From Acidimicrobiia bacterium (GTDB lineage: Bacteria > Actinomycetota > Acidimicrobiia > Spongiisociales > ZC4RG35), in the NCBI GenBank assembly GCA_041747855.1, contig JBGTEJ010000088.1, positions 362-64,361 on the forward strand: 64,000 nt of DNA, in the 5' to 3' direction. Positions 1-64,000 of the stretch are shown here, piece by piece (the stretch's first letter is position 1; each line of letters starts with the position of its first letter). The position numbers were made by a program, and so were the translations under genes. The notes beneath the pieces were generated by a model. That model saw nothing but the letters and a program-made list of their open reading frames with translations. It did not search any database and was not told the DNA's origin.

Positions 1-1427
1 GACGGGCCGATCTTGTCGAGGAGGAGGTTCGGGTAGAGACCGATGACCAGGACCAAGGCCGCCAAGGGCGCAAGCAGACCGATCTCCCGTGGTGTCAGGT
101 CGGTGAGCGAACGGTTCTCTTCATGCACAGGGACTCCCGTGAACACACGTTGATACGCCCAGAGCATGTAGATGGCCGCCAGGACCACACCGGAGGCAGC
201 CACGATGGTGAGTGCGGGGAGGGTCAGATAGCTGCCGACAAGTACCAGGAACTCCCCCACGAACCCGTTGAGACCGGGAAGGCCGATGGAGGCGAGTGCC
301 ATGAAGAGGAAGAACCCGGCCAACATCGGCATCACCTTCTGAAGGCCTTCCAGTTCGCCGATCTGCTTGGTGTGACGGCGCTCGTAGATCATCCCCACCA
401 ACAGGAAGAGCGCACCCGTGGTCAGGCCATGGTTGAAGTTCTGAATGACCGCACCCTGCATGGAACCCGTGGTCAGGGCGAAAGTCCCCAGCACTATGAA
501 CCCGAGGTGACTCACCGACGAGTATGCGACCAGTCGTTTCAGATCGGGTTGGACGATGGCCACTAACGCCCCGTAGACGATCCCGATCACGGCGAGACTC
601 CCCATGATCCAAACCGCGTCTACCGATGCCTGAGGGAAGAGCAGCAGGTTGAAGCGCATCAATCCATAGGTCCCCAGCTTCAACATGACTCCGGCCAGGA
701 GGACCGAGCCAGCGGTGGGGGCTTCGGTGTGAGCGTCCGGCAGCCACGTGTGGAACGGGAAGAGGGGTACCTTGATGGCGAAGGCCAGTGCGAACACCGC
801 GAACAGCCATCGTTCCTGGCCCTGGCTCAGACCCACTTGCATCAGGTCGATCAGGGCCAGAGAGGGGGTGCCGGTGTCCCGCTGGAAGAAGGCCAGAGCG
901 ATGATCCCACCGAGCATCAGGGCCGATCCGAAGGCGGTGTAAATGAAGAACTTGGTGGCCGCGTAGACCCGTCTTTCGCTTCCCCAGAGGCCGATTATGA
1001 AATACATAGGGATGAGCACGGCTTCGAAGAAAATGAAGAAGAGGAAGAGGTCGAGGGCGAGGAAAGATCCGAACATTCCCGCCTCGAGAAGCAGAACAAA
1101 GACCACGAAGCCCTTCGCGCCCTTCTCTATCGATGTTGAGGCACCCAGCGAGATCGGGACGAGGAGCGCGGTGAGGAGGATCATCGGCAGGGAGATGCCG
1201 TCGACACCGAGACGCCATCCGACACCCCAGTTCTCGTACCAGATGGCGGTTTCGGAGAACTGAAAGCCTGCGGTCGGCCGGAACGCCCAGAACAGATAAC
1301 CCGCCAGGGCAAGAGGAGCTATCGAGATCACGACCCCAAGAGGAAGGTGGAGTTCCTTTCTCCGAGCCGGCACCAACGCCACGATGATCGCTCCGAGCAC
1401 AGGGAGCAGTATCAGCCAGGTCAGCAT
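1..1427 (-). CDS. nuoM: NADH-quinone oxidoreductase subunit M, C-terminus runs off the window edge
   Basis: Absent from the ORF track because no stop lies in the window. My reverse translation from ATG at 1427 reads MLTWLILLPVLGAIIVALVP...FFEAVLIPMYFIIGLWG...FAIKVPLFPFHTWLPDAHTEAPTAGSVLLAGVMLKLGTYG, an ND4/NuoM antiporter-like pattern. It lies 7 nt downstream of nuoL. Confidence 0.9.
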   Translation of the reverse strand, partial: MLTWLILLPVLGAIIVALVPARRKELHLPLGVVISIAPLALAGYLFWAFRPTAGFQFSETAIWYENWGVGWRLGVDGISLPMILLTALLVPISLGASTSIEKGAKGFVVFVLLLEAGMFGSFLALDLFLFFIFFEAVLIPMYFIIGLWGSERRVYAATKFFIYTAFGSALMLGGIIALAFFQRDTGTPSLALIDLMQVGLSQGQERWLFAVFALAFAIKVPLFPFHTWLPDAHTEAPTAGSVLLAGVMLKLGTYGLMRFNLLLFPQASVDAVWIMGSLAVIGIVYGALVAIVQPDLKRLVAYSSVSHLGFIVLGTFALTTGSMQGAVIQNFNHGLTTGALFLLVGMIYERRHTKQIGELEGLQKVMPMLAGFFLFMALASIGLPGLNGFVGEFLVLVGSYLTLPALTIVAASGVVLAAIYMLWAYQRVFTGVPVHEENRSLTDLTPREIGLLAPLAALVLVIGLYPNLLLDKIGP

Positions 1428-1434
1428 CTCTCCG

Positions 1435-3318
1435 TCACCCTCCCACCACCATCCAGATCATTAGGAGCAACGTGGCAACCATCAGGAATGCCGCATAGTT
1501 CCGAACCTGACCGGTCTGAAAGACCCTCATCCCCTGACCCGCACGCCGCACCAGGAACCCCAACCCGTTGACTGCTCCATCGATGGCCGGCAAATCGACC
1601 TTGAAGGCGGCCTTCTCGGCGAGCTTGAGACCCGGGGCTACCAACGTCGTGCCATAGATGTCGTCTACCCCGTATGCATCCTCCCAAAGACCCCAGACCC
1701 GTCCGAATCCCGATTCGAAACGTTCCCAATCTTCCTTGGGCCGGTTGTAGGCGAGGTAGGCGGCACCGATGCCACCGACCCCTGCCAGGACCGAGATACC
1801 TGCAAGGACGGCGAACATGAGCCATCCGGCCGGTGGATGGAGTACCCGGACCCCCTCGAAGGCCGGCTCCAGGAAGTGTTCCAGGGTGAATCGGAGCGGT
1901 GTGTTGACGAGACCTCCAACCATGGTGAGGACGGCCAGAACCACAAGGGGAACGGTCATGACCCGTGGCCCTTCATGGGGGTGAGCGTCGTCGGCCCAGC
2001 GAGGCTCGCCGAGGAACACGAGGACCCACTGACGGGTCATGTAGAAGGCCGTGATGAAAGCGGTGATCAGCCCAACCAACCAAAGGACGGAAAACCACCC
2101 GCCACGGTTGAAGAGACTGCCCAGGATCTCGTCCTTGGACCAGAAACCGGCGAGAGGGGGTATGCCTGAGATGGCCAGTGTTGCGATACCCATGGTCACC
2201 GCGGTCACCGGCATCTTCTTGAACAGGCCTCCCATCTTGCGCATGTCCTGTTCGTCGTTCAGGGCATGGATGACCGCCCCCGCACCGAGGAACAGAAGGG
2301 CCTTGAAGAAGGCATGGGTCATCAGGTGGAAGATCCCGGCGACATACGCGGTGGCTCCCACCGCCATGAACATGTATCCGAGTTGAGACACCGTCGAGTA
2401 GGCCAGGACCTTCTTGATGTCGCGTTGGGCGAGGGCGATCGTCGCCGCCCAGATGGCCGTCGCCGCACCGACAGTGGCGATGGTGACCTGTGCGGTTGTC
2501 GAGAGTTCGATGATCGGGGCAGACCGGGCGATCAGATAGACGCCGGCTGTGACCATGGTGGCGGCGTGGATGAGGGCCGAGACGGGAGTCGGGCCCTCCA
2601 TGGCGTCGGGAAGCCAAACGTACAGCGGGATCTGGGCGGACTTGCCTGCGGCCCCGAGCAGCAACAAGAGACCCACCGCGGTCGCCAGACCGGCACCGAG
2701 TTGGCTGGCCTCCCCGAAGATCCCCTCCATGGACAGCGTCCCGAAGACGGCGAACAGGATCATCATTGCGACCAACATCCCGAGGTCACCGATCCGGTTC
2801 ACCACGAACGCCTTCTTGGCGGCGCCCGCTGCCGACTCCCCGGTGAACCAGAACCCGATCAGCAGATAGGAACACAATCCCACCAACTCCCAGCCGAGGA
2901 AGAGCATGGCGAAGTTCCCGGCGAGAACCAGTGTCAGCATCGAGGCGGCGAACAGATTCAGGTAGGTGAAAAAGCGATGGAATCGGTCGTCGCCGTGCAT
3001 GTAGCCAATCGCGAACGCATGGATCAGGGCGCCCACCCCAGTGACCACGAGTGTCATCAGTGCAGCCAACGGATCCCAGAGGATCTCCAGATTGGCCCCG
3101 ATCGCCGGCATCCACTCCCAGAGCAGGATGCCCTGCCCGTGGTCGGTCCCCTGTAAGAAGGGCAGTGTGGCCACCAGGGCGACCGCGAAGGCTCCAGCGA
3201 TGGCAAGACTGGCGACCACCCCGGGCAAGGGCGCCTTGAGGAATCGCCCGAAGAAGTGAAGGAAAACCGCTCCGGCGAGTGGCAGAGCGATTACCAGCCA
3301 GATGTACTCGGTGATCAC
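1435..3318 (-). CDS. nuoL: NADH-quinone oxidoreductase subunit L
   Basis: 627-aa polytopic ORF with an ND5/NuoL pattern (WLPDAMEGPTPVSALIHAATMVTAGVYL). Its start overlaps the nuoK stop. Confidence 0.95.
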   Translation of the reverse strand: MITEYIWLVIALPLAGAVFLHFFGRFLKAPLPGVVASLAIAGAFAVALVATLPFLQGTDHGQGILLWEWMPAIGANLEILWDPLAALMTLVVTGVGALIHAFAIGYMHGDDRFHRFFTYLNLFAASMLTLVLAGNFAMLFLGWELVGLCSYLLIGFWFTGESAAGAAKKAFVVNRIGDLGMLVAMMILFAVFGTLSMEGIFGEASQLGAGLATAVGLLLLLGAAGKSAQIPLYVWLPDAMEGPTPVSALIHAATMVTAGVYLIARSAPIIELSTTAQVTIATVGAATAIWAATIALAQRDIKKVLAYSTVSQLGYMFMAVGATAYVAGIFHLMTHAFFKALLFLGAGAVIHALNDEQDMRKMGGLFKKMPVTAVTMGIATLAISGIPPLAGFWSKDEILGSLFNRGGWFSVLWLVGLITAFITAFYMTRQWVLVFLGEPRWADDAHPHEGPRVMTVPLVVLAVLTMVGGLVNTPLRFTLEHFLEPAFEGVRVLHPPAGWLMFAVLAGISVLAGVGGIGAAYLAYNRPKEDWERFESGFGRVWGLWEDAYGVDDIYGTTLVAPGLKLAEKAAFKVDLPAIDGAVNGLGFLVRRAGQGMRVFQTGQVRNYAAFLMVATLLLMIWMVVGG

Positions 3319-3617
3319 CCTTGCATCTCTCCCAGATCATCCACCGAGGCGGTTGAACGAAGTCTGAAGATCGAGACGATGATGGCCAGACCGACAACTA
3401 CTTCGGCGGCGGCCACGACCAGAATGAAGAAGACCGCAACCTGACCGTTGATGTCGTTCATGGCCCGTCCTGCCGAGATCAAAGTCAGGTTTACCGCGTT
3501 GAGCATCAGTTCGATGCACATGAACATGACCAGCACACTGCGTCGCATGAGGAGACCGACCGCACCGATTCCGAAGAGACTGGCGGCCAAGGCCATGTAC
3601 CACCCGGGGTCGACCAT
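3315..3617 (-). CDS. nuoK: NADH-quinone oxidoreductase subunit K
   Basis: ORF 3315..3710 trimmed to the internal Met (MVDPGWYMALAASLFGIGAVGLL...). That ATG overlaps the nuoJ stop (ATGA at 3617). About 100 aa, 3-TM, ND4L-like. Confidence 0.9.
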   Translation of the reverse strand: MVDPGWYMALAASLFGIGAVGLLMRRSVLVMFMCIELMLNAVNLTLISAGRAMNDINGQVAVFFILVVAAAEVVVGLAIIVSIFRLRSTASVDDLGEMQG

Positions 3618-4141
3618 CAGGTGTCCCTCCGCCGGTAGTGGGCAAGGGCGACGGCACCGGCCGCAGCGATGGTCAACAGCAGGGCAGTGGCCTCGAAGGC
3701 GAGCACCCAATCGGTGAACAACGGCTCGGCTATGGCCTGGATGGTGCCGTTGGTCAGGTTCGGGTTCGGGCTGGCAACGGCCGCCGGAACCCAGACGAAG
3801 CTCCCACTGAAGGTCACCGCAGCAGCGAGGACCACTATCAGCAATCCCACACCGAGGATGAGCGCCCTCTGGTGGGGCAACTGCTCGTCACGGACTTCGC
3901 TCTTGTCGACCCCTATCAACATGATGACGAAGAGGAACAGGGTCATTACCGCCCCGGCGTAGACGATCACCTGGACTGCCGCCACGGCATGGGCCAGATG
4001 GACCACATAGAGGACCGCCACCGAGAATAGTGTCGCCAGTAAACCCATGGCCGAGTAGACCGGGTTGCGGGCGAGCACCACAGTCAGCGCACCGGCGATC
4101 GCTCCGGCACCCATCAAGACGAAGAGGACAGCCTCAACCAT
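3617..4141 (-). CDS. nuoJ: NADH-quinone oxidoreductase subunit J
   Basis: ORF 3617..4309 trimmed to MVEAVLFVLMGAGAIAGALTVVLARNPVYSAMGLL (ND6-like). The upstream part of the ORF overlaps nuoI in another frame. Confidence 0.85.
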   Translation of the reverse strand: MVEAVLFVLMGAGAIAGALTVVLARNPVYSAMGLLATLFSVAVLYVVHLAHAVAAVQVIVYAGAVMTLFLFVIMLIGVDKSEVRDEQLPHQRALILGVGLLIVVLAAAVTFSGSFVWVPAAVASPNPNLTNGTIQAIAEPLFTDWVLAFEATALLLTIAAAGAVALAHYRRRDT

Positions 4142-4784
4142 CGCTGTCGTCCTTGGACCGGTCACCGACTTCCTGCGAGGGTTCCGGTGACCAATCGCCC
4201 CGTCCGGGGGTACCACGCCACATGACAGTCCCTTGATACGAGGCCAAACCGGAGGGTGCTGTTGCCCGTAGCCACCCGTCAGCCGTGTCCAGCTCTGCCA
4301 GGTCGGCAAGCGAGTCCTCGGGGAACATATGGGGGACCCGTCCCTTCTCGTCCATCAGCAAGGTCTCCTTGGTGTAGATGGCGTCCTCACGGTTGGTCGT
4401 CGACATCTCGAAGAGGTGGGTCATTGTGATTGCCTCAGTCGGACAAGCCTCTACACAAAGACCGCAGAAGATGCACCGCAGCAAGTTGATCTCGTATACG
4501 AAACCGAACCGTTCGCCCGGTGACACCGGGTTCTCCGGGTCGTTGTCCTGACCCCGAACATAGATACAGTCGGCCGGACACGCACCGGCACAGAGCTGAC
4601 ACCCGATGCACTTCTCCATACCGTCCGAATAGCGGTTGAGGACATGTCGCCCATGGAACCGCTGCGGCTTCTCACGCATCACGTCGGGGTATGGGGTGGT
4701 CACCATCTCACGGCCGGTGATGGTCCGGAGCATCGTCCCACCCGTGACCCGAAGGCCTTTTATCAGTTCTGCGAGCACACCCAT
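4134..4784 (-). CDS. nuoI: NADH-quinone oxidoreductase subunit I (2x[4Fe-4S]) with a C-terminal extension
   Basis: Two ferredoxin motifs, CIGCQLCAGACP and CIFCGLCVEACP. Position between nuoH and nuoJ. Confidence 0.9.
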   Translation of the reverse strand: MGVLAELIKGLRVTGGTMLRTITGREMVTTPYPDVMREKPQRFHGRHVLNRYSDGMEKCIGCQLCAGACPADCIYVRGQDNDPENPVSPGERFGFVYEINLLRCIFCGLCVEACPTEAITMTHLFEMSTTNREDAIYTKETLLMDEKGRVPHMFPEDSLADLAELDTADGWLRATAPSGLASYQGTVMWRGTPGRGDWSPEPSQEVGDRSKDDSDG

Positions 4785-4788
4785 AGCT

Positions 4789-5883
4789 TCAACTCCAGGG
4801 AAGACCGAATTGTCGGATACCCATGACCACTGTCGACACCATCAACCAGATGAGAGCGGTCGGGATCAGACCCTTCCAGCCCAAGACCATGAGCTGGTCG
4901 TATCGGAGCCGGGGCAGTGTGGCCCGGATCCAGATGAACAGGAAAACGATCAGATACGTCTTCATCAGAAACCAAAGGGTGGGGAGGACCGCCGAGACCA
5001 ACCCGGGAACGATTCCTTCGAGGGTGGGGCCGTTCCACCCCCCGAGGAAGAGGGTGGCCGCTACCGCCGACATCGAGAAGATGTTGATGTACTCGGCGAG
5101 GAAGAACATGGCGAATCTCATACCGGAATACTCGGTGTGGAATCCGCCCACTATCTCCTGTTCGGCTTCGACCAGGTCGAAGGGCGCCCTGTTGGTTTCG
5201 GCGACGATGGCAATGAAGAAGATGACGAAGGCGATGATCTGGGGGAAGATGTTCCATCGTGGAACCCAGGCGAAGATGGGCAGGATGTCACCCCAGTTGC
5301 CGCTCTGCCGGGCCACGATCTCGTTGAGTGACAGAGTTCCACCGTCACCCTGGGTGGCGCTGAACACCACCACCGAAACCATCGCCAAACCCATCGCCGC
5401 CTCGTAGGAGATGGCCTGGGCGGTTGCCCTGACACCGCCGATCAGTGGGTACTTCGAGCCGGACGACCACCCGGCCAGCACCACCGCGTAAACCGCCAAC
5501 GACGACATGGCGAGGATGAACAGCAGTCCGATGTTCAGGTCGGCCCCCTGGAGAGCGACCTCCTGGCCCCCGAGCGTGAACGGACGGCCCCACGGGACCA
5601 TCATGAAGATGAGGAAGGCGGGCACGACAGCCAGGAACGGCGCCAGGATGTACATGCCCAACTCGGCCTTCCGTGGCGTTATCGATTCCTTGAAGAACAA
5701 TTTGAGGCCGTCGGCGACAGTCTGGAGGATCCCCCATGGCCCGGCCCGGGACGGACCGATCCGACTCTGCATGTCGGCCAGCACCTTGCGCTCCAGCCAG
5801 ACGTTGACCAAGGTGACCGTCATCAGCAGGCCGAAGGTGAGCAGCACCCTGAGGAGCACGATCCCGATCTCTGCCCAGGTCAT
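4789..5883 (-). CDS. nuoH: NADH-quinone oxidoreductase subunit H
   Basis: 364-aa polytopic ND1-like ORF (WLERKVLADMQSRIGPSRAGPWGILQ...AETNRAPFDLVEAEQEIVGGFHTEYSGM). Confidence 0.95.
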   Translation of the reverse strand: MTWAEIGIVLLRVLLTFGLLMTVTLVNVWLERKVLADMQSRIGPSRAGPWGILQTVADGLKLFFKESITPRKAELGMYILAPFLAVVPAFLIFMMVPWGRPFTLGGQEVALQGADLNIGLLFILAMSSLAVYAVVLAGWSSGSKYPLIGGVRATAQAISYEAAMGLAMVSVVVFSATQGDGGTLSLNEIVARQSGNWGDILPIFAWVPRWNIFPQIIAFVIFFIAIVAETNRAPFDLVEAEQEIVGGFHTEYSGMRFAMFFLAEYINIFSMSAVAATLFLGGWNGPTLEGIVPGLVSAVLPTLWFLMKTYLIVFLFIWIRATLPRLRYDQLMVLGWKGLIPTALIWLMVSTVVMGIRQFGLPWS

Positions 5884-8318
5884 TTGACCACCGTCACTCG
5901 TACCACCGGGTCGGTCCCCAGCTTCGTCGCCCCCCGTTGATTCAGCGGCACGTATACGACACCGGGCGGTGTCCCGTCGTCGATCACCGCGGAGAACTCT
6001 CCCTCACCCGTCGTGGTAACCAGGTGGACCGACGCTCCCTGACGGACCCCCAGTCCCGGAGCATCTCCAGGGTTGATATGGGCGACAGGCCCGGGGCCAA
6101 GTCCCGCCAGGGACGGTGAGTGACGGAGTCGAATCCCGAAGTCATACATCACTCTCGAGGTGTGAAGCGTCAATTGCGCCTGGGGTGGCCGATTGCCGGA
6201 AAGAACCACCGGGATGTAGGTCAAGGGCTGGGAACCACCTTCAGGCACGATGACACCGTTGCGGTGTTCCCAGTCGAGGGAGTCCCAGGTGATTCCCGCA
6301 TAAGCCGGTGCCACCGCCGTGATTTCCTTCGCCGCGATCTCCGCCGTTCCCAGACCCAACTCGAAGCCCATGAGGGAGGCGATATCGGAAAGGGCGGCCC
6401 GATCGGATCGCGCCTGACCGGGCGCCGGCTTCACCTGATTCACCTTCTGGACCCGCCCCTCGCAGTTGGTGATGGTGCCCTCTGACTCAGTCAGAGTCGC
6501 GGCGGGGAGAATGACATCGGCATGCTGGTTGGAGTCGTGGATGAAAGTGTCGATCGAGATCAGATACTCGGCCGACTCGAGCGCCTCAGCCGCCAGCCGG
6601 TGGTCAGGGAAGTCTCCGACCGGGTCGGCGCCAACCAGCAGGAGGGCACGGATGTCACCGGATTCGAGACCTTCAAGCATCGACCCGGTGTCACGACCCG
6701 GCTTGCTCGGGACGTCACCCCACACCGCCATCAGCGCTCCGGCACCGGCGGAGTCGACGGCCACCCTGCCCGGGAACAGGTTCGGGGCCACACCCATGTC
6801 GAGGGCTCCGTAGCTATTCGCCCTCGAGATGAGTGGGAGCAGACGGGCCTGAATGGCGGTCTGACGGATGTACGCGGCGACCGATTCAGCCAGCTTGGGG
6901 TCGTCGGCGAGGTTGGCGGCACCGATGAGGGCAACCACCCTGCCCGTGAGCATTTCACCAAGTTCCGGATGCTCCCCTGCCATGATCTCCTCGAGAAGCC
7001 CGAATCCCCCACCCGGCCGATATTGCAACTTGAGGCTGGCGCGATCGTCCAGACCGGTCCTCCTTGGGTGGATGACAATCAGTCTGACTCCCAGCTCCTG
7101 TGCGGCGCGGCGCACCCGCAGATAGAGCGTCGGGTATTCCTCTTTGAGATCCGGCCCCCACACCAAGATGGTGTCGGCAGTGTCGAGATCGTCGATGGTG
7201 GCACGGTCAGCTGTGGCCGCCAGAAGATGAGATGACAGCGCCTGGTCGGTCCGGCAATCGATGTTGTTCGTCCCGAGGACGACCCTGGCGAACTTTGACA
7301 AGGCATAGGCGTCCTCGTTGGTCCCCTGGGCGCCGCCGATGACGGCGAGGGCCCCTCCACCGTCCTCGCCCTTGATCAGGTCAAGACGATTGGCCACGAT
7401 CTCGAGGGCCTCCCGCCAGCTCACCTCCTCGAAGTCTCCCTCGCGTCGGACCAAGGGTTTTGTCAGGCGGTGTTCAGAATCCAGGTACTCGAAACCGAAC
7501 CGGGCCTTGTCCGACAGCCAGCCGTGATTGGTCTCCGGATTGTCGACACCGGTGTACCGGAGAACCTGGTTGTGACTGGCATGTACTTCGATCCTCGGGT
7601 GGGCGGTGTCGAACAGGGAACTGCTCTCGACCTTCACCAGGTCCCAGGGGCGAGCCTTGAAACGGTAGGGCTTGGCGGTGAGGGCCCCCACCGGACAGAT
7701 CTGAACTGTGTTGCCTGAGAAGTAGGAGGAGAACGGAAGATCGGGGAAAGTGTTGATCTCGGTCTGATTCGCCCTCTCCTTGAATTCGATCAGCGGATCA
7801 CCGGAGATCTCGTCGGAGAACCTGGTGCATCGGGCGCACAGGATGCATCGTTCCCGGTCGAGAAACACCAGGTCCGAGATGGGGATGGGCTTCTCGAAGG
7901 TCCGCTTGATCTCGACGAAACGACTCTCGCCCGGACCGTATGCAAACGCCTGATCCTGGAGTGGGCACTCACCACCCTTGTCGCATACGGGGCAGTCGAG
8001 GGGATGGTTGGCGAGGAGGAACTCGAGGATCGCCTCCTGGGCCTTCTTGACATCGTGGTTCAGGGTGTCGACCACCATCCCATCGGCAACGGTGTTGGTG
8101 CAGGCGGTGATGATCGCCGGCCCCCTGGGGGTCTCCACCTGCACCAGACACATCCGACACATCCCGACCGGCTTCATCCGTTCGTGCCAGCAGAACCGGG
8201 GAATGTAGGTGCCGTGATCCTGAGCCGCCTGGATCAGGAGTTCACCCGACGGGACCTGCTTCTCGACACCGTCGATGGTGATGGTGACCATTTCGGGTGT
8301 CGGCTGCGGGGTCGTCAC
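5880..8318 (-). CDS. nuoG: NADH-quinone oxidoreductase subunit G
   Basis: 812 aa. N-terminal Fe-S cysteine clusters (CWHERMKPVGMCRMC, HPLDCPVCDKGGEC, CILCARCTRF) followed by a molybdopterin-oxidoreductase-like body. Confidence 0.95.
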   Translation of the reverse strand: MTTPQPTPEMVTITIDGVEKQVPSGELLIQAAQDHGTYIPRFCWHERMKPVGMCRMCLVQVETPRGPAIITACTNTVADGMVVDTLNHDVKKAQEAILEFLLANHPLDCPVCDKGGECPLQDQAFAYGPGESRFVEIKRTFEKPIPISDLVFLDRERCILCARCTRFSDEISGDPLIEFKERANQTEINTFPDLPFSSYFSGNTVQICPVGALTAKPYRFKARPWDLVKVESSSLFDTAHPRIEVHASHNQVLRYTGVDNPETNHGWLSDKARFGFEYLDSEHRLTKPLVRREGDFEEVSWREALEIVANRLDLIKGEDGGGALAVIGGAQGTNEDAYALSKFARVVLGTNNIDCRTDQALSSHLLAATADRATIDDLDTADTILVWGPDLKEEYPTLYLRVRRAAQELGVRLIVIHPRRTGLDDRASLKLQYRPGGGFGLLEEIMAGEHPELGEMLTGRVVALIGAANLADDPKLAESVAAYIRQTAIQARLLPLISRANSYGALDMGVAPNLFPGRVAVDSAGAGALMAVWGDVPSKPGRDTGSMLEGLESGDIRALLLVGADPVGDFPDHRLAAEALESAEYLISIDTFIHDSNQHADVILPAATLTESEGTITNCEGRVQKVNQVKPAPGQARSDRAALSDIASLMGFELGLGTAEIAAKEITAVAPAYAGITWDSLDWEHRNGVIVPEGGSQPLTYIPVVLSGNRPPQAQLTLHTSRVMYDFGIRLRHSPSLAGLGPGPVAHINPGDAPGLGVRQGASVHLVTTTGEGEFSAVIDDGTPPGVVYVPLNQRGATKLGTDPVVRVTVVK

Positions 8319-9637
8319 TCTTCCTCCCCGCTGGTATGAGTGGACTCTCCGAACGGGCAGTGCCCGAGTTCGACATGACGGTCGACCTCGTCCCGGAAGT
8401 AGTCCTTGAGGGCCTTGATCGGTGACACCGCGGACGGTCCGAGGGGGCAGATGGTGGTCATCTTGGGTGGCCAGCCGAGACCGATGCTGATGCCGTCGCT
8501 GACGTCGATCAACAGGTCGAGGTCGACCGCCCTCCCGCTTCCCTCCTCAATCCTTCTCAGGATCATCTCGAGCCAGGTAGTGCCCTCCCGACAGGGTGTG
8601 CACTGGCCGCAAGACTCGTGGGCGAAGAATCTGACGATCCTCTCCGCCGCCCTGACCATGCAGGTGTCCTCGTCCATGACTATCACAGCACCCGATCCGA
8701 GCATCGAGCCTGCCCCGGCCGTGGCCGCGGCGGTGATCTCGAGGTCGAGATGATGCTCGGGGACGAACCAGGGAGCGGATGCCCCACCCGGGATCCATGC
8801 TTTCAAGGCCTTGTCGCCTTTGATGCCCCCACCGACCTCGTAGATGAGCCGACGCCATGTGATCCCGTGGGGTAGCTCGTAGTTGCCTGGCTTCCGGACA
8901 TGACCGGACAGACACATCATGAAGGTCCCGGTGTCCGTTGAGTCTGATATGCCGGCGAACCCGGCAGCCCCCATCGAGAGCACATGCGGGAGGTTGGAGA
9001 CCGTCTCCACGTTGTTGACGATGGTGGGTGCCATGTAAAGGCCTTTGGCAGCCGGGAAGTAGGGCGGTTTCAGTCTGGGCTCACCCCTGAACCCTTCCAG
9101 GGAGTTGAGGAGGGCGGTCTCCTCACCACAGATGTATGCCCCCGCCCCGAGATGGATGGTCACTTCCAGATCGTGATCGGATCCGAAGATCCCCTTGCCG
9201 AGGTATCCGGCCGCGTACGCCTCGTCGACTGCTGTCTGGACCCGGCGGGCCGGTTTCGAGTATTCGCCTCTGATGTATATGAAAGCGTGTCGAACCTCGT
9301 TGGCGATCGAAGCGATGATGATCCCCTCGATCATCTGATGCGGGTCGCGCTCGAGGAGTTGACGATCCTTGAAGGTGCCCGGCTCCGACTCGTCGGCGTT
9401 GACCACCAGATAGGACGGTCGAGGCTGGGCCAGGAAACTCCATTTCAGCCCGGCCGAGAAGCCTGCCCCACCACGTCCGAGCAGACCTGACGCTTTCACC
9501 TCTTCGACCAGTTGCTCACGGCTGAGGTCCATCGCCCTCCGGACCTGGTCATAGCCGCCTGTGGACAGGTACCGGTCCAGGGTGTGTGAATCGGCCGGAT
9601 TCTCGACCATGCGTCTGGTGACCACGAGTTGACTCAT
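8315..9637 (-). CDS. nuoF: NADH-quinone oxidoreductase subunit F
   Basis: GAGAYICGEETALLNSLEG (FMN/NADH site) and ESCGQCTPCREG (4Fe-4S) motifs. Confidence 0.95.
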   Translation of the reverse strand: MSQLVVTRRMVENPADSHTLDRYLSTGGYDQVRRAMDLSREQLVEEVKASGLLGRGGAGFSAGLKWSFLAQPRPSYLVVNADESEPGTFKDRQLLERDPHQMIEGIIIASIANEVRHAFIYIRGEYSKPARRVQTAVDEAYAAGYLGKGIFGSDHDLEVTIHLGAGAYICGEETALLNSLEGFRGEPRLKPPYFPAAKGLYMAPTIVNNVETVSNLPHVLSMGAAGFAGISDSTDTGTFMMCLSGHVRKPGNYELPHGITWRRLIYEVGGGIKGDKALKAWIPGGASAPWFVPEHHLDLEITAAATAGAGSMLGSGAVIVMDEDTCMVRAAERIVRFFAHESCGQCTPCREGTTWLEMILRRIEEGSGRAVDLDLLIDVSDGISIGLGWPPKMTTICPLGPSAVSPIKALKDYFRDEVDRHVELGHCPFGESTHTSGEEE

Positions 9638-10257
9638 GGTTTGCCCTCATCGCCAACGGTGCCAAGTGGCTGGAAGGCGGGGAACGGGCCGACCGCCCCT
9701 GCTTCTTCGCGTATCGCCCAGTCGAACGATTGGCGACCACCGAACAACCCCTGCATCTCATCGCAGTTCACTACTTCGGGACGGGCGTCCTTGAGCCATC
9801 GGACCAGCGAACGCGCTTTGTCGGGGGTGACCCCCTCGATGGTCTCGTAGTTGACCTGTACCGCCACCGCACCACCGCACGCCCCGATACATTCGACATG
9901 CTCGACCGAGACCAGCCCTTCATCGTCGGTCTCCCCATGGGGAACACCCGACTCGTCTTCGATGGCGTGGAGCACATCGTCGCCTCCGAGCAGCATGCAG
10001 CTGATCGAAGTGCAGCACGAGACCAGGTATTTGCCGGTCCGCTCCCGCTTGTACATGGTGTAGAAGCTGGCCACTGCCTGGACCTGTGCCTCGGTGATCC
10101 CACACCAGGCCGCCACCTCGGTCATCCCCTGTTCGGTCAGATAACCGTCTTCGGCCATGGCCAGATAGAGCAAGGGCATGACGGCGGAGCGCCTTTGCGG
10201 ATATCGGGCGATGATCGCCCTGGCACGCTCCTGGGTGGCCGCCGGCCAGTAGCTCAA
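9634..10257 (-). CDS. nuoE: NADH-quinone oxidoreductase subunit E
   Basis: 24-kDa-type thioredoxin-like 2Fe-2S pattern (VSCCTSISC...VECIGACGGA). Overlaps both nuoF and nuoD. Confidence 0.9.
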   Translation of the reverse strand: MSYWPAATQERARAIIARYPQRRSAVMPLLYLAMAEDGYLTEQGMTEVAAWCGITEAQVQAVASFYTMYKRERTGKYLVSCCTSISCMLLGGDDVLHAIEDESGVPHGETDDEGLVSVEHVECIGACGGAVAVQVNYETIEGVTPDKARSLVRWLKDARPEVVNCDEMQGLFGGRQSFDWAIREEAGAVGPFPAFQPLGTVGDEGKP

Positions 10258-11594
10258 CGGTCGACATCCCCCATGACGGGGTCCATGGAGGCGATGGTGG
10301 CGACGGTATCAGCCATGAGGCTGTCGGCCATCGTGATCGGGAGGCCCTGGAGGTTGTAGAACGAAGGCGCCCTGGTGTGCATCCGATATGGCCTGGCCTC
10401 ACCGTCGGACACCAGGTAACAGCCCAACTCCCCACGTGGAGACTCGATCGAGACATAGGTCTCACCAGGGGGCACCTTGAAACCCTCCGTGAACAGCTTG
10501 AAGTGGTGAATCAGGGCTTCCATCGACTCGTCGATGCGGGCCCTGGGCGGGGGTGTGATCTTCCTGTCGGCGATCCGGTAGTCACCTTTGGGCATGGTGT
10601 CCATGACTTGCTCGACGATCTTCAGCGACTCCCGTATCTCTCCGATCCGCACCCGGTAGCGGTCGTAGACATCTCCCTCAGTGCCGGTGACGACATCGAA
10701 CTCGTACTGCTCGAGACCCGAGTAGGGGAAGACCTTGCGGATGTCCCAGTCCAGCCCGGTCGCCCGGAGTGCCGGGCCGGTGATGCTGTTGGCCAGGGCC
10801 TCCTCGGTGGACATGACACCTACGCCTTTGGTGCGTGCCAGCCAGATCGGGTTGTTCTCGAGCAGATCGTCGTATTGGGTCAGCCGCTGGGGAATGTCCT
10901 CGAGGATCGCCCCGACATCGTCCTTCCATCCCGGAGGCAAGTCGGCGGCAACACCACCTGGACGGATGTAGTTGTGGTTCATTCGAAGACCGGTGGTCTT
11001 CTCGAAGAAGGCGAGGATCGACTCCCGCTCCCTGAACCCATAGATCATCATCGAGATCGCCCCGATGTCCATCCCGTTGGTGGCGGTGGCCACAAGATGT
11101 GAGGAGATCCGGTTGAGCTCGGTCATCAGCACGCGGATGGCGGCGGCTCTGGGGGGGACTTCAACGCCGAGCAGTCTCTCCGCGGCTAGCGAGAAGGCCA
11201 GCTCACAGTGGAGCGGGGCCAGATAGTCCATCCTGGTCACGTTGGTGGGACCCTGACCGAAAGTGAGCTGCTCGGCTGTCTTCTCCATGCCGGTATGGAG
11301 ATATCCGATGATCGGCTTCGATCTTCGAATCACCTCACCTTCCAGTTCGACCTGGAGACGGAGCACACCATGGGTCGACGGATGCTGGGGCCCCATATTC
11401 AGGATCATCCGCTCCTCGTCGGGCACCTCGTCGTCGAAGAGGTAGTCATCGTCGACCACACGACCGTATTGCTGGTCGAGACGGGCCTCGGTTTCGGTTC
11501 GTCGGATCTCCTGGGCACCTTCGTCGGTCGGGCTGAACTCCGGCTCTTCGGTGCCTGCCACCCAGAGATCGAGCTTGGTCGTGTCTTCGCCCAT
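10254..11594 (-). CDS. nuoD: NADH-quinone oxidoreductase subunit D
   Basis: 49-kDa subunit motif MGPQHPSTHGVLRL. Has an acidic N-terminal extension of about 60 aa. Confidence 0.95.
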   Translation of the reverse strand: MGEDTTKLDLWVAGTEEPEFSPTDEGAQEIRRTETEARLDQQYGRVVDDDYLFDDEVPDEERMILNMGPQHPSTHGVLRLQVELEGEVIRRSKPIIGYLHTGMEKTAEQLTFGQGPTNVTRMDYLAPLHCELAFSLAAERLLGVEVPPRAAAIRVLMTELNRISSHLVATATNGMDIGAISMMIYGFRERESILAFFEKTTGLRMNHNYIRPGGVAADLPPGWKDDVGAILEDIPQRLTQYDDLLENNPIWLARTKGVGVMSTEEALANSITGPALRATGLDWDIRKVFPYSGLEQYEFDVVTGTEGDVYDRYRVRIGEIRESLKIVEQVMDTMPKGDYRIADRKITPPPRARIDESMEALIHHFKLFTEGFKVPPGETYVSIESPRGELGCYLVSDGEARPYRMHTRAPSFYNLQGLPITMADSLMADTVATIASMDPVMGDVDR

Positions 11595-11595
11595 G

Positions 11596-12069
11596 TCAGG
11601 TCACCTGCGGGGAGGCTTTGAATTGGACAGGAACCGAGCCGACCCCGAAGTCTTTGCGGAGGGGATAACCCTCCCAATCGTCCGGCATCAGAATTCGGGT
11701 CAGATCGGGATGACCCTCGAACACGATCCCGAACATGTCGTACACCTCCCGCTCACCAAAACCTGCCCCCGGCCATATTGGTGTGATCGAAGGGACCGCG
11801 GGCTGGTTGCGATCGATCCCGGTTGTCATCCGCAGCCGGGTTCGGTGTTGGACGGAGAGGAGATTGACCACTAACTGAAAGCGCTCCGGTCTGGCCCGCA
11901 TCCAGTCGACGGCGGTCACATCCACACACATCTCGAATCCGGAGTCGCGGGCAGCCTCGGCAAAGGGAAACCAGGATTCGGTGGGGACCACGGCGACGTC
12001 CTGACCATGGGAGACCTCCCAATTGACCCCGTCGAATCGGGTGGAGAGGGTTTCGAGGATCTGGTTCAT
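11596..12069 (-). CDS. nuoC: NADH-quinone oxidoreductase subunit C (short form)
   Basis: 30-kDa subunit core [35 protein letters not shown]. Position between nuoB and nuoD. Confidence 0.85.
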
Positions 12070-12533
12070 CGGCTGATCTCACCCGACATGATCTTGTCGT
12101 GGAGGGTGAGGATCCCGTGCATGAGGCTCTGCGGGCCAGGCGGGCACCCGGGCACGTAGATGTCGACCGGGACGATCTGGTCAACACCCTGCACCAGGGC
12201 ATAGTTGTTGAACATGCCACCGGTCGAGGCGCAGGCACCCATGGAGATCACCCATTTCGGCTCGGGCATCTGGTCGTACACCTGTCTCAAGACGGGGGCC
12301 ATCTTCTGGCTGACACGTCCGGCGACGATCATCAGATCAGCTTGCCGGGGTGAAGCCCGAAAGACTTCCATACCGAATCGGGCCAGGTCGTAGTGTGCTG
12401 CCCCGGTGGCCATCATCTCTATGGCGCAGCAGGCGAGTCCGAAGGTGGCAGGGAACATCGAACGGGTGCGTGCCCACCTGGCGGCCTTGTCGAGGGTCGT
12501 GGTCAGCAGGTTGCCGGGTGCGGTGACTGCCAT
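12066..12533 (-). CDS. nuoB: NADH-quinone oxidoreductase subunit B
   Basis: ORF 12066..12698 trimmed to [10 protein letters not shown]... That ATG overlaps the nuoA stop (ATGA at 12533). PSST motifs [11 protein letters not shown] and GCPPGP. Confidence 0.9.
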
Positions 12534-12937
12534 CAGACCACCTCGTCCGTCACCGGCACATACCGGGCTCGCCGTTTGACATTCCAGTCGAGGGCCCCCC
12601 GCTTCCACACATAGAGCAGCGTTTCCAGGACGAAGAAAGTGAAGATCAGGATCGCCGCCACCCCGTACCACTCCAGTTCGATCCAGATCACGGCCCATGC
12701 GAACAGGAAGATGATCTCGATGTCGAAGATCACGAACAGCATCGCCACCAGGTAGAACTTGACCGGGAATCTCTGCACCGGTTCTACCTCTGGGACGATC
12801 CCACTCTCGTAGGGGTCGAGCTTCTCAGGGGTCGGGTTATCGGGACTCACCAGTCTCGAGGCCAACAGGGAGACCGCTACGAAAGCTGCGGCCAACACCA
12901 ACATGACGGCTATTGGCAGATATTCGCCCAGAGTCAC
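12533..12937 (-). CDS. nuoA: NADH-quinone oxidoreductase subunit A
   Basis: 134-aa ND3-like 3-TM ORF with a GTG start (V)[18 protein letters not shown]. First gene of the nuo cluster. Confidence 0.85.
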
Positions 12938-13007
12938 GTTCGGAGCATAGAGCGGGGTCGGAGCGCCTACTAAATCGCTTCAGAGGGCCTCCGCCTAACC
13001 TTCCCGG

Positions 13008-13640
13008 GTGCCCGAACCAGGTCTTGAGCCCTCCTCTCACAACACGTATGACTTCGAGACGACCCAGTTCAGGATCGACCTGCCACGGCAGGACGACGCC
13101 GTCGAGATCTTCAGGTTGGTCGGAGGGGCCGACAGGGATGCGGTCTGCGCCACCTTGGTGTGGGACGGGCCAGACGATGTCGAGAACATCGAATGGTGGA
13201 TCGACCGCTGCAATCAGGCGACATTCGAAGATTGGGGATTCCACTGGGTGGTCCGTGATCGGGAGGGAGCGTTGACCGGATCAGTAGGGACCCCGCTAGG
13301 GGCGGTTGGAACCCGCCCCAGGTCGGAAGGGGTGGCCGATGTCGGCTACTGGATCGGGAGGCCCTACTGGGGGATGGGAGTCATGAGCGAGGTCTTGCCC
13401 GCTCTGCTCGGTCTGGGTCTCGACAGACTCGGATTCATGACCATGGAAGCCGACGTGTTCGCCAACAACGTGCGGGGCCGTCGACTGGTGGAGAGGGTGG
13501 GGATGACCGAGGAAGGGGTGACCGACAAGGGACACCTGAAGCAGGGCGTTTGGGTCGACGTGGTCCACTATGCGATGTCCGCCGAGAGGTGGAACCAGCT
13601 CGGGTCTCGGACTTCAGAGAGTGGCTCAGGAGGTCGGTAA
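13008..13640 (+). CDS. GNAT family N-acetyltransferase (RimJ/RimL-like)
   Basis: Pattern VGYWIGRPYWGMGVMSEVLPALLGLGLDRLGFMTMEADVFANNVRGRRLVERVGM is typical of the GNAT acetyl-CoA fold. The start codon is uncertain. Confidence 0.7.
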   Translation: MPEPGLEPSSHNTYDFETTQFRIDLPRQDDAVEIFRLVGGADRDAVCATLVWDGPDDVENIEWWIDRCNQATFEDWGFHWVVRDREGALTGSVGTPLGAVGTRPRSEGVADVGYWIGRPYWGMGVMSEVLPALLGLGLDRLGFMTMEADVFANNVRGRRLVERVGMTEEGVTDKGHLKQGVWVDVVHYAMSAERWNQLGSRTSESGSGGR

Positions 13641-14864
13641 GGCCCGAACAATGCCGGCAAGAGCGTCGTAGGCCCTTTCCCCGATGTGCTTCTCGTCCTC
13701 GTCGAGGAGGTTCGACATGACCTTGAGGGTCCACTCCATCAACGGTCGGTTGCGGAGACCGGTATGGGCCAACGCACGCATCACCGGGGGGTTGCCGATC
13801 ACCTTCACGAAGATCCTGGCCATCTTGTAGTAGAGCCCGAACTCGTCTTCGAGTCGCTGTGGGTAACGACGGAGCAGCCCCAGGTCGTCCTTGGTCAGTG
13901 CGTCTCCCACATAGTCAGCGGCCATCCGCCCGGTCTCGTATGCGTAGGAGATGCCCTCACCGTTCCAGGGGTTGATCGCCCCTGCGGCATCACCCACGGT
14001 TATCCAGTTGGACCCGACCAACGGCCCCCGGGAGTAGGACATGATCAGCTTCCCACCGACCGGCTTGGTCAACCGGGTCTCCTCGGATATCCCCCAGTAA
14101 TCGGGGGCGGTGGCTGCGTAATCGTTCATCATGTTGGTTGTGTTCACGGTCTTCCACCTCTTGAAGGTGGAGAGGAGGCCGACACCGACATTGATCGAGC
14201 CGTCCCCGAGTGGGAACACCCATCCGTAGCCGGGCATGGTCGCCCCCGAAGAGTCCCTCAGGTCCAACTGACTCTCCAGGAAGCGATCGGAGGATCTGGG
14301 TGACGAGTAGTAACCGCGTGCCGCAAGTCCAAGCGGGTAATCCTTTCGCCGGGCCGTCCCCAGTTCACGACCGAACCGGTTCATCGACCCATCGGCGATG
14401 ATCGTGATCTTTGGGGTGACCGTCTCGGTGGTCCCGCCGTTGGCGAGAGCGACCGACGTGAGCACCCCGTTCTCGATCACCGGGGTGGCCGTGGTCTTCT
14501 CCCTGATCAGCACGCCTTCCTTCTCGGCGAGACGGGCCACCTGGGAGTCGAGATCGGACCGCCGGATGACACCACCCCAATTGGGGTAGCGGCTGTGCTC
14601 GGGCCAGGGAAGTTCGAGCATCAGGTCGTCACCGGCGTAGGAACGGAGACCATCGATCCGGTGGAACTCGGGCACGGAGAAGTCGAAGCCCATGTCGGTC
14701 AGGTGGTAGATGGCGCGGGGGGTGAGACCATCACCGCAGGTCTTATCCCTCGGGTACTCCTTGGCCTCGACCATGGTGACCTGGTGCCCTGCTCGCGCCA
14801 GCCAGAAAGCGGCAGCGCTGCCCGACGGGCCACCACCGACCACGAGAACTTCAGGTGGGTTCAT
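13626..14864 (-). CDS. FAD-dependent geranylgeranyl reductase family protein (menaquinone/isoprenoid reductase-like)
   Basis: N-terminal VVGGGPSGSAAAFWLARAGHQVTMVE dinucleotide fold, CGDGLTPRA and GDAAG motifs. Confidence 0.85.
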   Translation of the reverse strand: MNPPEVLVVGGGPSGSAAAFWLARAGHQVTMVEAKEYPRDKTCGDGLTPRAIYHLTDMGFDFSVPEFHRIDGLRSYAGDDLMLELPWPEHSRYPNWGGVIRRSDLDSQVARLAEKEGVLIREKTTATPVIENGVLTSVALANGGTTETVTPKITIIADGSMNRFGRELGTARRKDYPLGLAARGYYSSPRSSDRFLESQLDLRDSSGATMPGYGWVFPLGDGSINVGVGLLSTFKRWKTVNTTNMMNDYAATAPDYWGISEETRLTKPVGGKLIMSYSRGPLVGSNWITVGDAAGAINPWNGEGISYAYETGRMAADYVGDALTKDDLGLLRRYPQRLEDEFGLYYKMARIFVKVIGNPPVMRALAHTGLRNRPLMEWTLKVMSNLLDEDEKHIGERAYDALAGIVRALPTS

Positions 14865-14912
14865 GTCAGGAACGGAGAGTAGAAGGTTCTCCCTGTTGTA
14901 TCGTCGCCGACG

Positions 14913-15521
14913 ATGAGCAGCCTCTCCAAGGCGACGGTCACAAGACTTCCGAGATATCTGCGGTTGCTGGACGACAGTGGTCAGTCTCAGCGAACGGTCA
15001 GTTCGGACGAATTGGCCGAGGCTGCCGGAGTCAACGCGGCGAACGTCAGGAGGGACCTGGCCGCACTCGAATTCCAGGGGACTCGTGGGGTCGGCTACGT
15101 GGCTTCCGATCTCCGAGACCGCATTCGCAGGGAGTTGGGGATCGAGAATCGACGGCGGGTTGGGATAGTCGGCGCCGGCAATCTGGGCACGGCACTGGCC
15201 AAGTACTCGGGACTCTCCAAGCGTGGGTTCGACGTGGTGGCCATCTATGACATCGACGTACAGCGAATCGGAGAGAAGGTGTCAGGGGTCGCCGTCCGCA
15301 GCCTGAAGACGATGGGTGACGACCTGATATCGGGGCTCTTCGACATGGCCATCCTCGCCGTCCCTGCGAGCTCAGCCCAAAAGGTCGCCGACACTCTCGT
15401 ACATGCCGGCGTCAAGTCGATCCTCAACTTCGCACCGATCCGGGTCAACGTTCCGGAGACAGTTGCCGTTCGTCAGGTCGATCTTTCCAACGAGCTCCAG
15501 ATCCTCAGCTACTACGGCTGA
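14913..15521 (+). CDS. rex: Redox-sensing transcriptional repressor Rex
   Basis: TVTRLPRYLRLL winged-helix start, SSDELAEAAGVNAANVRRDL, a GAGNLG Rossmann motif, length about 200 aa. Confidence 0.9.
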   Translation: MSSLSKATVTRLPRYLRLLDDSGQSQRTVSSDELAEAAGVNAANVRRDLAALEFQGTRGVGYVASDLRDRIRRELGIENRRRVGIVGAGNLGTALAKYSGLSKRGFDVVAIYDIDVQRIGEKVSGVAVRSLKTMGDDLISGLFDMAILAVPASSAQKVADTLVHAGVKSILNFAPIRVNVPETVAVRQVDLSNELQILSYYG

Positions 15522-15552
15522 CGCTCCGTTACACGATATCGGAGTGGTCGCG

Positions 15553-15921
15553 TTACCCGCTCAGCGAATCGGCTTCCTGGGACTGCTCATACTGGTGGAG
15601 GGCGGTCAGAAAGGCGAGAAACAACACCAGGCTCACCAGCAGCCAGGTGATGGGGATGATCCGTACTTCGAAGGCGTTGAGCCCTTCGATGTTCTGGGGG
15701 GCCGGGCCACGTGGGGCGTAAACGACGAACAGCATCGAACTGATCGCCAACCACCCGAAAGTGGCGGACCCGGTGATGAGGAACCCCAACTTCTTCCCGA
15801 GGTTGGTGTAGTTGAAGAGGTACTGGGAGCCGATGAAGAGAAGGACCGACACGAGCGTGAGAATGATCCCGGTGATGAACATGTTCGCCGAGAGCAACGA
15901 TCTGAAGAGTTCACGGAACAT
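15553..15921 (-). CDS. Small 4-TM membrane protein, last gene of the Rieske/cyt b operon
   Basis: 122-aa hydrophobic ORF starting 3 nt after the cytochrome c stop. No family recognised. Confidence 0.5.
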   Translation of the reverse strand: MFRELFRSLLSANMFITGIILTLVSVLLFIGSQYLFNYTNLGKKLGFLITGSATFGWLAISSMLFVVYAPRGPAPQNIEGLNAFEVRIIPITWLLVSLVLFLAFLTALHQYEQSQEADSLSG

Positions 15922-15924
15922 CTC

Positions 15925-17613
15925 TCACCTCACTCCCGCCAGGTTGCCACTTCTCAGGTAGGCGGCGATCAACTCGAGGTCGGACCGGCTCAACGCGCCA
16001 CCGAATCCGGGCATCCGACCGGAACCGAAGCCGTTCAGTCCATAGGGCGTCTCAGCCACCGAACCGTTGATCAGGAACTCGACAAGGGAGTCCGGGATAC
16101 TCGGGTCGGTGGGAGGCTCACCGAATTGAACCACCGGGCGACCGTCCCAGAGCGCCGGGCCGAATCCCCCAGAGCCGACTTCTTGGGCGAAAGGCAGACC
16201 GGCACTGAAGCTCGAGGTGTGGCATCGGGCACAGTTCGCCTGGAACAACCCAACGGCTCTCGCTGCCTGCTCCTGTGAGACTCCCATGGTGGCGGCCACT
16301 CCATCGATATCGATGTCCCAGGAGCGGTCCCGCTGTGCCTGACGGAGGAAGGCCAGACCTGCCTCCTCCTGTGGTCTGATCCGATCTTCATTCTCGACCA
16401 GCACTCTCTTGATGATGGTGACGGATTCGAGATTCCCGACCAGAGATGTTGCGCTCCTCAGATCCGCAACAGCGGTGACCGATTCGGCGTTCGTCGGGCT
16501 CAGTGCGACCAGGCCCAGACTTCTCGGGACGGTGGCGTTGGCCGCTTCGGCAAGCAGGGCGTTGATCTGGGTCTCGACCGTATCGGGTATACCGTCGCCG
16601 TCACCGTCATCTCCCGTCGCCCCTTCGATGATGGCCTCGAGACGGGCCATGTAGGTGACCAGTATTGGATCCCTCAGGGCCGCCTGGTCTAGTGCAGTCA
16701 GGTTCTGCAGGAGGATTTCGGGGTCGGGGTTGGCCGGATCAAGCACGACCGGTTCGAAGGCCCGGAAATAGGCGACCGCCTGAGCCGAGATCTCGGACAG
16801 ACGGGTTTCGACCGCATCCGGAAGTCCGTCCCCGTCGGTGTCGAGACCAGAACCAGTGTTCAAGAGGCGACGGGCTTCCTCGGCGAGGGGACGGATGAAG
16901 GCGTAGTCCTCGGGGGCCTGGTCGATCTCCACGACGACCTGCTCCTGGCTGGCGATGGCGTTGATCATTGCCTGATCCGCCCCTGCCAGACGATCTAGTT
17001 GAACCTGAATGTTCGCCGCGGTGTCGGCGACGACGTCTTGCTGAGGCCGCTCCAAGGTCTTCAGGTAATTGACCACGTCGACGACCTGGAGTTCGTTCAT
17101 GGGACCCCCACCAGCCAGGCCCCAAGGCGGCATCGGGGTGTTGCCCCGACCATAGGTGACCCAATAGTTGACCTCGTCCTCGGAGTATCTGAAGAAGACG
17201 TCATCGAGTGACGGTGCCTCCCAATCCACGGTGACACCGGACCGACGCTCAACATAGGTGGCCACCCCACCCGAACCGAGTGGTCCATGGCAAGCAAAAC
17301 ATCCGAATTCTTCGACTATGTGCTCACCCCGGGATATCGACGCTTCTGCGAACTCCTCGACGAAGCCTCCTTGACGACCCGGTTCGCCCAAGAAGTAGAG
17401 AGGAAGTGACACTGCCAGAAACCCGGCTGCCGCGATCGCCGCCTTCTGGCCGCGTTCTACCCGTCTTGTCTCCAACTGCTGGTCGTCGATCCCCGGCCTC
17501 AGGTTGGGAGCGACCTCCTCCCCGCCACGGTTGCGTAAGGCGGAGACGACGATGATGCCGAGCCAGGCGATCCCCGCAACGAGGGCGAGGACGGTGATGA
17601 CTTCGGCGGTCAT
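15925..17613 (-). CDS. Membrane-anchored dihaem c-type cytochrome with a large inter-haem insert
   Basis: Two CxxCH motifs (CFACH, CARCH) about 360 residues apart, N-terminal TM helices, and a start that overlaps the upstream Rieske stop (17610..17620). Confidence 0.8.
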   Translation of the reverse strand: MTAEVITVLALVAGIAWLGIIVVSALRNRGGEEVAPNLRPGIDDQQLETRRVERGQKAAIAAAGFLAVSLPLYFLGEPGRQGGFVEEFAEASISRGEHIVEEFGCFACHGPLGSGGVATYVERRSGVTVDWEAPSLDDVFFRYSEDEVNYWVTYGRGNTPMPPWGLAGGGPMNELQVVDVVNYLKTLERPQQDVVADTAANIQVQLDRLAGADQAMINAIASQEQVVVEIDQAPEDYAFIRPLAEEARRLLNTGSGLDTDGDGLPDAVETRLSEISAQAVAYFRAFEPVVLDPANPDPEILLQNLTALDQAALRDPILVTYMARLEAIIEGATGDDGDGDGIPDTVETQINALLAEAANATVPRSLGLVALSPTNAESVTAVADLRSATSLVGNLESVTIIKRVLVENEDRIRPQEEAGLAFLRQAQRDRSWDIDIDGVAATMGVSQEQAARAVGLFQANCARCHTSSFSAGLPFAQEVGSGGFGPALWDGRPVVQFGEPPTDPSIPDSLVEFLINGSVAETPYGLNGFGSGRMPGFGGALSRSDLELIAAYLRSGNLAGVR

Positions 17614-17616
17614 TCC

Positions 17617-18498
17617 TCAGGCGTCCTCGTCACCCACTGCGGCGCTGATGCAGTTGGGCCCTTGCGGGTAGTTGAAGGACAGATCACGGGCCCTCGGTGT
17701 TTCCAGGACGGAACCGGTCTTGATGATGAACCGGCCACCCACCACGTCGACCACGAATCGATCGAGGTTGCGGGGTGCCGGGCCGCCGAACCACTCTCCG
17801 ATGGCATTGTATTTTGAGCCGTGGCACGGGCACTCGAAGCCGATCGATGTGGCGCACCAGGGCACCCGGCATCCGAGATGGACACAACGCTGAAACAGGG
17901 CCATGAGACCGCCCGCCTCGACACTCAGCCCGGCGAACTGCTCCGAGAGCGTGGTCGGCGCAGGCACCACATAGGCCCTCGCTTCAGGAACGAACACCGG
18001 GGCCACCGAACCGTCGGGGGCTACGACCATCGTCTGTAGATCAGCCAGGGCCCCGGCATCGACATCGGTTCCGAAACCACCCGTCAGCTTTGGCCACATC
18101 ATCGCCAGGGAACCCATGCCCATCAGTCCCAGGAACGAGAAGAATGTGGCGCCGATCGCCCGGTTGAAGAACTGTCGGCGGGTTACCCCGGCCTCCTCGG
18201 GAGAGACTTCGATGACACGTTGTGTCTCAACGACCCGGACACCCGATGGCGCAGGTTCGGTCGCTTCGACCTCAGTCTCCAAGGGTTCTTCTTCCACGGC
18301 CGACACCTCTTCGGCGACGGGAGCCAACGCCACACCGGCCATCGAGCGGTCGGCGCGTCTGGTCTCGGCTGAGACCCCGGCCCCGGAGTCGACCGGCTTG
18401 ACCGCCTGGGACCGTCGGAAGGCGATGGTGAAAGCCCCGATCGCACCCAGGATGGCGAACACCGCAACTGCGAGCAGGATCATGTTGGCGAACGTCAT
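17617..18498 (-). CDS. Rieske [2Fe-2S] subunit (QcrA-like)
   Basis: CVHLGCRV...CPCHGSKY Rieske boxes and an internal TRRQFFNRA twin-arginine-like motif. ORF 17617..18795 trimmed to MTFANMILLAVAV..., whose ATG overlaps the upstream stop (ATGA at 18495..18498). Confidence 0.85.
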   Translation of the reverse strand: MTFANMILLAVAVFAILGAIGAFTIAFRRSQAVKPVDSGAGVSAETRRADRSMAGVALAPVAEEVSAVEEEPLETEVEATEPAPSGVRVVETQRVIEVSPEEAGVTRRQFFNRAIGATFFSFLGLMGMGSLAMMWPKLTGGFGTDVDAGALADLQTMVVAPDGSVAPVFVPEARAYVVPAPTTLSEQFAGLSVEAGGLMALFQRCVHLGCRVPWCATSIGFECPCHGSKYNAIGEWFGGPAPRNLDRFVVDVVGGRFIIKTGSVLETPRARDLSFNYPQGPNCISAAVGDEDA

Positions 18499-19499
18499 TC
18501 GAAATGCACCCAATCGAGTATGTCGTCGAAGAACACCCCGTCCCTCCACGGGTAGGAGAAGTTGAAGCCTCGCCCCCTGAAGAGGACGCCGAAGATGGTC
18601 AGGACTGCTGAGCCGGCAAGGAACACCGAGTAGAGGGCGATGGCGAACTTGCGGTCGCTGGGCCTGGTCGACGGGTTCTTGTCGATGAAGGGGACGATCA
18701 TCAGACCCACCAGCCCGGCAAAGCCCGGGATCATCACGCCGGCGATCTGCGGGTCGAAGTAGCTCAAGAGTTCCTGCAGACCGAGGAAGTACCACGGCGC
18801 TTTGGACGGGTTGGGAGTGTTGTTGATGTTGGCCGGGTCGAGGAGCGGTGAATGAATGATCACGGCCATGATCACCAGGATGGCGGTGATCGCCAACAAC
18901 GCACCGAACTCCATGAGCATCAAATGGGGCCAGGTGTTGACCTTGTCAGCTGGCTCTGGCTTGACGTTCTGGATGGCCCTCGCCTTTACGACGGTGAGCA
19001 ACCTTTGCGTCCGGACCCCTTCGGGCAGCCCGGCCGGTGGCGCAACCGGTCTGGCACTGACCATCGCCGCAACCCTGCCGGTACCGGGCCCGTTGCCACC
19101 ATTGGTCGACGGGTCGGACGCGGGTCGGTCCTCCACCAAAGTGGCGACTGGGGCTGGCTCGGTCTCGGGTTCCGCGTCCGCCTCCGACTCGGTGGCGGAC
19201 ACCTGTTCGTCGAGAGGCTCGGCCACTTTGGGCTCCTTAGGTGGGACGTCCTGGACCATATCCGACTCGACCTCGACCTCGCTTGCTGCACCGGGCGGGG
19301 GAACCTCGTCTACGGGCTCGGGGTCGGGTTCGGGTGCCTCGGCGGAGATGGCCTCCTCGGGTCTGGGCTCAGGCAGAGCGAACTCGACGGGTGGGGCTTC
19401 GCCCTTCATCTCGGCGAGGATCCTTTCGACGGGAACACCGGTCGCCCTGGCCTTCGCCTCGGCGGTTCTTCTCAGAAGGTCTTCGGGTATCTCAACCAT
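18495..19499 (-). CDS. Cytochrome b C-terminal half / subunit IV (PetD-like) with a long acidic Pro-rich N-terminal extension
   Basis: C-terminal 3-TM part contains the PEWY-type motif as APWYFLGLQELL. The N-terminal ~170 aa are low complexity behind a short helical head. Confidence 0.8.
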   Translation of the reverse strand: MVEIPEDLLRRTAEAKARATGVPVERILAEMKGEAPPVEFALPEPRPEEAISAEAPEPDPEPVDEVPPPGAASEVEVESDMVQDVPPKEPKVAEPLDEQVSATESEADAEPETEPAPVATLVEDRPASDPSTNGGNGPGTGRVAAMVSARPVAPPAGLPEGVRTQRLLTVVKARAIQNVKPEPADKVNTWPHLMLMEFGALLAITAILVIMAVIIHSPLLDPANINNTPNPSKAPWYFLGLQELLSYFDPQIAGVMIPGFAGLVGLMIVPFIDKNPSTRPSDRKFAIALYSVFLAGSAVLTIFGVLFRGRGFNFSYPWRDGVFFDDILDWVHFE

Positions 19500-19508
19500 T
19501 TATAGCTC

Positions 19509-20285
19509 CTAGAGGGGTCCCGAGATGCCGCCGTCTTTGCGGACACGCCAGAAGTGGACCGCCATGAAGATCACGATGATGAACGGGAAGGCCAGTACAT
19601 GAAGCACATAGAACCGCAGAAGAGTCGCCTCACTAACTTCGAGCCCGGCGAAGAGGAGGAAGGTGACCTGCTCACCCACCACCGGGGCGGCTCGACCCAT
19701 GTTGCTCCCGACCGTCACTGCCCAGTAGGCCAACTGGTCCCATGGAAGCAGGTAGCCGGAGAAGGAAAGCAGGAGGGTGAGCAGCAACAGGATCACTCCG
19801 ACCACCCAGTTGAACTCGCGAGGTGGCTTGTAGGCACCGTGATAGAAGACCCGGCTCATGTGGAGGAAGACTGAGAGCACCATCAGGTGCGCCCCCCATC
19901 GGTGGATGTTTCGCACCAGCGACCCGAAAGCCACATTCGTGGACAGTCGTTCGATGTCCTGGTAGGCCAACTCGGTGGTGGGCGTGTAATAGAACATCAG
20001 GAAGATGCCCGTGATAGTGAGGAGGATGAACAAGAAGAAGCTCAGTCCTCCCAGACACAGGGTGTAGGACAGCTTGACCCCGTGCCTCTTCACCTTCACC
20101 GGATGAAGGTGATAGAGGACATTGTTCATCACCACATAGGAGCGGTTCCTGGGACTGTCCTGATAACCCTGCTTGAAGGGGGAACCCGGTCGGAGGACCG
20201 CCTCCATGAGCTGGGAGGTGCGGAGCTTCTCACCCGCCTCCTTCGCCCGATCTTTCAGACCGACTCTGCCGTTGCCGTTAGCCAA
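19509..20285 (-). CDS. Cytochrome b6-type cytochrome b (N-terminal four-helix half)
   Basis: [19 protein letters not shown] and [27 protein letters not shown] carry the paired haem-ligand His pattern. At 258 aa the cytochrome b is split. Confidence 0.9.
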
Positions 20286-20294
20286 TGCTCACCC

Positions 20295-20744
20295 CTACCA
20301 GCGCATCCCGTACGAATACCCATTCTTGAAGTCTCGTTGCCCCGTGTCGAAATCCCAGGGACGACGATCGAGACCGAGCTCGGCGGCATTCTCGGCAAGA
20401 GAGCCTTCGAACTTCCCGAGAGATATCACCCCGGTCGGACATCTGTCTATGCACAACTGACACCGGGTGCACTCATCCTCATCCACGATAAAGAAACCGA
20501 AATTCTGTGCGTCATCGGCCGGGTGGTCGACATTGACTCCTTCTGAGATCGCATCCAGTGAGAGATAGAAGATGCACTTCCAGGGGCAGATGTCGACGCA
20601 ACCCTCACAGAGGATGCATTCCGACTGATCGATGTGGAGGAACTGCTTTGGGCGTAGCTTGTCGGCGAAGTAGGTGCCCTCGACCACGGCCAGCTGATAG
20701 TCGTCCCGCATCGGGGGTGTCTCGTCTACCACTCCACGGGGCAT
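20295..20744 (-). CDS. 2x[4Fe-4S] ferredoxin-type protein
   Basis: CILCEGCVDICP and CTRCQLCIDRCP. Only the last 149 codons of track ORF 20295..21809 are kept. Its ATG overlaps the upstream stop (ATGA at 20744). Confidence 0.8.
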   Translation of the reverse strand: MPRGVVDETPPMRDDYQLAVVEGTYFADKLRPKQFLHIDQSECILCEGCVDICPWKCIFYLSLDAISEGVNVDHPADDAQNFGFFIVDEDECTRCQLCIDRCPTGVISLGKFEGSLAENAAELGLDRRPWDFDTGQRDFKNGYSYGMRW

Positions 20745-21376
20745 CAGCGACCCCCTTTGATCAGCGGCCGACCGTAGGGCGACACTTGTGCTTCGGGGCG
20801 CGCCTTGGCGGGACGTCCCGCCTTCATCTTCTGAATCTGGAGTGCAAGCACGGCCGCCCCGATCAGCACCACGTGGTAGTACCCGACGTTGATGAGGTCC
20901 TTGATCGTTCCATAACTGATATCGACCTGGTTGCCGAGGACCAGGATGGGTGGGATCGTGACCGCCACCCGTTGTCCTGACCACACCAGGTCGGTCTGTG
21001 CGAAGTTGAGCCACTCGGAGGGAACCATTCCCATGTAGAAGACGAGGGCCACCCAGGCGATCATCGAGCCAACGATCGCCCTCGACCAGGTCATCCTCTG
21101 ATTGAGCAACCATAGGAAGGAAGCGCCGACCAAGGCCAGGGTGGTTGCTCCCAGCACGATCAGGTATCCGGCGCCCTTCCAGTAGATGCCACGAGGGAAC
21201 CAGTTGGCGAAATCGACTACATAGGGGACATCGACACCGTCGATTCGTTCGGTCAGTGGGAACGAGGACCAGTGGATCCAGAAGACTCCCAATGCCAGAC
21301 CCATGAGTCCGAGGATGAGCAGGGTTGCCCCTATCGCCTTCCGGCGACTGTCGCTCAGCTCTGTAAGACGGTACAT
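20744..21376 (-). CDS. Polytopic membrane protein, first gene of the Rieske/cyt b operon
   Basis: 210-aa ORF with about 4 hydrophobic helices, translationally coupled to the ferredoxin gene. No family recognised. Confidence 0.55.
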   Translation of the reverse strand: MYRLTELSDSRRKAIGATLLILGLMGLALGVFWIHWSSFPLTERIDGVDVPYVVDFANWFPRGIYWKGAGYLIVLGATTLALVGASFLWLLNQRMTWSRAIVGSMIAWVALVFYMGMVPSEWLNFAQTDLVWSGQRVAVTIPPILVLGNQVDISYGTIKDLINVGYYHVVLIGAAVLALQIQKMKAGRPAKARPEAQVSPYGRPLIKGGR

Positions 21377-21597
21377 ACTCTCGGGTCCAGGGAGTCTCGG
21401 TTCTGTGTTGGAGAGTTTCTACCACAAGGCGGCTTTGGTTCGGAACCTGACGGTCCAGGTTCTCGGTTCCACCACCCCTCGAGTCTCCGGCTGGCGAGCG
21501 GCTAAAAATCAACAACACGACGGGGCGGACATAACGGCAGGCCATGCGAACTGGGCGGTTATGCTCCCGCCGTCTCGGTTTCGCGTGAGGAAGACGG

Positions 21598-23040
21598 TTG
21601 ACCGACAGCAGAACAGCTGACATTCGAGCCATTCTTGGTGGTGGCTCAGAAGAAGATCGGGTCGCTGCCACCCATTTCGTGGTGGGGGCACTATTCCTGG
21701 TTCTCGGGAGCCTGATGGCTGTCCTCGCCTTTGCCTCTCTTCGTTTCCCCGCCTTGATGCCGCTCAGCTTCGGGAGGTTCGAGGCGGTGGCCAACCTGAC
21801 CTTGACCATCGGATTCTGTGTGATCTCTCTGGTAGGTGGGGTCTATTACGCCCTGCCCCGTTTGACCGGTACCCGTCTCGCCTATGGCAGGTTGGCCGGT
21901 CTAGGGCTGGCCGGAATGAGTGCCTTGGTCTTGGCTGGGGTCGTTGCGGTCTTCCTTGGGTTCGGCAGTGGACGTCAGCCGTTCGGGCTTCCCTGGTGGC
22001 TCGACATCCCGATGCTGGGTGTTCTGACCGTCCCGTTCCTGGTCACGGCGAGGACGATCAGCGCACGAAACGAGAAACACTCTTACGTGTCAATCTGGTT
22101 CATCCTCGGCGGGACAACCTGGCTACCCCTGCTCTATGCCGCCCACGTGGCCGGTCACGCCCCCTTCCTCGCCTCCTTGACCGTTGCCTTCTCCGACACA
22201 TTCCTGGCGGCGGGGATCGTCACCATGGTGGTAATCACTCTCGGCACCGGTCTCTTCTATTACACGGTGGTGCGAGAACTCGACATCGCCCTGGCCAGCC
22301 GACAACTTGCCCTGGTCGGTTTCTGGTCCCTCGGTCTCGCCGCGGTCTGGTGGGGAACGGCCCAATTGATCTTCGGTCCAGGCCCTAGCTGGCTCGCTGG
22401 CACCGCGGCCGCCTTGGGCCTCGCCTTCCCGATCGGCGCACTGGCCAATGCGGCCAACGTCTCCATGACACTGGAACGCTCCTGGGGGGGACTCCGCGAA
22501 CGGCCCGAGATAGCAGCCGGGGTGTACGGATTGTTCCTCGCGGTTGGTGTAGGGGCGATGGCGGCCCTTGCCGGATTCCGATCCATAGCGGCCGTCACCG
22601 CCTTGACCTCCTTCTGGGAGGGCGTCGAGTACGCCGCCGTGGCGGGGGTCGGCGTCCTGCTGGTAGCCGGGGTCACCATCCCTGCCTTACCCCGACTCAT
22701 CGGTAGGGAGGTCCCCTCCCTTCGGACGTTGAGAAGGTTCATTCGTCTCACTCTCGTTGGCAGCATCGGCACCCTTCTCTTCATGACTGCGGCAGGCCTG
22801 CTCACCGGGTATTCATGGGTGGCCGGATCTAACAGCGGAGCGGACCCTGAACTCGGAGTCAGCTGGGGTGCAGCCACCGGTGCCAGCGTGGAGACCCTCC
22901 TGCTTTTGGCCCTCGTGACCGCAATCATCGGGTTCTTCGGCCACCTCGCCTACGCCGGCACCGTTCTCGGGACGGTCGTCAAGGGTAAGGCGGTACCACA
23001 AGAGGTCCTCGTACGGTTTGGGGAGTCATCCGATGAGTGA
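21598..23040 (+). CDS. Haem-copper oxidase subunit I homologue, cbb3 CcoN/FixN-like, lacking the canonical ligand histidines
   Basis: 480-aa ~12-TM ORF (TTG start, GAGGAAG RBS). Long ungapped resemblance to CcoN blocks (SFGR..., RNEKHSYVSIWF, YY..FW...WWG..L, ...FWEG...). See the first finding. Confidence 0.7.
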   Translation: MTDSRTADIRAILGGGSEEDRVAATHFVVGALFLVLGSLMAVLAFASLRFPALMPLSFGRFEAVANLTLTIGFCVISLVGGVYYALPRLTGTRLAYGRLAGLGLAGMSALVLAGVVAVFLGFGSGRQPFGLPWWLDIPMLGVLTVPFLVTARTISARNEKHSYVSIWFILGGTTWLPLLYAAHVAGHAPFLASLTVAFSDTFLAAGIVTMVVITLGTGLFYYTVVRELDIALASRQLALVGFWSLGLAAVWWGTAQLIFGPGPSWLAGTAAALGLAFPIGALANAANVSMTLERSWGGLRERPEIAAGVYGLFLAVGVGAMAALAGFRSIAAVTALTSFWEGVEYAAVAGVGVLLVAGVTIPALPRLIGREVPSLRTLRRFIRLTLVGSIGTLLFMTAAGLLTGYSWVAGSNSGADPELGVSWGAATGASVETLLLLALVTAIIGFFGHLAYAGTVLGTVVKGKAVPQEVLVRFGESSDE

Positions 23041-23806
23041 GCTTCTCGCTGCTGTCGCCGCTGCACTCGGCACACCGGAAGCTTTGGTCAAACGGGCTGC
23101 AGAAGCGCGGGCCGCGGCCACCGGTGCCAGCGTCGATGAGGTCCTCGGAGCCTGGGCTGGTGGCGGAAGTGTCAGCGCCCCTGCGCCTGCGGCGGCCACG
23201 CCCCAACCTGAGGAAGAGATGCCCCCGACAAGCGTCAGCAGTCCGAGCACCACCTCGGTCGATACCGAGTCGTCAGATCCTCAGCCTGAAACTGACCGCC
23301 CAAGTCCGACCGGTCCATCCCCTTCAGTGCCCGCCGGGCCATACAAACCCCCGGTCCTGGTCGGCGCGGTCGACAACCCTGCCCGTGTCCTTGCTGGCGT
23401 GATCGGATTGTTCCTGGTCGTGTTGCTGATCGGATTCGTTGGCCCGTCCATTCCCACGGAGAACATCGGGGCACGAACCAGCTATCTGGACCTAACGGAG
23501 ACCGCCAGGAGTGGCCAGCACACCTATTCGACGCTGGGCTGCGCCGCTTGTCACACCCAGATGGTGCGCCCGGTGATCGCCGACGTCGGCCTGGGGCCGG
23601 TCACACTCAACGACACCAACCAGATCCTGGGCTTGCGCCGTTTCGGGCCTGACCTTTCCGATATTGGATCTCGGGCCACTCCACCGGAGATGGAACTGCT
23701 GGTCCGGGGCACTTTGACTCACCCCGGTCATAACCTGTCAGCTGACGACATGGCCTCCCTGATCGCCTACCTCGTCGCCTCGGACACTTCAGAGGAGGAA
23801 GGGTGA
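23033..23806 (+). CDS. CcoO/FixO-like monohaem cytochrome c with an N-terminal extension
   Basis: GCAACHTQMVRP and RRFGPDLSDIGSR match the CcoO hallmarks GCxxCHSQ(M/I)(I/V)RP and KRTGPDLxRVGxR. ATG at 23033 follows GGGGAG and overlaps the upstream stop. Confidence 0.7.
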   Translation: MSELLAAVAAALGTPEALVKRAAEARAAATGASVDEVLGAWAGGGSVSAPAPAAATPQPEEEMPPTSVSSPSTTSVDTESSDPQPETDRPSPTGPSPSVPAGPYKPPVLVGAVDNPARVLAGVIGLFLVVLLIGFVGPSIPTENIGARTSYLDLTETARSGQHTYSTLGCAACHTQMVRPVIADVGLGPVTLNDTNQILGLRRFGPDLSDIGSRATPPEMELLVRGTLTHPGHNLSADDMASLIAYLVASDTSEEEG

Positions 23807-23807
23807 T

Positions 23808-24869
23808 TTGAGCGAGTTTCTCAGCGCCGCATCGTCTGCCATGGGCATCCCCGAGTCCCTGGTACGAAGGGCTGCGGCTGCACGCGCGGCAGAGACCGGT
23901 ATGACGGTCGACGATGTCATCAAGGCGTGGGCAGGTGGCGACGCGGTCAGCGTCTCCGCCCCCGCGGCTGCAGCACCACCCGCAGAAGAAGAGGCGGGTC
24001 CGACCGAGGCAACCGAACCTTCTCCGGTTCCGGGATCAAACGCGGAGTCGCCACCTTCGACGCCGACCGTGTCTGCTCCATCTTCCCCAATTGCGCCAGC
24101 AGCAGCGGGTGCCACCAGGGCACCCATGCCCACCGAGGTCGGCCCTCGTCAGGCTGCCCGCCTTCCCGAGGTGATAACCGTGCCAACGGCAGGCATTCGT
24201 GAGCGGACCAATTCCACGATCCCGAGATGGCTGACCAGCCTCTTGTTAGCCGCACCGCTCTTCGCTCTATTCGCGTTGGGCGGTCTTGCCACCGGCGAGT
24301 GTGGTCAGGCCACCGAGCTCCGGGTCGATGTGGTGACAGGTGACGTCATCAACTGTGACGGGTCGGAGTTCACCGGTTCGGGGGGGCCTGGTGGCGGGGT
24401 CGACTTCATCGCCCTCGGTGGCTCCATCTACGGAGGTACGGGCGCCAGCGGTGTCAATTGTGCCGGGTGCCATGGCGCCCAGGGTCAGGGAGTCGGGAAC
24501 TTCCCGGCGATGACAGGGGTGATCACCACTTTCTCGTCGTGTTCCGATCACATCGAGTGGGTCACGCTTGGTGCGTCCGGCTTCCTGGCTGCGGGCAGAC
24601 AGACTTATGGCGACACCGGTCGCCCGGTCAGCGCCATGCCGGCATTCGGCAACTCCTTGACCGAGGAACAGCTCGCTGCAGTGGTGGCCTTCGAGCGGGT
24701 TCGTTTCGGGGGGGCCGATCCTCAACAAACCGCCATCGATTGCGGGTTGGCCGAGGCCCCTGAGGGCGAGGATCCGGACGATGGGGAGGGCGATGATGGA
24801 GAGCCCGAAGCGGGCGACGATCCCGAGGCCAGGATCGTGAGGTTCATCGAGGCCTCTTCCACTCCCTGA
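23808..24869 (+). CDS. Membrane-anchored c-type cytochrome (CcoP-position)
   Basis: CAGCHGAQGQG haem motif and a distal MPAFG Met-ligand-like motif. TTG start 1 nt after the upstream stop. Low-complexity linker plus TM helix. Confidence 0.7.
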   Translation: MSEFLSAASSAMGIPESLVRRAAAARAAETGMTVDDVIKAWAGGDAVSVSAPAAAAPPAEEEAGPTEATEPSPVPGSNAESPPSTPTVSAPSSPIAPAAAGATRAPMPTEVGPRQAARLPEVITVPTAGIRERTNSTIPRWLTSLLLAAPLFALFALGGLATGECGQATELRVDVVTGDVINCDGSEFTGSGGPGGGVDFIALGGSIYGGTGASGVNCAGCHGAQGQGVGNFPAMTGVITTFSSCSDHIEWVTLGASGFLAAGRQTYGDTGRPVSAMPAFGNSLTEEQLAAVVAFERVRFGGADPQQTAIDCGLAEAPEGEDPDDGEGDDGEPEAGDDPEARIVRFIEASSTP

Positions 24870-25107
24870 AGAGCCTGACCAGTTCCGCTGTAGACGTCAG
24901 TTCCCCCTCAGCGATTACCGCTCCGTCAGGGGCGAGGAGCACAGGGATCCTCAACCCGTAGACACCCACAAGCCGATCATCCGAATCGATGTCAACCTCC
25001 TGGACCTCCAAAGCAGCACGACGAGCCGCCTTGCGGACATGACGCCGCGCTTCGTCACACAAATGGCATCCCTCACGGGTGAGAAAGTCCACCACCAAAG
25101 AATTCAA
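24844..25107 (-). CDS. Glutaredoxin-like (thioredoxin-fold, DUF836-type) protein
   Basis: 87 aa with a CHLC redox motif near the N-terminus and an IPVLL beta-strand pattern. TTG start. Confidence 0.7.
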   Translation of the reverse strand: MNSLVVDFLTREGCHLCDEARRHVRKAARRAALEVQEVDIDSDDRLVGVYGLRIPVLLAPDGAVIAEGELTSTAELVRLFREWKRPR

Positions 25108-25250
25108 GTAACCACTCTCCGTGGTCGATAATGGAAATGCATGCAGGAAGGAGGGACCTCCGTAACCCGCATACCTAGGGCACGTTCGTCCCAGGTGTGA
25201 ACGGATAGCCTCCCAGCCCGCCCCACGGTTGCGGAATCCTCCTTCGTGTA

Positions 25251-25278
25251 GTCAGGGCCCCGTTCGCGGGGCCCTGAC
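25251..25278 (-). terminator. Perfect 12-bp GC-rich hairpin with a TTCG/CGAA loop, downstream of the DUF62 gene
   Basis: GTCAGGGCCCCG-TTCG-CGGGGCCCTGAC read directly. There is no clear U-tract. Confidence 0.4.
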
Positions 25279-25360
25279 ACCTTTGTACGCTGCTGACCTG
25301 TGCGACCTGCCACCGCGATCATCATCGTCATCCTTCTCGCCCTGATAGTTGTCGCAGGGG

Positions 25361-26209
25361 TCATTCAGGTTTGGATCCTGCTCTTCTGACCAATGACACG
25401 GGGACACCGTCCCCAAGATTCAGGTCGTCATCCGCACGACCGTTCCTCACCCCCAAAGCGATCAGACCCGCCGAGTCGACGTAGATCAGGCCCTCTCCTT
25501 CCTCGACAGCCCCATAGGCAGTCGCCCACATGAGATTGTGAATAGTGGCCCCAACCTTGACAGTGACCACCGATCCTGGAGTCAGTCCGAGTGTCTCGAG
25601 GTCTTCGGGTGAGATGTTGGTCTGAGCGTTGCCGAATCGATCCACCCACCACACGGTCCCCGACACTGTGTTCTCCGAAACCTCAGTGAGCGGGAGCAAC
25701 AAAGGGGTCAATTCGCTATCGGGGACTTCGGGGCCAAGATCGTCGAGGGTGGCTTCACCGGACGCCAGGAGTCCGGCCGCCGGTGCGAACAGATCCCTGC
25801 CGTGGAATGTGGCCCCTGGAGATGGAATCATCGCCTCCGGGTTCTCGATGGAGACCACCCGTGATGCTCCACCACACATCGCTACCGCCGGTGAGAGCAA
25901 CCCATTGTCCGGTCCGACGAAGTAGCCCCAATCGGTGAGGGCGGCCAAGGCCTTGCGGGATGTCCCTACACCGGGGTCGATCACGGCCAGACAAACTCCC
26001 TCGGGGAGATACTGAATCGCCCTGGCCAATGACAACGCGCCGGCCCGAATGTTTCCCTGGGCGAACTCGTGGCCCACATCGATCACCTTCGACTCAGGTG
26101 ACAACTTGGCGAGGACTCCATGGACCACGCCGACGGACTCGTCGTCACGACCGAAGTCGGATAGAAAGCTGACTGGCAGAGCCATACCGGGTGACGGTAG
26201 ACGAGCCAC
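25361..26209 (-). CDS. SAM hydrolase / SAM-dependent halogenase family protein (DUF62, S-adenosyl-L-methionine hydroxide adenosyltransferase-like)
   Basis: FLSDFGRDDESVGVVHGV, IDPGVGTSR, GPDNGLL and FHGRDLFAPAAG motifs. Confidence 0.85.
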   Translation of the reverse strand: MARLPSPGMALPVSFLSDFGRDDESVGVVHGVLAKLSPESKVIDVGHEFAQGNIRAGALSLARAIQYLPEGVCLAVIDPGVGTSRKALAALTDWGYFVGPDNGLLSPAVAMCGGASRVVSIENPEAMIPSPGATFHGRDLFAPAAGLLASGEATLDDLGPEVPDSELTPLLLPLTEVSENTVSGTVWWVDRFGNAQTNISPEDLETLGLTPGSVVTVKVGATIHNLMWATAYGAVEEGEGLIYVDSAGLIALGVRNGRADDDLNLGDGVPVSLVRRAGSKPE

Positions 26210-26246
26210 CGACGCCTTCGTTCGGGGTCACTCCTATATTCGTGGT

Positions 26247-27128
26247 ATGGCTGACCTGACACACGAGACCGTGGCAAGGACGGTGGCTTCCGGAGGGGTC
26301 TCGATGTTCATCGGGGGTCTGGACACCGGCAAGACCACCCTGGCCCTACAGGCGGCCGGACTGGCCCTGGCCTCCGGGAAGACCGCAGTCATCGTCGATG
26401 CCGACCTCGGCAACTCGACGATCGGCCCACCAGCATGTGTCTCCATCAAGGTCATCAGATCGAGCGAAGACCTACAGAGACTGGACGAGCCCGACTTCTT
26501 GCACTTTGTCGGGACCATCACACCTTCTCGCTTGGTCCTCCAGCAGGTGGTCGCCACGGCGGTGATGGCGCAACGCGCACGTGGTCTGGGTGATGTCGTC
26601 ATCATCGACACCACCGCCGTGGCCTCGGGAGTGGCCGGGGAGAGTCTCAAATACCACAAGACGGAGTTGTGTCGACCGGACCGCATCGTCGCCCTCCAAC
26701 GTGGGGAAGAGATGGAACCGGCTGTAGGCATGCTCCGACGCTTCCTCGGGGCCGATGTGACAACGGTCTCCACCGATCCCGGGATTCTTCCAATGTCGCC
26801 GGATGCTCGGGCCAAGCTGAGGGCGGAAGGCTTCGCCCGGGCCCTTCGCAAACCGCTCGAGCGGTGGAAAGTCAGACCGACGGTGTTCGCCCCCACCCTC
26901 CCTATAGGTCTGAACCTCGGACGACTCCACGGTGTACTGGTGGGTGTCCAGGGTGCGGACGGCGGATGCCTCGGACTGGGCGTCCTCAGCTACCAGGACG
27001 ACACCCTTCGCGTAGAGACGAATGTCGGCGAGGGGATGACCGGTCTCCGTCTGGGTTCTATGCGGCTCAACACTGAGACCTACGAACTACAGATGCTCAA
27101 TCTCAGGGAAGTCATGTTCGGGGTCTGA
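26247..27128 (+). CDS. Clp1/Grc3-like P-loop protein (putative polynucleotide kinase family)
   Basis: Walker A GGLDTGKTT, then VIVDADLGNSTIGPP ... HFVGTITP ... VIIDTTAV, which resembles the CLP1_P architecture. Track ORF trimmed to MADLTHE. Confidence 0.55.
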   Translation: MADLTHETVARTVASGGVSMFIGGLDTGKTTLALQAAGLALASGKTAVIVDADLGNSTIGPPACVSIKVIRSSEDLQRLDEPDFLHFVGTITPSRLVLQQVVATAVMAQRARGLGDVVIIDTTAVASGVAGESLKYHKTELCRPDRIVALQRGEEMEPAVGMLRRFLGADVTTVSTDPGILPMSPDARAKLRAEGFARALRKPLERWKVRPTVFAPTLPIGLNLGRLHGVLVGVQGADGGCLGLGVLSYQDDTLRVETNVGEGMTGLRLGSMRLNTETYELQMLNLREVMFGV

Positions 27129-27217
27129 CCCTGCCGATCTCCTCCAACTTCCTCTCCTGAGTCCCGAAACCCACCCGCGGGGGTCAAGCCGAATCGGGGT
27201 TCTGCCGATAGATACCC

Positions 27218-27901
27218 ATGCTAGGAAAATGGCGGTGGGTGTCGATTGCGACAGTCATCTCGTTGCTGACTCTGGGTTTAGGGACCGTGGCCTCAGCCGA
27301 CCCGTCCACAGAGGACATGTTCCTCTCCCAGATCAACGCCTCCCGCGCCGCGGCTGGCAAGGCGCCGTTGACCGTAGACGGCAATCTCCGCTCCTACGCG
27401 AGGAGTCACAGCCAGTTCATGGCCGACGGGAACTGCCCCCCGAAATCTGACGGCTCTCCGGCCAGCATCTGTCATTCGACCAGTGCCCAGCTCCAGGCTG
27501 CGGCCGGGAGCGGATGGTCGGCCCTCGGGGAGAACGTCGGGCGGGGCAACGCCAACTCGCTGCACGAGTCTTTCATGAACTCCCCGGGCCACCGGTCCAA
27601 CATCCTCGGGGACTACAACTATGTCGGAATCGGGACGGTGTACGCCAATGACTCGACATATGTCACGGTCGTGTTCATGAAGAAGGGGAGCACCTCGGGC
27701 GGCACCCCAACAACCACGACCACCAAACCAGCGACCACGACCACCACAGCCAAGGTCACCACGACAAGCACCTCGACCACGACCACAACGACCCTTCCAC
27801 CGACCACGACCACCACCTTGATCGTCGGTCCCGACAAGCCGGTGACGCCGGGAGGATCGTGTTTGACGGTGACCCGCTTTTGGTGGGTTTGTCACGACTG
27901 A
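27218..27901 (+). CDS. Secreted CAP/SCP (YkwD-like) domain protein with a poly-Thr linker
   Basis: Signal-peptide-like N-terminus, INASRAAAGKAPL ... HSQFMA ... GENVGRG ... FMNSPGHRSNIL ... GIG core, then a Thr-rich tract. Confidence 0.8.
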   Translation: MLGKWRWVSIATVISLLTLGLGTVASADPSTEDMFLSQINASRAAAGKAPLTVDGNLRSYARSHSQFMADGNCPPKSDGSPASICHSTSAQLQAAAGSGWSALGENVGRGNANSLHESFMNSPGHRSNILGDYNYVGIGTVYANDSTYVTVVFMKKGSTSGGTPTTTTTKPATTTTTAKVTTTSTSTTTTTTLPPTTTTTLIVGPDKPVTPGGSCLTVTRFWWVCHD

Positions 27902-27910
27902 GTTTCGCCT

Positions 27911-27933
27911 GTCCCCCTGTTCACGGGGGACAA
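27911..27933 (+). terminator. Hairpin 10 nt after the CAP-domain gene stop
   Basis: TGTCCCCC-tgttcac-GGGGGACA read directly. Confidence 0.45.
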
Positions 27934-27989
27934 CCCCACAGAGGCGGCACATCTGCGGTTCTGGTGTCCCCCTGGGGGGACAGAAGACG

Positions 27990-28441
27990 GAGCGGTAGCT
28001 GTGGCCGACCGGCGTCTGTTCGCCTGACGGACCCACCCCACCCGCCGTGGACCTGACCCTGATCCCCCGGACCAGACCCCATGGTGTTCTTGGAGGCAAA
28101 CAAGCGAAGTCGGCCACCACAAGTAAGTCCCAAACGCCGAACCCCATTGTTTGGGAGCGGTAGCTGTGGCCGACCGGCGTCCGTTCGCCTGACCGAGCTA
28201 GGCGGGGGGGCGAGACGCTGACCCTGATCCCCTGGGCCCAGAACCCATCGTATTCTTGGAGGCAAACAGGCGAAGTCGGCCGGAGTCTCAAAAGGTTGGA
28301 CCCGATCGTTTGGGAGCGGTAGCTGTGGCCGACCGGCGTCTGTTCGCCTGACGGACCCACCCCACCCGCCGTGAACCTGACCCTGATCCCCGGGGATGAG
28401 ACCGTATAGCGGTCCTGGAGGTAAACAGGCGAAGTCGGCCA
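27990..28441. repeat. Three tandem ~160-nt units (cores 27990..28116, 28155..28282, 28314..28441), non-coding
   Basis: Direct reading gives periods of 165 and 159 nt. Invariant blocks are GGAGCGGTAGCTGTGGCCGACCGGCGTC, CTGACCCTGATCCCC and AAACAGGCGAAGTCGGCC, with variable internal segments. Confidence 0.85.
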
Positions 28442-28539
28442 CCATAAAAACAAACGCCCTAGTGACCGCTGGAGCCTCCTCCGCACTTCCCCGAACGGAC
28501 GTTTCTCCAAACAACCTCTAGGGCGTCTGCTGTCGCTGA

Positions 28540-28568
28540 ATCTACGCCGTTGTCCAACCGCGTTCAAT
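28540..28568 (-). promoter_or_regulatory. Sigma-70-like promoter pointing into the repeat region
   Basis: Minus strand reads TTGAAC (28568..28563) - 17 nt - TAGATT (28545..28540). Confidence 0.4.
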
Positions 28569-28740
28569 CACCCTGCCAGCGCAATGTTTCGCGAGTTGAA
28601 TACCACTAACTCCCTCTATCTATCCTTGTTGGGTAGGACGGGGAACGGTTACCAACAGGAACCGGCGTTTTCCACAGGGTTTGTCCACACCGGTGTGTTT
28701 ACAAGTTTCTAAGCGAGTTTTTCGCGATCCGGTCTGGTCC

Positions 28741-29688
28741 TCAAGTCCTCTGGAGTCGGAGTCGAGACACCAGTGCTCCTACTGGTTGGCCGCCACCTCG
28801 GACCACCGGGCCAGCCACATCTGCCAACCTATCCCGGGCCGGTGCGCTGAGGAAACCCAACTCGTCGAGGGTCGCCACCGCAGCCAGGGATGCAACCTGC
28901 CCGGATCCATCCCAGGACTTGACGGCGATGCCGTAGCCGGCGGCCAATCCCACTCCGATGCATCCCTGGGCACCCCCCTTAGCCACCGCATCGAGGGCAA
29001 TTGCGATCGAAGTGTCCGGCTCTCCGTTCCCACCCACCATCGCCGGATAACGATGCATCGCCTCAAAGACGGTTGAGAACCGAGTGTCTGTTGCCAGGAT
29101 GGCGTACATGCGTGCCATCACTCTTGCGGTCGTTCGATGCACCGGTGCACCACATCCGTCGACCCCGACGGGTTCCGGGTCGAACCCTCCTATATCAGCA
29201 ACCAGGGCCGTGACCCTTTTCTGAAGCGGATGCTCCGGAGCCAGATAGGTCTCGACAGGCCAACCTTGCGTCCGACATGCCCTGAGGAACGCAGCATGCT
29301 TCCCGGAGCAGTTGTACCAAAGCTTCCTCGGCATAGTCTGAACCGATTTGATCAGCCGATCGGAAGCCGCCCGATTCGCTGGCCAGTCGGCAGGACACCC
29401 GAGCTGACTTTCCTCCAGCCCAAACCCGTGGAGCATGTCTTCTACGATCGCAATCTGGACAGGGTGGCCGCGATGCGAGGATGAGGCGATAGCCAACTGG
29501 AGGAGAGTGAGGTCTGCACCCGCTTCCTGCGAGGTGTAGGCCTGAAACGGTTTGCAGGCCGACCGGATGAAAAAGGACTGGTCGATGTCCCCGGAGTGTG
29601 CGATCAAGGAACCGTCAGGGGCACAAACGGCGACTGCCCCATCGTGGCGGGATTCGACCAGACCCGAGCGCACACTCTCGGCCAGCAT
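28741..29688 (-). CDS. Asparaginase family protein (L-asparaginase II type)
   Basis: ESRHDGAVAV, RSACKPFQA and NCSGKHAAFL motifs typical of the Asparaginase_II family. Confidence 0.8.
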   Translation of the reverse strand: MLAESVRSGLVESRHDGAVAVCAPDGSLIAHSGDIDQSFFIRSACKPFQAYTSQEAGADLTLLQLAIASSSHRGHPVQIAIVEDMLHGFGLEESQLGCPADWPANRAASDRLIKSVQTMPRKLWYNCSGKHAAFLRACRTQGWPVETYLAPEHPLQKRVTALVADIGGFDPEPVGVDGCGAPVHRTTARVMARMYAILATDTRFSTVFEAMHRYPAMVGGNGEPDTSIAIALDAVAKGGAQGCIGVGLAAGYGIAVKSWDGSGQVASLAAVATLDELGFLSAPARDRLADVAGPVVRGGGQPVGALVSRLRLQRT

Positions 29689-29694
29689 CGGTGG

Positions 29695-30225
29695 TCAGCT
29701 CGGGACCGCGGACTCGTCCTGCTGGCTGCGGTACCTGGCAACTATCTCCTCCTGAAGAGTGTCGATCACCGAATGGAGCTGGCGGCGTTGCTCAGACAAC
29801 TGCCCTTCGAATTCGAGGAGCCCTTCGTGGGCCTCGGACACCTCGGCATCTGACATGTCGGACAAACGGGTCAAGACGCCGTCGTCCATGATCAGGTCGA
29901 TGAGCCGTCTCCCGGTTGCTGACGGTATCGGCGGCATGACCTCGATGTGACGCTGGGTCGGTTCTTGTCCCAGGACCAGGCCACTGGCGAGAATCTCGGG
30001 TAGGGCCTCGATCAGAGTCCGACTCTCCTGGCCGTTTCTCCGCTTCACCTCGAAACCGAGAAGATCCATCCGACCATGCAGAAGACGGCGGTAGTAGGAA
30101 ATCTGGGCTTCCACGTCTTCGGCGGTGTCGCGTCTCTGGCGGAGCTCCTCGAGGTTCAGGTTTCCGAGTCCCTCGAGATACTCCGATTCCAAGACCAGGT
30201 CTATACGGCGGCGGTGTTCTGACAC
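29695..30225 (-). CDS. RsiG-like coiled-coil protein (putative c-di-GMP-binding anti-sigma factor family)
   Basis: Two copies of E-x3-S-x2-R-x3-H-x3-D (E39..D54 and E140..D155) on predicted helices. Size is about 176 aa. Confidence 0.55.
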   Translation of the reverse strand: MSEHRRRIDLVLESEYLEGLGNLNLEELRQRRDTAEDVEAQISYYRRLLHGRMDLLGFEVKRRNGQESRTLIEALPEILASGLVLGQEPTQRHIEVMPPIPSATGRRLIDLIMDDGVLTRLSDMSDAEVSEAHEGLLEFEGQLSEQRRQLHSVIDTLQEEIVARYRSQQDESAVPS

Positions 30226-30234
30226 AGCCGCACT

Positions 30235-31350
30235 TTACCTCTTACAGGCCGCGACCAGGGTCGGATAGGGGTTGACCGCTGCCGAGTTGAGGCCACCGGG
30301 GTGCATCTGGAAGTGGAGGTGAGGACTACCACCAAGGGCGTTGCCCGTATTCCCGTTGAACCCGATCACCTGACCTTGGGTGACGCGCTGCCCGTTGCCA
30401 ACGGCGCGCCGGGAAAGATGGGCGTAGTAGTAGGCGAAACCGCTGTCGGCTCGCAACCAGATACCGATGCCTCCGAGACCGCTGTTGGTATTGAGGACCG
30501 TCCCTGACTGCACGGCGTAAATCGGCTCGTCCCATGCCGCAAACAAGTCGGTCCCTTTGTGCGTACGACCGCCCGACCTGGGGAACCCCCAAGAGTTGAT
30601 GAATGAGGTCCGGCCAGGGGTGAAGGGGCAGATGAACGGACCGGTTTGAACCGAGCCCTGATTGCGGAGACGCTCCTGTTCGCGGCGGAGGCGCTCTCGT
30701 TCCCGAGCCGCGGCCTGCTCAGCCTCGTACTTGGCGTTTAGATCCCGACACCTGTCGCTCAACCTGGCGTAGGCCTGCTGTTCCGCCTGCATCGCTGCTT
30801 CCTGGCGGGTCAACATCTCAGCGGCCTCCGCCTGCTTTTCTTGAAGTTGACGATGGACGTCCTCCAGGTCCACTTCGAATCTGGTCAACTGTCCACGGGC
30901 AGCAAGTAGCTCATCCAATGACCCGCGGGCACCGAGTCCGGCGCTGCTCAGAAACTCGGTCGTTGTGATCAAACGGTCGACCGATGAGGCGCTGAGGATG
31001 ATCCCTGGAGTGGTGAACCCACCCCTCATGTACAACTCGACTGCGTGCTCTTCTATCTGACGTTGCACGTTCTCGGCGGTCGACACATTCGCCTCGACCG
31101 ATCCCGAGACCCTGGCCTGCTGTCGTTGCAGTTGGTCGATCTCGTTGAGCACCCTCTCGTAGGCGAGGGCGGCCGACTCGAACTCGGCCTGCGCGGCTCG
31201 ATACTCGGCCAACTGCTCACGAGAGTCCTCGCATGCGGCATCCACCTGTGCACGCGTGGTCTGCGCCGCACCGACGGCCGGGACGAGCGTCACCATCATC
31301 ATGAGAGCGAGTGGTGGAGCGGCGCGGCGGAAAACCTTACGGGCAGCCAT
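30235..31350 (-). CDS. Secreted M23 family metallopeptidase with an N-terminal coiled coil
   Basis: Signal peptide, long Gln/Ala/Glu-rich coiled coil, HKGTDLFA ... HLHFQMH zinc-ligand motifs. Confidence 0.85.
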   Translation of the reverse strand: MAARKVFRRAAPPLALMMMVTLVPAVGAAQTTRAQVDAACEDSREQLAEYRAAQAEFESAALAYERVLNEIDQLQRQQARVSGSVEANVSTAENVQRQIEEHAVELYMRGGFTTPGIILSASSVDRLITTTEFLSSAGLGARGSLDELLAARGQLTRFEVDLEDVHRQLQEKQAEAAEMLTRQEAAMQAEQQAYARLSDRCRDLNAKYEAEQAAARERERLRREQERLRNQGSVQTGPFICPFTPGRTSFINSWGFPRSGGRTHKGTDLFAAWDEPIYAVQSGTVLNTNSGLGGIGIWLRADSGFAYYYAHLSRRAVGNGQRVTQGQVIGFNGNTGNALGGSPHLHFQMHPGGLNSAAVNPYPTLVAACKR

Positions 31351-31403
31351 GCACTGAGGAGCCTAGCCCTGTGTCCTTCGTTGGCGAAGTCAGATTGCCA
31401 TCT

Positions 31404-32177
31404 TCAGAGAATGAGGCGGATCAGTGGGAGATACACCGCGGCGGCAAGAACCGCACCATCGAGCGACGGGATCCATCCTGGGGCGCGCTCGGTGAGCCGC
31501 ACCTGACCAGTGCGAAGCATCGTGGACAGTCCGGTTCCTGCGATCAGGGCAACGGCAATTCCCAACCCGACCAATAAGTAGCCGACGACGTCGAGATCCC
31601 ACACGACCGCTGCCAGCACCGAACCCAACACCGCCACTATTGCCGTTGCGGAGAACGGGTCGAGGAACGGCAACGCCGGCATCCGCGAGACGATTGCCCC
31701 CGCCATCAGGCCTGCGATGACCGACACGACGAAGACGTCCACTGCGGCCGCGTCGGGACTTACCGAAGTCCTGGCGAGCAGCAGTGAGGCCACCCCAAGT
31801 CCCCCAATCAGACCGACCAGCAGGGTCGGGGCGAAGACCTCCACCTGGCGATATGGATCGAAGGCCACCGCCCATCCCAGACATATGACTACGGCGAGGG
31901 CAACGGTCATGCCGTATCCCAGGCCCCCGAACGTATGGGCTGCAAGAGCACTGCCAGCCGCGGTGACAATCACGGACAGTGGTGCGAAGTCGCGTCCCCG
32001 GCCCCCGAACGAAGCCCCGATGTCAACCGCCCAAAGAGCAACGATTGCGACCGAGGCAGCAGCCCAGATCTCCTGGGACTGAAGATTGGCCAAGACCGCA
32101 ACCGCGATCACAGCCACCGGGATGAAGCTGAGCACCTCGAAGGTCGGCGAGGCCACCTGTTGCCCTCGCGCGGTCAT
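31404..32177 (-). CDS. Polytopic membrane protein, unassigned
   Basis: Hydrophobic ~257-aa ORF. Track ORF trimmed to MTARGQQ to avoid overlap with the divergent gene. Confidence 0.5.
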   Translation of the reverse strand: MTARGQQVASPTFEVLSFIPVAVIAVAVLANLQSQEIWAAASVAIVALWAVDIGASFGGRGRDFAPLSVIVTAAGSALAAHTFGGLGYGMTVALAVVICLGWAVAFDPYRQVEVFAPTLLVGLIGGLGVASLLLARTSVSPDAAAVDVFVVSVIAGLMAGAIVSRMPALPFLDPFSATAIVAVLGSVLAAVVWDLDVVGYLLVGLGIAVALIAGTGLSTMLRTGQVRLTERAPGWIPSLDGAVLAAAVYLPLIRLIL

Positions 32178-32291
32178 CGGCCTGCTCCCTGTCGGGTGGT
32201 CATGTTGATGCTTTGCATGCAGGTTGAAACCATAGACCGGAACCTCGCCGTCGTGACACACTTCGCGGTCAATCCCGCTTAGTCTCGACTC

Positions 32292-32708
32292 GTGGACGAA
32301 ACACTTCTGGTTCCAGTCGAGGTGCCGTTCGTGGGTGATGAGCGACACAAGAACTGGGCAAAACTCATCGAGTCAGTTGACTCATCCCGGTCGTCCGGGT
32401 GGGCCTACGAGGGGCCCTTTGTCGATGTGGGCGGCATCCAGGACCTCCCGGTGGGGGGAGTCATGCTCGTCTACGGGGAGCGGGGTTCACGGGCCAACCC
32501 ACAGATCCTGGCCCGGGTCTACACCGTGAACGGCGATGCCACCTTGAGTCTCGAGGCGGAGGCCAAGGGAAGGGCCTGGGCGAGGACGCTTCGTGACCCT
32601 ATCGACCGATGTCTTGGAGTGGAGCGGGTCATCGATCTTTCCCATATCGCAGACGAAACCCTCATGAACGAACTCGAAGCGCGTGGTTGGAAGGTTCAAC
32701 GCGACTAA
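32292..32708 (+). CDS. Hypothetical protein
   Basis: 138-aa ORF with balanced, protein-like composition and a GTG start. No family recognised. Confidence 0.4.
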   Translation: MDETLLVPVEVPFVGDERHKNWAKLIESVDSSRSSGWAYEGPFVDVGGIQDLPVGGVMLVYGERGSRANPQILARVYTVNGDATLSLEAEAKGRAWARTLRDPIDRCLGVERVIDLSHIADETLMNELEARGWKVQRD

Positions 32709-33697
32709 GGGGCGATGACCGAGGCGATGGCTGAGGCCACGGCAGTCGGGTCTTCGAGATGGACTTGGAAGGCTTCGATCTCGATGAGCGAGAATGAGGA
32801 AATCGCCTTCTCGATCTCCTCGACCGAGGAGCGGGGAACCGGCCCCTTGGTGCTCCATACGTAGATGGTGGGCGCGGTGATCAAGTCAAGGTCTTCGGGG
32901 ACGAAAGAGGCCCGAGGTGTGTGTCTGAAAGCGTTCACCGAACTCGTGGAGTTGCTGATCGTTGCCGCCAGCCGCCGTCTCTCATGCTGGGCGGGTGTGG
33001 GACACCATCCCCCTCGATCACAGTATGGAGCCCAGCCTGTCGATGGAGCGGCAGGTGAAACCTCGTTCTGGAAAGTCATCGACCGCCCGATGAAGGGGAA
33101 CCGCTGAACTCGCACAGACCATCCTTCGTTCCGCCAGAAGTCGACGTCGATCATTACCAGACCCCTCACCAGTTCGGGACGGGTGGCAGCCACTTCAGCG
33201 GCCACCTCGCCTCCCAAACCGACACCGGCGACAACCACGGGCACGGAGTACCGCTCGGAGATGACTGCAGCCACGGTGCGCCCCATCGAGGCCACCGTGT
33301 GCTGAGGACCGGGCTCGGGGATCCTCTGGCTCAATCCGAAGCCAGGCAAGTCGATGGTGACGACTCTGGTGTCTCCTCCAACACTTTCGACGAGAGCGTC
33401 GAGGGTCACGCTTCCTGAGATGTCCATGTCGTGAAGCAACACGACGGGAACAGTCCCGTTGGTCCTATCAACCGCGTAGATGTTGAAACCCTCGACTCTG
33501 GTCAACACTTCCGGGGTGATCCCAAGATCTCCGAGCATGGCTGACTCGGTGAGGCTGATTCTCTGATCGACGCTGGTACTCCAGATCATCACGCCGGCAC
33601 CCGTAATCAGCACCACCACGACGAGCATCTTCAGAAAGAGTCGTTTTGGCTCTTCCTTGACCGGTGGCGTCAGTCCTGGCATATGGAGAAGTATCAC
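32705..33697 (-). CDS. Membrane-anchored alpha/beta-hydrolase-fold protein (nucleophile position is Gly)
   Basis: VVLLHDM ... IDLPGFGLS ... VVVAGVGLGGEVA ... VHLEDP layout of the fold, with an N-terminal TM helix. Confidence 0.7.
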   Translation of the reverse strand: MILLHMPGLTPPVKEEPKRLFLKMLVVVVLITGAGVMIWSTSVDQRISLTESAMLGDLGITPEVLTRVEGFNIYAVDRTNGTVPVVLLHDMDISGSVTLDALVESVGGDTRVVTIDLPGFGLSQRIPEPGPQHTVASMGRTVAAVISERYSVPVVVAGVGLGGEVAAEVAATRPELVRGLVMIDVDFWRNEGWSVRVQRFPFIGRSMTFQNEVSPAAPSTGWAPYCDRGGWCPTPAQHERRRLAATISNSTSSVNAFRHTPRASFVPEDLDLITAPTIYVWSTKGPVPRSSVEEIEKAISSFSLIEIEAFQVHLEDPTAVASAIASVIAP

Positions 33698-33758
33698 ACG
33701 GGCGGCGACGGATGAAGTGAATCGACCCCTACAGGACCTTGCCTACTGTTCCGCCGTC

Positions 33759-34376
33759 ATGCTTATCCCTTTGACCGGCGGCCGCTTGAGGCGCCGCTTC
33801 ACCCAGCTCATCGCCGGTCTCCTCCTGTTCGGCTTCGGCATCGGGCTGATGCTCCGGTCGGGGCTGGGGATGCCGCCCTGGGATATCCTCCATCAAGGTC
33901 TCGAGGCCCGATTCGGCCTCACCATCGGCATCTGGTCGGTGATCATCTCAGTGGTCGTCCTGTTGTTGTGGATTCCCCTCAAGGAACCGTTTGGGCCGGG
34001 CACCGTTCTCAACGCGGTGATAGTCGGCCTCATGATCGACTTGACCGCCAATGTCGTTCCCGACGCCACTTCAGCCGGGCTGGCTTGGTCGATGGTCCTT
34101 GCCGGAATCCTGGCGATCGGGCTCGCTTCGGGGATGTACATAGGAGCCAGGCTGGGTCCCGGCCCGAGGGACGGTCTGATGACCGGGATCGCCAAACGGG
34201 GGCCGTCGATCCGTCTCACGCGAACCGTGATCGAAGTCGTTGTGCTGGCCATCGGCTGGTGGCTGGGTGGAACGTTTGGCTTGGGAACGATCCTCTTCGC
34301 CATAGCAATCGGCCCACTGGTCCAACTCTTTCTCCCTAGATGGACTATCGACCAAGGGGAGACCGCAAGGGCTTGA
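33759..34376 (+). CDS. YczE/YitT-like membrane protein
   Basis: Polytopic, with GPGPRDGLMTG and GxG-rich helices. Trimmed to MLIPLTGG. Confidence 0.6.
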   Translation: MLIPLTGGRLRRRFTQLIAGLLLFGFGIGLMLRSGLGMPPWDILHQGLEARFGLTIGIWSVIISVVVLLLWIPLKEPFGPGTVLNAVIVGLMIDLTANVVPDATSAGLAWSMVLAGILAIGLASGMYIGARLGPGPRDGLMTGIAKRGPSIRLTRTVIEVVVLAIGWWLGGTFGLGTILFAIAIGPLVQLFLPRWTIDQGETARA

Positions 34377-34554
34377 GTTCGTGGAGAGGGCCCTGCTTTC
34401 AGACCGCGAAAACTTGTCACCCCCAGGACTTAGCGTCTCCTTGATTGACATCTAGAGTGCCCGTACTTCCCCCGGGTGCACGGAGCGCCCACTTCCCCCG
34501 ACCGGCTGTTAGCCGCGTTCGCAACGCCCCTGTGCCGGTGGAAAAACTTGGTAC

Positions 34555-34583
34555 TTGACGAGTGACACTCTTGTAATTACATT
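34555..34583 (+). promoter_or_regulatory. Candidate nrdJ promoter
   Basis: TTGACG (34555..34560) - 17 nt - TACATT (34578..34583). Confidence 0.45.
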
Positions 34584-34596
34584 CTCGTAGTCCATA

Positions 34597-34640
34597 CCAG
34601 ATGTAGTGGACACTTCCCCACCGACCACAACATCTTGTGG
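34597..34640 (+). promoter_or_regulatory. Candidate tandem NrdR boxes
   Basis: Perfect 16-bp palindrome CCACAACATCTTGTGG (34625..34640) and a weaker CCAGATGTAGTGG (34597..34609) about 30 bp upstream, ahead of an nrd gene. Confidence 0.4.
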
Positions 34641-34714
34641 TTTTACAACATGCCAGATCAGATTTTGGGCTCGGTCCTTCCCATCCGAGTCCGGTGCGGA
34701 GGAGGCACTACAAC

Positions 34715-37700
34715 ATGACCAAAGGCCTGCGGATCAACCGGCGTTTCACCGAGGCCGGCAAGGACCCATACGACCAGTTCGAGTGGTCGTACCGAGACTC
34801 CAAGATCTCCAACCCCGACGGCTCGGTCGTCTTCGAGATGAAGGGTGCGGAGATCCCCGCCCAGTGGAGTCAGGTGGCTTCCGACATCATGGTGTCGAAG
34901 TACTTCCGCAAGGCGGGCGTCCCCCAGGTCGACGATGCCGGCAACCAGATCCTCGACGATGAAGGCAAGGCGGTCACCGGTCCCGAGCAGTCGGCCAAGC
35001 ATGTGTTCGACCGTCTTGCCGGCACATGGCGTCACTGGGGTGAGAGGGAGGGTTACTTCGCATCGACCGAGGATGCCGAAGCCTTCGAGGACGAGCTCAA
35101 GTACATGCTCGCCAACCAGATCGCCTCCCCCAACTCCCCGCAGTGGTTCAACACCGGCCTCAACTGGGCGTACGGGCTGACGGGGTCGCCCCAGGGATTC
35201 TGGTTCGTCGACAGCAACACCGGCGAGCTCACATCCTCTCCGGACGCCTACACACGTCCGGCCCCTCATGCCTGCTTCATCAATGAGGTGAGTGACGACC
35301 TTGTAAGCCCCGGTGGGATCATGGACCTCTGGATGAGGGAGGCCCGGCTCTTCAAGATGGGTTCAGGAACAGGGAGCAATTTCTCGAACATCCGATCGGA
35401 GAACGAGCCCTTGTCTGGTGGTGGCAAATCGTCCGGCGTCATGTCCTTCCTCAAGATCGGTGACCGTGCCGCTGGCGCGATCAAGTCGGGTGGCACCACG
35501 CGCCGCGCCGCCAAGATGGTGATCCTGGATGCTGATCATCCTGACATCGAGCAGTTCGTCGACTGGAAGAAGATCGAGGAGGAGAAGGCAAGGATCCTGA
35601 TCCAACACGGTGGTTTCCCCGCCGATTTCAACGGTGAGGCATACGCCACAGTGTCAGGTCAGAACTCGAACAACTCCGTGAGGGTGACCAACGAGTTCGT
35701 CCAGGCCGTCATCAGCGATGGCGACTGGAATCTGACGAACCGCACCGACGGTTCGGTCAGGAAGACCATCAAGGCCCGCGATCTCTGGAACAAGATTGCG
35801 GACGCGGCGTGGGCTTGCGCCGACCCGGGTCTTCAGTTCGACACCATCGTCAACGAGTGGCACACCTCCCCTGCAGGAGGTCGTATCAGGGCAACTAATC
35901 CTTGCTTCACGGGAGACATGCGAGTGGCAACGGACAAGGGCTTGATCCCTTTCAAGTCGCTGGTGAATCGCGTGACCGAAGGTGAGACGTTCCAGGTCTA
36001 TACCCACGACGCGACAAACCCCGACACGCCGACAGAGACCATCGATCTCACCTCTCCAACTCAGGTGATGGTTACGGGTGTGAATCAGATTCTGCGCCTC
36101 GAGTTCTCCGACGGCCGAGTGTTGCGGTCCACGCCGAACCACCGTTTGTGGACGGCTAACCGCGGTTGGGTTCGGGCCGATGAGCTGACCGATGACGACC
36201 AGGTTCGTCTCATCGACAACGAGATTGACTTTGGGATGGCGTCTTGGGAAATGCCTGTGTCAACCGACGCGTCGATGTATCAGCAACGGAAGTCGAGTCG
36301 TAAGTACGCAGTCAATCTTCCTGAGAAGTGGACCGAGGAATTCGCTCACTATCTCGGGTGGCTGGTCGGCGACGGCAGTGTTACCGACAAGATTGTCGTC
36401 ACAGTCTATGGGTCTACTGAAGAGCAACAGACCACCATGGTGCTCCATCAGGAGTTGCTTACCGAGATCAACGGTGGGTTCGAACTCAAGCCGACCAAGT
36501 TGCAGAACGGCACTTACCAGCTTCGAATCGGTCGCAATGCCTTCCGGCGGTTCGTCAAAGGTCTGGGTGTATCCCAAGCGAAGGCCGGCGACAAGAGAAT
36601 CCCGTGGTCCATATTCGAGGCGCCTAAGCCGATAGTCGCCGCCTTCCTTCGTGGGCTATACGACGCCGATGGCTGCGTTCGATATGGCGACACGACCAGG
36701 TATGTGGGCCTCGGAAGCGTCTCCAAAGAACTGTTGCGAGACGTTCAGCAGTTGCTCGACACGTTCGGTATTCACGGCTATATCTACGGCTACAAGAAGG
36801 CTCAACCCGACGCATTCACCTACGTGACGAGAGCGGGTGAAACTCGAACCTATGCTGGCCGCCAGGCTTTTGACCTGAGAGTCATGGGTTCCGACCTTGA
36901 GAGGTTCTTCGGGTCAATCGGGTTCGGACTGAGCTACAAGGACGACATCCTTCACCAGGCTCTGGTCGAAACAACTCGATACGCCACCAAGCACTGGGTC
37001 CGTATGAAGGGCCGGAGCGAGGATGGCTGGGAGACCACCTACAACCTGACCGAGCCGAAGAACCACTCGTACCTGACCACGGGAATACTCACTAGCAATT
37101 GTTCCGAATACAATTTTCTCGATAACACTGCCTGCAACCTCGCCAGCATCAACCTGGTCAGGTTTCTCGACCAAGAGACAGGTGTGTTCGATGTCGAGGG
37201 GTATCAGCACACAATCCGACTGTGGACGATCGTGCTCGAGATCTCGGTCGCGATGGCCCACTTCCCGTCACAGGAGATCGCCCAAGGGTCATACGACTAC
37301 CGGACGCTCGGCCTGGGGTACGCCAACCTCGGCTCCATGTTGATGCGTAAGGGAATCGCCTACGACTCTGATAAGGGAAGAGCGATGGCGGCAGCACTGA
37401 CCGCCATCCTCACCGGCTTCGCCTATGCCACGTCGGCGGAGATGGCGGCGGCCGTGGGTCCTTTCCCCAGGTTCGAGGAGAACCGCGAAGCGATGCTCCG
37501 GGTGATCAGGAACCATCGAAGGGCGGCCTACAACGCGGACCTCGCCGAGTACGAAGGCATCTCTCACTACGTGATGGGCGTGGATCCGGACCTCTGTCCT
37601 GAGAATGTCCTGGTCGGAGCCCGGGAATCGTGGGATCGTGCCCTGGCCCTCGGGGAACAGCATGGCTATCGCAACGCGCAGGCAAGTGTTTTGGCGCCGA

Positions 37701-39298
37701 CCGGAACTATCGGGCTGCAACTCGATTGTGATACCACCGGTGTCGAGCCCGACTTCGCTCTGGTCAAGTTCAAGAAGCTGGCCGGCGGCGGCTACTTCAA
37801 GATCGTCAACCAGTCGTTGGCTCCGGCGTTGACCAACCTCGGATATTCCAAAGAGCAACTCAAGGAGGTCGTCGATTACATCGTCGGAACCAACTCGATA
37901 GAGGACGCCCCCCACATCAACCGGGAGTCGCTCGCTGCGAAAGGCTTCAGCGACGAGGACTTGGAAAAGCTGGAGAGGGCCCTGCCGTCGGTGTTCGAAC
38001 TGAGGCACGCCTTCAATGTGTTCACCTTCGGCGAGGAGACCCTCCAGAGGATCGGGTTCACCGAAGACCAGTACACCGGGTGGGAGTTCAACCTCTTGAA
38101 GGAGCTGGGATTCACCTCAGCACAGATCACCGAGGCCAACGACCACATCTGCGGTCGGGGGACGATAGAGGGCGCACCCCACGTCAAGGACGAACACTTG
38201 CCGGTGTTCGACACGGCTAACAAGAACGGCAAGTACGGGGAGCGGTTCATCCACCACACCGGTCACCTCAAGATGCTGGCAGCAGTGCAGCCGCAGTTGA
38301 GTGGCTCGGCCTCGAAAACGATCAACCTGCCTAACGAAGCCACCGTGGAGGACATTGAAGAGTCCTACATGATGGCCTGGGAGTACGGCGTCAAGTGCAT
38401 TGCCCTTTACCGGGATGGCTCGAAGGCAGCCCAGCCGTTGTCGTCCACGTCCGACGAAGGAGACGACAACGCAGATGAGCCGCAAGCTGTGACCGTTGCG
38501 GTGGAATCCGAGAAGGCGATCCACTGGGGCAACCTGCCGAAGGGACTTTCCCCGACCCAGGCGTATGCACAGGGGATGCAGCCACCCAGGTTCCTGCTGC
38601 CCGCAAAGCGGCGTGGCTTCAACCAGGAGGCACGGGTCGGTGGCCACAAGGTCTATCTTCGGACCGGTGAATACGACGACGGGACACTCGGTGAGATCTT
38701 CATCGACCTGGCGAAGGAAGGGGCGACCCTGAAGGGGATCCTCTCCTGCTTCGCTATCGCCGTTTCGAAGGGTCTCCAGTACGGGGTGCCGCTGGATGAG
38801 TACGTCGACACCTTCACCTTCCAGACCTTCGAACCGAGGGGCATGGTCGAAGGCCATCAGAACATCAAGATGGCCAACTCGATCATTGATTACGTGTTCC
38901 GGGCGTTGGGTGTGGAGTATCTGAAGCGGGACGAACTCGCCCAGGTTCCACCGGACCGTGAGTTGGCAGCGCCACCAAAGGGTCTCGCCGTCGAGGCCGG
39001 GCTCCAGGTGACGCTCGAGGAGGCAGTGGCCGAGATCGACATAGATGCCCTTCAGGCTGCTGCAGACTTCGTCGACGCACCGACAGGCTCGAGCAAGGAA
39101 CAGGTGGCGACGATGGTTGTCGAGAAGGTGACCCAGATGGCCGTTGCCAAGGTCAACGGCAAAGCCGACACTGCCGACCTGGCTTTGAGGGAGAACATGG
39201 GTGACGCCCCGGCCTGCTCCAACTGCGGTCACATGACCATCAGAAACGGCAGTTGCTACGTCTGTCTCACTTGCGGGGACACAACAGGCTGTAGCTGA
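34715..39298 (+). CDS. nrdJ: Class II (adenosylcobalamin-dependent) ribonucleotide reductase, intein-containing precursor
   Basis: ATG at 34715 follows GGAGGAGG. Radical-site block TNP|C SEYNFLDNTACNLASINL is split by an intein. C-terminal CSNCGH...CYVCLTCG zinc ribbon. Confidence 0.9.
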   Translation: MTKGLRINRRFTEAGKDPYDQFEWSYRDSKISNPDGSVVFEMKGAEIPAQWSQVASDIMVSKYFRKAGVPQVDDAGNQILDDEGKAVTGPEQSAKHVFDRLAGTWRHWGEREGYFASTEDAEAFEDELKYMLANQIASPNSPQWFNTGLNWAYGLTGSPQGFWFVDSNTGELTSSPDAYTRPAPHACFINEVSDDLVSPGGIMDLWMREARLFKMGSGTGSNFSNIRSENEPLSGGGKSSGVMSFLKIGDRAAGAIKSGGTTRRAAKMVILDADHPDIEQFVDWKKIEEEKARILIQHGGFPADFNGEAYATVSGQNSNNSVRVTNEFVQAVISDGDWNLTNRTDGSVRKTIKARDLWNKIADAAWACADPGLQFDTIVNEWHTSPAGGRIRATNPCFTGDMRVATDKGLIPFKSLVNRVTEGETFQVYTHDATNPDTPTETIDLTSPTQVMVTGVNQILRLEFSDGRVLRSTPNHRLWTANRGWVRADELTDDDQVRLIDNEIDFGMASWEMPVSTDASMYQQRKSSRKYAVNLPEKWTEEFAHYLGWLVGDGSVTDKIVVTVYGSTEEQQTTMVLHQELLTEINGGFELKPTKLQNGTYQLRIGRNAFRRFVKGLGVSQAKAGDKRIPWSIFEAPKPIVAAFLRGLYDADGCVRYGDTTRYVGLGSVSKELLRDVQQLLDTFGIHGYIYGYKKAQPDAFTYVTRAGETRTYAGRQAFDLRVMGSDLERFFGSIGFGLSYKDDILHQALVETTRYATKHWVRMKGRSEDGWETTYNLTEPKNHSYLTTGILTSNCSEYNFLDNTACNLASINLVRFLDQETGVFDVEGYQHTIRLWTIVLEISVAMAHFPSQEIAQGSYDYRTLGLGYANLGSMLMRKGIAYDSDKGRAMAAALTAILTGFAYATSAEMAAAVGPFPRFEENREAMLRVIRNHRRAAYNADLAEYEGISHYVMGVDPDLCPENVLVGARESWDRALALGEQHGYRNAQASVLAPTGTIGLQLDCDTTGVEPDFALVKFKKLAGGGYFKIVNQSLAPALTNLGYSKEQLKEVVDYIVGTNSIEDAPHINRESLAAKGFSDEDLEKLERALPSVFELRHAFNVFTFGEETLQRIGFTEDQYTGWEFNLLKELGFTSAQITEANDHICGRGTIEGAPHVKDEHLPVFDTANKNGKYGERFIHHTGHLKMLAAVQPQLSGSASKTINLPNEATVEDIEESYMMAWEYGVKCIALYRDGSKAAQPLSSTSDEGDDNADEPQAVTVAVESEKAIHWGNLPKGLSPTQAYAQGMQPPRFLLPAKRRGFNQEARVGGHKVYLRTGEYDDGTLGEIFIDLAKEGATLKGILSCFAIAVSKGLQYGVPLDEYVDTFTFQTFEPRGMVEGHQNIKMANSIIDYVFRALGVEYLKRDELAQVPPDRELAAPPKGLAVEAGLQVTLEEAVAEIDIDALQAAADFVDAPTGSSKEQVATMVVEKVTQMAVAKVNGKADTADLALRENMGDAPACSNCGHMTIRNGSCYVCLTCGDTTGCS
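35903..37099 (+). mobile_element. 399-aa intein with a LAGLIDADG homing-endonuclease domain
   Basis: Starts CFTGDMRVATDKG directly after TNP. Block B is STPNHRLW. LAGLIDADG motifs are YLGWLVGDGS and AFLRGLYDADG. Ends HSYLTTGILTSN, followed by Cys+1. Confidence 0.85.
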
Positions 39299-39304
39299 CG
39301 AGAT

Positions 39305-39393
39305 CTGACACACGAATGAGAGCGGTTCTGACAGCGAATGCGAGTGCTTCTGTCACAGAATGCGAGTGGAACTGACAGAGTCGCATTCTGTGA
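39305..39393. repeat. Four ~22-nt units (three direct, the last carrying an inverted copy) just after nrdJ
   Basis: CTGACA/CTGTCA starts at 39305, 39328, 39350 and 39372. Shared GAATG(A/C)GAG(C/T)G core. 12-bp stem CACAGAATGCGA / TCGCATTCTGTG at 39354..39392. Confidence 0.6.
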
Positions 39394-39440
39394 GATCAAG
39401 ACTCGGGTTGGCCCGAAGGACAACAGAGAAAGAGCGGAGG

Positions 39441-39459
39441 GGCGGCCGAATAGGCCGCC
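39441..39459. terminator. GC hairpin with T-rich flanks on both strands
   Basis: GGCGGCC-gaata-GGCCGCC followed by TCTCTTCGTT (plus strand) or CTCTTTCTCTGTT (minus strand). Confidence 0.35.
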
Positions 39460-39925
39460 TCTCTTCGTTCCGATGGCACCTTGAAGAAGGCCTCGATAGC
39501 GAGGAAGAAGGTGACCAGCGAAGTAACCAAGTCGGCCGTCAATCCGACCCCAGCAATCAGGGGAGGCCAGCCGCCTGAGAATCGACCAGTAGCGAGATCA
39601 GACCTTGTCTCGCTTCGCGTCTCGCTCAGACCGACGGCGGTCTCGCTGGTCGCCTTTCGCATCCAGCCACGATCCCAGCCGTCGATTCACTCTGCTGATC
39701 CAGGGTCTCAGGAAGTCGCTGATCGCGGTGCCAACCACACCGACCGCGACACCCACAGCGAAACTGGCGAAGTCCGTCCCATGGACCGTACAGACCAGGT
39801 ATGACGAGAAACCGACCGTCCACCGGATGCACCAGAGACCACATTCGTTGCAGGCTCCGCCCGGCGGGCGGCGTTTCGGTGTCCAGCGTAAGCTCACGGC
39901 TGGCCCAGCCTGAGAAGGAAGATCA

Positions 39926-41113
39926 ATGCAGCCGACCATCGACTTGTCCGATCCTGCATTCGCCAACGACCCGTACCCGTACTACCAGCGCCTCCGTGAA
40001 GAGGCTCCGGTCTACTGGCTCGCTCGTGGAGATACCGGCGAAGGGATGTGGTTGTTCACACGTTATGAGGATGTAGCAGAAGTCCTCCGATCATCCCGAC
40101 TCACCAAAGACTCCACAAAGGTGTTCCCCGATCGGGAGGACCCTATGGGGGTAAGAGACATGCTGTCCACCGACCCGCCAGACCACACCCGCTTGCGTGG
40201 CCTGGTCAATCGGGCCTTCACCCAACGGCGTGTCAAAGACCTCGAAACCCGCATCGCCGGCATCGTCGACGACCTTCTGAACGAGGTGGAAGGCAATGAG
40301 ATGGAGTTCATGGGCGAGGTCGCCCTCCCCCTTCCAATCACCGTGATCGCCGAGCTCCTCGGTGTCCCCCTCTCCGACCGCGACCAATTCCAGGCATGGA
40401 CCACCGATCTCGTCAGGGGAATAGACGCCGTTGGTATGAATCCGGAACGAGCCCAACGCGCTGAGGCAGCCAGTTTCTCCTTGATCGGCTACTTCGCCCA
40501 GCTGATCGAGGGTCGGAGGGCCACCCCTGGCGAGGACTTGATAACCGCCCTGATCGCCGCACACGACACCGGCGACTCGCTCAGCGACGGCGAACTCTTC
40601 GGGGTCTGCATGCTTCTACTCATTGCTGGTTACGAGACGACCGTCAACCTTCTCGGCAACGGTCTGCACAACCTGCTCCGCCATCCCGACCAGTTCGACC
40701 TGCTCAAGAGCCATCCGGGCCTCCTCGACTCAGGAATCGAAGAAATGCTGCGTTACGAGAGCCCGGTCCAACGGGCCACGGCACGGTGGACGCTGGAAGC
40801 GACCGACTTCGGCGGCCAGACCATCGAACCGATGCAGCAAGTCAGTGCCGTGATCGGAGCGGCCAACCGTGACCCTCGCCAGTTCCCGGAACCCGAAACG
40901 TTCGATGTGACCAGAACCCCGAACCAGCATCTCGGCTTCGGGCGAGGAATCCACCTCTGTCTGGGTGCGCCACTGGCACGCGCCGAGGCGCGGATCGCCT
41001 TCAGCAGGATCCTGGCCCGGTTCCCCACCCTGGAACTCCGATCGGAGACTCCGGACTGGAACGGGAACACTTTCATCCGTGGTCTCAACAGCCTCCGCGT
41101 CGGATGGTCCTGA
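39926..41113 (+). CDS. Cytochrome P450
   Basis: FGRGIHLCLGAPLA Cys-ligand loop, EMLRYESP (ExxR) and AGYETT I-helix motifs. Confidence 0.9.
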   Translation: MQPTIDLSDPAFANDPYPYYQRLREEAPVYWLARGDTGEGMWLFTRYEDVAEVLRSSRLTKDSTKVFPDREDPMGVRDMLSTDPPDHTRLRGLVNRAFTQRRVKDLETRIAGIVDDLLNEVEGNEMEFMGEVALPLPITVIAELLGVPLSDRDQFQAWTTDLVRGIDAVGMNPERAQRAEAASFSLIGYFAQLIEGRRATPGEDLITALIAAHDTGDSLSDGELFGVCMLLLIAGYETTVNLLGNGLHNLLRHPDQFDLLKSHPGLLDSGIEEMLRYESPVQRATARWTLEATDFGGQTIEPMQQVSAVIGAANRDPRQFPEPETFDVTRTPNQHLGFGRGIHLCLGAPLARAEARIAFSRILARFPTLELRSETPDWNGNTFIRGLNSLRVGWS

Positions 41114-41159
41114 GAGTTACAGCCGGAACGCCTCTCGGTCGTCGGTAAGCGGCCGTACC

Positions 41160-42482
41160 TCAGTACTCCCCGAGTGCTGACGGGATGTCTTCGACCGGCT
41201 CGACTCCCGGGACCGAGTCCAGTTCGTAGGCCTGAACCGGGTGGCTGATCCCCTTCAGAAGGACTGGCGCAATGGCTCGACCTTTGATTCCATCGGTGAG
41301 TAGGGCGAAGGTGGTCGGCCCGGCCAACACTCGCCCGGGCTGGGCGAAGGTCTGGAGCCGGGCGGCGACGTTCACGGCGTCGCCTATCACCGTGAAAGTC
41401 CTCAGCTCGGCACTGCCCACATTGCCGACCAATACTTGGCCGGTATTCACACCTATGCGGAAGGGAGGAGCCGCCTCAAATCCTGGCTCGGAACGCAGCC
41501 TGGAGATCGCCTCCTGGATACGGAGGGATGCCCGCGCCGCCCGCGTGGCATGGTCGGAGCAGGCGTTCGGAGCGTTGAACACGGCCATGACCGCGTCGCC
41601 TCCGAAGGACATTACCGAGCCGCCCTCGTCGAGGACCGTTGGCACGACGACTTCGAAATAGCGGTTGAGCAGGGCTCCGACACCCTCGGGATTCATCCTC
41701 TCGGCCATCGAAGTGAAGCCTTCGAGGTCTGCGAACAGCACGGACACCTCGGCCAATCGACCTCCCAGGTTTGAAGTCGCCGGGTCGGCGAGGACCACTT
41801 CGGCGACACCGGGCGAGAGGTAGGTCCGGAGAAGACTTTCGACCTGGTCCCGCAACGAGGAAATCTGGATTCGTTGCAGGAAGCCGTCACGAGACGTGCT
41901 CTCGAGGACGCGGACACCCAACGCCGCGGGAAGAATCGCTGAGGCGACCAGGAATGTCTGGACAACAGTGACGGCGACTCCTCCCCCGAAAACCCCGCTG
42001 AAGCCAATGAACAGAGCCAGATAGATGAGGGCGCCGGCAGCAGCCATGACAAACCGGAGCTGCAAAATGACAAAGGCGAACACCGCTATCAGCATCACCG
42101 ACAGTGCTCCGTACTCGAGGAACCACTCGGCGGCCGCGGCAAGCCGCAAGCTGGCGAACACCGCAATGCTGGTGAAGATCAGGACGATCACCTGGAGCTG
42201 GCCGTAAGACTGGAAGCGCCTGATCAAGTAGAGGGCAAAGATGTTCGCTCCCACCATCGCACCGGTGATCCCGAAAGCGATCCCGGCACTCACATTGCTG
42301 AAACGGGCGTATATGAGGCCTCCAAGCCCCCACAGGAAGGCCGACTGGATGGTCGCCGACCGGATCTGCTTGAGGTGCCCGGGACCGATCTCCCCGGTGT
42401 AGCTGCGCTCGAGGCCTACGTCGAGGAACGAGAGCGTGATTGGGTGTCTCTCGGCATGGCTGGTCAGATGTTCGTCAACCAT
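41160..42482 (-). CDS. Membrane-bound class III adenylate/guanylate cyclase
   Basis: Six N-terminal TM helices, then VSVLFADLEGFTS ... GDAVMAVFNAP ... GVNTGQVLVGNVGS ... TVIGDAVNVAARLQ. Confidence 0.85.
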   Translation of the reverse strand: MVDEHLTSHAERHPITLSFLDVGLERSYTGEIGPGHLKQIRSATIQSAFLWGLGGLIYARFSNVSAGIAFGITGAMVGANIFALYLIRRFQSYGQLQVIVLIFTSIAVFASLRLAAAAEWFLEYGALSVMLIAVFAFVILQLRFVMAAAGALIYLALFIGFSGVFGGGVAVTVVQTFLVASAILPAALGVRVLESTSRDGFLQRIQISSLRDQVESLLRTYLSPGVAEVVLADPATSNLGGRLAEVSVLFADLEGFTSMAERMNPEGVGALLNRYFEVVVPTVLDEGGSVMSFGGDAVMAVFNAPNACSDHATRAARASLRIQEAISRLRSEPGFEAAPPFRIGVNTGQVLVGNVGSAELRTFTVIGDAVNVAARLQTFAQPGRVLAGPTTFALLTDGIKGRAIAPVLLKGISHPVQAYELDSVPGVEPVEDIPSALGEY

Positions 42483-42617
42483 CGGCTTCGCACCCAGAAT
42501 ACGCGACCAGTCTTCTGCCCGCGAACCCGCCGACCTTAGACGTCGACTACAAGCGTGAACCTGGGAACGGAAGGCCGCGGTGGGTCTTCAACCCGGGTGC
42601 CGCCCTGATCGTTCGGG

Positions 42618-42911
42618 TCATTGGCCTGGTCCGGTCAGCATGCGATATGGGTACGGGTCGAACGTGGTCACCTCGATGATTCGGTCGACAGGTAGTCCGT
42701 TGCTCCGCGCCGTCAACCTGACAGCTTCGGGACTCGGTGCCTCGACGAGGTCGAATACCGATGGTCGGTCTGCAGAGATGTAGGAGTGGATCCATGTGAC
42801 CCTCCGATCCGAGTTGCAGGAGATCACCTCGATGAATCTCTCTATTGACCAAAACCTGTATGGAACGTCCGCATCCTCAGAGAATGCTCGTTCTACCAGA
42901 TAACGAGGCAC
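42618..42911 (-). CDS. DUF4242 family protein
   Basis: MPRYLVERAF ... VTWIHSY ... VEAPSPEAV ... LPVDRIIEV matches my recollection of the DUF4242 pattern. Confidence 0.65.
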   Translation of the reverse strand: MPRYLVERAFSEDADVPYRFWSIERFIEVISCNSDRRVTWIHSYISADRPSVFDLVEAPSPEAVRLTARSNGLPVDRIIEVTTFDPYPYRMLTGPGQ

Positions 42912-42978
42912 CTATCGACCTTCCTTCACACAGAGGAAGCTACGGGCAGGAAGTGCCACTGGACATCGGACGGACTGC

Positions 42979-45537
42979 CTACTTTGCGACGAGCGCCCGA
43001 AACCAGCCGCTCTCGTTGGCCAGTGCAGCCGCCTGGAGCCGAGTGGTGACATTGAGCTTTGCCAAGATGGCCGAGACGTGATGGCTGACCGTCTTCTCGC
43101 TTATAAACAAACGATCGGCGATCTCGGCATTGGAGGATCCGGCGGTGATCAAACCTAGGACCTCCACCTGTCTCTCAGTCAGGCCGCCCGGATGCTCCCT
43201 GGTAGTAGGCCGCTCGCCTCGGGGAATGTTTCTCACGCCGCCTCTTTGGAGCTCGCGCCGCAGACCGCGGACGACGCCAGCGGCACCCATTCTCAGAAGA
43301 GCTGAGACGACCCCTTCGAGATCTGGCTGGGCGACCATCGCCCGCGAGATGGCCTCTTCCACCGGCATCCCGAGGCGCTCGAATCGATCCGCCTCGAGGG
43401 CCGCCGCCTCGGCCTGATCGCCATGGGCTATCGATTGGGTTGGTGTAGGCAGGCCCAATCGTCGCGCCCAGAAGGAGAGGCGGGATCGACCAACGCGATC
43501 GCCGTTAAGTTCGAGAACCTCGGCGAGAGCATCGAAGCGAGGGGCAACCTTGTCCAGCTCCATCACGCCGACCCAGGCTGCCTCCATGGCCAAAAGACAG
43601 GCCGGTACGAGTTCGTCATAACCGCCGTAATCGTCGGCTTTGATGAGTGTCTCGTCAACGAGCTCCAACGCACCGGGATCCCCTCGGCGCAGCCTCAACG
43701 TAGCCGCGGCTCTCGTGATCTGGATCTCGGTCGACTTACAGGTCCGCTGTCCAATGACACGCTCCAGATTGGCATCGGCTTCAGCCCAGCGACCCGTTGC
43801 CACATCCAAGTCCGCCATCATCGCAATCGAAGCCACGTACCATGCGTCAAGCTCGCGTTCCATCGTGTAGTCGACGGCCTTCCAGATCAGCGTACGTGCC
43901 TCGTCCAAGCGCCCGAGTATCCAAGCTGCGGCAGCCCGGTAAACCAGTGCGTACGATGCCGCCTCGACCGATTCGTGTTCCAAGCCGATCCGTACCGCTC
44001 GCTCGAGGACTTCGAGCCCACCGAGGTCACCGGCTTGCACACGCGCCAATCCCCCGGCAGCAAGGGCGTGGACCTCTACCGAGACGGATCCAACCTCCTC
44101 GGCCAGACCTGAAGACCAGTCGGATAGAGAGATGGCCTCCCCGAAACGCCCCTCATGAAGTTCGATCCAGGCGAGGACATAGGCGGCGATCGCAAGTTCC
44201 TCGGATCCTGGACCGCGCCGAAGGGTGACGAGAGCCGCCTCGGCCTCCGACCGTGCGCCAGCAAGGTCGTTCTCTCGGCAGATGAAGTAGGAGACCCAGG
44301 CTCTCGCCGCCGCCTCCTCCTCCGGTCCCTCGGCGAGTCTCACCCTCGCCGATGCCATCTCCGTCGCCCGCCGGAACGCGTTCACCAGAAGGTGTTCCTT
44401 CGCTGCATCGAGCAAAATCCGCCTGAGGGAGGTCCTATCGAGGAGCTCCCGGTACTCCAGAGCGTTGGCGAGGTGGAAAGCGGACTGTCTGTGGGCTCCG
44501 CTGGCTGACGCATCCTCTGCCGCACGCAGCGAGTATCGCAACGCGGCGGACTCATCTCCCGCCCCTATGGCGTGATAAGCGAGCCGTGCGATGTCCGAAT
44601 TGTGACCCACCCGCCCTTCATAGAAGGCCAGCAAGCGGCGATGGATGCCCCTCTTCACTGTCGGGGGTGCACTATCGAGAAGACTCTCCCGGATCAGGTC
44701 ATGGCGACACGAGAAATTCTGGGGGGTCGCCACCAAGAGACCCCGCTGTACGGCAATGTCGAGATGCTCCGAGGCGTCGCGACCGAGTTCCTCGGCGAGC
44801 TCGATAGGCACGAAGTCGCGGCTTATGGCCGCCATGTAGATCAGCTCTCTGGCCATGTCAGACAAGAGCCCGACCCGAGCCTGGACTGCGTCCCCGACCG
44901 ATTTCGGTACAACCGAGTCCGGGTTGGCGATGACCTCCCCTACGAAGAAGGGGTTCCCGAGAGTCACGGCATAGACCCTGGCAGGGTCTACGGCCACCCC
45001 TCGAGCCAGTTGCTCGACTCCAGCGAGGGTCAAGGGTGGGAGCTCGACTCGGTTGGCTGAAGGACCGAGGTCTGCAACGACGAGAGCCAGTACGGGGTTG
45101 AGTGGGAGTTCTTCGGTTCGATAGGTGACGATCAGACAGCTCATCGTCGATTCGATTCTCCGACCCAGATAACGGATCAGTCCTAGGGTTGCCTCATCAG
45201 CCCAATGGATGTCCTCGAGGATCAGGACCAACCGATCGGATCTGAGCATCTCGAGCACGCCCGCCTGGACCGCGGTACGCCCGGATCCTCCTTTGACGTC
45301 TGATCGAACCGTCGGTGGTAGTTCGTCCAAGATATCGAAGAGTGGAGCGAAGCCTGCCGGGACCCCAACGGGTTCGCAGGCGGCCGAGAGGACCCGGTAG
45401 CGATGGTCGAGTCCCTCCTTGAGAAGCGACAGGATCGACGTCTTTCCCGACCCTGCCTCTCCAGATAGAAGGACCACGTTCCCGGTCCTGGACGAGACAG
45501 CAGTCTGGAGTCGGAAGAGTTGCTCTTCACGCTCCAT
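42979..45537 (-). CDS. LuxR-family (LAL/MalT-like) ATPase transcriptional regulator
   Basis: Walker A LSGEAGSGKTS, a long helical-repeat middle, and the C-terminal LuxR HTH LTERQVEVLGLITAGSSNAEIADRLFISEKTVSHHVSAILAKL. Start set at MEREEQL; the ORF could begin at 45684. Confidence 0.8.
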   Translation of the reverse strand: MEREEQLFRLQTAVSSRTGNVVLLSGEAGSGKTSILSLLKEGLDHRYRVLSAACEPVGVPAGFAPLFDILDELPPTVRSDVKGGSGRTAVQAGVLEMLRSDRLVLILEDIHWADEATLGLIRYLGRRIESTMSCLIVTYRTEELPLNPVLALVVADLGPSANRVELPPLTLAGVEQLARGVAVDPARVYAVTLGNPFFVGEVIANPDSVVPKSVGDAVQARVGLLSDMARELIYMAAISRDFVPIELAEELGRDASEHLDIAVQRGLLVATPQNFSCRHDLIRESLLDSAPPTVKRGIHRRLLAFYEGRVGHNSDIARLAYHAIGAGDESAALRYSLRAAEDASASGAHRQSAFHLANALEYRELLDRTSLRRILLDAAKEHLLVNAFRRATEMASARVRLAEGPEEEAAARAWVSYFICRENDLAGARSEAEAALVTLRRGPGSEELAIAAYVLAWIELHEGRFGEAISLSDWSSGLAEEVGSVSVEVHALAAGGLARVQAGDLGGLEVLERAVRIGLEHESVEAASYALVYRAAAAWILGRLDEARTLIWKAVDYTMERELDAWYVASIAMMADLDVATGRWAEADANLERVIGQRTCKSTEIQITRAAATLRLRRGDPGALELVDETLIKADDYGGYDELVPACLLAMEAAWVGVMELDKVAPRFDALAEVLELNGDRVGRSRLSFWARRLGLPTPTQSIAHGDQAEAAALEADRFERLGMPVEEAISRAMVAQPDLEGVVSALLRMGAAGVVRGLRRELQRGGVRNIPRGERPTTREHPGGLTERQVEVLGLITAGSSNAEIADRLFISEKTVSHHVSAILAKLNVTTRLQAAALANESGWFRALVAK

Positions 45538-46017
45538 CAAGGGTGGGCTACGGACCACGGTTTGGAGGGTATCACCGGTGTTTCGGGGGCGTAGCCGACA
45601 GCCAGACCCTCTCAGTGCGCTAGCGGCGCCACCCAAGCTGCCCTCCGGGTGGTCTGAGCCTTCCGGCAGCTCAGTCGATCTCACAGACGAAGGGACCGAT
45701 CCCTGCAGTCACCACACCCGCCGTAGAGCGCACCAGACCGCTCCACGGCCATAGGTGAGCCTCACCCGTGGAGGTCGGGACAACGCTCACCAAGGCTATG
45801 ACCACCACGAGCCTGGTCAGGACGGGGGCCGCGGGGCGTGTTTGGCTGGAACCACGACCTTCCGTCATCACGGGAGATCCACTCCGAACACCGGGACTCC
45901 GTCAGGGCACATCCGGACCGCCGGATTCCAATCCTCGAAGATGCCGCCGGGTTGTCCTTCCACAGCCAGACATGAAGGACCCAGAGCCTGGTCGGTTTAA
46001 CACTCAGCGTCCGACGC

Positions 46018-46269
46018 TCATGTGTGCTCGCTGACCAGGTAGATCTCGTCGGCCACCAGACCGTGAGCCTCACGATGGACCGCGGCCGCGGCGTCGGCAG
46101 ACTCCGCAACTACCAGGCAGAAGATCTTTCCTTGCGCCTCATCCACCCAGTACTTCTTGTATTCGACGCCGTACTTCCCCTGAGTTTCCAGGTCGAGCGC
46201 ATGCGCTCCGGCGACGTCATCGACCCCGACACCACCCTCGATGGTGTGCACATCCATATACAAAGGCAT
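46018..46269 (-). CDS. Small SCO4226-like / DUF4242-related protein
   Basis: 83 aa, MPLYMDVH..., ferredoxin-like fold pattern. Last gene after the ECF sigma factor. Confidence 0.55.
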   Translation of the reverse strand: MPLYMDVHTIEGGVGVDDVAGAHALDLETQGKYGVEYKKYWVDEAQGKIFCLVVAESADAAAAVHREAHGLVADEIYLVSEHT

Positions 46270-46360
46270 CGTCCACCTCTTTCTCTTGGTCGATCCTCCC
46301 TTTTGAGGATCCGCGATGAACGTACGGAGTGACGGCTACCCCCGACATCGGGGGAAACCC

Positions 46361-47602
46361 CTATTTCGGGTCTGCCAGCCCCCTAGACCGAACCAGCCGG
46401 CGAGTCAGATGCTCACGCTCGACGTCGTTGCCAGGCAACCCCAGCGCCTGCTCGAACCACCCAGCCGCCACTTGATAGAGACCGGCCCGTAGGGCCAGCT
46501 CCGCTCTCGCCACATGGAATGGCTGATAGCCCTCCAGTGCAACCTCGAGTTCGGCCATGAGATCCAGCCCGACCTGTGGCCCTTCGGCCATGGCGACTGC
46601 CGCAGCCAGGTTCAGGGCGACCACCGGAGACGGTTTGATCTTCAGGAGCTTCTCGTAGAGGGAGATGATGAGACCCCAGTCGGTGTCGGACCAGGTCTGG
46701 GCGCGTGCGTGAGTTGCGGCTATCTCAGCCTGGAGGAGGTATGGACCCATGCCTGCTAGGTGCCTAGCACGGTCCAGGTGCTCCACTCCCCTGGCGATCG
46801 CCCGTGGATCCCACCGTCCTCGATCCTGGTCCTCGAGCAGGACCATCCGGCCATCCGGATCGACCCGGGCCTCACGTCTGGCGTCGGTGAGCCAGCACAG
46901 TGCGGCCAATCCCATCACCTCGGAAGCGTCGGGGACCAGTCGGCACATCATTTCCGCCAGTTGGATAGCTTCCCGACACAAATCGGGTCGACTCAGAGCC
47001 TCTCCGCGCAGCGGTTGGTAGCCCTCATTGAAGATGAGGTAGATGACGGCGATGACCCCGTCGACACGGTCCGGTATGTCCTCCTGGGAGGGCATCTCGA
47101 GTGGGATCCTTGCCAGCCGGATCTTCGACTTTGCCCGGGTGATCCGCTGGAACATGGCAGACTCGGAGGTGAGAAAGGCGCGGGCTATCTCCGCGGTGCT
47201 CAACCCGCAAAGCGACTTGAGGGTCAGCGGAACCCGTGATTCGAGACTCAGGGCCGGATGACAGCAAGCGAAGATCAGCCGCAGACGCTCGTCCTCTATG
47301 AGGTCGGTGCCCACCGATTCCAACTCCTCCATCTGGGCGGGGACGAGGAGCGGGAGACGTTCCTCCAGCGACCTGGCACGGCGGATTCGGTCGATTGCCT
47401 TGCGACGGGCGACGGTGATGAGCCACGCTGCCGGGTTGTCAGGCACGCCTCCCTGCGGCCAGGTCTCTGCCGCCACGGCGATCGCGTCCGCCAAGGAGTC
47501 CTCGGCAAGGTCGAGGTCTCGGAAGGTTCCCACCAGCGAGGCGAGCACCAGGCCATGTTCCCTCCTGAATACGTCATCGAGCGCGAGGACGGCGTCGATC
47601 AA
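46361..47602 (-). CDS. ECF sigma factor with a fused C-terminal helical (TPR-like) domain, ECF42-like
   Basis: Sigma-2 (DNPAAWLITVARRKAIDRIRR) and sigma-4 (GLSTAEIARAFLTSESAMFQRITRAKSKI) regions plus a ~230-aa C-terminal extension. A DGPF gene lies immediately upstream. Confidence 0.8.
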   Translation of the reverse strand: MIDAVLALDDVFRREHGLVLASLVGTFRDLDLAEDSLADAIAVAAETWPQGGVPDNPAAWLITVARRKAIDRIRRARSLEERLPLLVPAQMEELESVGTDLIEDERLRLIFACCHPALSLESRVPLTLKSLCGLSTAEIARAFLTSESAMFQRITRAKSKIRLARIPLEMPSQEDIPDRVDGVIAVIYLIFNEGYQPLRGEALSRPDLCREAIQLAEMMCRLVPDASEVMGLAALCWLTDARREARVDPDGRMVLLEDQDRGRWDPRAIARGVEHLDRARHLAGMGPYLLQAEIAATHARAQTWSDTDWGLIISLYEKLLKIKPSPVVALNLAAAVAMAEGPQVGLDLMAELEVALEGYQPFHVARAELALRAGLYQVAAGWFEQALGLPGNDVEREHLTRRLVRSRGLADPK

Positions 47603-47955
47603 GTATCCGAGTAGTCCATGATGGGTCTCACCTCGATCATCTCGCCATCCCTCCCCGAGATCGTTGCCGCATCCTCGAGGGCCTGGTCCAGGTCACGGGC
47701 CTCGATCACATAGAAGCCGCCCAGCTGCTCCTTCGTCTCGGCGAATGGCCCATCGGTAAGGACCGTCTTGCCGCTGACTTTCCGCACCGTGGTGGCCGTC
47801 GATGTGGGTTGGAGACCATCTCCGTACAAGAAACGTCCCTGTTCCCTGAGTTCTCGTGCGAATGCGATATGACCCTGGACGGACGCTGAGCGCTCCTCCG
47901 CCGAGAGACCCTCCCAATCGGCTTCGCTCTCATAGACCAGAAGCATGTATTGCAC
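47599..47955 (-). CDS. YCII-related / DGPF domain protein
   Basis: (V)QYMLLVYE ... TDGPFAETKEQLGGFYVIEA. GTG at 47955 follows AAGGGAG. Its stop overlaps the sigma gene start. Confidence 0.75.
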   Translation of the reverse strand: MQYMLLVYESEADWEGLSAEERSASVQGHIAFARELREQGRFLYGDGLQPTSTATTVRKVSGKTVLTDGPFAETKEQLGGFYVIEARDLDQALEDAATISGRDGEMIEVRPIMDYSDT

Positions 47956-48074
47956 GTCGACTCCCTTGTTCGGATACGTTACGACGAACGGCTTAATGAT
48001 GATTCGACAGGAATGTCGAATTTCTCCCAAGCCGACCGTCGACACCCAACAGTCGAATGTCGAAAGGAGACACG

Positions 48075-48434
48075 ATGGACTTTGCAATGCTGACGTATGC
48101 GAGCGAGCGAGGGGCCGAAGAGTACGACAAGCTCACACCCGACGAAGTCGCCGCCAATATCGATGTACACACCCAGTGGTTCGCCCGCCACCGGGACTCG
48201 GTCACAGGAGGGCACCATCTCGCCTGGCCGCGTCGATGGGGTCGAATCGCTGACGACCACCAACTGACCGTACACGACGGGCCTTTTGGTGAGTCCAAGG
48301 AGGTGCTTGGCGGGATCATCCTGCTCAAGGCTGACTCTTTGGAGGACGCTTTGGAGATCGCCATGACCTGGCCGTCGCTCGACTCCAATTTCGGGGCCGC
48401 GGTGGAGGTGATTCCTCTCGGAGGGCTCGAGTGA
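48075..48434 (+). CDS. YCII-related / DGPF domain protein (second paralogue)
   Basis: MDFAMLTYAS ... HDGPFGESKEVLGGIILLKA. ATG at 48075 follows AAAGGAGA. Confidence 0.7.
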   Translation: MDFAMLTYASERGAEEYDKLTPDEVAANIDVHTQWFARHRDSVTGGHHLAWPRRWGRIADDHQLTVHDGPFGESKEVLGGIILLKADSLEDALEIAMTWPSLDSNFGAAVEVIPLGGLE

Positions 48435-48595
48435 GCGACCCGATCGAGGCGATGGCTGCCAGGGAATCCGGGAACGCCAAAACAACCTCGCAGGGGTGAT
48501 GTGCCCCCACAAAGTCGCCTTAACCGACGTCAGCCAGATCGACGACGTACTCGTAGGCTGGCTGGCAGAGGCTTACCGCAGGGCCTGAACTCCAC

Positions 48596-49216
48596 TCAGA
48601 AGTAGCCGATCTGAAGTTCGGTGACCCTTCTCACCAGCCTGACCGCGAGGAGGGCTGCAACCGCCAGCGCAGCGGCGGATACAGCCTCCACAAGGAGAGC
48701 GAAAGCAAATCCGCCACCCCCGGGCAAAGGGAGCGAAACACTGACAAAGTGAAGCACAACACCACCCACCAGAAGCATCCACCAGATACGGGCCCGTTTC
48801 TTGGTCCGCTCCTGGGAGTTGACCCTGGCCTCCATGGAGTCAACGATCTCCTCGACCACCTTGTAAGGAACGACCATGTTGGCGAAGGGCACCAGCCACC
48901 AGTACACCGAGGCCGCATCGGAGAATCTCGAGGTTGTCCCAAAGGCAAAAAGGTTGCGATGTGCCCCATGGACCCAGAGGATGAAGGTGGTGAAGCACAC
49001 CAGCACGACAACCGCATACCAGTTGCTCGCCACCCGGTAAGCGAACTGCCATCCGAGCATCTCCCAATCGAACGCCAGAAACAGCGTTATCACCGTTCGT
49101 GCCAGTGAGAGCAAGCCGACGAGCATCAAGGAGATCCTGGCCCATCGTCCCCTCCTGGCCAGATTGACAGGGGCTTCGAATGCCCCGGGGCGGTCCCGGG
49201 CAGATCTGACGCTCAT
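48596..49216 (-). CDS. DUF4328-like membrane protein
   Basis: Polytopic, with WWLVPFANMVVPYKVVEEI resembling the DUF4328 signature. Confidence 0.55.
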   Translation of the reverse strand: MSVRSARDRPGAFEAPVNLARRGRWARISLMLVGLLSLARTVITLFLAFDWEMLGWQFAYRVASNWYAVVVLVCFTTFILWVHGAHRNLFAFGTTSRFSDAASVYWWLVPFANMVVPYKVVEEIVDSMEARVNSQERTKKRARIWWMLLVGGVVLHFVSVSLPLPGGGGFAFALLVEAVSAAALAVAALLAVRLVRRVTELQIGYF

Positions 49217-49357
49217 CCAGTTGCCATCTCGTCGGAAGACTCTACGGCTTCAGGGGTCAGCTTGTCCGGGAGGGTTCACCCGGTCCTGGTCGAGGGGCGT
49301 AGACCAGGGTTCTGTGACTAGCCTCGTCGGTGTCCAGCGGCACCGACAGGAGACGAC

Positions 49358-49879
49358 ATGACCATCCCACCAGACGGCAGCTGGCCCCAACATGAGTCTC
49401 CACGACCTGGCCCCGTGACACGGCCGGCCCCCCTCAGCCAGGCGGTGAAACTGATGTATCTGGGTGCGGTCCTGGCGGTCCTGAGCCTGATACCGCTTCT
49501 CTTCATGGGCAACGCGCTCAGAGAAGCGATCGTCGAAGCTCTCGAGTCAACCGGTCAGACGACGACTCCAGAGCTGGTAGATGCAGGAGTTGCCGTCGCG
49601 ATCGCCTTCGGCTTCGCCATAGGTCTGATCGGGGCAGGACTCTGGGTGGTGATGGCGGTCTTCAACGGCAGGGGTCGTAAATGGGCGCGGGTCACTGCCA
49701 CGGTCCTCGGAGTAATTGGAATCCTGGTGAATCTGACCAGTTTCGCCGGAGTGGGACAACCGAACGTCGGTTTCGGGCCGATACTGGGGCTGCTCAGCGC
49801 GATTCTCGCTGGAGCAGTCCTCTATCTGATCTGGCGTCCTGCCAACAACCTGTACTACGAGGCGAACAGCCGCAGCTGA
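49358..49879 (+). CDS. Membrane protein, unassigned
   Basis: 173-aa ORF with a Pro-rich head and 4 hydrophobic helices. Confidence 0.5.
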   Translation: MTIPPDGSWPQHESPRPGPVTRPAPLSQAVKLMYLGAVLAVLSLIPLLFMGNALREAIVEALESTGQTTTPELVDAGVAVAIAFGFAIGLIGAGLWVVMAVFNGRGRKWARVTATVLGVIGILVNLTSFAGVGQPNVGFGPILGLLSAILAGAVLYLIWRPANNLYYEANSRS

Positions 49880-50008
49880 TCGGCCTGATCGCGGCCCCAT
49901 CTGGGGAGAGTTCAAGCCTGTCGGGCCAGAGAAACTCTGTTGGCATAGCATCAACCGTCAACGAACAGACGAGGAGTCATGGCAGGTTTATAGATCGGAC
50001 ATGTCGAG

Positions 50009-50266
50009 GTGACAGACCCGGACGGTTACGCCGAGTATGCCGCCAAGGCGGCAGAGATCATCCCGTCCAAAGGCGGGACCTTCGTGGCGAGGGGTGGCAG
50101 GTACCAACAGATGGAGGGAAAAGACCACCCGCGAAACGTGGTTATCAGGTTCGATACCTTCGAAGACGCCGTCGCCTGCTATCAGTCACCCGAGTACCAG
50201 GCGATCACCGGGCAAGCCCAGATGTGCAGCAACCGCAGCGTCGTCATCGTCGAAACCAGTCCGTGA
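50009..50266 (+). CDS. DUF1330 domain protein (N-terminally clipped by an in-frame TAG)
   Basis: VTDPDGYAEYAAKAAEIIPSKGGTFVARGG ... VVIRFDTFEDAVACYQSPEY pattern. See the finding on the upstream ATG and TAG. Confidence 0.6.
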   Translation: MTDPDGYAEYAAKAAEIIPSKGGTFVARGGRYQQMEGKDHPRNVVIRFDTFEDAVACYQSPEYQAITGQAQMCSNRSVVIVETSP

Positions 50267-50312
50267 CCCGGAGGGGAGCCTGACGCTCCCCTCCGTCCCG
50301 ACTGCTCATTGA

Positions 50313-51683
50313 CTATCCGATTACCGGTCCCTCGAACAGCGCCTGGGCGAAGAAGACGAGGAAGGCAACCGTCACGATCCATATCAGCGGGTGGATGTCG
50401 CGGAACTTGCCTTTGACGACCTTTATGAATGTCCACATGACGAAGCCGGCACCGATTCCCACCGTGATGCTGTAGGTAAGGGGCATGAGGACTATCGCCA
50501 ACAGGGCCGGGAACCCTTCCTCCAAGTCGTCGAAGTCGATTCCTTTGACCAGGCCGGCCATCATGAACCCGACCAGGATCAGCACCGGGGCCGTCGCCTG
50601 GGACGGAACCACCAAGGCCAGTGGGGACAGGAAGATGGCTGCAAGGAAGAGGAGACCGACGACGACAGAGGTGAGTCCTGTCCTGCCGCCTTCGGCAACC
50701 CCGGCCGCGCTCTCGATGTAGCTCGTGTTCGAGCTGACGCCGGCGGCACCACCTGCGGCCGCGCCCAGGGAGTCAACCAGCAGCAGCTTGCCGACATCTG
50801 GAATGTCCCCGTTCTCGTCAACCAGGTCGGCCTGTTCGGCGATGGCCGTTGCTGTGCCCATGGTGTCGAAGAAGTCGGTCAACAGGAAGGCGAATATGGT
50901 GAGCAGCGCAGCCAGGGTCCCCAGTTGGTTGAAGACGTTCGTGAGATCGAACATACCGAGTGTCCCGAAGCTGGGTACAACGCTCATGCTTTCTGGAATG
51001 CTGGCCACGTTCATGAACAAGGCGACTGCGGTCGTGGCGAGGATGCTGATGATCAGCGCCCCTGGCACCTTTCGAGCATACAAGAGCACCGTCAACCCGA
51101 GCCCTATGAGTGTCACCGCCGCACCAGCTGAGTCGGGGAAGACGAAGTGGAGTGGGGGAATCGGGTTGCCTGTGTAGGCGATCAATCCACCCTGTACGAA
51201 CCCGATGAACAGGATGAACAGACCGATTCCCACGCCGATCGCACGTTTGAGGCTGGTGGGAACAGCCTTCATTATCGCCTCGCGGAATCCGACGAGAACA
51301 AGAATGGTGACTACGACACCTTCGATGAAGATGACACCCATGGCCCCTTCGGGAGTCAGCCCCGATCCAAGGACAAGGCCGAATGCAACGGCCGCGTTTA
51401 TTCCGAGACCTGCAGCAAGGGCTATCGGCATGTTGGCGACTACCCCCATGAGGATGGTCAACACACCAGCCACCAGGGCAGTGCCGGCAGCTACGTCAGG
51501 AGCCGGGAGGCCCGCCGCCCCGAGGATGTCGGCATTGACGAACAAGATGTACGCCATTACCAGGAAGGTGGTGAATCCAGCCCGTACCTCGGTCCCGACC
51601 GAGGTACCCCGCTCGGTCAACTTGAAGAATCGGTCGAGGGTCGAATCGACAGGGGCCGAGGGCCTCTGTTTCGTGTCGGTCAT
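50313..51683 (-). CDS. NCS2 family purine (adenine/guanine/hypoxanthine) permease, AzgA/PbuG-like
   Basis: LDRFFKLTERGTSVGTEVRAGFTTFLVMAYILFVN start typical of this permease family. About 13 TM helices. Confidence 0.85.
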   Translation of the reverse strand: MTDTKQRPSAPVDSTLDRFFKLTERGTSVGTEVRAGFTTFLVMAYILFVNADILGAAGLPAPDVAAGTALVAGVLTILMGVVANMPIALAAGLGINAAVAFGLVLGSGLTPEGAMGVIFIEGVVVTILVLVGFREAIMKAVPTSLKRAIGVGIGLFILFIGFVQGGLIAYTGNPIPPLHFVFPDSAGAAVTLIGLGLTVLLYARKVPGALIISILATTAVALFMNVASIPESMSVVPSFGTLGMFDLTNVFNQLGTLAALLTIFAFLLTDFFDTMGTATAIAEQADLVDENGDIPDVGKLLLVDSLGAAAGGAAGVSSNTSYIESAAGVAEGGRTGLTSVVVGLLFLAAIFLSPLALVVPSQATAPVLILVGFMMAGLVKGIDFDDLEEGFPALLAIVLMPLTYSITVGIGAGFVMWTFIKVVKGKFRDIHPLIWIVTVAFLVFFAQALFEGPVIG

Positions 51684-51818
51684 GTCACTCCTCCTCGGCG
51701 ATTGACTTCAAGCTCCGCCGCAAGCAGCCGGAAGGTAGTTGAGAATTGGCAGGGCGCGTCGTGTGGATCGGGGGTTTCTTGGCTCAGAGGTCAACCTTTC
51801 TGGTCCGCCTCCTGGAGA

Positions 51819-52127
51819 TCAGACGATCGCTCGCACGATCCAGAATGCGCTCATCCCAAGGATGGCCGCTAAAAGGAAGTTGCGTTTGACATAGATGGCG
51901 GCGCCCCCGGCAACGAACCCGGCGAGTTCCGGGGCGCCGACGTCAAAACTGCCGTCGGGTCTGAGCACCAGCGAAACGACCAGAGCCGCCAGTACCGCCG
52001 GGGCCACGAACTCCAGGGCCTTCATGACGAGTGGCGGGATCCGCCGATTGGCCAGCGCGACGATGAAGATCGACCGGGTCACGTAGGTTCCGATACCCAC
52101 GGCGAGGATGATCAGGAATGCACTCAC
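51819..52127 (-). CDS. azlD: AzlD-like branched-chain amino acid transport protein
   Basis: 102-aa hydrophobic protein (GTYVTRSIFIV...) overlapping the azlC stop. Confidence 0.75.
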   Translation of the reverse strand: MSAFLIILAVGIGTYVTRSIFIVALANRRIPPLVMKALEFVAPAVLAALVVSLVLRPDGSFDVGAPELAGFVAGGAAIYVKRNFLLAAILGMSAFWIVRAIV

Positions 52128-52810
52128 TGGCTGGCCCTGTAAGCAAGAAGACCTGCAAGAACACCGACAGCCCCACCCACCAGGAGACTGGTCCTATTGG
52201 GTAACCCGGCCGTCAAATAAGTGGCGGCAGCCGCCGCCAGGGCCGCCACCAGCTTCGGCCACCTGTCGATACCGAGGATCAGAAGCACCACGAACATCAG
52301 GGGAACGGCAAACCCCAGTTCCCAACCCACAGGGATCTTCGGCCCGATCAGGAGACCCGCGGCCGTGGTCAGGTTCCACCCGGTGATGTAGACCAAGGCT
52401 GACCCTACGTAGTAGCTCCTGAAGTCGACCGGATCGTCCGCTGACCGGACCACGGTCAACGCGAACATCTGATCGATGAGAGCGTATGGAGCGAGCCAAC
52501 GAAACCACCTCGGCTGCTTTTGGAACACAGGTGCCATCGCCGCCGAGTAGAGAAGGTGACGAGCCTGGATCACCAGCCCCGCGGAGACAACCGCAAGGGC
52601 GGCTGTACCCGACCCGATCAGGGAGAGAACCACGAGTTGAGCGGCGCCACCAAAGATCAGAGGGGAGGTCGACCATCCGACGAGGGGGTTGATCCCCGAC
52701 TCCACCACCGCGAGACCGATGATCAGGGCAAAAGGGATGACCGTCACAAACAAAGGGAGGGCATCGGCCAGACCTCTACGCACCAAGGTGCCGTTCAGAT
52801 TGAGAGCCAT
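52124..52810 (-). CDS. azlC: AzlC family branched-chain amino acid permease component
   Basis: LPLFVTVIPFALIIGLAVVESG ... IFGGAAQLVVLSL ... QARHLLYSAAMAP pattern. Confidence 0.8.
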   Translation of the reverse strand: MALNLNGTLVRRGLADALPLFVTVIPFALIIGLAVVESGINPLVGWSTSPLIFGGAAQLVVLSLIGSGTAALAVVSAGLVIQARHLLYSAAMAPVFQKQPRWFRWLAPYALIDQMFALTVVRSADDPVDFRSYYVGSALVYITGWNLTTAAGLLIGPKIPVGWELGFAVPLMFVVLLILGIDRWPKLVAALAAAAATYLTAGLPNRTSLLVGGAVGVLAGLLAYRASQ

Positions 52811-52837
52811 CGTCCCCAGACTTTCAGCAGTGGGATC

Positions 52838-53554
52838 TCAGACCAGGTCGAGCCGGATGGTCTCGAGGGCGATCTCCACCATCTCGTCGAAGGTGCTCTG
52901 ACGCTCCTCCGAACTGGTTGATTCGCCAGTTCGAACATGGTCCGACACGGTGCAGATGGTCAAGGCTCGTCCACCCTTCTCGGCGGCGACCCCGTAGAGG
53001 CCTGCAGCCTCCATCTCGACGGCGAGGACACCCATTGCCTCCATCCTGTCGAAGGCTTCCGGATCTGGATTGTAAAAGAGATCGGCAGAGTGGACGTTGC
53101 CCACCTTGACACTGACGCCTTTCGCCGAAGCGGCTGTCGCGGCTGCGCGAAGTAGGCCGAAGTCCGCGGTTGCGGCGAAATCATGACCCCCGTAGCGGGT
53201 GCGATTGACCAAGGAGTCGGTACATGCCCCTATGGCGAGGATGACGTCCCGTATCTTCACCGAACTCAGGATCCCGCCACAGGACCCAACGCGTATGAGT
53301 CGCTCGACTCCGTACTCGGTGATCAGTTCAGTGGCGTAGATGGATGCCGAGGGGATTCCCATGCCGGTGCCCATGACCGATACCGGTATCCCCTGGTACT
53401 GCCCGGTAAACCCCAGCATGTTCCTCACACCGTTGACCTGCTCAGCATCTTCCAAGAAGTTGTCGGCGATGTGGTTGGCGCGCAGCGGATCGCCGGGAAG
53501 AAGGATCGACGGTGCAAAGTCACCCTTACTTGCGGATATATGAGGTGTGGCCAT
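52838..53554 (-). CDS. deoD: Purine nucleoside phosphorylase, DeoD type
   Basis: [24 protein letters not shown] ... [14 protein letters not shown] ... VGSCGG ... EMEAAGLY motifs. Confidence 0.9.
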
Positions 53555-53615
53555 GTCTGAGCGAACTCCTATTGATTAGACCGGCGTCGACAACGAGCCG
53601 GGTAACTTCCACGAG

Positions 53616-54056
53616 ATGCCCGATGGTAACGACAAGAACACCCAGCACCTCCTAGACGCACTGATCGCCAGCGGGGAGCAACTGCTTCCCGGACACATGG
53701 GACTCGAGGTGATCGACCTGGCGCCAGGACTGGGAAGGATGCGGTGCCTGATCCAGGACTTCCATAAGGCGCCCAATGGATTCCTCCACGCCGGAACGGT
53801 GATCACCCTCGCCGATACTGCTGCCGGTTACGGATGCATGGCCAGCCTCCCGACGGGGGCAGTCGGATTCACCACCATCGAAATCAAGATCAACTTCCTG
53901 GGAACTGCCCTGGAAGGCGTTCTAATGGCCGAGGCGAAGATGGTCCATGGGGGCCGGACGACACAGGTCTGGGACGTCGAAGTCATCTCCGAGGAAAGTG
54001 GCAAGACCATCGCCCTCTTCCGGTGCACACAGTTCATCCTCTACCCGAAGGCCTAG
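53616..54056 (+). CDS. PaaI-family hotdog-fold thioesterase
   Basis: NGFLHAGTVITLADTAAG ... HGGRTTQVWDVEV pattern. Confidence 0.8.
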   Translation: MPDGNDKNTQHLLDALIASGEQLLPGHMGLEVIDLAPGLGRMRCLIQDFHKAPNGFLHAGTVITLADTAAGYGCMASLPTGAVGFTTIEIKINFLGTALEGVLMAEAKMVHGGRTTQVWDVEVISEESGKTIALFRCTQFILYPKA

Positions 54057-54065
54057 CCTGGTGCC

Positions 54066-54560
54066 ATGAACGACTTCCACCAATTCATCCTCGATCTGCG
54101 GGCAATCCGCGACTACCAGGATCGGCCAATCGAGCCGGACCACCTAGATGCCATCCTCGAGGCGGCCCGATGGACGGGTAGCTCGAAGAACCGTCAGGAC
54201 TGGTCGTTCATCGTGGTGGCTGACCCCGACCGTCTTCAGGGCCTGGCGGAGCACGGAGACTTCACCCAACCGGTGCGTGACTCCGCCGCCACCGTGGTCC
54301 TGGTGCGGGAGCCGGGTGGGAACATGTTCGACATCGGCAGGGCCGCCCAGAACATCATGCTCGCGGCGGAGACCCTTGGAGTCGCCAGTTGCCCGATCAC
54401 ATTGCACCGGTCTGCCGACGCCCGACAATTTCTAGGGCTCTCCGCCGACCAGGAGGCCATGTATGCGGTAGCACTCGGCTATCCGACCGCTGATGCCCGA
54501 CCGAGGAAGTTCGGCGGTCGAAAGGACCGGTCGGCAGTGGTCGTCAAGGACCGCGGCTGA
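54066..54560 (+). CDS. Nitroreductase family protein
   Basis: LRAIRDYQDRPIEPDHLDAILEAARWTGSSKNRQDWSFIVV pattern. Confidence 0.8.
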   Translation: MNDFHQFILDLRAIRDYQDRPIEPDHLDAILEAARWTGSSKNRQDWSFIVVADPDRLQGLAEHGDFTQPVRDSAATVVLVREPGGNMFDIGRAAQNIMLAAETLGVASCPITLHRSADARQFLGLSADQEAMYAVALGYPTADARPRKFGGRKDRSAVVVKDRG

Positions 54561-54677
54561 AGGGTCTGTTTGACTTGAAGAGCACTTGAAGTTCTAACTT
54601 GAGGTGCATCGGCCATGGCCGGTGAGTCCGGATAACGGACCGAACTTGTCCCTATACCCCACTACCTTCGAAAGAAC

Positions 54678-55604
54678 ATGACAGAGAATCTCGTCGAGGC
54701 ACGCGGCCTCACCAAGAAGTTCGGCGATTTCACCGCAGTAGACGCCATAGACTTCGACATTCGCAAGGGTGAGGCTTTCGGGTTCCTTGGGCCAAACGGT
54801 GCCGGCAAGACCTCGACCATGAAGATGATCACCACCGTCAGCCCTATCACCGAGGGGAAGCTGACTGTGTTCGGGCTCGATCCTGGTACGCAGGGTCGCG
54901 CGATACGACAGCGGATCGGGGTCGTCCCCCAAGAAGACAACCTCGACCTCGAGATGACGGTTCGAGACAACCTCTACATCTTCGGGCGCTATCACGACAT
55001 GACCCGCGCCCAGATCAACCCCAAGGTGGTCGAGCTGCTGGAGTTCGCACAGCTCACCGAACGTCGTGACTCCAGGGTGGAGCCACTGTCCGGGGGCATG
55101 AAGCGGCGGCTCACCATCGCCCGTGCCCTGATCAACGATCCCGACCTGGTCATACTCGACGAGCCCACCACCGGCCTCGACCCGCAGGCCCGTCATCTCC
55201 TCTGGGACCGCTTGTACAGGCTCAAGCGTCAAGGGGCCACCCTGATCATCACCACCCATTACATGGACGAGGCCGAGCAGCTATGCGACCGTCTGGTCAT
55301 CATGGACAAAGGGGCGATCGTCGCTGAAGGCTCCCCGGCAGCCCTGATCCGGCAGTACGCCACCCGGGAGGTTGTCGAGCTGCGGTTTAGAGACGACGAG
55401 CAGGACGCAGCCGCCCTCAAGATCGATGGTCTGGCCGACCAGTCTGAAGTCTTGACGGACCGGATCCTCCTCTACACCAATGACGCCGAGGCGACCCAGC
55501 GCGGTCTCCATGAGAGGGACATTCACCCCGAACAGACGATGGTTCGCCGCGCCACCCTCGAGGACGTATTCCTCAGGCTCACCGGGCGAAGACTGATCGA
55601 CTGA
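54678..55604 (+). CDS. ABC transporter ATP-binding protein (DrrA/NodI-like)
   Basis: Walker A GPNGAGKTS, signature LSGGMKRRL, Walker B LVILDEPTTGLD. Confidence 0.9.
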   Translation: MTENLVEARGLTKKFGDFTAVDAIDFDIRKGEAFGFLGPNGAGKTSTMKMITTVSPITEGKLTVFGLDPGTQGRAIRQRIGVVPQEDNLDLEMTVRDNLYIFGRYHDMTRAQINPKVVELLEFAQLTERRDSRVEPLSGGMKRRLTIARALINDPDLVILDEPTTGLDPQARHLLWDRLYRLKRQGATLIITTHYMDEAEQLCDRLVIMDKGAIVAEGSPAALIRQYATREVVELRFRDDEQDAAALKIDGLADQSEVLTDRILLYTNDAEATQRGLHERDIHPEQTMVRRATLEDVFLRLTGRRLID

Positions 55605-56392
55605 TGACCCTTCTCACCCGCTCGCTGAGAGTCACCGAAGGCCAGCTCCTCGGGTATCGCCGGACCTGGCGGGGAACGGTCATCTCCAGCTTCGTCAACC
55701 CGATCTTCTTCCTCTCCGCTATGGGCATGGGGGTCGGAGCGTTGGTCGATCGTGGTAGTGCCGACCTCGGTGTCCCTTATCTCGTGTTTGTGGCCACCGG
55801 ATTGATGGCAGCCAACGCGATGCAGGCCGGTGCGGCCGACGGGGCGTTCCCGGTGATGGCTGCGATCAAGTGGCGGAAAGAGTTTCATGCCATGATCACC
55901 ACCCCGGTCTCCCCGACCGACATCATCATCGGCAGGACCATTTGGGGAGCGATCAGACTGGCCTTCATTCTCTCCGTGTTCACCGTCATCGCCGGGATGT
56001 TCGGAGCACTTGAATTGAGCACCGCCCTGCTTGCCATCGCCCCGGCAATCCTCACCGGCCTCGCCTTCACCCTGGCGATGACCGCATTCACGGTGAAGAT
56101 AGAGAGCGACATGGGTCTGACCACCGTGTTCCGGTTCGTGATCATGCCCCTGTTCCTCTTCTCCGGCACCTTCTTCCCGATCAGCAACCTGCCGCAGGCC
56201 CTTCAGTTCGTCGCCTACGCCACACCGCTGTTCCATGGTGTCGAACTGGTCCGCAAGATCGCTCTACCCGATCTCTCAGCCGAGATGATCACCAGCATCT
56301 CGACCTGGGTCCATGTCGCCTACCTTCTGGCAATGGCGACGATCGGCTTCATCATCGCGGTCAAGGCCCTGGACCGGAGGCTCCGCCCGTGA
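55604..56392 (+). CDS. ABC-2 type transporter permease
   Basis: 262-aa 6-TM ORF whose start overlaps the ATPase stop. Confidence 0.8.
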   Translation: MTLLTRSLRVTEGQLLGYRRTWRGTVISSFVNPIFFLSAMGMGVGALVDRGSADLGVPYLVFVATGLMAANAMQAGAADGAFPVMAAIKWRKEFHAMITTPVSPTDIIIGRTIWGAIRLAFILSVFTVIAGMFGALELSTALLAIAPAILTGLAFTLAMTAFTVKIESDMGLTTVFRFVIMPLFLFSGTFFPISNLPQALQFVAYATPLFHGVELVRKIALPDLSAEMITSISTWVHVAYLLAMATIGFIIAVKALDRRLRP

Positions 56393-57198
56393 GTGTCTCC
56401 GCACCATCACGGATAACGCCGCCCGGCAGGATGACACCGCTCCGTGCCCAGCGGATTTGGGAGCGCAACCTCCTCGCCCAGAAGAGGTTCTGGAAGGTGA
56501 TCGTGACCGGATTCTTCGAACCGGTCTTCTACTTGCTCGCCATCGGTGTCGGGATCGGCGCCCTGATCGGAGACCTGGAACTGCCCGGTGGGCAGGTGGT
56601 CGCTTACACCGCCTTCGTGGCACCTGCCTTGATGGCGGTGTCGGCGATGAACGGGGCGGTGATGGAGACCACCTTCAACATCTTCTTCAAGCTCAAATTC
56701 GGAAACGTCTACCAGGGGATCCTGACCACGCCGATGAACCCCAAGGACATCGCCGTGGGCGAGATCGGTTGGGCGTTGTTCCGTGGCATCGCCTACTCGA
56801 CCGTGTTCCTGGCGATGATGGCGCTGCTGGGACTGACCGAGACCTGGTGGGCCATCCTCACCGTCCCCGGAGCTTTCCTGATCGGTTTCGCCTTCGGATC
56901 TGTCGGTCTCGCCGCCTGCACCTGGATGAGGTCGTGGCAGGACTTCGACCTGGTCACACTGGCGACCATGCCGCTGTTCCTGTTCTCAGCCACATTCTTC
57001 CCGGTCGACGTGTACCCGCCGTTCCTCCAGACGCTGGTCCGATTCTCACCGCTCTACCACGGCAATGAGCTGTTGCGGTCGTTCTCGCTCGGGATCATCG
57101 ACTGGTCGATACTCGCCCATGTCGGGTACTTGCTGGCGATGGGCCTGGTCGGTTCCCTGATCGCCTCCCGTCGGCTCGACGGACTGCTCCGCAAGTAG
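56389..57198 (+). CDS. ABC-2 type transporter permease (second copy)
   Basis: 269-aa 6-TM ORF, overlaps the upstream stop. Paralogous layout to 55604..56392. Confidence 0.8.
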   Translation: MSVSAPSRITPPGRMTPLRAQRIWERNLLAQKRFWKVIVTGFFEPVFYLLAIGVGIGALIGDLELPGGQVVAYTAFVAPALMAVSAMNGAVMETTFNIFFKLKFGNVYQGILTTPMNPKDIAVGEIGWALFRGIAYSTVFLAMMALLGLTETWWAILTVPGAFLIGFAFGSVGLAACTWMRSWQDFDLVTLATMPLFLFSATFFPVDVYPPFLQTLVRFSPLYHGNELLRSFSLGIIDWSILAHVGYLLAMGLVGSLIASRRLDGLLRK

Positions 57199-57217
57199 GG
57201 CAAGTACTCGCTCGCGG

Positions 57218-57733
57218 CTACCACCGTTCCCGGTGGACCACCTCTTCGAAGGGTCGGCGGTTCGGGGTCTTGATCACCTTCACGGGGCGGTCCGCCGGAT
57301 ACCCAACCGACATCAGGTAGGCGCAGAAGAATTCATCCGGGAACCCGAGAATCGACCGGGCGAGATCCTGGTCAGCAACCGAAGCGTGTCCGGTACCGAG
57401 CCCGAGATCTGTCGCCATCAGCATCATCGACATGACCACGTGCCCGAGGTCGAACTGGGCCATATCCGACCACCTCTTGTCTGCGATACGGGGAAGAATG
57501 AAGGCCACCGCAGCTTGCGCCCCGGCGACATGCCATGCGCCTTGCCACACTCCCGCCAACTCCCTCAGCCGCGCAGGATCGGTCACCACGACAAAGCCCC
57601 AAGGTTGGGTGTTCTTCGCCGAAGGGGCTCTCCTCCCTGCTTCCAGGATCCGGTCGAGATCCCCGGAGTCGATCGGTCGATCGCTGAACTCCCTGACGTT
57701 CCGTCTTGCCCTGATCGTGTCCCAAGTCTCCAC
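57218..57733 (-). CDS. Nitroreductase family protein
   Basis: [44 protein letters not shown] pattern. Confidence 0.8.
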
Positions 57734-57767
57734 GGTGCTCCTTCGTTGTCGTAGTCTCCGAACTCAG

Positions 57768-59435
57768 ATGCTCGATCTCACATTCCCGTTACATGCCCCA
57801 CACGGGTCGGCGCTGAACACGAAGGGCTGGCTTCAGGAGGCAGTACTGCGTTGCCTTCTCAACAATCTCGATCCGGCCGTTGCCGAAGACCCCGAGAATC
57901 TCATCGTTTATGGGGGACGCGGCAAGGCGGCGAGAAACCTCGAGTCGCTCCATGCGATCGTGGCGACCTTGCAGCGTCTCGACAACGACGAGACGCTCCT
58001 GGTGCAGTCAGGGAAGCCGGTAGGTGTCTTTCGGACCCACGAGATGGCGCCCCGCGTCCTGCTCGCGAACAGCCTCCTGGTGCCCCGCTGGGCGACACTC
58101 GATCACTTCTGGGAACTGGAGGCGGCAGGGCTGATGATGTACGGTCAGATGACCGCCGGGTCGTGGATCTACATCGGCACCCAGGGGATCCTCCAGGGGA
58201 CGTACCAGACGTTCCTGGCGATCGCAGAGAAGAGGTTCGGCGGAACCCTCGCCGGCACCATCACCCTGACCGGCGGCCTGGGTGGGATGGGAGGAGCCCA
58301 GCCCCTGGCAATAACCATGAACGGCGGGGTGGCCATATGTGTCGATGTCGACCCCCATCGGATCCAGCGTCGCCTGGAGACCCGCTACCTGGATCAAGTT
58401 GCCGATTCCGTCGAGGAGGCGGTAGCCCAGGCAGTGACTGCGAGACGCGAGAGACGGGCTCTATCGATCGGTGTAGTAGGCAATGCGGCCGAGGTGTTCC
58501 CACAGATCAGGGAGATGGACGCGCAAATCGACATCGTCACCGATCAGACCTCTGCGCACGATCCCCTGTATGGCTACGTTCCTGCGGGTTTCACCCTCGA
58601 TGAGGCGACGCGGCTCAGAGTCGACGACCCCGACACCTACATGAAGGCCTCCCGTGAATCGATGGCGGTCCAATGTGAGTCGATGGTCGACTTCCAAGGT
58701 TCCGGTTCGGAAGTCTTCGACTATGGCAACAACCTCCGCGGTGAGGCTCAACTGGCAGGCTACGCCGACGCATTTTCCTATCCGGGATTCGTTCCCGCAT
58801 ATATCCGCGACCTGTTCTGCGAGGGTTCGGGTCCGTTCCGCTGGGTGGCCTTGAGCGGGGACCCTGCCGATATCGCGGCCACCGACCGCGCCTTGCTCGA
58901 TCTGTTTCCAGACAACGATGGTCTGGCCAGGTGGATCCGCCTGGCTGAAGAGCGTGTCGAGTTTCAGGGGCTGCCGGCGCGCATCTGCTGGCTGGCTTTT
59001 GGGGAGCGCCATCTTGCCGGTCTGCGATTCAACGAGATGGTGTCCAATGGGGAGATCTCGGCGCCGGTGGTGATCGGCCGCGACCATCTCGACTCAGGCT
59101 CGGTGGCTTCCCCCTACCGGGAGACCGAGTCGATGCTCGACGGCTCCGACGCGGTGGCCGACTGGCCCATCCTCAACGCCATGCTCAATGTCTCGTCTGG
59201 AGCGGCTTGGGTTGCGGTTCATCATGGAGGTGGGGTTGGAATCGGCAATTCGATACATGCCGGGGCCCAGGTCGTGGCCGACGGCACGGCCCAGGGGGCT
59301 CTCAGGGTGGAGAGAGTCCTGACCAACGATCCCGGCACCGGTGTGATGCGTCACGCCGATGCTGGCTATGAGATAGCCCAGCAAGTGGCCCGTGAAAAGG
59401 GCCTCGACCTACCCATGCTCAATGTCAATAGTTGA
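57768..59435 (+). CDS. hutU: Urocanate hydratase
   Basis: Track ORF trimmed to [57 protein letters not shown] and [13 protein letters not shown] motifs. 555 aa. Confidence 0.9.
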
Positions 59436-60321
59436 CCGTTTCTGGCCGACCGCCGATGTGTGGCTGGCCTCGGAGGCAACCGAACCCGACCTCCTCGTGG
59501 TTGGAGTCCCATCCTCCAAGGCCTCCTTGTCACCGTCACGGGCGGATCTGACACCCGGGGCAGTCAGGGACCGTTTCCGGAGGTTCTCGACCTTCCACGG
59601 CGAAACCCGTACAGACTTCTCGATGGTCAAGGTGAGGGACCTCGGCAACTGGCCGGTATCGGAACTGGACATGCACGCAATGCCGGGATTGGTCGAGTCT
59701 TTGACCCGCGACCTTCCCGAAGCTCATCTGACGCTCTTCATCGGGGGTGACAACGCGATCACCCGACCCCTGGCCCGGGGCTCGCACACCGAACTCGACA
59801 GGTTGGGCGTTATCACCTTTGACGCCCACCACGATGTCAGATCACTGGAGAACAGGCCCACCAACGGGACACCAATTCGCGGGTTGATCGAAGAAGATGG
59901 GCTACCGGGTCGGAATGTCGTCCAGATCGGCATCCATTCTTTCGCCAATTCGGTGACGTACCGCGAGTTCTGTGACGACAACGGGATCTCGATCCACACG
60001 GTCGCCGACGTCGAACGGACGGGGATGAACCAAGTGGTCACCACCGCCCTCGGAGCCCTCGACCACTGCGACACGATCTATGTCGATGTAGATGTGGATG
60101 TCCTGGACCGCACCTTCGCCCCCGGATGTCCGGGTGCCCGGCCCGGGGGTTTGACCGTGCGACAGCTCTCCGCAGGGGTCCTCAGACTGGCCTCCCACCC
60201 CAAAGTCAGATCGATGGACTTCGTCGAGGTCGATGCTGAGGCCGATGTCGACAACCTCACTCTCGACACCCTCGCTCATCTGATGCTGACTGCCACCGCC
60301 GGTCTGGCCACCAGGTCGTAG
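59422..60321 (+). CDS. hutG: Arginase-family hydrolase, probably formimidoylglutamase
   Basis: DAHHDVR, GIHSF and VDVDVDVLD metal-site motifs. Overlaps the hutU stop by 14 nt. Confidence 0.7.
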
Positions 60322-60345
60322 TCAGCCTTCCAGTTGATCGCCGGT

Positions 60346-61395
60346 CTAACGGTCGCGAAGGACCAGAAGTGAATCGCCGAACTCGTGCCACTGATATCCG
60401 GCGGTGACCGCCTCGGCATAGCAGCGCTCCACCATCGTTCTCCCCGCCACAGCCTCGACAAGCTGGAGATGAGAGGACCCGGCTTCGTGCCAGCCGGTCA
60501 TCATCCCATCGACACCGGCGACTCCGCGTTGAGGTGTCACGATGAGGTCGGTCACCCCGGCACCGGGATGGAGGAGCCCGTCACTGTCGGTCATCGTCTC
60601 GATGGCGCGTACCGTGGTGGTCCCCACCGCGATCGCCCGTCCGCCAGCCGCACGCGCTTGATTGACCACCCTGGCCGTCGTTTCGGGGATGCGGTACCTC
60701 TCGGCGTCGGGAAGCTCGCCAGATTCGAATGAGGCCACCCCACAGTGGAGGACAAGTGGTGCCAACTGAACACCTGATGCCATGAGCGAAGTCAGGAGAC
60801 CGGTGGTGAAAGGACGCCCGGCGCTTGGCATCTCTGCCGACCCTGGCTCTCGGGCGTAAACCGTCTGGTAGTCAGAAATTGGCCAGGCGGCCGAAGTGTG
60901 GCCATATCGGATCGGATGACCATGACGCCGGAGGTAGTCGAGGGCATCGCCGATACCCTTCATCTCGGTGATCCAGAGCCGGGGCGACCGTGTATCGGGA
61001 GTAAGGAGAACGGCTTCGGCCCCGCCAGGTAGGGCCACAACACCTCCACCAAAATCGCGCCAGGGCACTGAACCGACACCGGACCGACGACGGGGCTCGG
61101 CCGTCCAAATCGATCCGGCGATGGGGGATGACATGTGGAGGCGGACATCACCCTGGTCACTCACCCCGTCGAGAGCAGCGGGAACTGCGGCCGAGACGTT
61201 CAGGACCAGGACATCTCCAGGTCTCAAGATCTCTCCGATCCGGGTGAATCTCGCGTGGTCGATCGTCCCGCTGGCCGTGTCGGCGACCATCATCGAGACA
61301 CTGTCCCGACGGCGACCCTCGCGCTCAGGCGGAGTGCCCACCGCCGATCCGGCGGGGATCTGGAAATCCAGCGGAGCGAGGACGTCGAGGCTCAT
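60346..61395 (-). CDS. queA: S-adenosylmethionine:tRNA ribosyltransferase-isomerase (QueA) family protein
   Basis: RRDSVSMMV ... LRPGDVLVLNVSAAVPA ... LHCGVASF ... AVGTTTVRAIE pattern of QueA. Confidence 0.75.
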   Translation of the reverse strand: MSLDVLAPLDFQIPAGSAVGTPPEREGRRRDSVSMMVADTASGTIDHARFTRIGEILRPGDVLVLNVSAAVPAALDGVSDQGDVRLHMSSPIAGSIWTAEPRRRSGVGSVPWRDFGGGVVALPGGAEAVLLTPDTRSPRLWITEMKGIGDALDYLRRHGHPIRYGHTSAAWPISDYQTVYAREPGSAEMPSAGRPFTTGLLTSLMASGVQLAPLVLHCGVASFESGELPDAERYRIPETTARVVNQARAAGGRAIAVGTTTVRAIETMTDSDGLLHPGAGVTDLIVTPQRGVAGVDGMMTGWHEAGSSHLQLVEAVAGRTMVERCYAEAVTAGYQWHEFGDSLLVLRDR

Positions 61396-62090
61396 GACGC
61401 CGCCACGAGAAGGTCGCGGAGCCGATAACGACCAGACAACGGGCGTTCGACAATCAGGTGCATCAGTCCGGGAACGATCTCCTCAGGAGGAGGCCTGTCC
61501 GAGATGTCCTCCGCAGGGAAAGCCTCCTGATGCATTCGGGTGTTCATGTCACCGGGATCGGCCCAATAGACGGAGAGGCCGGGGTGCTCCGCGGCGAGAA
61601 TATTGGTCATCTGCTCTAGGGCGGCCTTTGAGGAGCCGTAGCCCCCCCAGCCTTCATACCCTTCGACAGCGGCATCTGAAGTGACATTGATCACCGTCCC
61701 GTTGACTTCGCCCAAAAGAGGGAGACAATCTTGGGTGAGGGCAAGCGGAGCGAAGACATTCACTTCGAACACACTGCGCAACACATCGAGTGGGTACCTG
61801 GCCAGGGGTGGCTGAGGACTTGGGCCGAGCAGAGAGGCGTTGTTGACCAGGAGGTCGAGACCTCCCCTTTGTTGGGCGACATCGACCAAGACATGTCGGT
61901 GCTCCGGGTCGGACACATCACCTGGTATCGCAACCACCGCGCCTCCCAGGCTGGCGACTGCCTCCGACAGTTCCTCCCCATTCCTGGCGTCCACTACCAC
62001 GATCCAGCCATCGGTAGCCAAACGCCGGGTCAGAGCGAGCCCCAATCCCCGTGAGGCCCCGGTGACGATGGCAACACTCACTTGCCCCAC
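61392..62090 (-). CDS. SDR family oxidoreductase
   Basis: VAIVTGASRGLGLAL cofactor motif and Y..SK (YGSSKAAL) catalytic motif. Confidence 0.85.
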   Translation of the reverse strand: MGQVSVAIVTGASRGLGLALTRRLATDGWIVVVDARNGEELSEAVASLGGAVVAIPGDVSDPEHRHVLVDVAQQRGGLDLLVNNASLLGPSPQPPLARYPLDVLRSVFEVNVFAPLALTQDCLPLLGEVNGTVINVTSDAAVEGYEGWGGYGSSKAALEQMTNILAAEHPGLSVYWADPGDMNTRMHQEAFPAEDISDRPPPEEIVPGLMHLIVERPLSGRYRLRDLLVAAS

Positions 62091-62470
62091 CCGTCATAAG
62101 GCTGGGCCGTTCCCTCTCGCTCCGTCCAAACCTCTCGCAGCTCGGAGCACAGGCCACCTGAAAATGTCAGGAATAATGAGCCGCTGGACACCGATGCCGC
62201 GCCTGCCTCGGTGAGGGAGACCCACCATTCGACTGCGGCCCGATCACCTTCGACAACCGCCGAACCGACGTGCACCTCGAGATCGGCCTGACCCTCAACC
62301 GCCCTCTCCCAATAGCTAGTGATTGCTGCTCGTCCCTCTAAGGGCGGCTGGAAGGGGTGAGAGCGGTAGACCGCGTTGGGCGTGAACAGGGCAGCAGCGC
62401 GCGAGGGGTCAGCGTTCTGCCAGGCGGCAAACAGGTCGGTCACCCAGGTTTGCACCGCACTTCGATCCAT
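62078..62470 (-). CDS. NTF2-like (SnoaL/DUF4440-type) protein
   Basis: 130 aa with AVQTWVTDLFAAWQNADPSRAAALFTPNAVY ... pattern. Confidence 0.6.
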   Translation of the reverse strand: MDRSAVQTWVTDLFAAWQNADPSRAAALFTPNAVYRSHPFQPPLEGRAAITSYWERAVEGQADLEVHVGSAVVEGDRAAVEWWVSLTEAGAASVSSGSLFLTFSGGLCSELREVWTEREGTAQPYDGWGK

Positions 62471-62518
62471 AGGCGGGAACCCTACAACTTCACGTTAACT
62501 TGAAGTCAAGACCCTTCT

Positions 62519-63691
62519 TCATCCACCGCTGACGGCCTCCTCAGCCTCGATGGGTAACAGACCATCACTAACCCTGCTGTTCAGATAACCGTCAGGCAAG
62601 CGCACCGGTCGAGGTCCCTGGGTGTGGCCCCGGGGCATGGTTGCCGCACCCTCCGGATAGGGCATCTCCCGATCCAACCTGGACATCAAATCGACCAGAC
62701 CCTCGAGTGAGGCAACCTTCGAAAAGGTGTCCCTGAGTACCGGTCCAACCGCGAACCCCTTTAAATACCAGGCGGGATGCCGTCTGAACAGGATGATCCC
62801 GTAGTCGCCGAAGTGGTCGACCAGCAACCGGGCATGTCTCAGCATGATGTCGCCGACCTCTCCCAGGCTCGGTGGTGGGGAGGGCTCCCTGCCTGACATC
62901 ACATCAGCCAGGTCGCGGAATATCCAGGGCCTTCCGAGACAACCCCTGCCGACGACCACACCGTCGCAGCCTGTTGCCTGCATCATCCTCACGGCATCTT
63001 CTGCAACCCAGATGTCCCCGTTGCCAAGCACGGGAACACTGACAATCGCCTTCTTGAGTCTGGCGATCGCCAGCCAATCCGCCTCTCCCGAGTAGAGCTG
63101 CCGTGCGGTCCGTGCGTGGAGGGCAACCGCTGCCGCCCCCTCCTCCTCGGCGATCAAACCGGTCTCGATGTATGTGAGATGAGAGTCGTCGATCCCCTTC
63201 CTGAACTTGACCGTGACCGGGACCGGCCCGGCGTTGGCAACTGCGGACCGTACGATCGACCGGAACAGGTCCGTCTTCCACGGAAGGGCTGCCCCGCCAC
63301 CATGCCGGGTGACCTTCCCCATCGGACAGCCGAAGTTCATGTCGATATGGTCGACCCCGTGCTTGTCCACCAGGATGGCCACCGCATCACCGAGTGACCC
63401 GGGGTCGGTCCCATAGAGCTGGATCGACCTTGGTGTCTCGTCGTCTGCGAATCTGACCATGTCGAGGGTCTTGGCGTTTCCTTCGACCAATCCCCGGGCA
63501 CCGATCATCTCTGAAACGTAGAGGCCTGCGCCATACTCCCGGCAGAGTCGCCGGAACGGCGAGTTGGTGACACCGGCCATTGGAGCCAGCACGACCGGGG
63601 GGTCTATATGAAAAGGGCCTATGGAGAAGGACACGGCACCATTCTGTTCACCGCCAGCGCCTTTGTCGGACAGCGGTCGAGCCGGCGTCAT
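62519..63691 (-). CDS. dus: tRNA-dihydrouridine synthase
   Basis: LAPMAGVTNSPFRRLCREYGAGLYVSEMI ... NFGCPMGKVTRHGGGAAL motifs. Confidence 0.9.
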   Translation of the reverse strand: MTPARPLSDKGAGGEQNGAVSFSIGPFHIDPPVVLAPMAGVTNSPFRRLCREYGAGLYVSEMIGARGLVEGNAKTLDMVRFADDETPRSIQLYGTDPGSLGDAVAILVDKHGVDHIDMNFGCPMGKVTRHGGGAALPWKTDLFRSIVRSAVANAGPVPVTVKFRKGIDDSHLTYIETGLIAEEEGAAAVALHARTARQLYSGEADWLAIARLKKAIVSVPVLGNGDIWVAEDAVRMMQATGCDGVVVGRGCLGRPWIFRDLADVMSGREPSPPPSLGEVGDIMLRHARLLVDHFGDYGIILFRRHPAWYLKGFAVGPVLRDTFSKVASLEGLVDLMSRLDREMPYPEGAATMPRGHTQGPRPVRLPDGYLNSRVSDGLLPIEAEEAVSGG

Positions 63692-63701
63692 CCACCCGCG
63701 G

Positions 63702-64000
63702 TTAGAACCCCTGCAAGTCGGTGATGTTCTGGAGCCTCACCTGGGAATGCGCCACCAGTTTGCCGTCTTCCTCACGGGTGGTCAGCACTTCCCACAGCTG
63801 TTGAGTTCTTCCCCGATGTATGGGGGTGGCTACGGCAACGAGGACTCCAGATGAAGTGGCACGCAAGAAGTCGGTTGTGTTCGAGACACCGACGGCCCCG
63901 GCCATTCCCTGGGCCATTGCCCATACCGCGGCTCCAGTCGAGGCAATCGTCTCGGCAAGGGTGCAGTAGACCCCACCATGGACGACACCATACGGTTGGT
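63702..64000 (-). CDS. PaaI-family hotdog thioesterase, N-terminus beyond the window
   Basis: Reverse translation continues upstream of the track ORF as ...NQPYGVVHGGVYCTLAETIASTGAAVWAMAQGMAG... then HRGRTQQLWEV. Confidence 0.7.
   Translation of the reverse strand, partial: QPYGVVHGGVYCTLAETIASTGAAVWAMAQGMAGAVGVSNTTDFLRATSSGVLVAVATPIHRGRTQQLWEVLTTREEDGKLVAHSQVRLQNITDLQGF

Follow-up and report, generated by a model that had tools for sequence, protein, structure and literature searches.

The gene at the centre of this locus raises the question of what a cbb3-type oxidase subunit I does once the residues that hold its haems and copper have gone. In the initial annotation of the 64,000-nucleotide stretch of Acidimicrobiia DNA analysed here (the window), its product was taken for a CcoN homologue in which every alignable haem and CuB histidine was substituted, and a repurposed pseudo-oxidase was suggested. 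The reading frame, uninterrupted and 480 residues long as annotated, has a TTG start with GAGGAAG just upstream. It is called pseudo-CcoN below, and the features of the locus are collected in Table 1.

Table 1. Features of the pseudo-CcoN locus and the evidence for each (positions in the window)
Feature	Position	Strand	Evidence
122-aa small membrane protein, last gene of the Rieske/cytochrome b operon	15553..15921	-	57/57 loci; dN/dS 0.12
562-aa dihaem cytochrome c (CFACH, CARCH)	15925..17613	-	Pfam Cytochrome_CBB3/Cytochrom_C, two stretches; 57/57 loci
Rieske [2Fe-2S] protein	17617..18498	-	Pfam Rieske; CVHLGC ... CPCHGS
Subunit IV, cytochrome b C-terminal half	18495..19499	-	Pfam Cytochrom_B_C
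Split cytochrome b6, N-terminal half	19509..20285	-	Pfam Cytochrome_B, 173 bits
149-aa 2x[4Fe-4S] ferredoxin-type subunit	20295..20744	-	Pfam Fer4, two stretches, E=1.9e-12
210-aa multi-TM protein, first gene of the divergent operon	20744..21376	-	57/57 loci; dN/dS 0.24
Divergent intergenic region, 221 bp, presumed shared promoter region	21377..21597	.	Sequence; divergence kept at 57/57 loci
Pseudo-CcoN, 480 aa, 12 TM, haem-copper oxidase subunit I homologue	21598..23040	+	COX1 profile; 3mk7_A match; AF2/Foldseek
CcoO-like membrane-anchored monohaem cytochrome c	23018..23806	+	FixO profile; CcoO alignment
Second membrane-anchored monohaem class I cytochrome c (cyt c353)	23808..24869	+	Cytochrom_C 36 bits; Cytochrome_CBB3 30 bits

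Membership of the haem-copper oxidase superfamily was confirmed, with a similarity far above chance. In a Pfam search the COX1 profile (PF00115) matched pseudo-CcoN with 67 bits (E=1.9e-18; gathering score 34.8), with residues 22–410 aligned on profile positions 2–411 of 436, and the P. stutzeri CcoN chain 3mk7_A was matched by phmmer over residues 30–455 (E=4.9e-15). The NCBIfam equivalog model for ccoN (TIGR00780) was also matched (E=1.9e-24), its score of 86.4 bits lying below the cut-off of 583.15. An AlphaFold2 model (pLDDT 82.6, pTM 0.87) superposed on solved CcoN with TM 0.83–0.87, in keeping with the approximately 12 transmembrane (TM) helices annotated. Foldseek placed only CcoN chains at the top of its matches to this model (TM 0.81–0.87, rmsd 2.9–3.5 Å), and the NorB structures 3o0r_B and 4xyd_A gave TM 0.70–0.77. 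There were 78 PDB matches at E<=1e-3, all 50 matches listed being subunit I of a haem-copper oxidase or nitric oxide reductase (NOR), and 6XKW and 7QHO were among the Foldseek matches. The profile, phmmer and structural searches thus agree on a homologue of cbb3-type subunit I, and the COX1 score and the CcoN fold contradict the possibility, raised at annotation, that the protein lies outside the superfamily. Confidence in the model was low, with pLDDT 53–59, for the block WWGxAQLxFGPGPxW (residues 251–265), the most conserved stretch of the protein, a point against the reading preferred below.

Alignment with 3MK7 CcoN by MAFFT showed all six histidine ligands and the cross-linked tyrosine to be replaced in pseudo-CcoN, H60 by A65, H207 by A205, Y251 by A249, H257 by A255, H258 by Q256, H345 by V343 and H347 by Y345. 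The same register was obtained with HMMER, and when canonical CcoN was aligned reciprocally to an HMM of the pseudo-CcoN family, H, H, Y, H, H, H and H fell in exactly those seven columns. The claim that every haem and CuB ligand is substituted is upheld by these three concurring alignments; of the individual positions annotated, A255, Q256, V343 and Y345 were right, while the TM2 site had been placed at A64 and is actually A65. The ligand His or Tyr is likewise missing from the seven columns in all 120 of the closest homologues (58–77% identity), the Y251 column holding S, A or G across the family. The only histidines of pseudo-CcoN are the five annotated (26, 161, 183, 187 and 449), and some family members have a single His in the entire protein. 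H161, H183, H187 and H449 are not conserved in the homologues. His183, His187 and His449 were considered as displaced ligands, an outcome that the initial annotation had named as grounds for giving up its claim, and were rejected, as they are not conserved and no alignment places them on a ligand column. The sole invariant histidine is H26, at the cytoplasmic start of TM1 and far from the former cofactor sites; its invariance counts against the reading preferred below.

The ligand columns are empty in all three alignments, which bears out the annotated inability to build a canonical haem b3–CuB centre. Pseudo-CcoN would not be expected to reduce O2 or NO, because haem b, haem b3 and CuB could not be bound in the canonical way, and the loss of ligands suggests that any cofactor is absent. 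Cofactor motifs are intact in all of the neighbouring respiratory genes, and the loss is therefore specific to pseudo-CcoN. S240, H243 and Y251 of P. stutzeri CcoN (3MK7), which we take to be residues of the cbb3 proton pathway, have been lost to A238, G241 and A249, with Y223 retained as Y221. The former cofactor sites are occupied by a polar cluster flanked by invariant W252 and W340 and composed of Q256 (100% conserved), N66 (95%), Y345 (93%), E344 (92%), E62 (89%) and E341 (87%), where another ligand could be bound, which again counts against the preferred reading.

The disappearance of all catalytic residues might point to a decaying pseudogene, or to an artefact of assembly or annotation. 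Against this, pseudo-CcoN is encoded by approximately 168 species-level genomes, nearly all of them Acidimicrobiia, the gene is full-length and uninterrupted by stops at 83 of 84 loci, and 113 of the 480 positions are conserved at 97% or more. Its median dN/dS of 0.25 (NG86, 2416 pairs) is similar to the values for the neighbouring Rieske protein (0.26), dihaem cytochrome c (0.24) and cytochrome c (0.24). Recent decay, which had been named at annotation as a possible refutation, and artefact are both refuted by this breadth of occurrence and purifying selection, and we give them next to no chance. With its ligands absent and its gene intact, widely conserved and under purifying selection, pseudo-CcoN is a pseudoenzyme. 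All source names for proteins of the family read "cbb3-type cytochrome c oxidase subunit I".

Sequence comparison places pseudo-CcoN as a class-wide Acidimicrobiia family inside a larger radiation of ligand-less CcoN homologues. Among 105 representatives of 50%-identity clusters covering all six histidine columns, 65 have none of the six, 19 have between one and five, two of these keeping the haem b His pair only, and 21 have all six. Canonical and ligand-less sequences were largely separate in a neighbour-joining tree, a crude one rooted at the midpoint and built from BLOSUM distances on a sample in which sequences close to the query profile are over-represented, and hhalign related the pseudo-CcoN clade to a distant ligand-less clade with E=1.4e-52 at 26% identity. 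The same gene arrangement was found around the distant ligand-less relatives L083 and L086 (fused forms) and L087. In distant clades the shell is fused to a FixO/CcoO-like domain, with FixO scores of 72–83 bits there and of 48–83 bits over the fused relatives as a whole, and the AlphaFold2 model of a whole fused chain of 658 residues had a pTM of 0.88. In another relative, P0165, the fusion partner of the shell is a cupredoxin whose type-1 Cu motif (HN...CDVHPNM) is intact. The P0165 gene is flanked on one side by an operon of ferredoxin and cytochrome b genes together with ResABC; directly downstream lies a genuine caa3 oxidase, with a cytochrome c domain in CtaC and a CtaD score of 249 bits. 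The homologue at L085, from the distant P0160 clade, adjoins multihaem cytochromes with no neighbouring Rieske/cytochrome b operon, which also counts against the preferred reading.

A CcoO-like gene and a second cytochrome c gene lie downstream of pseudo-CcoN at all 63 of 63 loci. In the window these are the CAACHTQMVRP and CAGCH genes, as expected from the initial annotation, which had described a cbb3-like order of subunit I, CcoO-like cytochrome c and a further CxxCH protein. The likely true start of the CcoO-like gene is the ATG at 23033, which gives an 8-nt overlap with the pseudo-CcoN stop. Its product consists of an N-terminal cytoplasmic module of approximately 30 residues, a Pro/Ala/Ser linker, one TM helix and the motifs CAACH (175–179), QMVRP and RRFGPDL, and it contains RRFGPDLSDIGSR. 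The FixO profile (PF02433) gave 26.9 bits, under the cut-off of 29.6 and over profile positions 29–113 of 219 only, and in phmmer comparisons with CcoO (8smr_F and 3mk7_B; E approximately 1e-3) the CxxCH-QMVRP and GPDL blocks were aligned. We presume these two blocks to contact CcoN in solved cbb3 (3MK7). The canonical Met-Pro ligand motif of CcoO has become an invariant His235-Pro, and the haem is probably bis-His ligated in the pseudo-CcoN family, which would lower its potential. Cytochrome c353 contains CAGCH at 218–222 and Met277 within SAMPAF and shares its N-terminal module with the CcoO-like protein; with its single CxxCH it is monohaem and not a dihaem CcoP. No ccoQ or ccoGHIS was seen in the gene content of the loci within 10 kb.

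On the other side of the intergenic region, all seven genes of the ferredoxin/cytochrome b6/subunit IV/Rieske/cytochrome c operon are divergent from pseudo-CcoN at 57 of 57 loci. The start of the ferredoxin gene overlaps the preceding stop by 1 nt, and the protein is 84–97% identical across loci with a dN/dS of 0.06. Cytochrome b6 has four His for haems bL and bH together with a CxGG (LCLGG) haem-ci-type motif, and subunit IV has the Qo motif APWY (KAPWYF). Subunit IV also begins with the module of approximately 30 cytoplasmic residues found in both the CcoO-like protein and cytochrome c353, which therefore ties subunits of both operons. The module occurs only these three times in the 64 kb, is kept by the orthologues and gave no significant match in a Pfam search. 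The first protein of the operon (210 aa) had no Pfam or NCBIfam match and the last (122 aa) no Pfam family match. No Rex operator (TGTGAA-N6-TTCACA, up to three mismatches) was detected in the intergenic region, and matches across the window were below chance. A tblastn search with CtaC and CtaD of locus L084 found no terminal oxidase in the window or, at loci L001–L083, L085 and L086, within 10 kb of the 82 family loci, which is a further point against the preferred reading. An Rfam scan of the whole window gave no match. Elsewhere in the window, the 159-bp tandem repeat unit at 27989–28442 had folding z-scores of 0.02 and −0.81, no evidence of structure.

The reading that we prefer, and consider on balance probable, is that pseudo-CcoN serves as a pseudo-oxidase shell anchoring electron carriers of the periplasm within a Rieske/cytochrome b supercomplex. 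Keeping the complete 12-helix CcoN fold with no reduction of O2 or NO, it would be translated together with the CcoO-like cytochrome c and the second membrane-anchored cytochrome c; the three would make up a "pseudo-cbb3" module whose membrane platform, holding the periplasmic one-electron carriers, would be the CcoN shell. The working partner of this module would be the divergently encoded complex (ferredoxin, cytochrome b6, APWY-type subunit IV, Rieske protein and dihaem cytochrome c), both probably sitting in one supercomplex; the gene linkage (57/57) and the shared N-terminal module are compatible with such co-assembly. The module would pass electrons between the Rieske/cytochrome b complex and a partner whose genes lie elsewhere, an aa3/caa3-type oxidase being the likeliest candidate. 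Partner and direction are assigned here provisionally, and flow in either direction would be possible because the CcoO-like haem is probably bis-His ligated and reverse running has been proposed for APWY-type complexes (PMC4122944). The annotated idea of a repurposed pseudo-oxidase therefore stands, and among the functions offered with it (scaffold, channel or electron sink) the scaffold is favoured over the other two because natural fusions join the shell either to a CcoO-like cytochrome c or to a cupredoxin. A wider proposal is put forward tentatively, namely that a haem- and Cu-stripped core, a "fossil cbb3", is the docking body for cytochrome c or blue-copper domains and in this way connects a ferredoxin-bearing APWY Rieske/b6 complex with terminal oxidases in Acidimicrobiia and in Actinomycetota related to them, as an undescribed respiratory module. 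In a stronger version of this proposal, the Glu, Gln, Tyr and Trp residues conserved where the active site used to be may form a new cofactor or ion site.

The same cluster is the starting point for a different explanation, in which a redox cofactor is still bound through non-canonical ligands and the protein has a new redox or catalytic role. Haem could sit on Tyr345, Glu or Gln, a non-haem metal at the E62/Q256/E341/E344/Y345 cluster, or a quinone in the emptied haem pocket. The conserved polar residues lie exactly at the former cofactor sites, and the surrounding block is the most conserved yet poorly modelled, as for a ligand-dependent site. Unusual ligands occur elsewhere among haem-copper oxidases (His/Met and His/Lys low-spin haems, Asp in gNOR; PMC11214002), and the representatives with one to five of the six His, including the two with the haem b His only, would also suit this explanation. 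However, none of the conserved residues in the membrane core is a His, Met, Cys or Lys; of 120 members, 8 replace Y345 by V, F or I and 8 have K in place of E341. Distant ligand-less clades have different residues in these columns (e.g., AAWADYF, FQWIRTE and ANGSRQW), so the polar cluster is not a conserved site across the radiation. In addition, at a distance of one helical turn from the lost His, small residues have given way to invariant Trp (A254 to W252 and T342 to W340), substitutions that appear to fit a filling of the pocket, and we regard a retained cofactor as fairly unlikely.

Transport, whether through an ion or proton pathway or by some other device coupled to the Rieske/cytochrome b complex, with carrier anchoring as a secondary role, seems improbable. 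Selection maintains an intact 12-TM body, which has buried, conserved polar or acidic residues (E62, E341, E344, Q256, N66, N284 and N287), but these gather near the periplasmic side and form no membrane-spanning path, the presumed proton-pathway residues have been replaced as described above, and the recurrent fusions are to electron-carrier domains, not to transporter parts. It is more doubtful still that the protein is an assembly, maturation or regulatory factor, such as a haem or copper chaperone or a redox sensor, and not a stoichiometric subunit. Such a role would accord with the linkage to cytochrome c genes, with the position of the L084 homologue, which immediately follows ResA, ResB and CcsA, genes of cytochrome c biogenesis, and with a Rex redox regulator conserved nearby. 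Translational coupling through the 8-nt overlap and covalent fusion with the CcoO-like cytochrome argue instead for 1:1 stoichiometry, and pseudo-CcoN has no metal-binding motif.

The preferred reading, a shell that anchors electron carriers, can be compared with several known systems. The C-family cbb3 oxidase CcoN-CcoO-CcoP (P. stutzeri 3MK7/5DJQ) has the same 12-TM subunit I fold and the same gene order (subunit I, CcoO-type monohaem cytochrome c, further cytochrome c), and its CcoO blocks CxxCH-QMVRP and GPDL are kept here. It differs in its seven ligand residues from H60 to H347, all absent here, in its third subunit, which is dihaem where that of the present locus is monohaem, and in the CcoO Met ligand, which is His here; the TIGR00780 score also falls under the cut-off. 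Judging from its sequence, the mechanism known for O2 reduction is closed to pseudo-CcoN. NorB of cNOR and qNOR shares the superfamily and the fold, and cNOR likewise has a monohaem cytochrome c partner, but NorB, which has Glu ligands of FeB as well, keeps all six His in the columns that are empty in pseudo-CcoN, the structure of which is nearer to CcoN. The bc1–cbb3 supercomplexes of R. capsulatus (6XKW) and P. aeruginosa (8SMR), both among the best sequence and structure matches, combine a CcoN-fold protein with a Rieske/cytochrome b complex and anchored cytochromes c, as the assembly proposed here would. They have a working CcoN and no fixed divergent gene pair, whereas the present system has a dead core and an invariant linkage.

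A tethered c-type haem domain relays electrons between complex III and the terminal enzyme in the case of cytochrome cy, cytochrome c552 and the dihaem QcrC of actinobacterial bcc-aa3. The working principle proposed here is the same, but those tethers are a single TM helix or part of complex III, while here a whole 12-TM former oxidase would do the tethering. In mitochondrial bc1, the MPP-like core proteins are dead paralogues kept as structural subunits, and they likewise retain an enzyme fold as a scaffold after the loss of catalysis, although the families are unrelated and the likeness is an analogy only. To our knowledge, no catalytically dead structural paralogue has been described for haem-copper oxidase subunit I.

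The partner operon resembles the APWY-clade split Rieske/cytochrome b complexes in its split cytochrome b, its APWY motif and its CxGG haem-ci-type motif, the clade and the CxGG motif both being treated by Kao and Hunte (2014; PMC4122944). In the passages available from that article, split cytochrome b with PEWY or APWY is recorded for four deep-branching actinobacteria, including the Acidimicrobiia isolate Ilumatobacter coccineum, for which the text does not give which of the two motifs is present. According to the article, no APWY complex has been characterised, and these passages make no mention of an associated CcoN-like gene, whereas pseudo-CcoN is linked to the operon here.

Full-text literature searches found no description of a ligand-less CcoN. 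MAG studies such as PMC8357290, in which Acidimicrobiia are also discussed, ascribe "caa3- and cbb3-type" oxidases to several genomes, whether of Acidimicrobiia or not. If cbb3 calls rest on the pseudo-CcoN family, the inferred high-affinity microaerobic respiration would be wrong for Acidimicrobiia, a globally abundant class present in soil, marine and freshwater environments and mine drainage. The spread of His counts among the cluster representatives amounts to a natural gradation of cofactor loss, in a catalytic core that ranks among the most conserved known. For the partner complex, the cytochrome b clade to which it belongs has no characterised member (PMC4122944), and the strict linkage leads to a testable prediction on the composition of the APWY complex and on the wiring of complexes III and IV in these Actinomycetota.

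The window encodes a 480-aa protein, here termed pseudo-CcoN, which is a haem-copper oxidase (HCO) subunit I homologue related to cbb3-type CcoN, as the initial annotation had recognised. The Pfam COX1 profile was matched over nearly its entire length (67 bits against a cut-off of 34.8, E=1.9e-18) and the CcoN model TIGR00780 at E=1.9e-24, with only 86 bits against an equivalog cut-off of 583. The nearest solved structures by sequence were all CcoN chains (3mk7_A, E=4.9e-15; 9g6b, 6xkw, 9g83, 8smr). An AlphaFold2 model from an input alignment of 38 family members (pLDDT 82.6, pTM 0.87) superposed on CcoN chains at TM 0.81–0.87, whereas NorB (0.70–0.77) and A/B-type subunit I (0.57–0.77) fitted more poorly. 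The ORF begins with TTG, five bases past a GAGGAAG Shine-Dalgarno-like sequence. One gene caller placed the start 39 codons downstream (P0001, 441 aa); homologues of 478–494 aa align over all 480 residues, so the product is likely to be the longer form.

Numbering of Pseudomonas stutzeri CcoN from the alignment matched the published ligands, namely H60/H347 for haem b, H345 for haem b3 and H207/H257/H258 for CuB, together with Y251, and the same CuB residues are given in a Nitrospina paper. In pseudo-CcoN, MAFFT and HMMER agreed in placing A65, A205, A249, A255, Q256, V343 and Y345 at these positions. The substitutions A255-Q256, V343 and Y345 had been correctly read beforehand, and the haem b His of TM2 is indeed replaced, although by A65 rather than A64; the rest of that initial observation holds. 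Among 120 homologues of 58–77% identity, the columns of A65, A205, A249, A255 and V343 contained A/S/T, A/S/G, S/A/G, A/S/V and I/V, respectively, while Q256 was invariant (120/120) and Y345 was present in 112/120, with V/F/I in the rest. As a reverse test, canonical CcoNs aligned to the family HMM carried H,H,Y,H,H,H,H in precisely the same columns. Judged from these alignments, all haem and copper ligands of pseudo-CcoN are gone. Family members carry one to seven His in total, of which only H26 (codon 21673–21675) is invariant; it forms part of a D-R-x-A-A-T-H motif where TM1 begins on the cytoplasmic side, is kept in a distant fused clade (AAR.H) and is absent from canonical CcoN. The old active site is occupied by a conserved polar cluster (E62, N66, Q256, E341, E344, Y345), with W252 and W340, both invariant, a turn away from the lost His. 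Residues 251–270 form the most conserved block, where model confidence is low.

One genome per GTDB species was scanned by sequence pattern, which yielded 168 loci of the family; almost all of the 80 listed were Acidimicrobiia MAGs, with a few labelled otherwise. The intactness of the ORF noted initially was borne out across the family: in 83/84 loci, the window included, 95% or more of the protein was matched without interruption, and 113/480 positions were conserved at 97% or above. The median NG86 dN/dS was 0.25 (2416 pairs with dS 0.05–1.5), a value which is approximate because dS is nearly saturated. Corresponding values were 0.26 for Rieske, 0.24 for both the dihaem cytochrome c and cytochrome c353, 0.29 for the CcoO-like protein, 0.07 for cytochrome b6 and 0.06 for ferredoxin. 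Pseudo-CcoN is thus widespread and kept by selection.

Features of the window around the pseudo-CcoN gene
Feature	Position	Strand	Remarks
nuo (complex I) operon	1-13000	-	NuoB, D, F, G, H and L identified
FAD-dependent reductase, geranylgeranyl-reductase-like	13626-14864	-	directly beside Rieske/cyt b operon
Rex-type redox regulator	14913-15521	+	directly beside Rieske/cyt b operon
Rieske/cyt b operon, seven genes	21376 down to 15553	-	opens with 210-aa membrane protein, then 2x[4Fe-4S] ferredoxin, split cytochrome b6, subunit IV (SUIV), Rieske, dihaem cytochrome c; closes with 122-aa membrane protein
122-aa membrane protein	15553-15921	-	
Cytochrome b6	19509-20285	-	
2x[4Fe-4S] ferredoxin	20295-20744	-	translationally coupled into operon
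210-aa membrane protein	20744-21376	-	
Divergent spacer			221 bp, between Rieske/cyt b operon and pseudo-CcoN genes
Pseudo-CcoN	21598-23040	+	followed by two cytochrome c genes, starts/stops overlapping or abutting
CcoO-like cytochrome c	23018-23806	+	
Cytochrome c353	23808-24869	+	
~30-aa N-terminal module	23072; 23847; 19490	+; +; -	
ORF	27218-27901		227 aa, upstream of tandem repeat
Tandem repeat	27989-28442		159-bp unit, 2.8 copies, 76% matches

The G+C content is approximately 62% throughout the window. The Rex and FAD genes hold the same position in most related loci and, therefore, together with nuo and the Rieske/cyt b operon, represent a respiratory gene island that is conserved. A search of the divergent spacer for a Rex operator gave no match. 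The cbb3-like gene order described initially held throughout the Acidimicrobiia family, with CcoO-like and cytochrome c genes downstream in all 63 loci reaching far enough, and all seven Rieske/cyt b operon genes were divergently upstream in 57/57. It should also be noted that the tandem repeat is apparently non-coding, although spurious-looking long ORFs run across it, and gave no Rfam match and, on neither strand, a significant RNA structure prediction; in locus L087, a gene at the position that corresponds to the ORF upstream of the repeat matches Pfam CAP.

Among the partner proteins, the CcoO-like cytochrome aligned with solved CcoO over the CxxCH-QMVRP and (K/R)R-x-GPDL-x-x-G-x-R blocks. 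The S-x-M-P-S-Y axial Met motif of canonical CcoO is retained in the fused clade, while by manual alignment the Acidimicrobiia proteins have an invariant His-Pro in its place (His235, THPGH in the window; 73/73) and no conserved Met remains. Its haem is therefore probably bis-His, which suggests a lower-potential haem c in this family. In cytochrome c353, CAGCH is accompanied by a conserved MP motif. Since SUIV carries the Qo motif APWY and cytochrome b6 keeps four His and a CxGG (LCLGG) haem-ci-type motif, the complex is assigned by sequence to the “APWY clade” of Kao & Hunte (PMC4122944), for which that paper gives no characterised member and reverse operation has been proposed. The complex represents an uncharacterised bc/b6f type, with a possible Fe-S entry or exit on the cytoplasmic side. 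The 210-aa and 122-aa membrane proteins, the first and last operon genes in 57/57 loci, gave no family assignment in profile matches and are probably extra subunits.

An N-terminal module of ~30 aa, [IL]PE-x-L[VL]-x-R[ST]A-x-A[RK]A-x3-G-x2-V[DE]-x-[VI]L, continuing as ..W/M.G in its fuller pattern, is common to SUIV, the CcoO-like protein and cytochrome c353 and occurs at only these three places in the window. It had no Pfam match, is conserved in orthologues (loci L001, L007, L030, L083 and others) and is triplicated in tandem in SUIV of L083. From the flanking topology the module would be cytoplasmic, and proteins of the two operons may, as its sharing suggests, contact each other or a common partner in the cytoplasm.

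The same layout was found in far more distant relatives, L083 and L086, where the ligand-less shell is fused to a FixO domain (P0166 and P0157; Pfam FixO 72 and 83 bits); hhalign of the Acidimicrobiia family against this fused clade gave E=1.4e-52 at 26% identity. AlphaFold2 modelled a 658-aa natural fusion at pTM 0.88, its shell matching CcoN at TM 0.87–0.89 (normalised to target). Two other distant ligand-less relatives have this layout in full (P0135, L087) or in its downstream half (P0151, L088, where the contig ends upstream). In P0165 (L084; 5020–7104) the partner fused to the shell is a cupredoxin whose type-1 copper motif is intact. Its gene is flanked on one side by a ferredoxin/cytochrome b operon with ResA/ResB/CcsA and, directly downstream, by a genuine caa3 oxidase, comprising CtaD (249 bits) and a CtaC that bears a cytochrome c domain. 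The P0160 clade (L085; 8309–10886) deviates, having a FixO partner with multihaem cytochromes, one of them of 871 aa, nuo and an FHA/pyridine-nucleotide-oxidoreductase protein as neighbours. Using CtaC/CtaD of L084 in tblastn, no terminal oxidase was detected in the window or within 10 kb of 82 family loci.

The family belongs to a far larger ligand-less radiation. In a profile search over 1.84 billion 50%-identity representatives, 911 reached E<=1e-3. All six His columns are covered by 105 of the best 150; of these, 65 have none of the six His, 21 have all six and 19 have one to five. P0213 and P0217 retain only the two haem b His, the binuclear centre being lost, and partial ligand sets were also seen among P0168, P0192 and P0257; these five homologues may be intermediates in cofactor loss. 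A neighbour-joining tree, rough and an indication only, set most canonical sequences apart from several ligand-less clades.

From sequence, models and context, we infer a platform or relay mechanism. The simplest account would be descent from a cbb3-type enzyme that lost both haems and copper, with the emptied CcoN shell kept as a membrane platform for periplasmic one-electron carriers, which would serve the neighbouring Rieske/cyt b complex. Going by the natural fusions, it would be “shell plus carrier domain” that selection preserves, and the layout of L084 suggests that the relay ends at an aa3/caa3 oxidase on its far side.

The full-text literature searched, outside which lie most subscription-journal papers and theses, contained no mention of an HCO subunit I that lacks metal ligands, and every new family in a 2024 survey of HCOs (PMC11214002) retains haems. 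Pseudo-CcoN is classed here as a pseudoenzyme derivative of the C-family oxidases. The finding has practical consequences for annotation, the source name of these proteins always being “cbb3-type cytochrome c oxidase subunit I”, and it provides a concrete hypothesis on the make-up of an uncharacterised respiratory complex.

Follow-up and report, generated by a model that had tools for sequence, protein, structure and literature searches.

We describe here a palindromic repeat unit, present in three tandem copies in the gap between two convergent genes of an Acidimicrobiia genome, and we regard it as probable that these copies are a tandem cluster of an interspersed element of the REP/REPIN/BIME type, amplified at this site together with its flanks. 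The unit family is most likely previously undescribed and at home in a clade of uncultured soil Acidimicrobiia, and a dedicated tandem non-coding RNA gene is the disfavoured reading. Our interpretation builds on features that were observed directly, namely the structure of the unit, its conservation, its occurrence at several loci with corresponding empty sites, its orientation, its open frame and its tandem amplification including the flanks.

A tandem array between the CAP-domain and asparaginase genes

The window (the whole stretch of DNA that was analysed, 64,000 nucleotides) is ordinary chromosome, with a nuo operon, cytochromes, a class II ribonucleotide reductase, an RsiG-family protein (PF22802) and ABC transporters. 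A Pfam search of its approximately 50 ORFs found no transposase, integrase or HUH domain. Homologues of the window asparaginase are labelled Acidimicrobiia, the closest being only 75% identical. The gap and its surroundings contain the following features:

27218–27901, + strand: CAP-domain protein gene (Pfam)
27911–27981, + strand: G+C-rich pair of hairpins after the CAP gene stop
27992–28117, no strand: unit 1 core, 126 nt, with a 1-nt deletion relative to the other units
28118–28156, no strand: spacer 1, which copies array-flanking sequence
28157–28283, no strand: unit 2 core, 127 nt, outer stem ending in ..GG
28284–28315, no strand: spacer 2
28316–28442, no strand: unit 3 core, 127 nt
28443–28740, no strand: conserved non-coding element that fills the 298 nt from the array to the asparaginase stop
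28741–29688, − strand: asparaginase II gene (Pfam)

Tandem Repeats Finder reports a single tandem array in the gap between the convergent genes, at 27989–28442, with a period of 159, 2.8 copies, 76% matches and a score of 546. An earlier model reading of the letters alone (the sequence-only reading) had proposed three tandem units with periods of 165 and 159 nt, both multiples of 3, and this is confirmed: each of its three invariant blocks has exactly three occurrences in the 64-kb window, all of them at the positions it gave, the chance expectation for the two long blocks in a window of this size being none. Its core of about 127 nt with closing helices was likewise right, as the cores measured from GCGGTAGCTG to GTCGGCCAC span 126, 127 and 127 nt in units 1, 2 and 3, the 1-nt deletion being confined to unit 1 among the three.

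The copy-specific segments of the units were also recovered by a three-way alignment, in which units 1 and 3 carry CCCACCCCACCCGCC where unit 2 carries GGCGGGGGGGCG, and unit 3 has GACCG-TATAG-CGGTC against CCAGA...TCTTGG in units 1 and 2. In the same alignment the first interior segment of unit 2 approximates the reverse complement of its counterpart in units 1 and 3, which looks like a flip at the DNA level. In spacer 1, CCACCA..CAAACGCC resembles the stretch after unit 3 and ..GTTTGG resembles the stretch before unit 3; since the spacer repeats the sequence that flanks the array, each repeat period comprises the element plus its flanks. A short-read assembly of the same organism, made independently (Logan contig L027), breaks off within unit 3, the expected behaviour of a true repeat.

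The left boundary of the array insertion is formed by the two hairpins behind the CAP gene (GTCCCCC-TGTTCAC-GGGGGAC at 27911–27931 and TGTCCCC-CTG-GGGGACA at 27965–27981), which are probably the terminators of this gene, and the right boundary by the conserved element at 28443–28740. In L183, a relative that does not have the array, a homologous hairpin adjoins the conserved non-coding element.

The gap had been called gene-free, and its flanking convergent genes are indeed as described, but the conserved element means that it is not featureless. This element is single-copy, syntenic and strikingly conserved in six lineages, lies outside the repeat family and has no match in Rfam. Its hairpin at 28455–28525 contains a 31-nt block that does not vary among five of the lineages and departs from this sequence at one base in the remaining one, shows compensatory stem changes, has a strong fold (z = −4.9 on the minus strand) and is followed on that strand by a U-rich tail. 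Three or four DnaA-box-like 9-mers in direct orientation lie at 28649, 28668, 28681 and 28694, one of them being the window's only perfect TTGTCCACA. In L151/L152 the whole element is inverted relative to its neighbours, and it therefore acts as an autonomous module.

A helix-bulge-helix module closes the unit

All copies have a module in common that consists, on the window + strand, of a tail GCGG(T/C)AGCT followed by two helices, an outer one of 9 bp and an inner one of 8 bp, with a 9-nt bulge between them. The parts of two window units and the inner-stem arms (5'/3') of the copies are:

Unit 1: tail GCGGTAGCT; outer stem GTGGCCGAC/GTCGGCCAC; bulge CGGCGTCTG; inner stem TTCGCCTG/CAAGCGAA, with one C-A mismatch on the + strand
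Unit 3: tail 28316–28324; outer stem 28325–28333 with 28434–28442; bulge 28334–28342; inner stem 28343–28350 with 28426–28433; mid-block TCCCCGG 28387–28393
Inner-stem arms, window units and L154: TTCGCCTG/CAGGCGAA
Inner-stem arms, L135 and L165: TTCGCCCG/CGGGCGAA
Inner-stem arms, L184b: TTTGCTCG/CGAGCAAA
Inner-stem arms, L006: TTTCGGAC/GTCCGAAA

The unit thus has terminal inverted repeats, GTGGCCGAC...GTCGGCCAC plus TTCGCCTG...CAGGCGAA. Its arms are inverted copies of each other that differ by the 9-nt bulge, the 3' arm having no bulge segment. The bulge CGGCGTCTG is found on the 5' side only and is invariant over nine copies save for 1 nt in unit 2, whose CGGCGTCCG is the sole bulge variant among all copies. 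The tetranucleotide G(T/C)AG sits 2 nt ahead of the outer stem in all full and short copies; it reads GTAG in the window units, L135c and L006, and GCAG in L154, L165 and L184a/b.

The long-range complementarity noticed in the sequence-only reading is real: folded with DNA parameters, unit 3 adopts as its minimum-energy structure exactly the 9-bp outer stem, the 9-nt bulge and the 8-bp inner stem. Across nine copies, 70 of the 71 cells of the inner helix are Watson-Crick, with changes on both sides at 6 of its 8 pairs, and pairing holds in 78 of the 81 cells of the outer helix, where L184a and L184b show double changes (pairs 2 and 3). The alternative pairing register that RNAalifold prefers gives poorer pair counts and was rejected. 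Mismatches in the module show no strand preference (two cells are G-T on the + strand only, one on the − strand only), and whole units folded as RNA reach energies that do not significantly surpass those of shuffled sequences (z = −0.35 to −1.9).

Covariation in the helices and a bulge that does not vary show that selection acts on a hairpin formed by single-stranded nucleic acid. Selection at the level of the hairpin keeps a cis-acting RNA role among the possible readings.

Copies at unrelated loci and empty sites in relatives

Acidimicrobiia genomes carry the unit at four loci that are unrelated to one another, and precise empty sites exist in relatives. Its contexts are the CAP/asparaginase gap, the rplN-rplX junction (in three lineages), the secY-adk spacer and a site upstream of a membrane-protein gene. 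A 25–29-nt identical block and the same helix-bulge-helix recur at the three loci besides that of the window, all in other genomes.

At the window locus, the closest relative (L154) carries at least two units in the same place and orientation, with a contig that ends within the array; the period of that array is 160 and its two units differ by one base. Five more distant lineages (L149, L151/L152, L155/L156, L183) share the synteny RsiG - asparaginase - (YbjN) - gap - CAP and do not have the unit, so the array was inserted in the lineage to which the window and L154 belong.

Three lineages carry the unit between rplN and rplX. L135, assigned to Acidimicrobiia through its L24 homologues, has one full and two partial copies there; nine contigs of another L24 lineage (L165–L173) have one 127-nt unit at the junction; and the third lineage (L184) combines a minimal 53-nt form at rplN-rplX (L184a) with a full 128-nt unit in the secY-adk spacer (L184b), which places two copies within 5 kb of each other. 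Only L184 has a filled secY-adk spacer; in L160 and L165 it is empty. Four other L24 lineages are without the unit at rplN-rplX, where the two genes overlap as GTGATGAAA (L159–L164 and L174–L182) or lie 11 nt apart (L158). The remaining locus is in L006, an unclassified MAG, with a single 83-nt copy between two same-strand genes that was found through a 29-nt identical block.

The tally is therefore four loci in approximately 350 kb of Acidimicrobiia DNA, one of them in the 64-kb window, and beyond the window and L184 copies none was seen in the other 250 kb or so examined. An nhmmer profile of the units found no copies beyond those described in the 1.2 Mb of collected loci. A 19-mer scanned against the genome collection gave seven matches, six apparently by chance and one real (L006); an 18-mer scanned against metagenomes matched mostly conserved coding sequence, L135 being the sole real copy among the matches listed. 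Scans of viral contigs gave chance matches only, and the plasmid and phage collections gave no match to the unit.

Two candidates from the ribosomal-protein loci were set aside. A second palindromic insertion, between rplE and rpsN, has only CCGACTTC in common with the unit and was assigned to a separate family, and a hammerhead-like CUGAUGA..GAAAC in L135 is the context of the rplN stop and rplX start, present at empty sites too.

This distribution decides against a purely local tandem duplication, that is, a minisatellite unrelated to other loci. Such an origin would suit repeat periods that take in flanking sequence, as well as L154 units that differ by a single base, but it is contradicted by the identical block and the shared helix-bulge-helix at three other loci, and we give it almost no credence.

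The flanks of the unit at rplN-rplX have an imperfect similarity of approximately 20 nt that includes GAGGT and ATGA, which could reflect a duplication or selection for a new ribosome-binding site. No target duplication is evident at the window locus and no clear short one at the loci examined. The rplN-rplX insertion looks old and has been kept across lineages with 88% identical L24 proteins. With respect to the upstream gene the element points the same way at each of the four loci, which fits either a role in RNA or the replication-strand bias of single-strand transposition.

Selection on RNA is the content of the foremost rival, which we consider unlikely though clearly worth weighing: the helix-bulge-helix would be a host-selected cis-acting module in mRNAs and 3' UTRs, a binding, processing, stabilising or terminating hairpin, with spread being secondary and the window array serving as a triple 3'-end structure between convergent genes. 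It would account for the identical strand, in the sense of the upstream gene, at all four independent loci, for an invariant bulge and compensatory helices that mark selection on a single-stranded fold, for an insertion kept in the essential spc operon across three lineages, for a minimal form that retains exactly the module, and for the low copy number observed. Against this, no common function links the contexts (asparaginase/CAP, rplN/rplX, secY/adk and a membrane-protein gene), close relatives do without the element and show a precise empty site in its place, and the window array is flanked on both sides by terminator-like hairpins. In addition, the mismatches show no strand preference, the whole-unit RNA fold z-scores are weak, and no promoter or terminator is predicted.

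The interior of the unit varies freely

Between the two main locus groups the interiors are 22–35% identical, compared with a random expectation of 25–28%. Despite this divergence a C-run lies at the same position, and the core measures 127 nt in five of the seven full-length copies and 126 or 128 nt in the other two. No conserved interior helix was found on either strand among the unit copies compared. The interior, which takes up about 75 nt in full units, is shortened or lost in L006 and L184a with the module retained, and L184a is in fact the module alone, a 44-nt helix-bulge-helix closed by a triloop.

Rfam was consulted for known RNA families, none of which the sequence-only reading could name for the unit. 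No relevant match was obtained for the region (E<=10), for the whole window (gathering score) or for the four related loci, the only matches at E<=10 being a chance lncRNA and a chance miRNA. Full-text literature searches turned up neither the core sequence nor REP elements in Acidimicrobiia. Integron attC, CRISPR, retron, parS and dif sites were dismissed, as there are neither partner genes nor a core of the ATAA-N6-TTAT type.

These observations bear on the idea that each unit is a gene, repeated in tandem, for a small structured RNA that acts in trans. The blocks are more strongly conserved than neighbouring proteins, the core keeps to 126–128 nt in seven full-length copies, the helices covary and no known family matches, all as such genes would predict. 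On the other side, synteny ends with the closest relative, copies lie within operons at stop/start junctions, truncated and minimal copies occur, the interior has no conserved helix or sequence except the C-run, one interior segment of unit 2 is flipped with respect to units 1 and 3, and no promoter-like site was found. We consider tandem RNA genes improbable.

The sequence-only reading had left the choice between a tandem array of structured non-coding RNA and a MITE-like repeat. Its repeat half stands, refined to a REP/REPIN/MIRU-like element and backed by four loci, precise empty sites, variable tandem number, truncated forms and an interior with no conserved structure; the half that invoked a tandem RNA gene is unlikely. 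A plain MITE, which it had named as one outcome that would overturn its proposal, does not describe what is seen either: the copies are few, and neither a clear short target duplication nor a parent transposon was found.

An open frame is maintained without a conserved peptide

It had also been argued that the reading frame is not preserved between units. The 1-nt deletion in unit 1 agrees with this, but the periods are multiples of 3 and two minus-strand ORFs of 197 and 424 aa traverse the whole window array, so the claim is only partly right. On the mRNA-sense strand, the frame VADFAC..GD..RTDAGRPQLP is open in most copies, including those of the window, L154, L135 and L165, and all three frames of this strand are mostly stop-free. 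In the rplN-rplX copies the ORF begins at an ATG that overlaps the rplN stop and ends at a TGA that overlaps the rplX start in L165 and L184a or lies 2 nt before it in L135; its size is 51 codons in L165, 84 in L135 and 27, in another register, in L184a.

Codon comparison of the window with L154 gave 7 synonymous and 17 non-synonymous changes in the VADFAC frame and 1–3 synonymous changes in the other frames, and L135 against L165 gave no frame signal. The 197-aa ORF as a query had no homologue at E<=10 among 5.8 billion proteins. The peptide is not conserved, since the open frame of L184a passes through the 3' block in another register.

A repeat that encodes a minus-strand peptide or repeat protein in the VADFAC frame is thus largely refuted and, to us, scarcely credible. 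It draws on the ORFs that span the array, on the same frame being open in the window, L154, L135 and L165, on an rplN-rplX ORF that runs from the overlapping ATG to the rplX start or beside it, and on the excess of synonymous changes over the other frames. However, the codon differences are mainly non-synonymous, third codon positions are invariant over 29–37 nt in the end blocks, the L154 period of 160 is not a multiple of 3, and the register change in L184a, the general lack of stops in that strand, the absence of frame signal between L135 and L165 and the lack of homologues likewise speak against a protein. A conserved peptide is ruled out by the codon tests and the frame change, and what persists is an open, coupled frame of the kind known from MIRUs (PMC3184786): in operons, the stop-free frame preserves translational coupling.

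Comparison with known repeat families

REPs are imperfect palindromes of 20–50 nt, often with a conserved bulge, that occur in tens to hundreds of intergenic copies per genome. Genomes with REPs and BIMEs carry a tnpA_REP gene (RAYT, HUH/Y1), and a REP and an inverted REP are parted by a variable linker. By definition, REPs and BIMEs have GTAG ahead of the palindrome and a bulge that is functional, and REP and iREP are arrayed in tandem (PMC8266576). In REPINs the inverted ends are conserved, the spacer keeps its length and its capacity for hairpin formation, compensatory changes occur and the 5' tail is single-stranded; their tandem clusters, flanks included, can comprise as many as 4 units and exceed 700 bp (PMC3116915).

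The Acidimicrobiia unit closely resembles these elements of Pseudomonas and Enterobacteria in several respects. It is a small imperfect palindrome whose inverted ends close a long hairpin with compensatory stem changes; its spacer is constrained in length and pairing capacity and free in sequence; a single-stranded 5' tail places G(T/C)AG ahead of the palindrome, and the stem has a conserved bulge. Like REPs it is intergenic, often after the 3' ends of genes, with its inverted arms repeated in tandem copies and in ordered clusters of 2–4 that include the flanks.

Several points nevertheless speak against a REP-like reading. Few copies are seen, only four loci in about 350 kb; the tetranucleotide alternates between GTAG and GCAG, and in one REP system that was tested a GCAG substrate was barely cleaved (PMC8266576). 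The 3' arm, having no 9-nt bulge segment, is not a full inverted REP, and there is no clear short target duplication. The unit also differs from REPs and BIMEs in its Acidimicrobiia host, in the large (9 nt) and invariant bulge, in a full length of 127 nt with about 75 nt of extra interior (minimal forms being 53 and 83 nt), and in that no RAYT is among the approximately 50 window ORFs. The term Actinobacteria returned no matches in the searched text of a survey of RAYTs (PMC5581495).

The second family that behaves in a comparable manner is that of the mycobacterial MIRUs. Their ORFs overlap the adjacent genes at both ends, which maintains translational coupling along the polycistron (PMC3184786), and the ends of the small ORF in our unit similarly overlap flanking operon genes. 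MIRUs share with the unit an actinobacterial host, an intergenic position in operons, frequent tandem arrangement with variable copy number, and filled and empty sites (PMC3184786). The analogy is one of behaviour only, since the unit is 127 nt long, is not from Mycobacterium, has no sequence similarity to MIRUs and is defined by a long-range helix-bulge-helix (dyad symmetry) with covariation. For their part, MIRUs are 40–100 bp long, Mycobacterium-specific and present at approximately 40–50 loci per genome.

True MITEs have short target duplications and a parent IS, and the ERIC, Correia and RPE families have many near-identical copies per genome. ERIC/IRU, Correia (NEMIS), RPE and other MITEs are, like the unit, imperfect palindromes of 100–170 bp that are co-transcribed with their neighbours, some having open frames and being tolerated in or near coding regions (PMC3184786). 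The unit has terminal inverted repeats as MITEs do; in contrast to ERIC, Correia and RPE elements, its interiors are at random-level identity and its ends almost invariant across genera. No parent transposon was found in the plasmid and phage collections or among the roughly 50 window ORFs.

Proposed mechanism

Taking the REP/REPIN/BIME-like element as the preferred reading, we propose that the selected part of the unit is the base of the hairpin (tail, outer helix, bulge and inner helix), with an interior of approximately 75 nt that is free to vary in sequence and can even be missing. The module would fold whenever the DNA is single-stranded or transcribed, and the folded form would be recognised in trans by a protein encoded elsewhere in the genome. 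Both the mobility in trans and the identity of this partner are what we infer; the likeliest candidate would be an HUH/Y1 single-strand transposase of the RAYT or IS200-IS605 type, as for REP and REPIN.

Such a putative transposase would seed copies into intergenic spacers just downstream of genes. In every case the orientation of the element leaves a stop-free strand in the mRNA sense. Because of this stop-free strand, the element would be tolerated even at stop/start junctions of ribosomal-protein operons, where its mini-ORF would keep translational coupling. At the window locus, one inserted copy with its flanks was then amplified to three tandem units, by unequal recombination or by slippage as the presumed mechanism, and exchange between the units would have given rise to their mosaic pattern and to the flip of an interior segment in unit 2.

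A host-selected function would also fit the old insertion at rplN-rplX and the near-exact core length. The small number of copies, the variable tetranucleotide and an apparently old insertion in the spc operon are the reasons for which a host-selected cis-acting RNA role stays open.

A further reading, to which we assign only a minor share of probability, is that the module is the recognition site of an undescribed system, either a machinery of Actinomycetota for single-strand DNA mobilisation or a portable tag for a host RNA-binding protein. The DNA machinery may target gene ends and stop/start junctions with translational coupling preserved. Alternatively, the module may be a cis-regulatory tag on unrelated mRNAs, for which the core of 126–128 nt may be a structural requirement.

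Significance

Proteobacteria, and Mycobacterium with its MIRUs, have well-studied interspersed palindromic repeats; in Acidimicrobiia, an abundant and mostly uncultured lineage of soil and water, such repeats are hardly known. The unit is unusual in having ends that are more strictly conserved across genera than ribosomal proteins, in its large invariant bulge, and in an insertion placed exactly at overlapping stop/start codons of the spc operon with translational coupling unbroken. In practical terms, the unit breaks short-read assemblies, one Logan contig stopping in unit 3, and could act as a strain marker of the VNTR type. The module itself is a defined nucleic-acid substrate with which the protein predicted to recognise it may be sought.

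A conserved element beside the array

Next to the three tandem palindromic units, in the space between the CAP-domain gene and the asparaginase gene, we observed a single-copy, syntenic non-coding element of approximately 300 nt (window 28443-28740). Six lineages of Acidimicrobiia retain it, with asparaginases just 67-75% identical to that of the window, and it contains the following features:

28455-28525: covarying hairpin, with a 31-nt block inside
28649, 28668, 28681 and 28694: DnaA-box-like 9-mers, in direct orientation

Five of the six lineages share the 31-nt block without any change, and the sixth (contig L183) departs from it at a single base. A U-rich tail follows the hairpin on the minus strand. 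In the array-less relatives L151/L152 the element is inverted with respect to the neighbouring genes; in another, L155, it is adjoined by an IS with a DDE_Tnp_1 transposase (2382-3212), missing from the near-identical L156. A search of Rfam gave no match for the element; it may represent a cluster of DnaA boxes or the gene of a novel sRNA.

Directly after the conserved hairpin, at 28526-28535, the window carries GGGCGTCTG(C/T)T, as does its closest relative L154 at the same position. These are the two array-bearing genomes; the array-less relatives differ there. The sequence is similar to the bulge core of the unit, CGGCGTCTGTT, a likeness which may be coincidental, or may point to a remnant or to a preferred target.

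Genes converge on the conserved element, lying on the plus strand from 21.6 to 27.9 kb and on the minus strand from 28.7 to 33.7 kb, and its flanking genes are likewise convergent in the array-less relative L149. Over the whole window (1-64000) the GC skew passes, as a weak signal, from slightly positive to negative with a turning point at about 20-28 kb. Together, the weak skew change and the gene convergence resemble a replication terminus; no dif-like site was seen.

Other repeats and insertions

Towards its 3' end, the CAP-domain gene has a stretch rich in ACCACG hexamers (27713-27817), which encodes a Thr-rich linker. Beside the short unit copy of the unclassified MAG L006, and upstream of a gene for a large membrane protein, direct repeats of the TTTCACGTTCCACG type follow one another (L006 7712-7760), perhaps as an operator or an array of binding sites. 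In the window, the ribonucleotide reductase of class II (B12-dependent; 34637-39298) has 1553 aa with a LAGLIDADG domain inside, against 1135-1176 aa in relatives; the domain and the extra length are consistent with an intein.

In Acidimicrobiia ribosomal-protein operons, the rpsJ (S10)-rplC (L3) spacer holds two 95-nt units in tandem in L165 (420-640) and also in L168, L169 and L170, and one unit only in L184 (4595-4682). These belong to a sequence family other than that of the window unit. Each terminates in a copy of the final 18 nt of rpsJ, GTGGAGATCAAGCTATGA, thereby creating 32-codon ORFs chained by overlapping ATGA start/stop codons, an arrangement very similar to that of MIRU.

Between rplE and rpsN there is a second insertion of palindromic type, 60-175 nt long and with the ends GCGATGCGACG...GACGCCACATCGC:

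L161 2184-2357: filled
L163 948-1121: filled
L160 10867-11017: filled
L174 3864-3927: filled
L162 1783-1792: empty

Since the site is filled or empty even between contigs encoding an identical L24 protein, this insertion represents a recent polymorphism.
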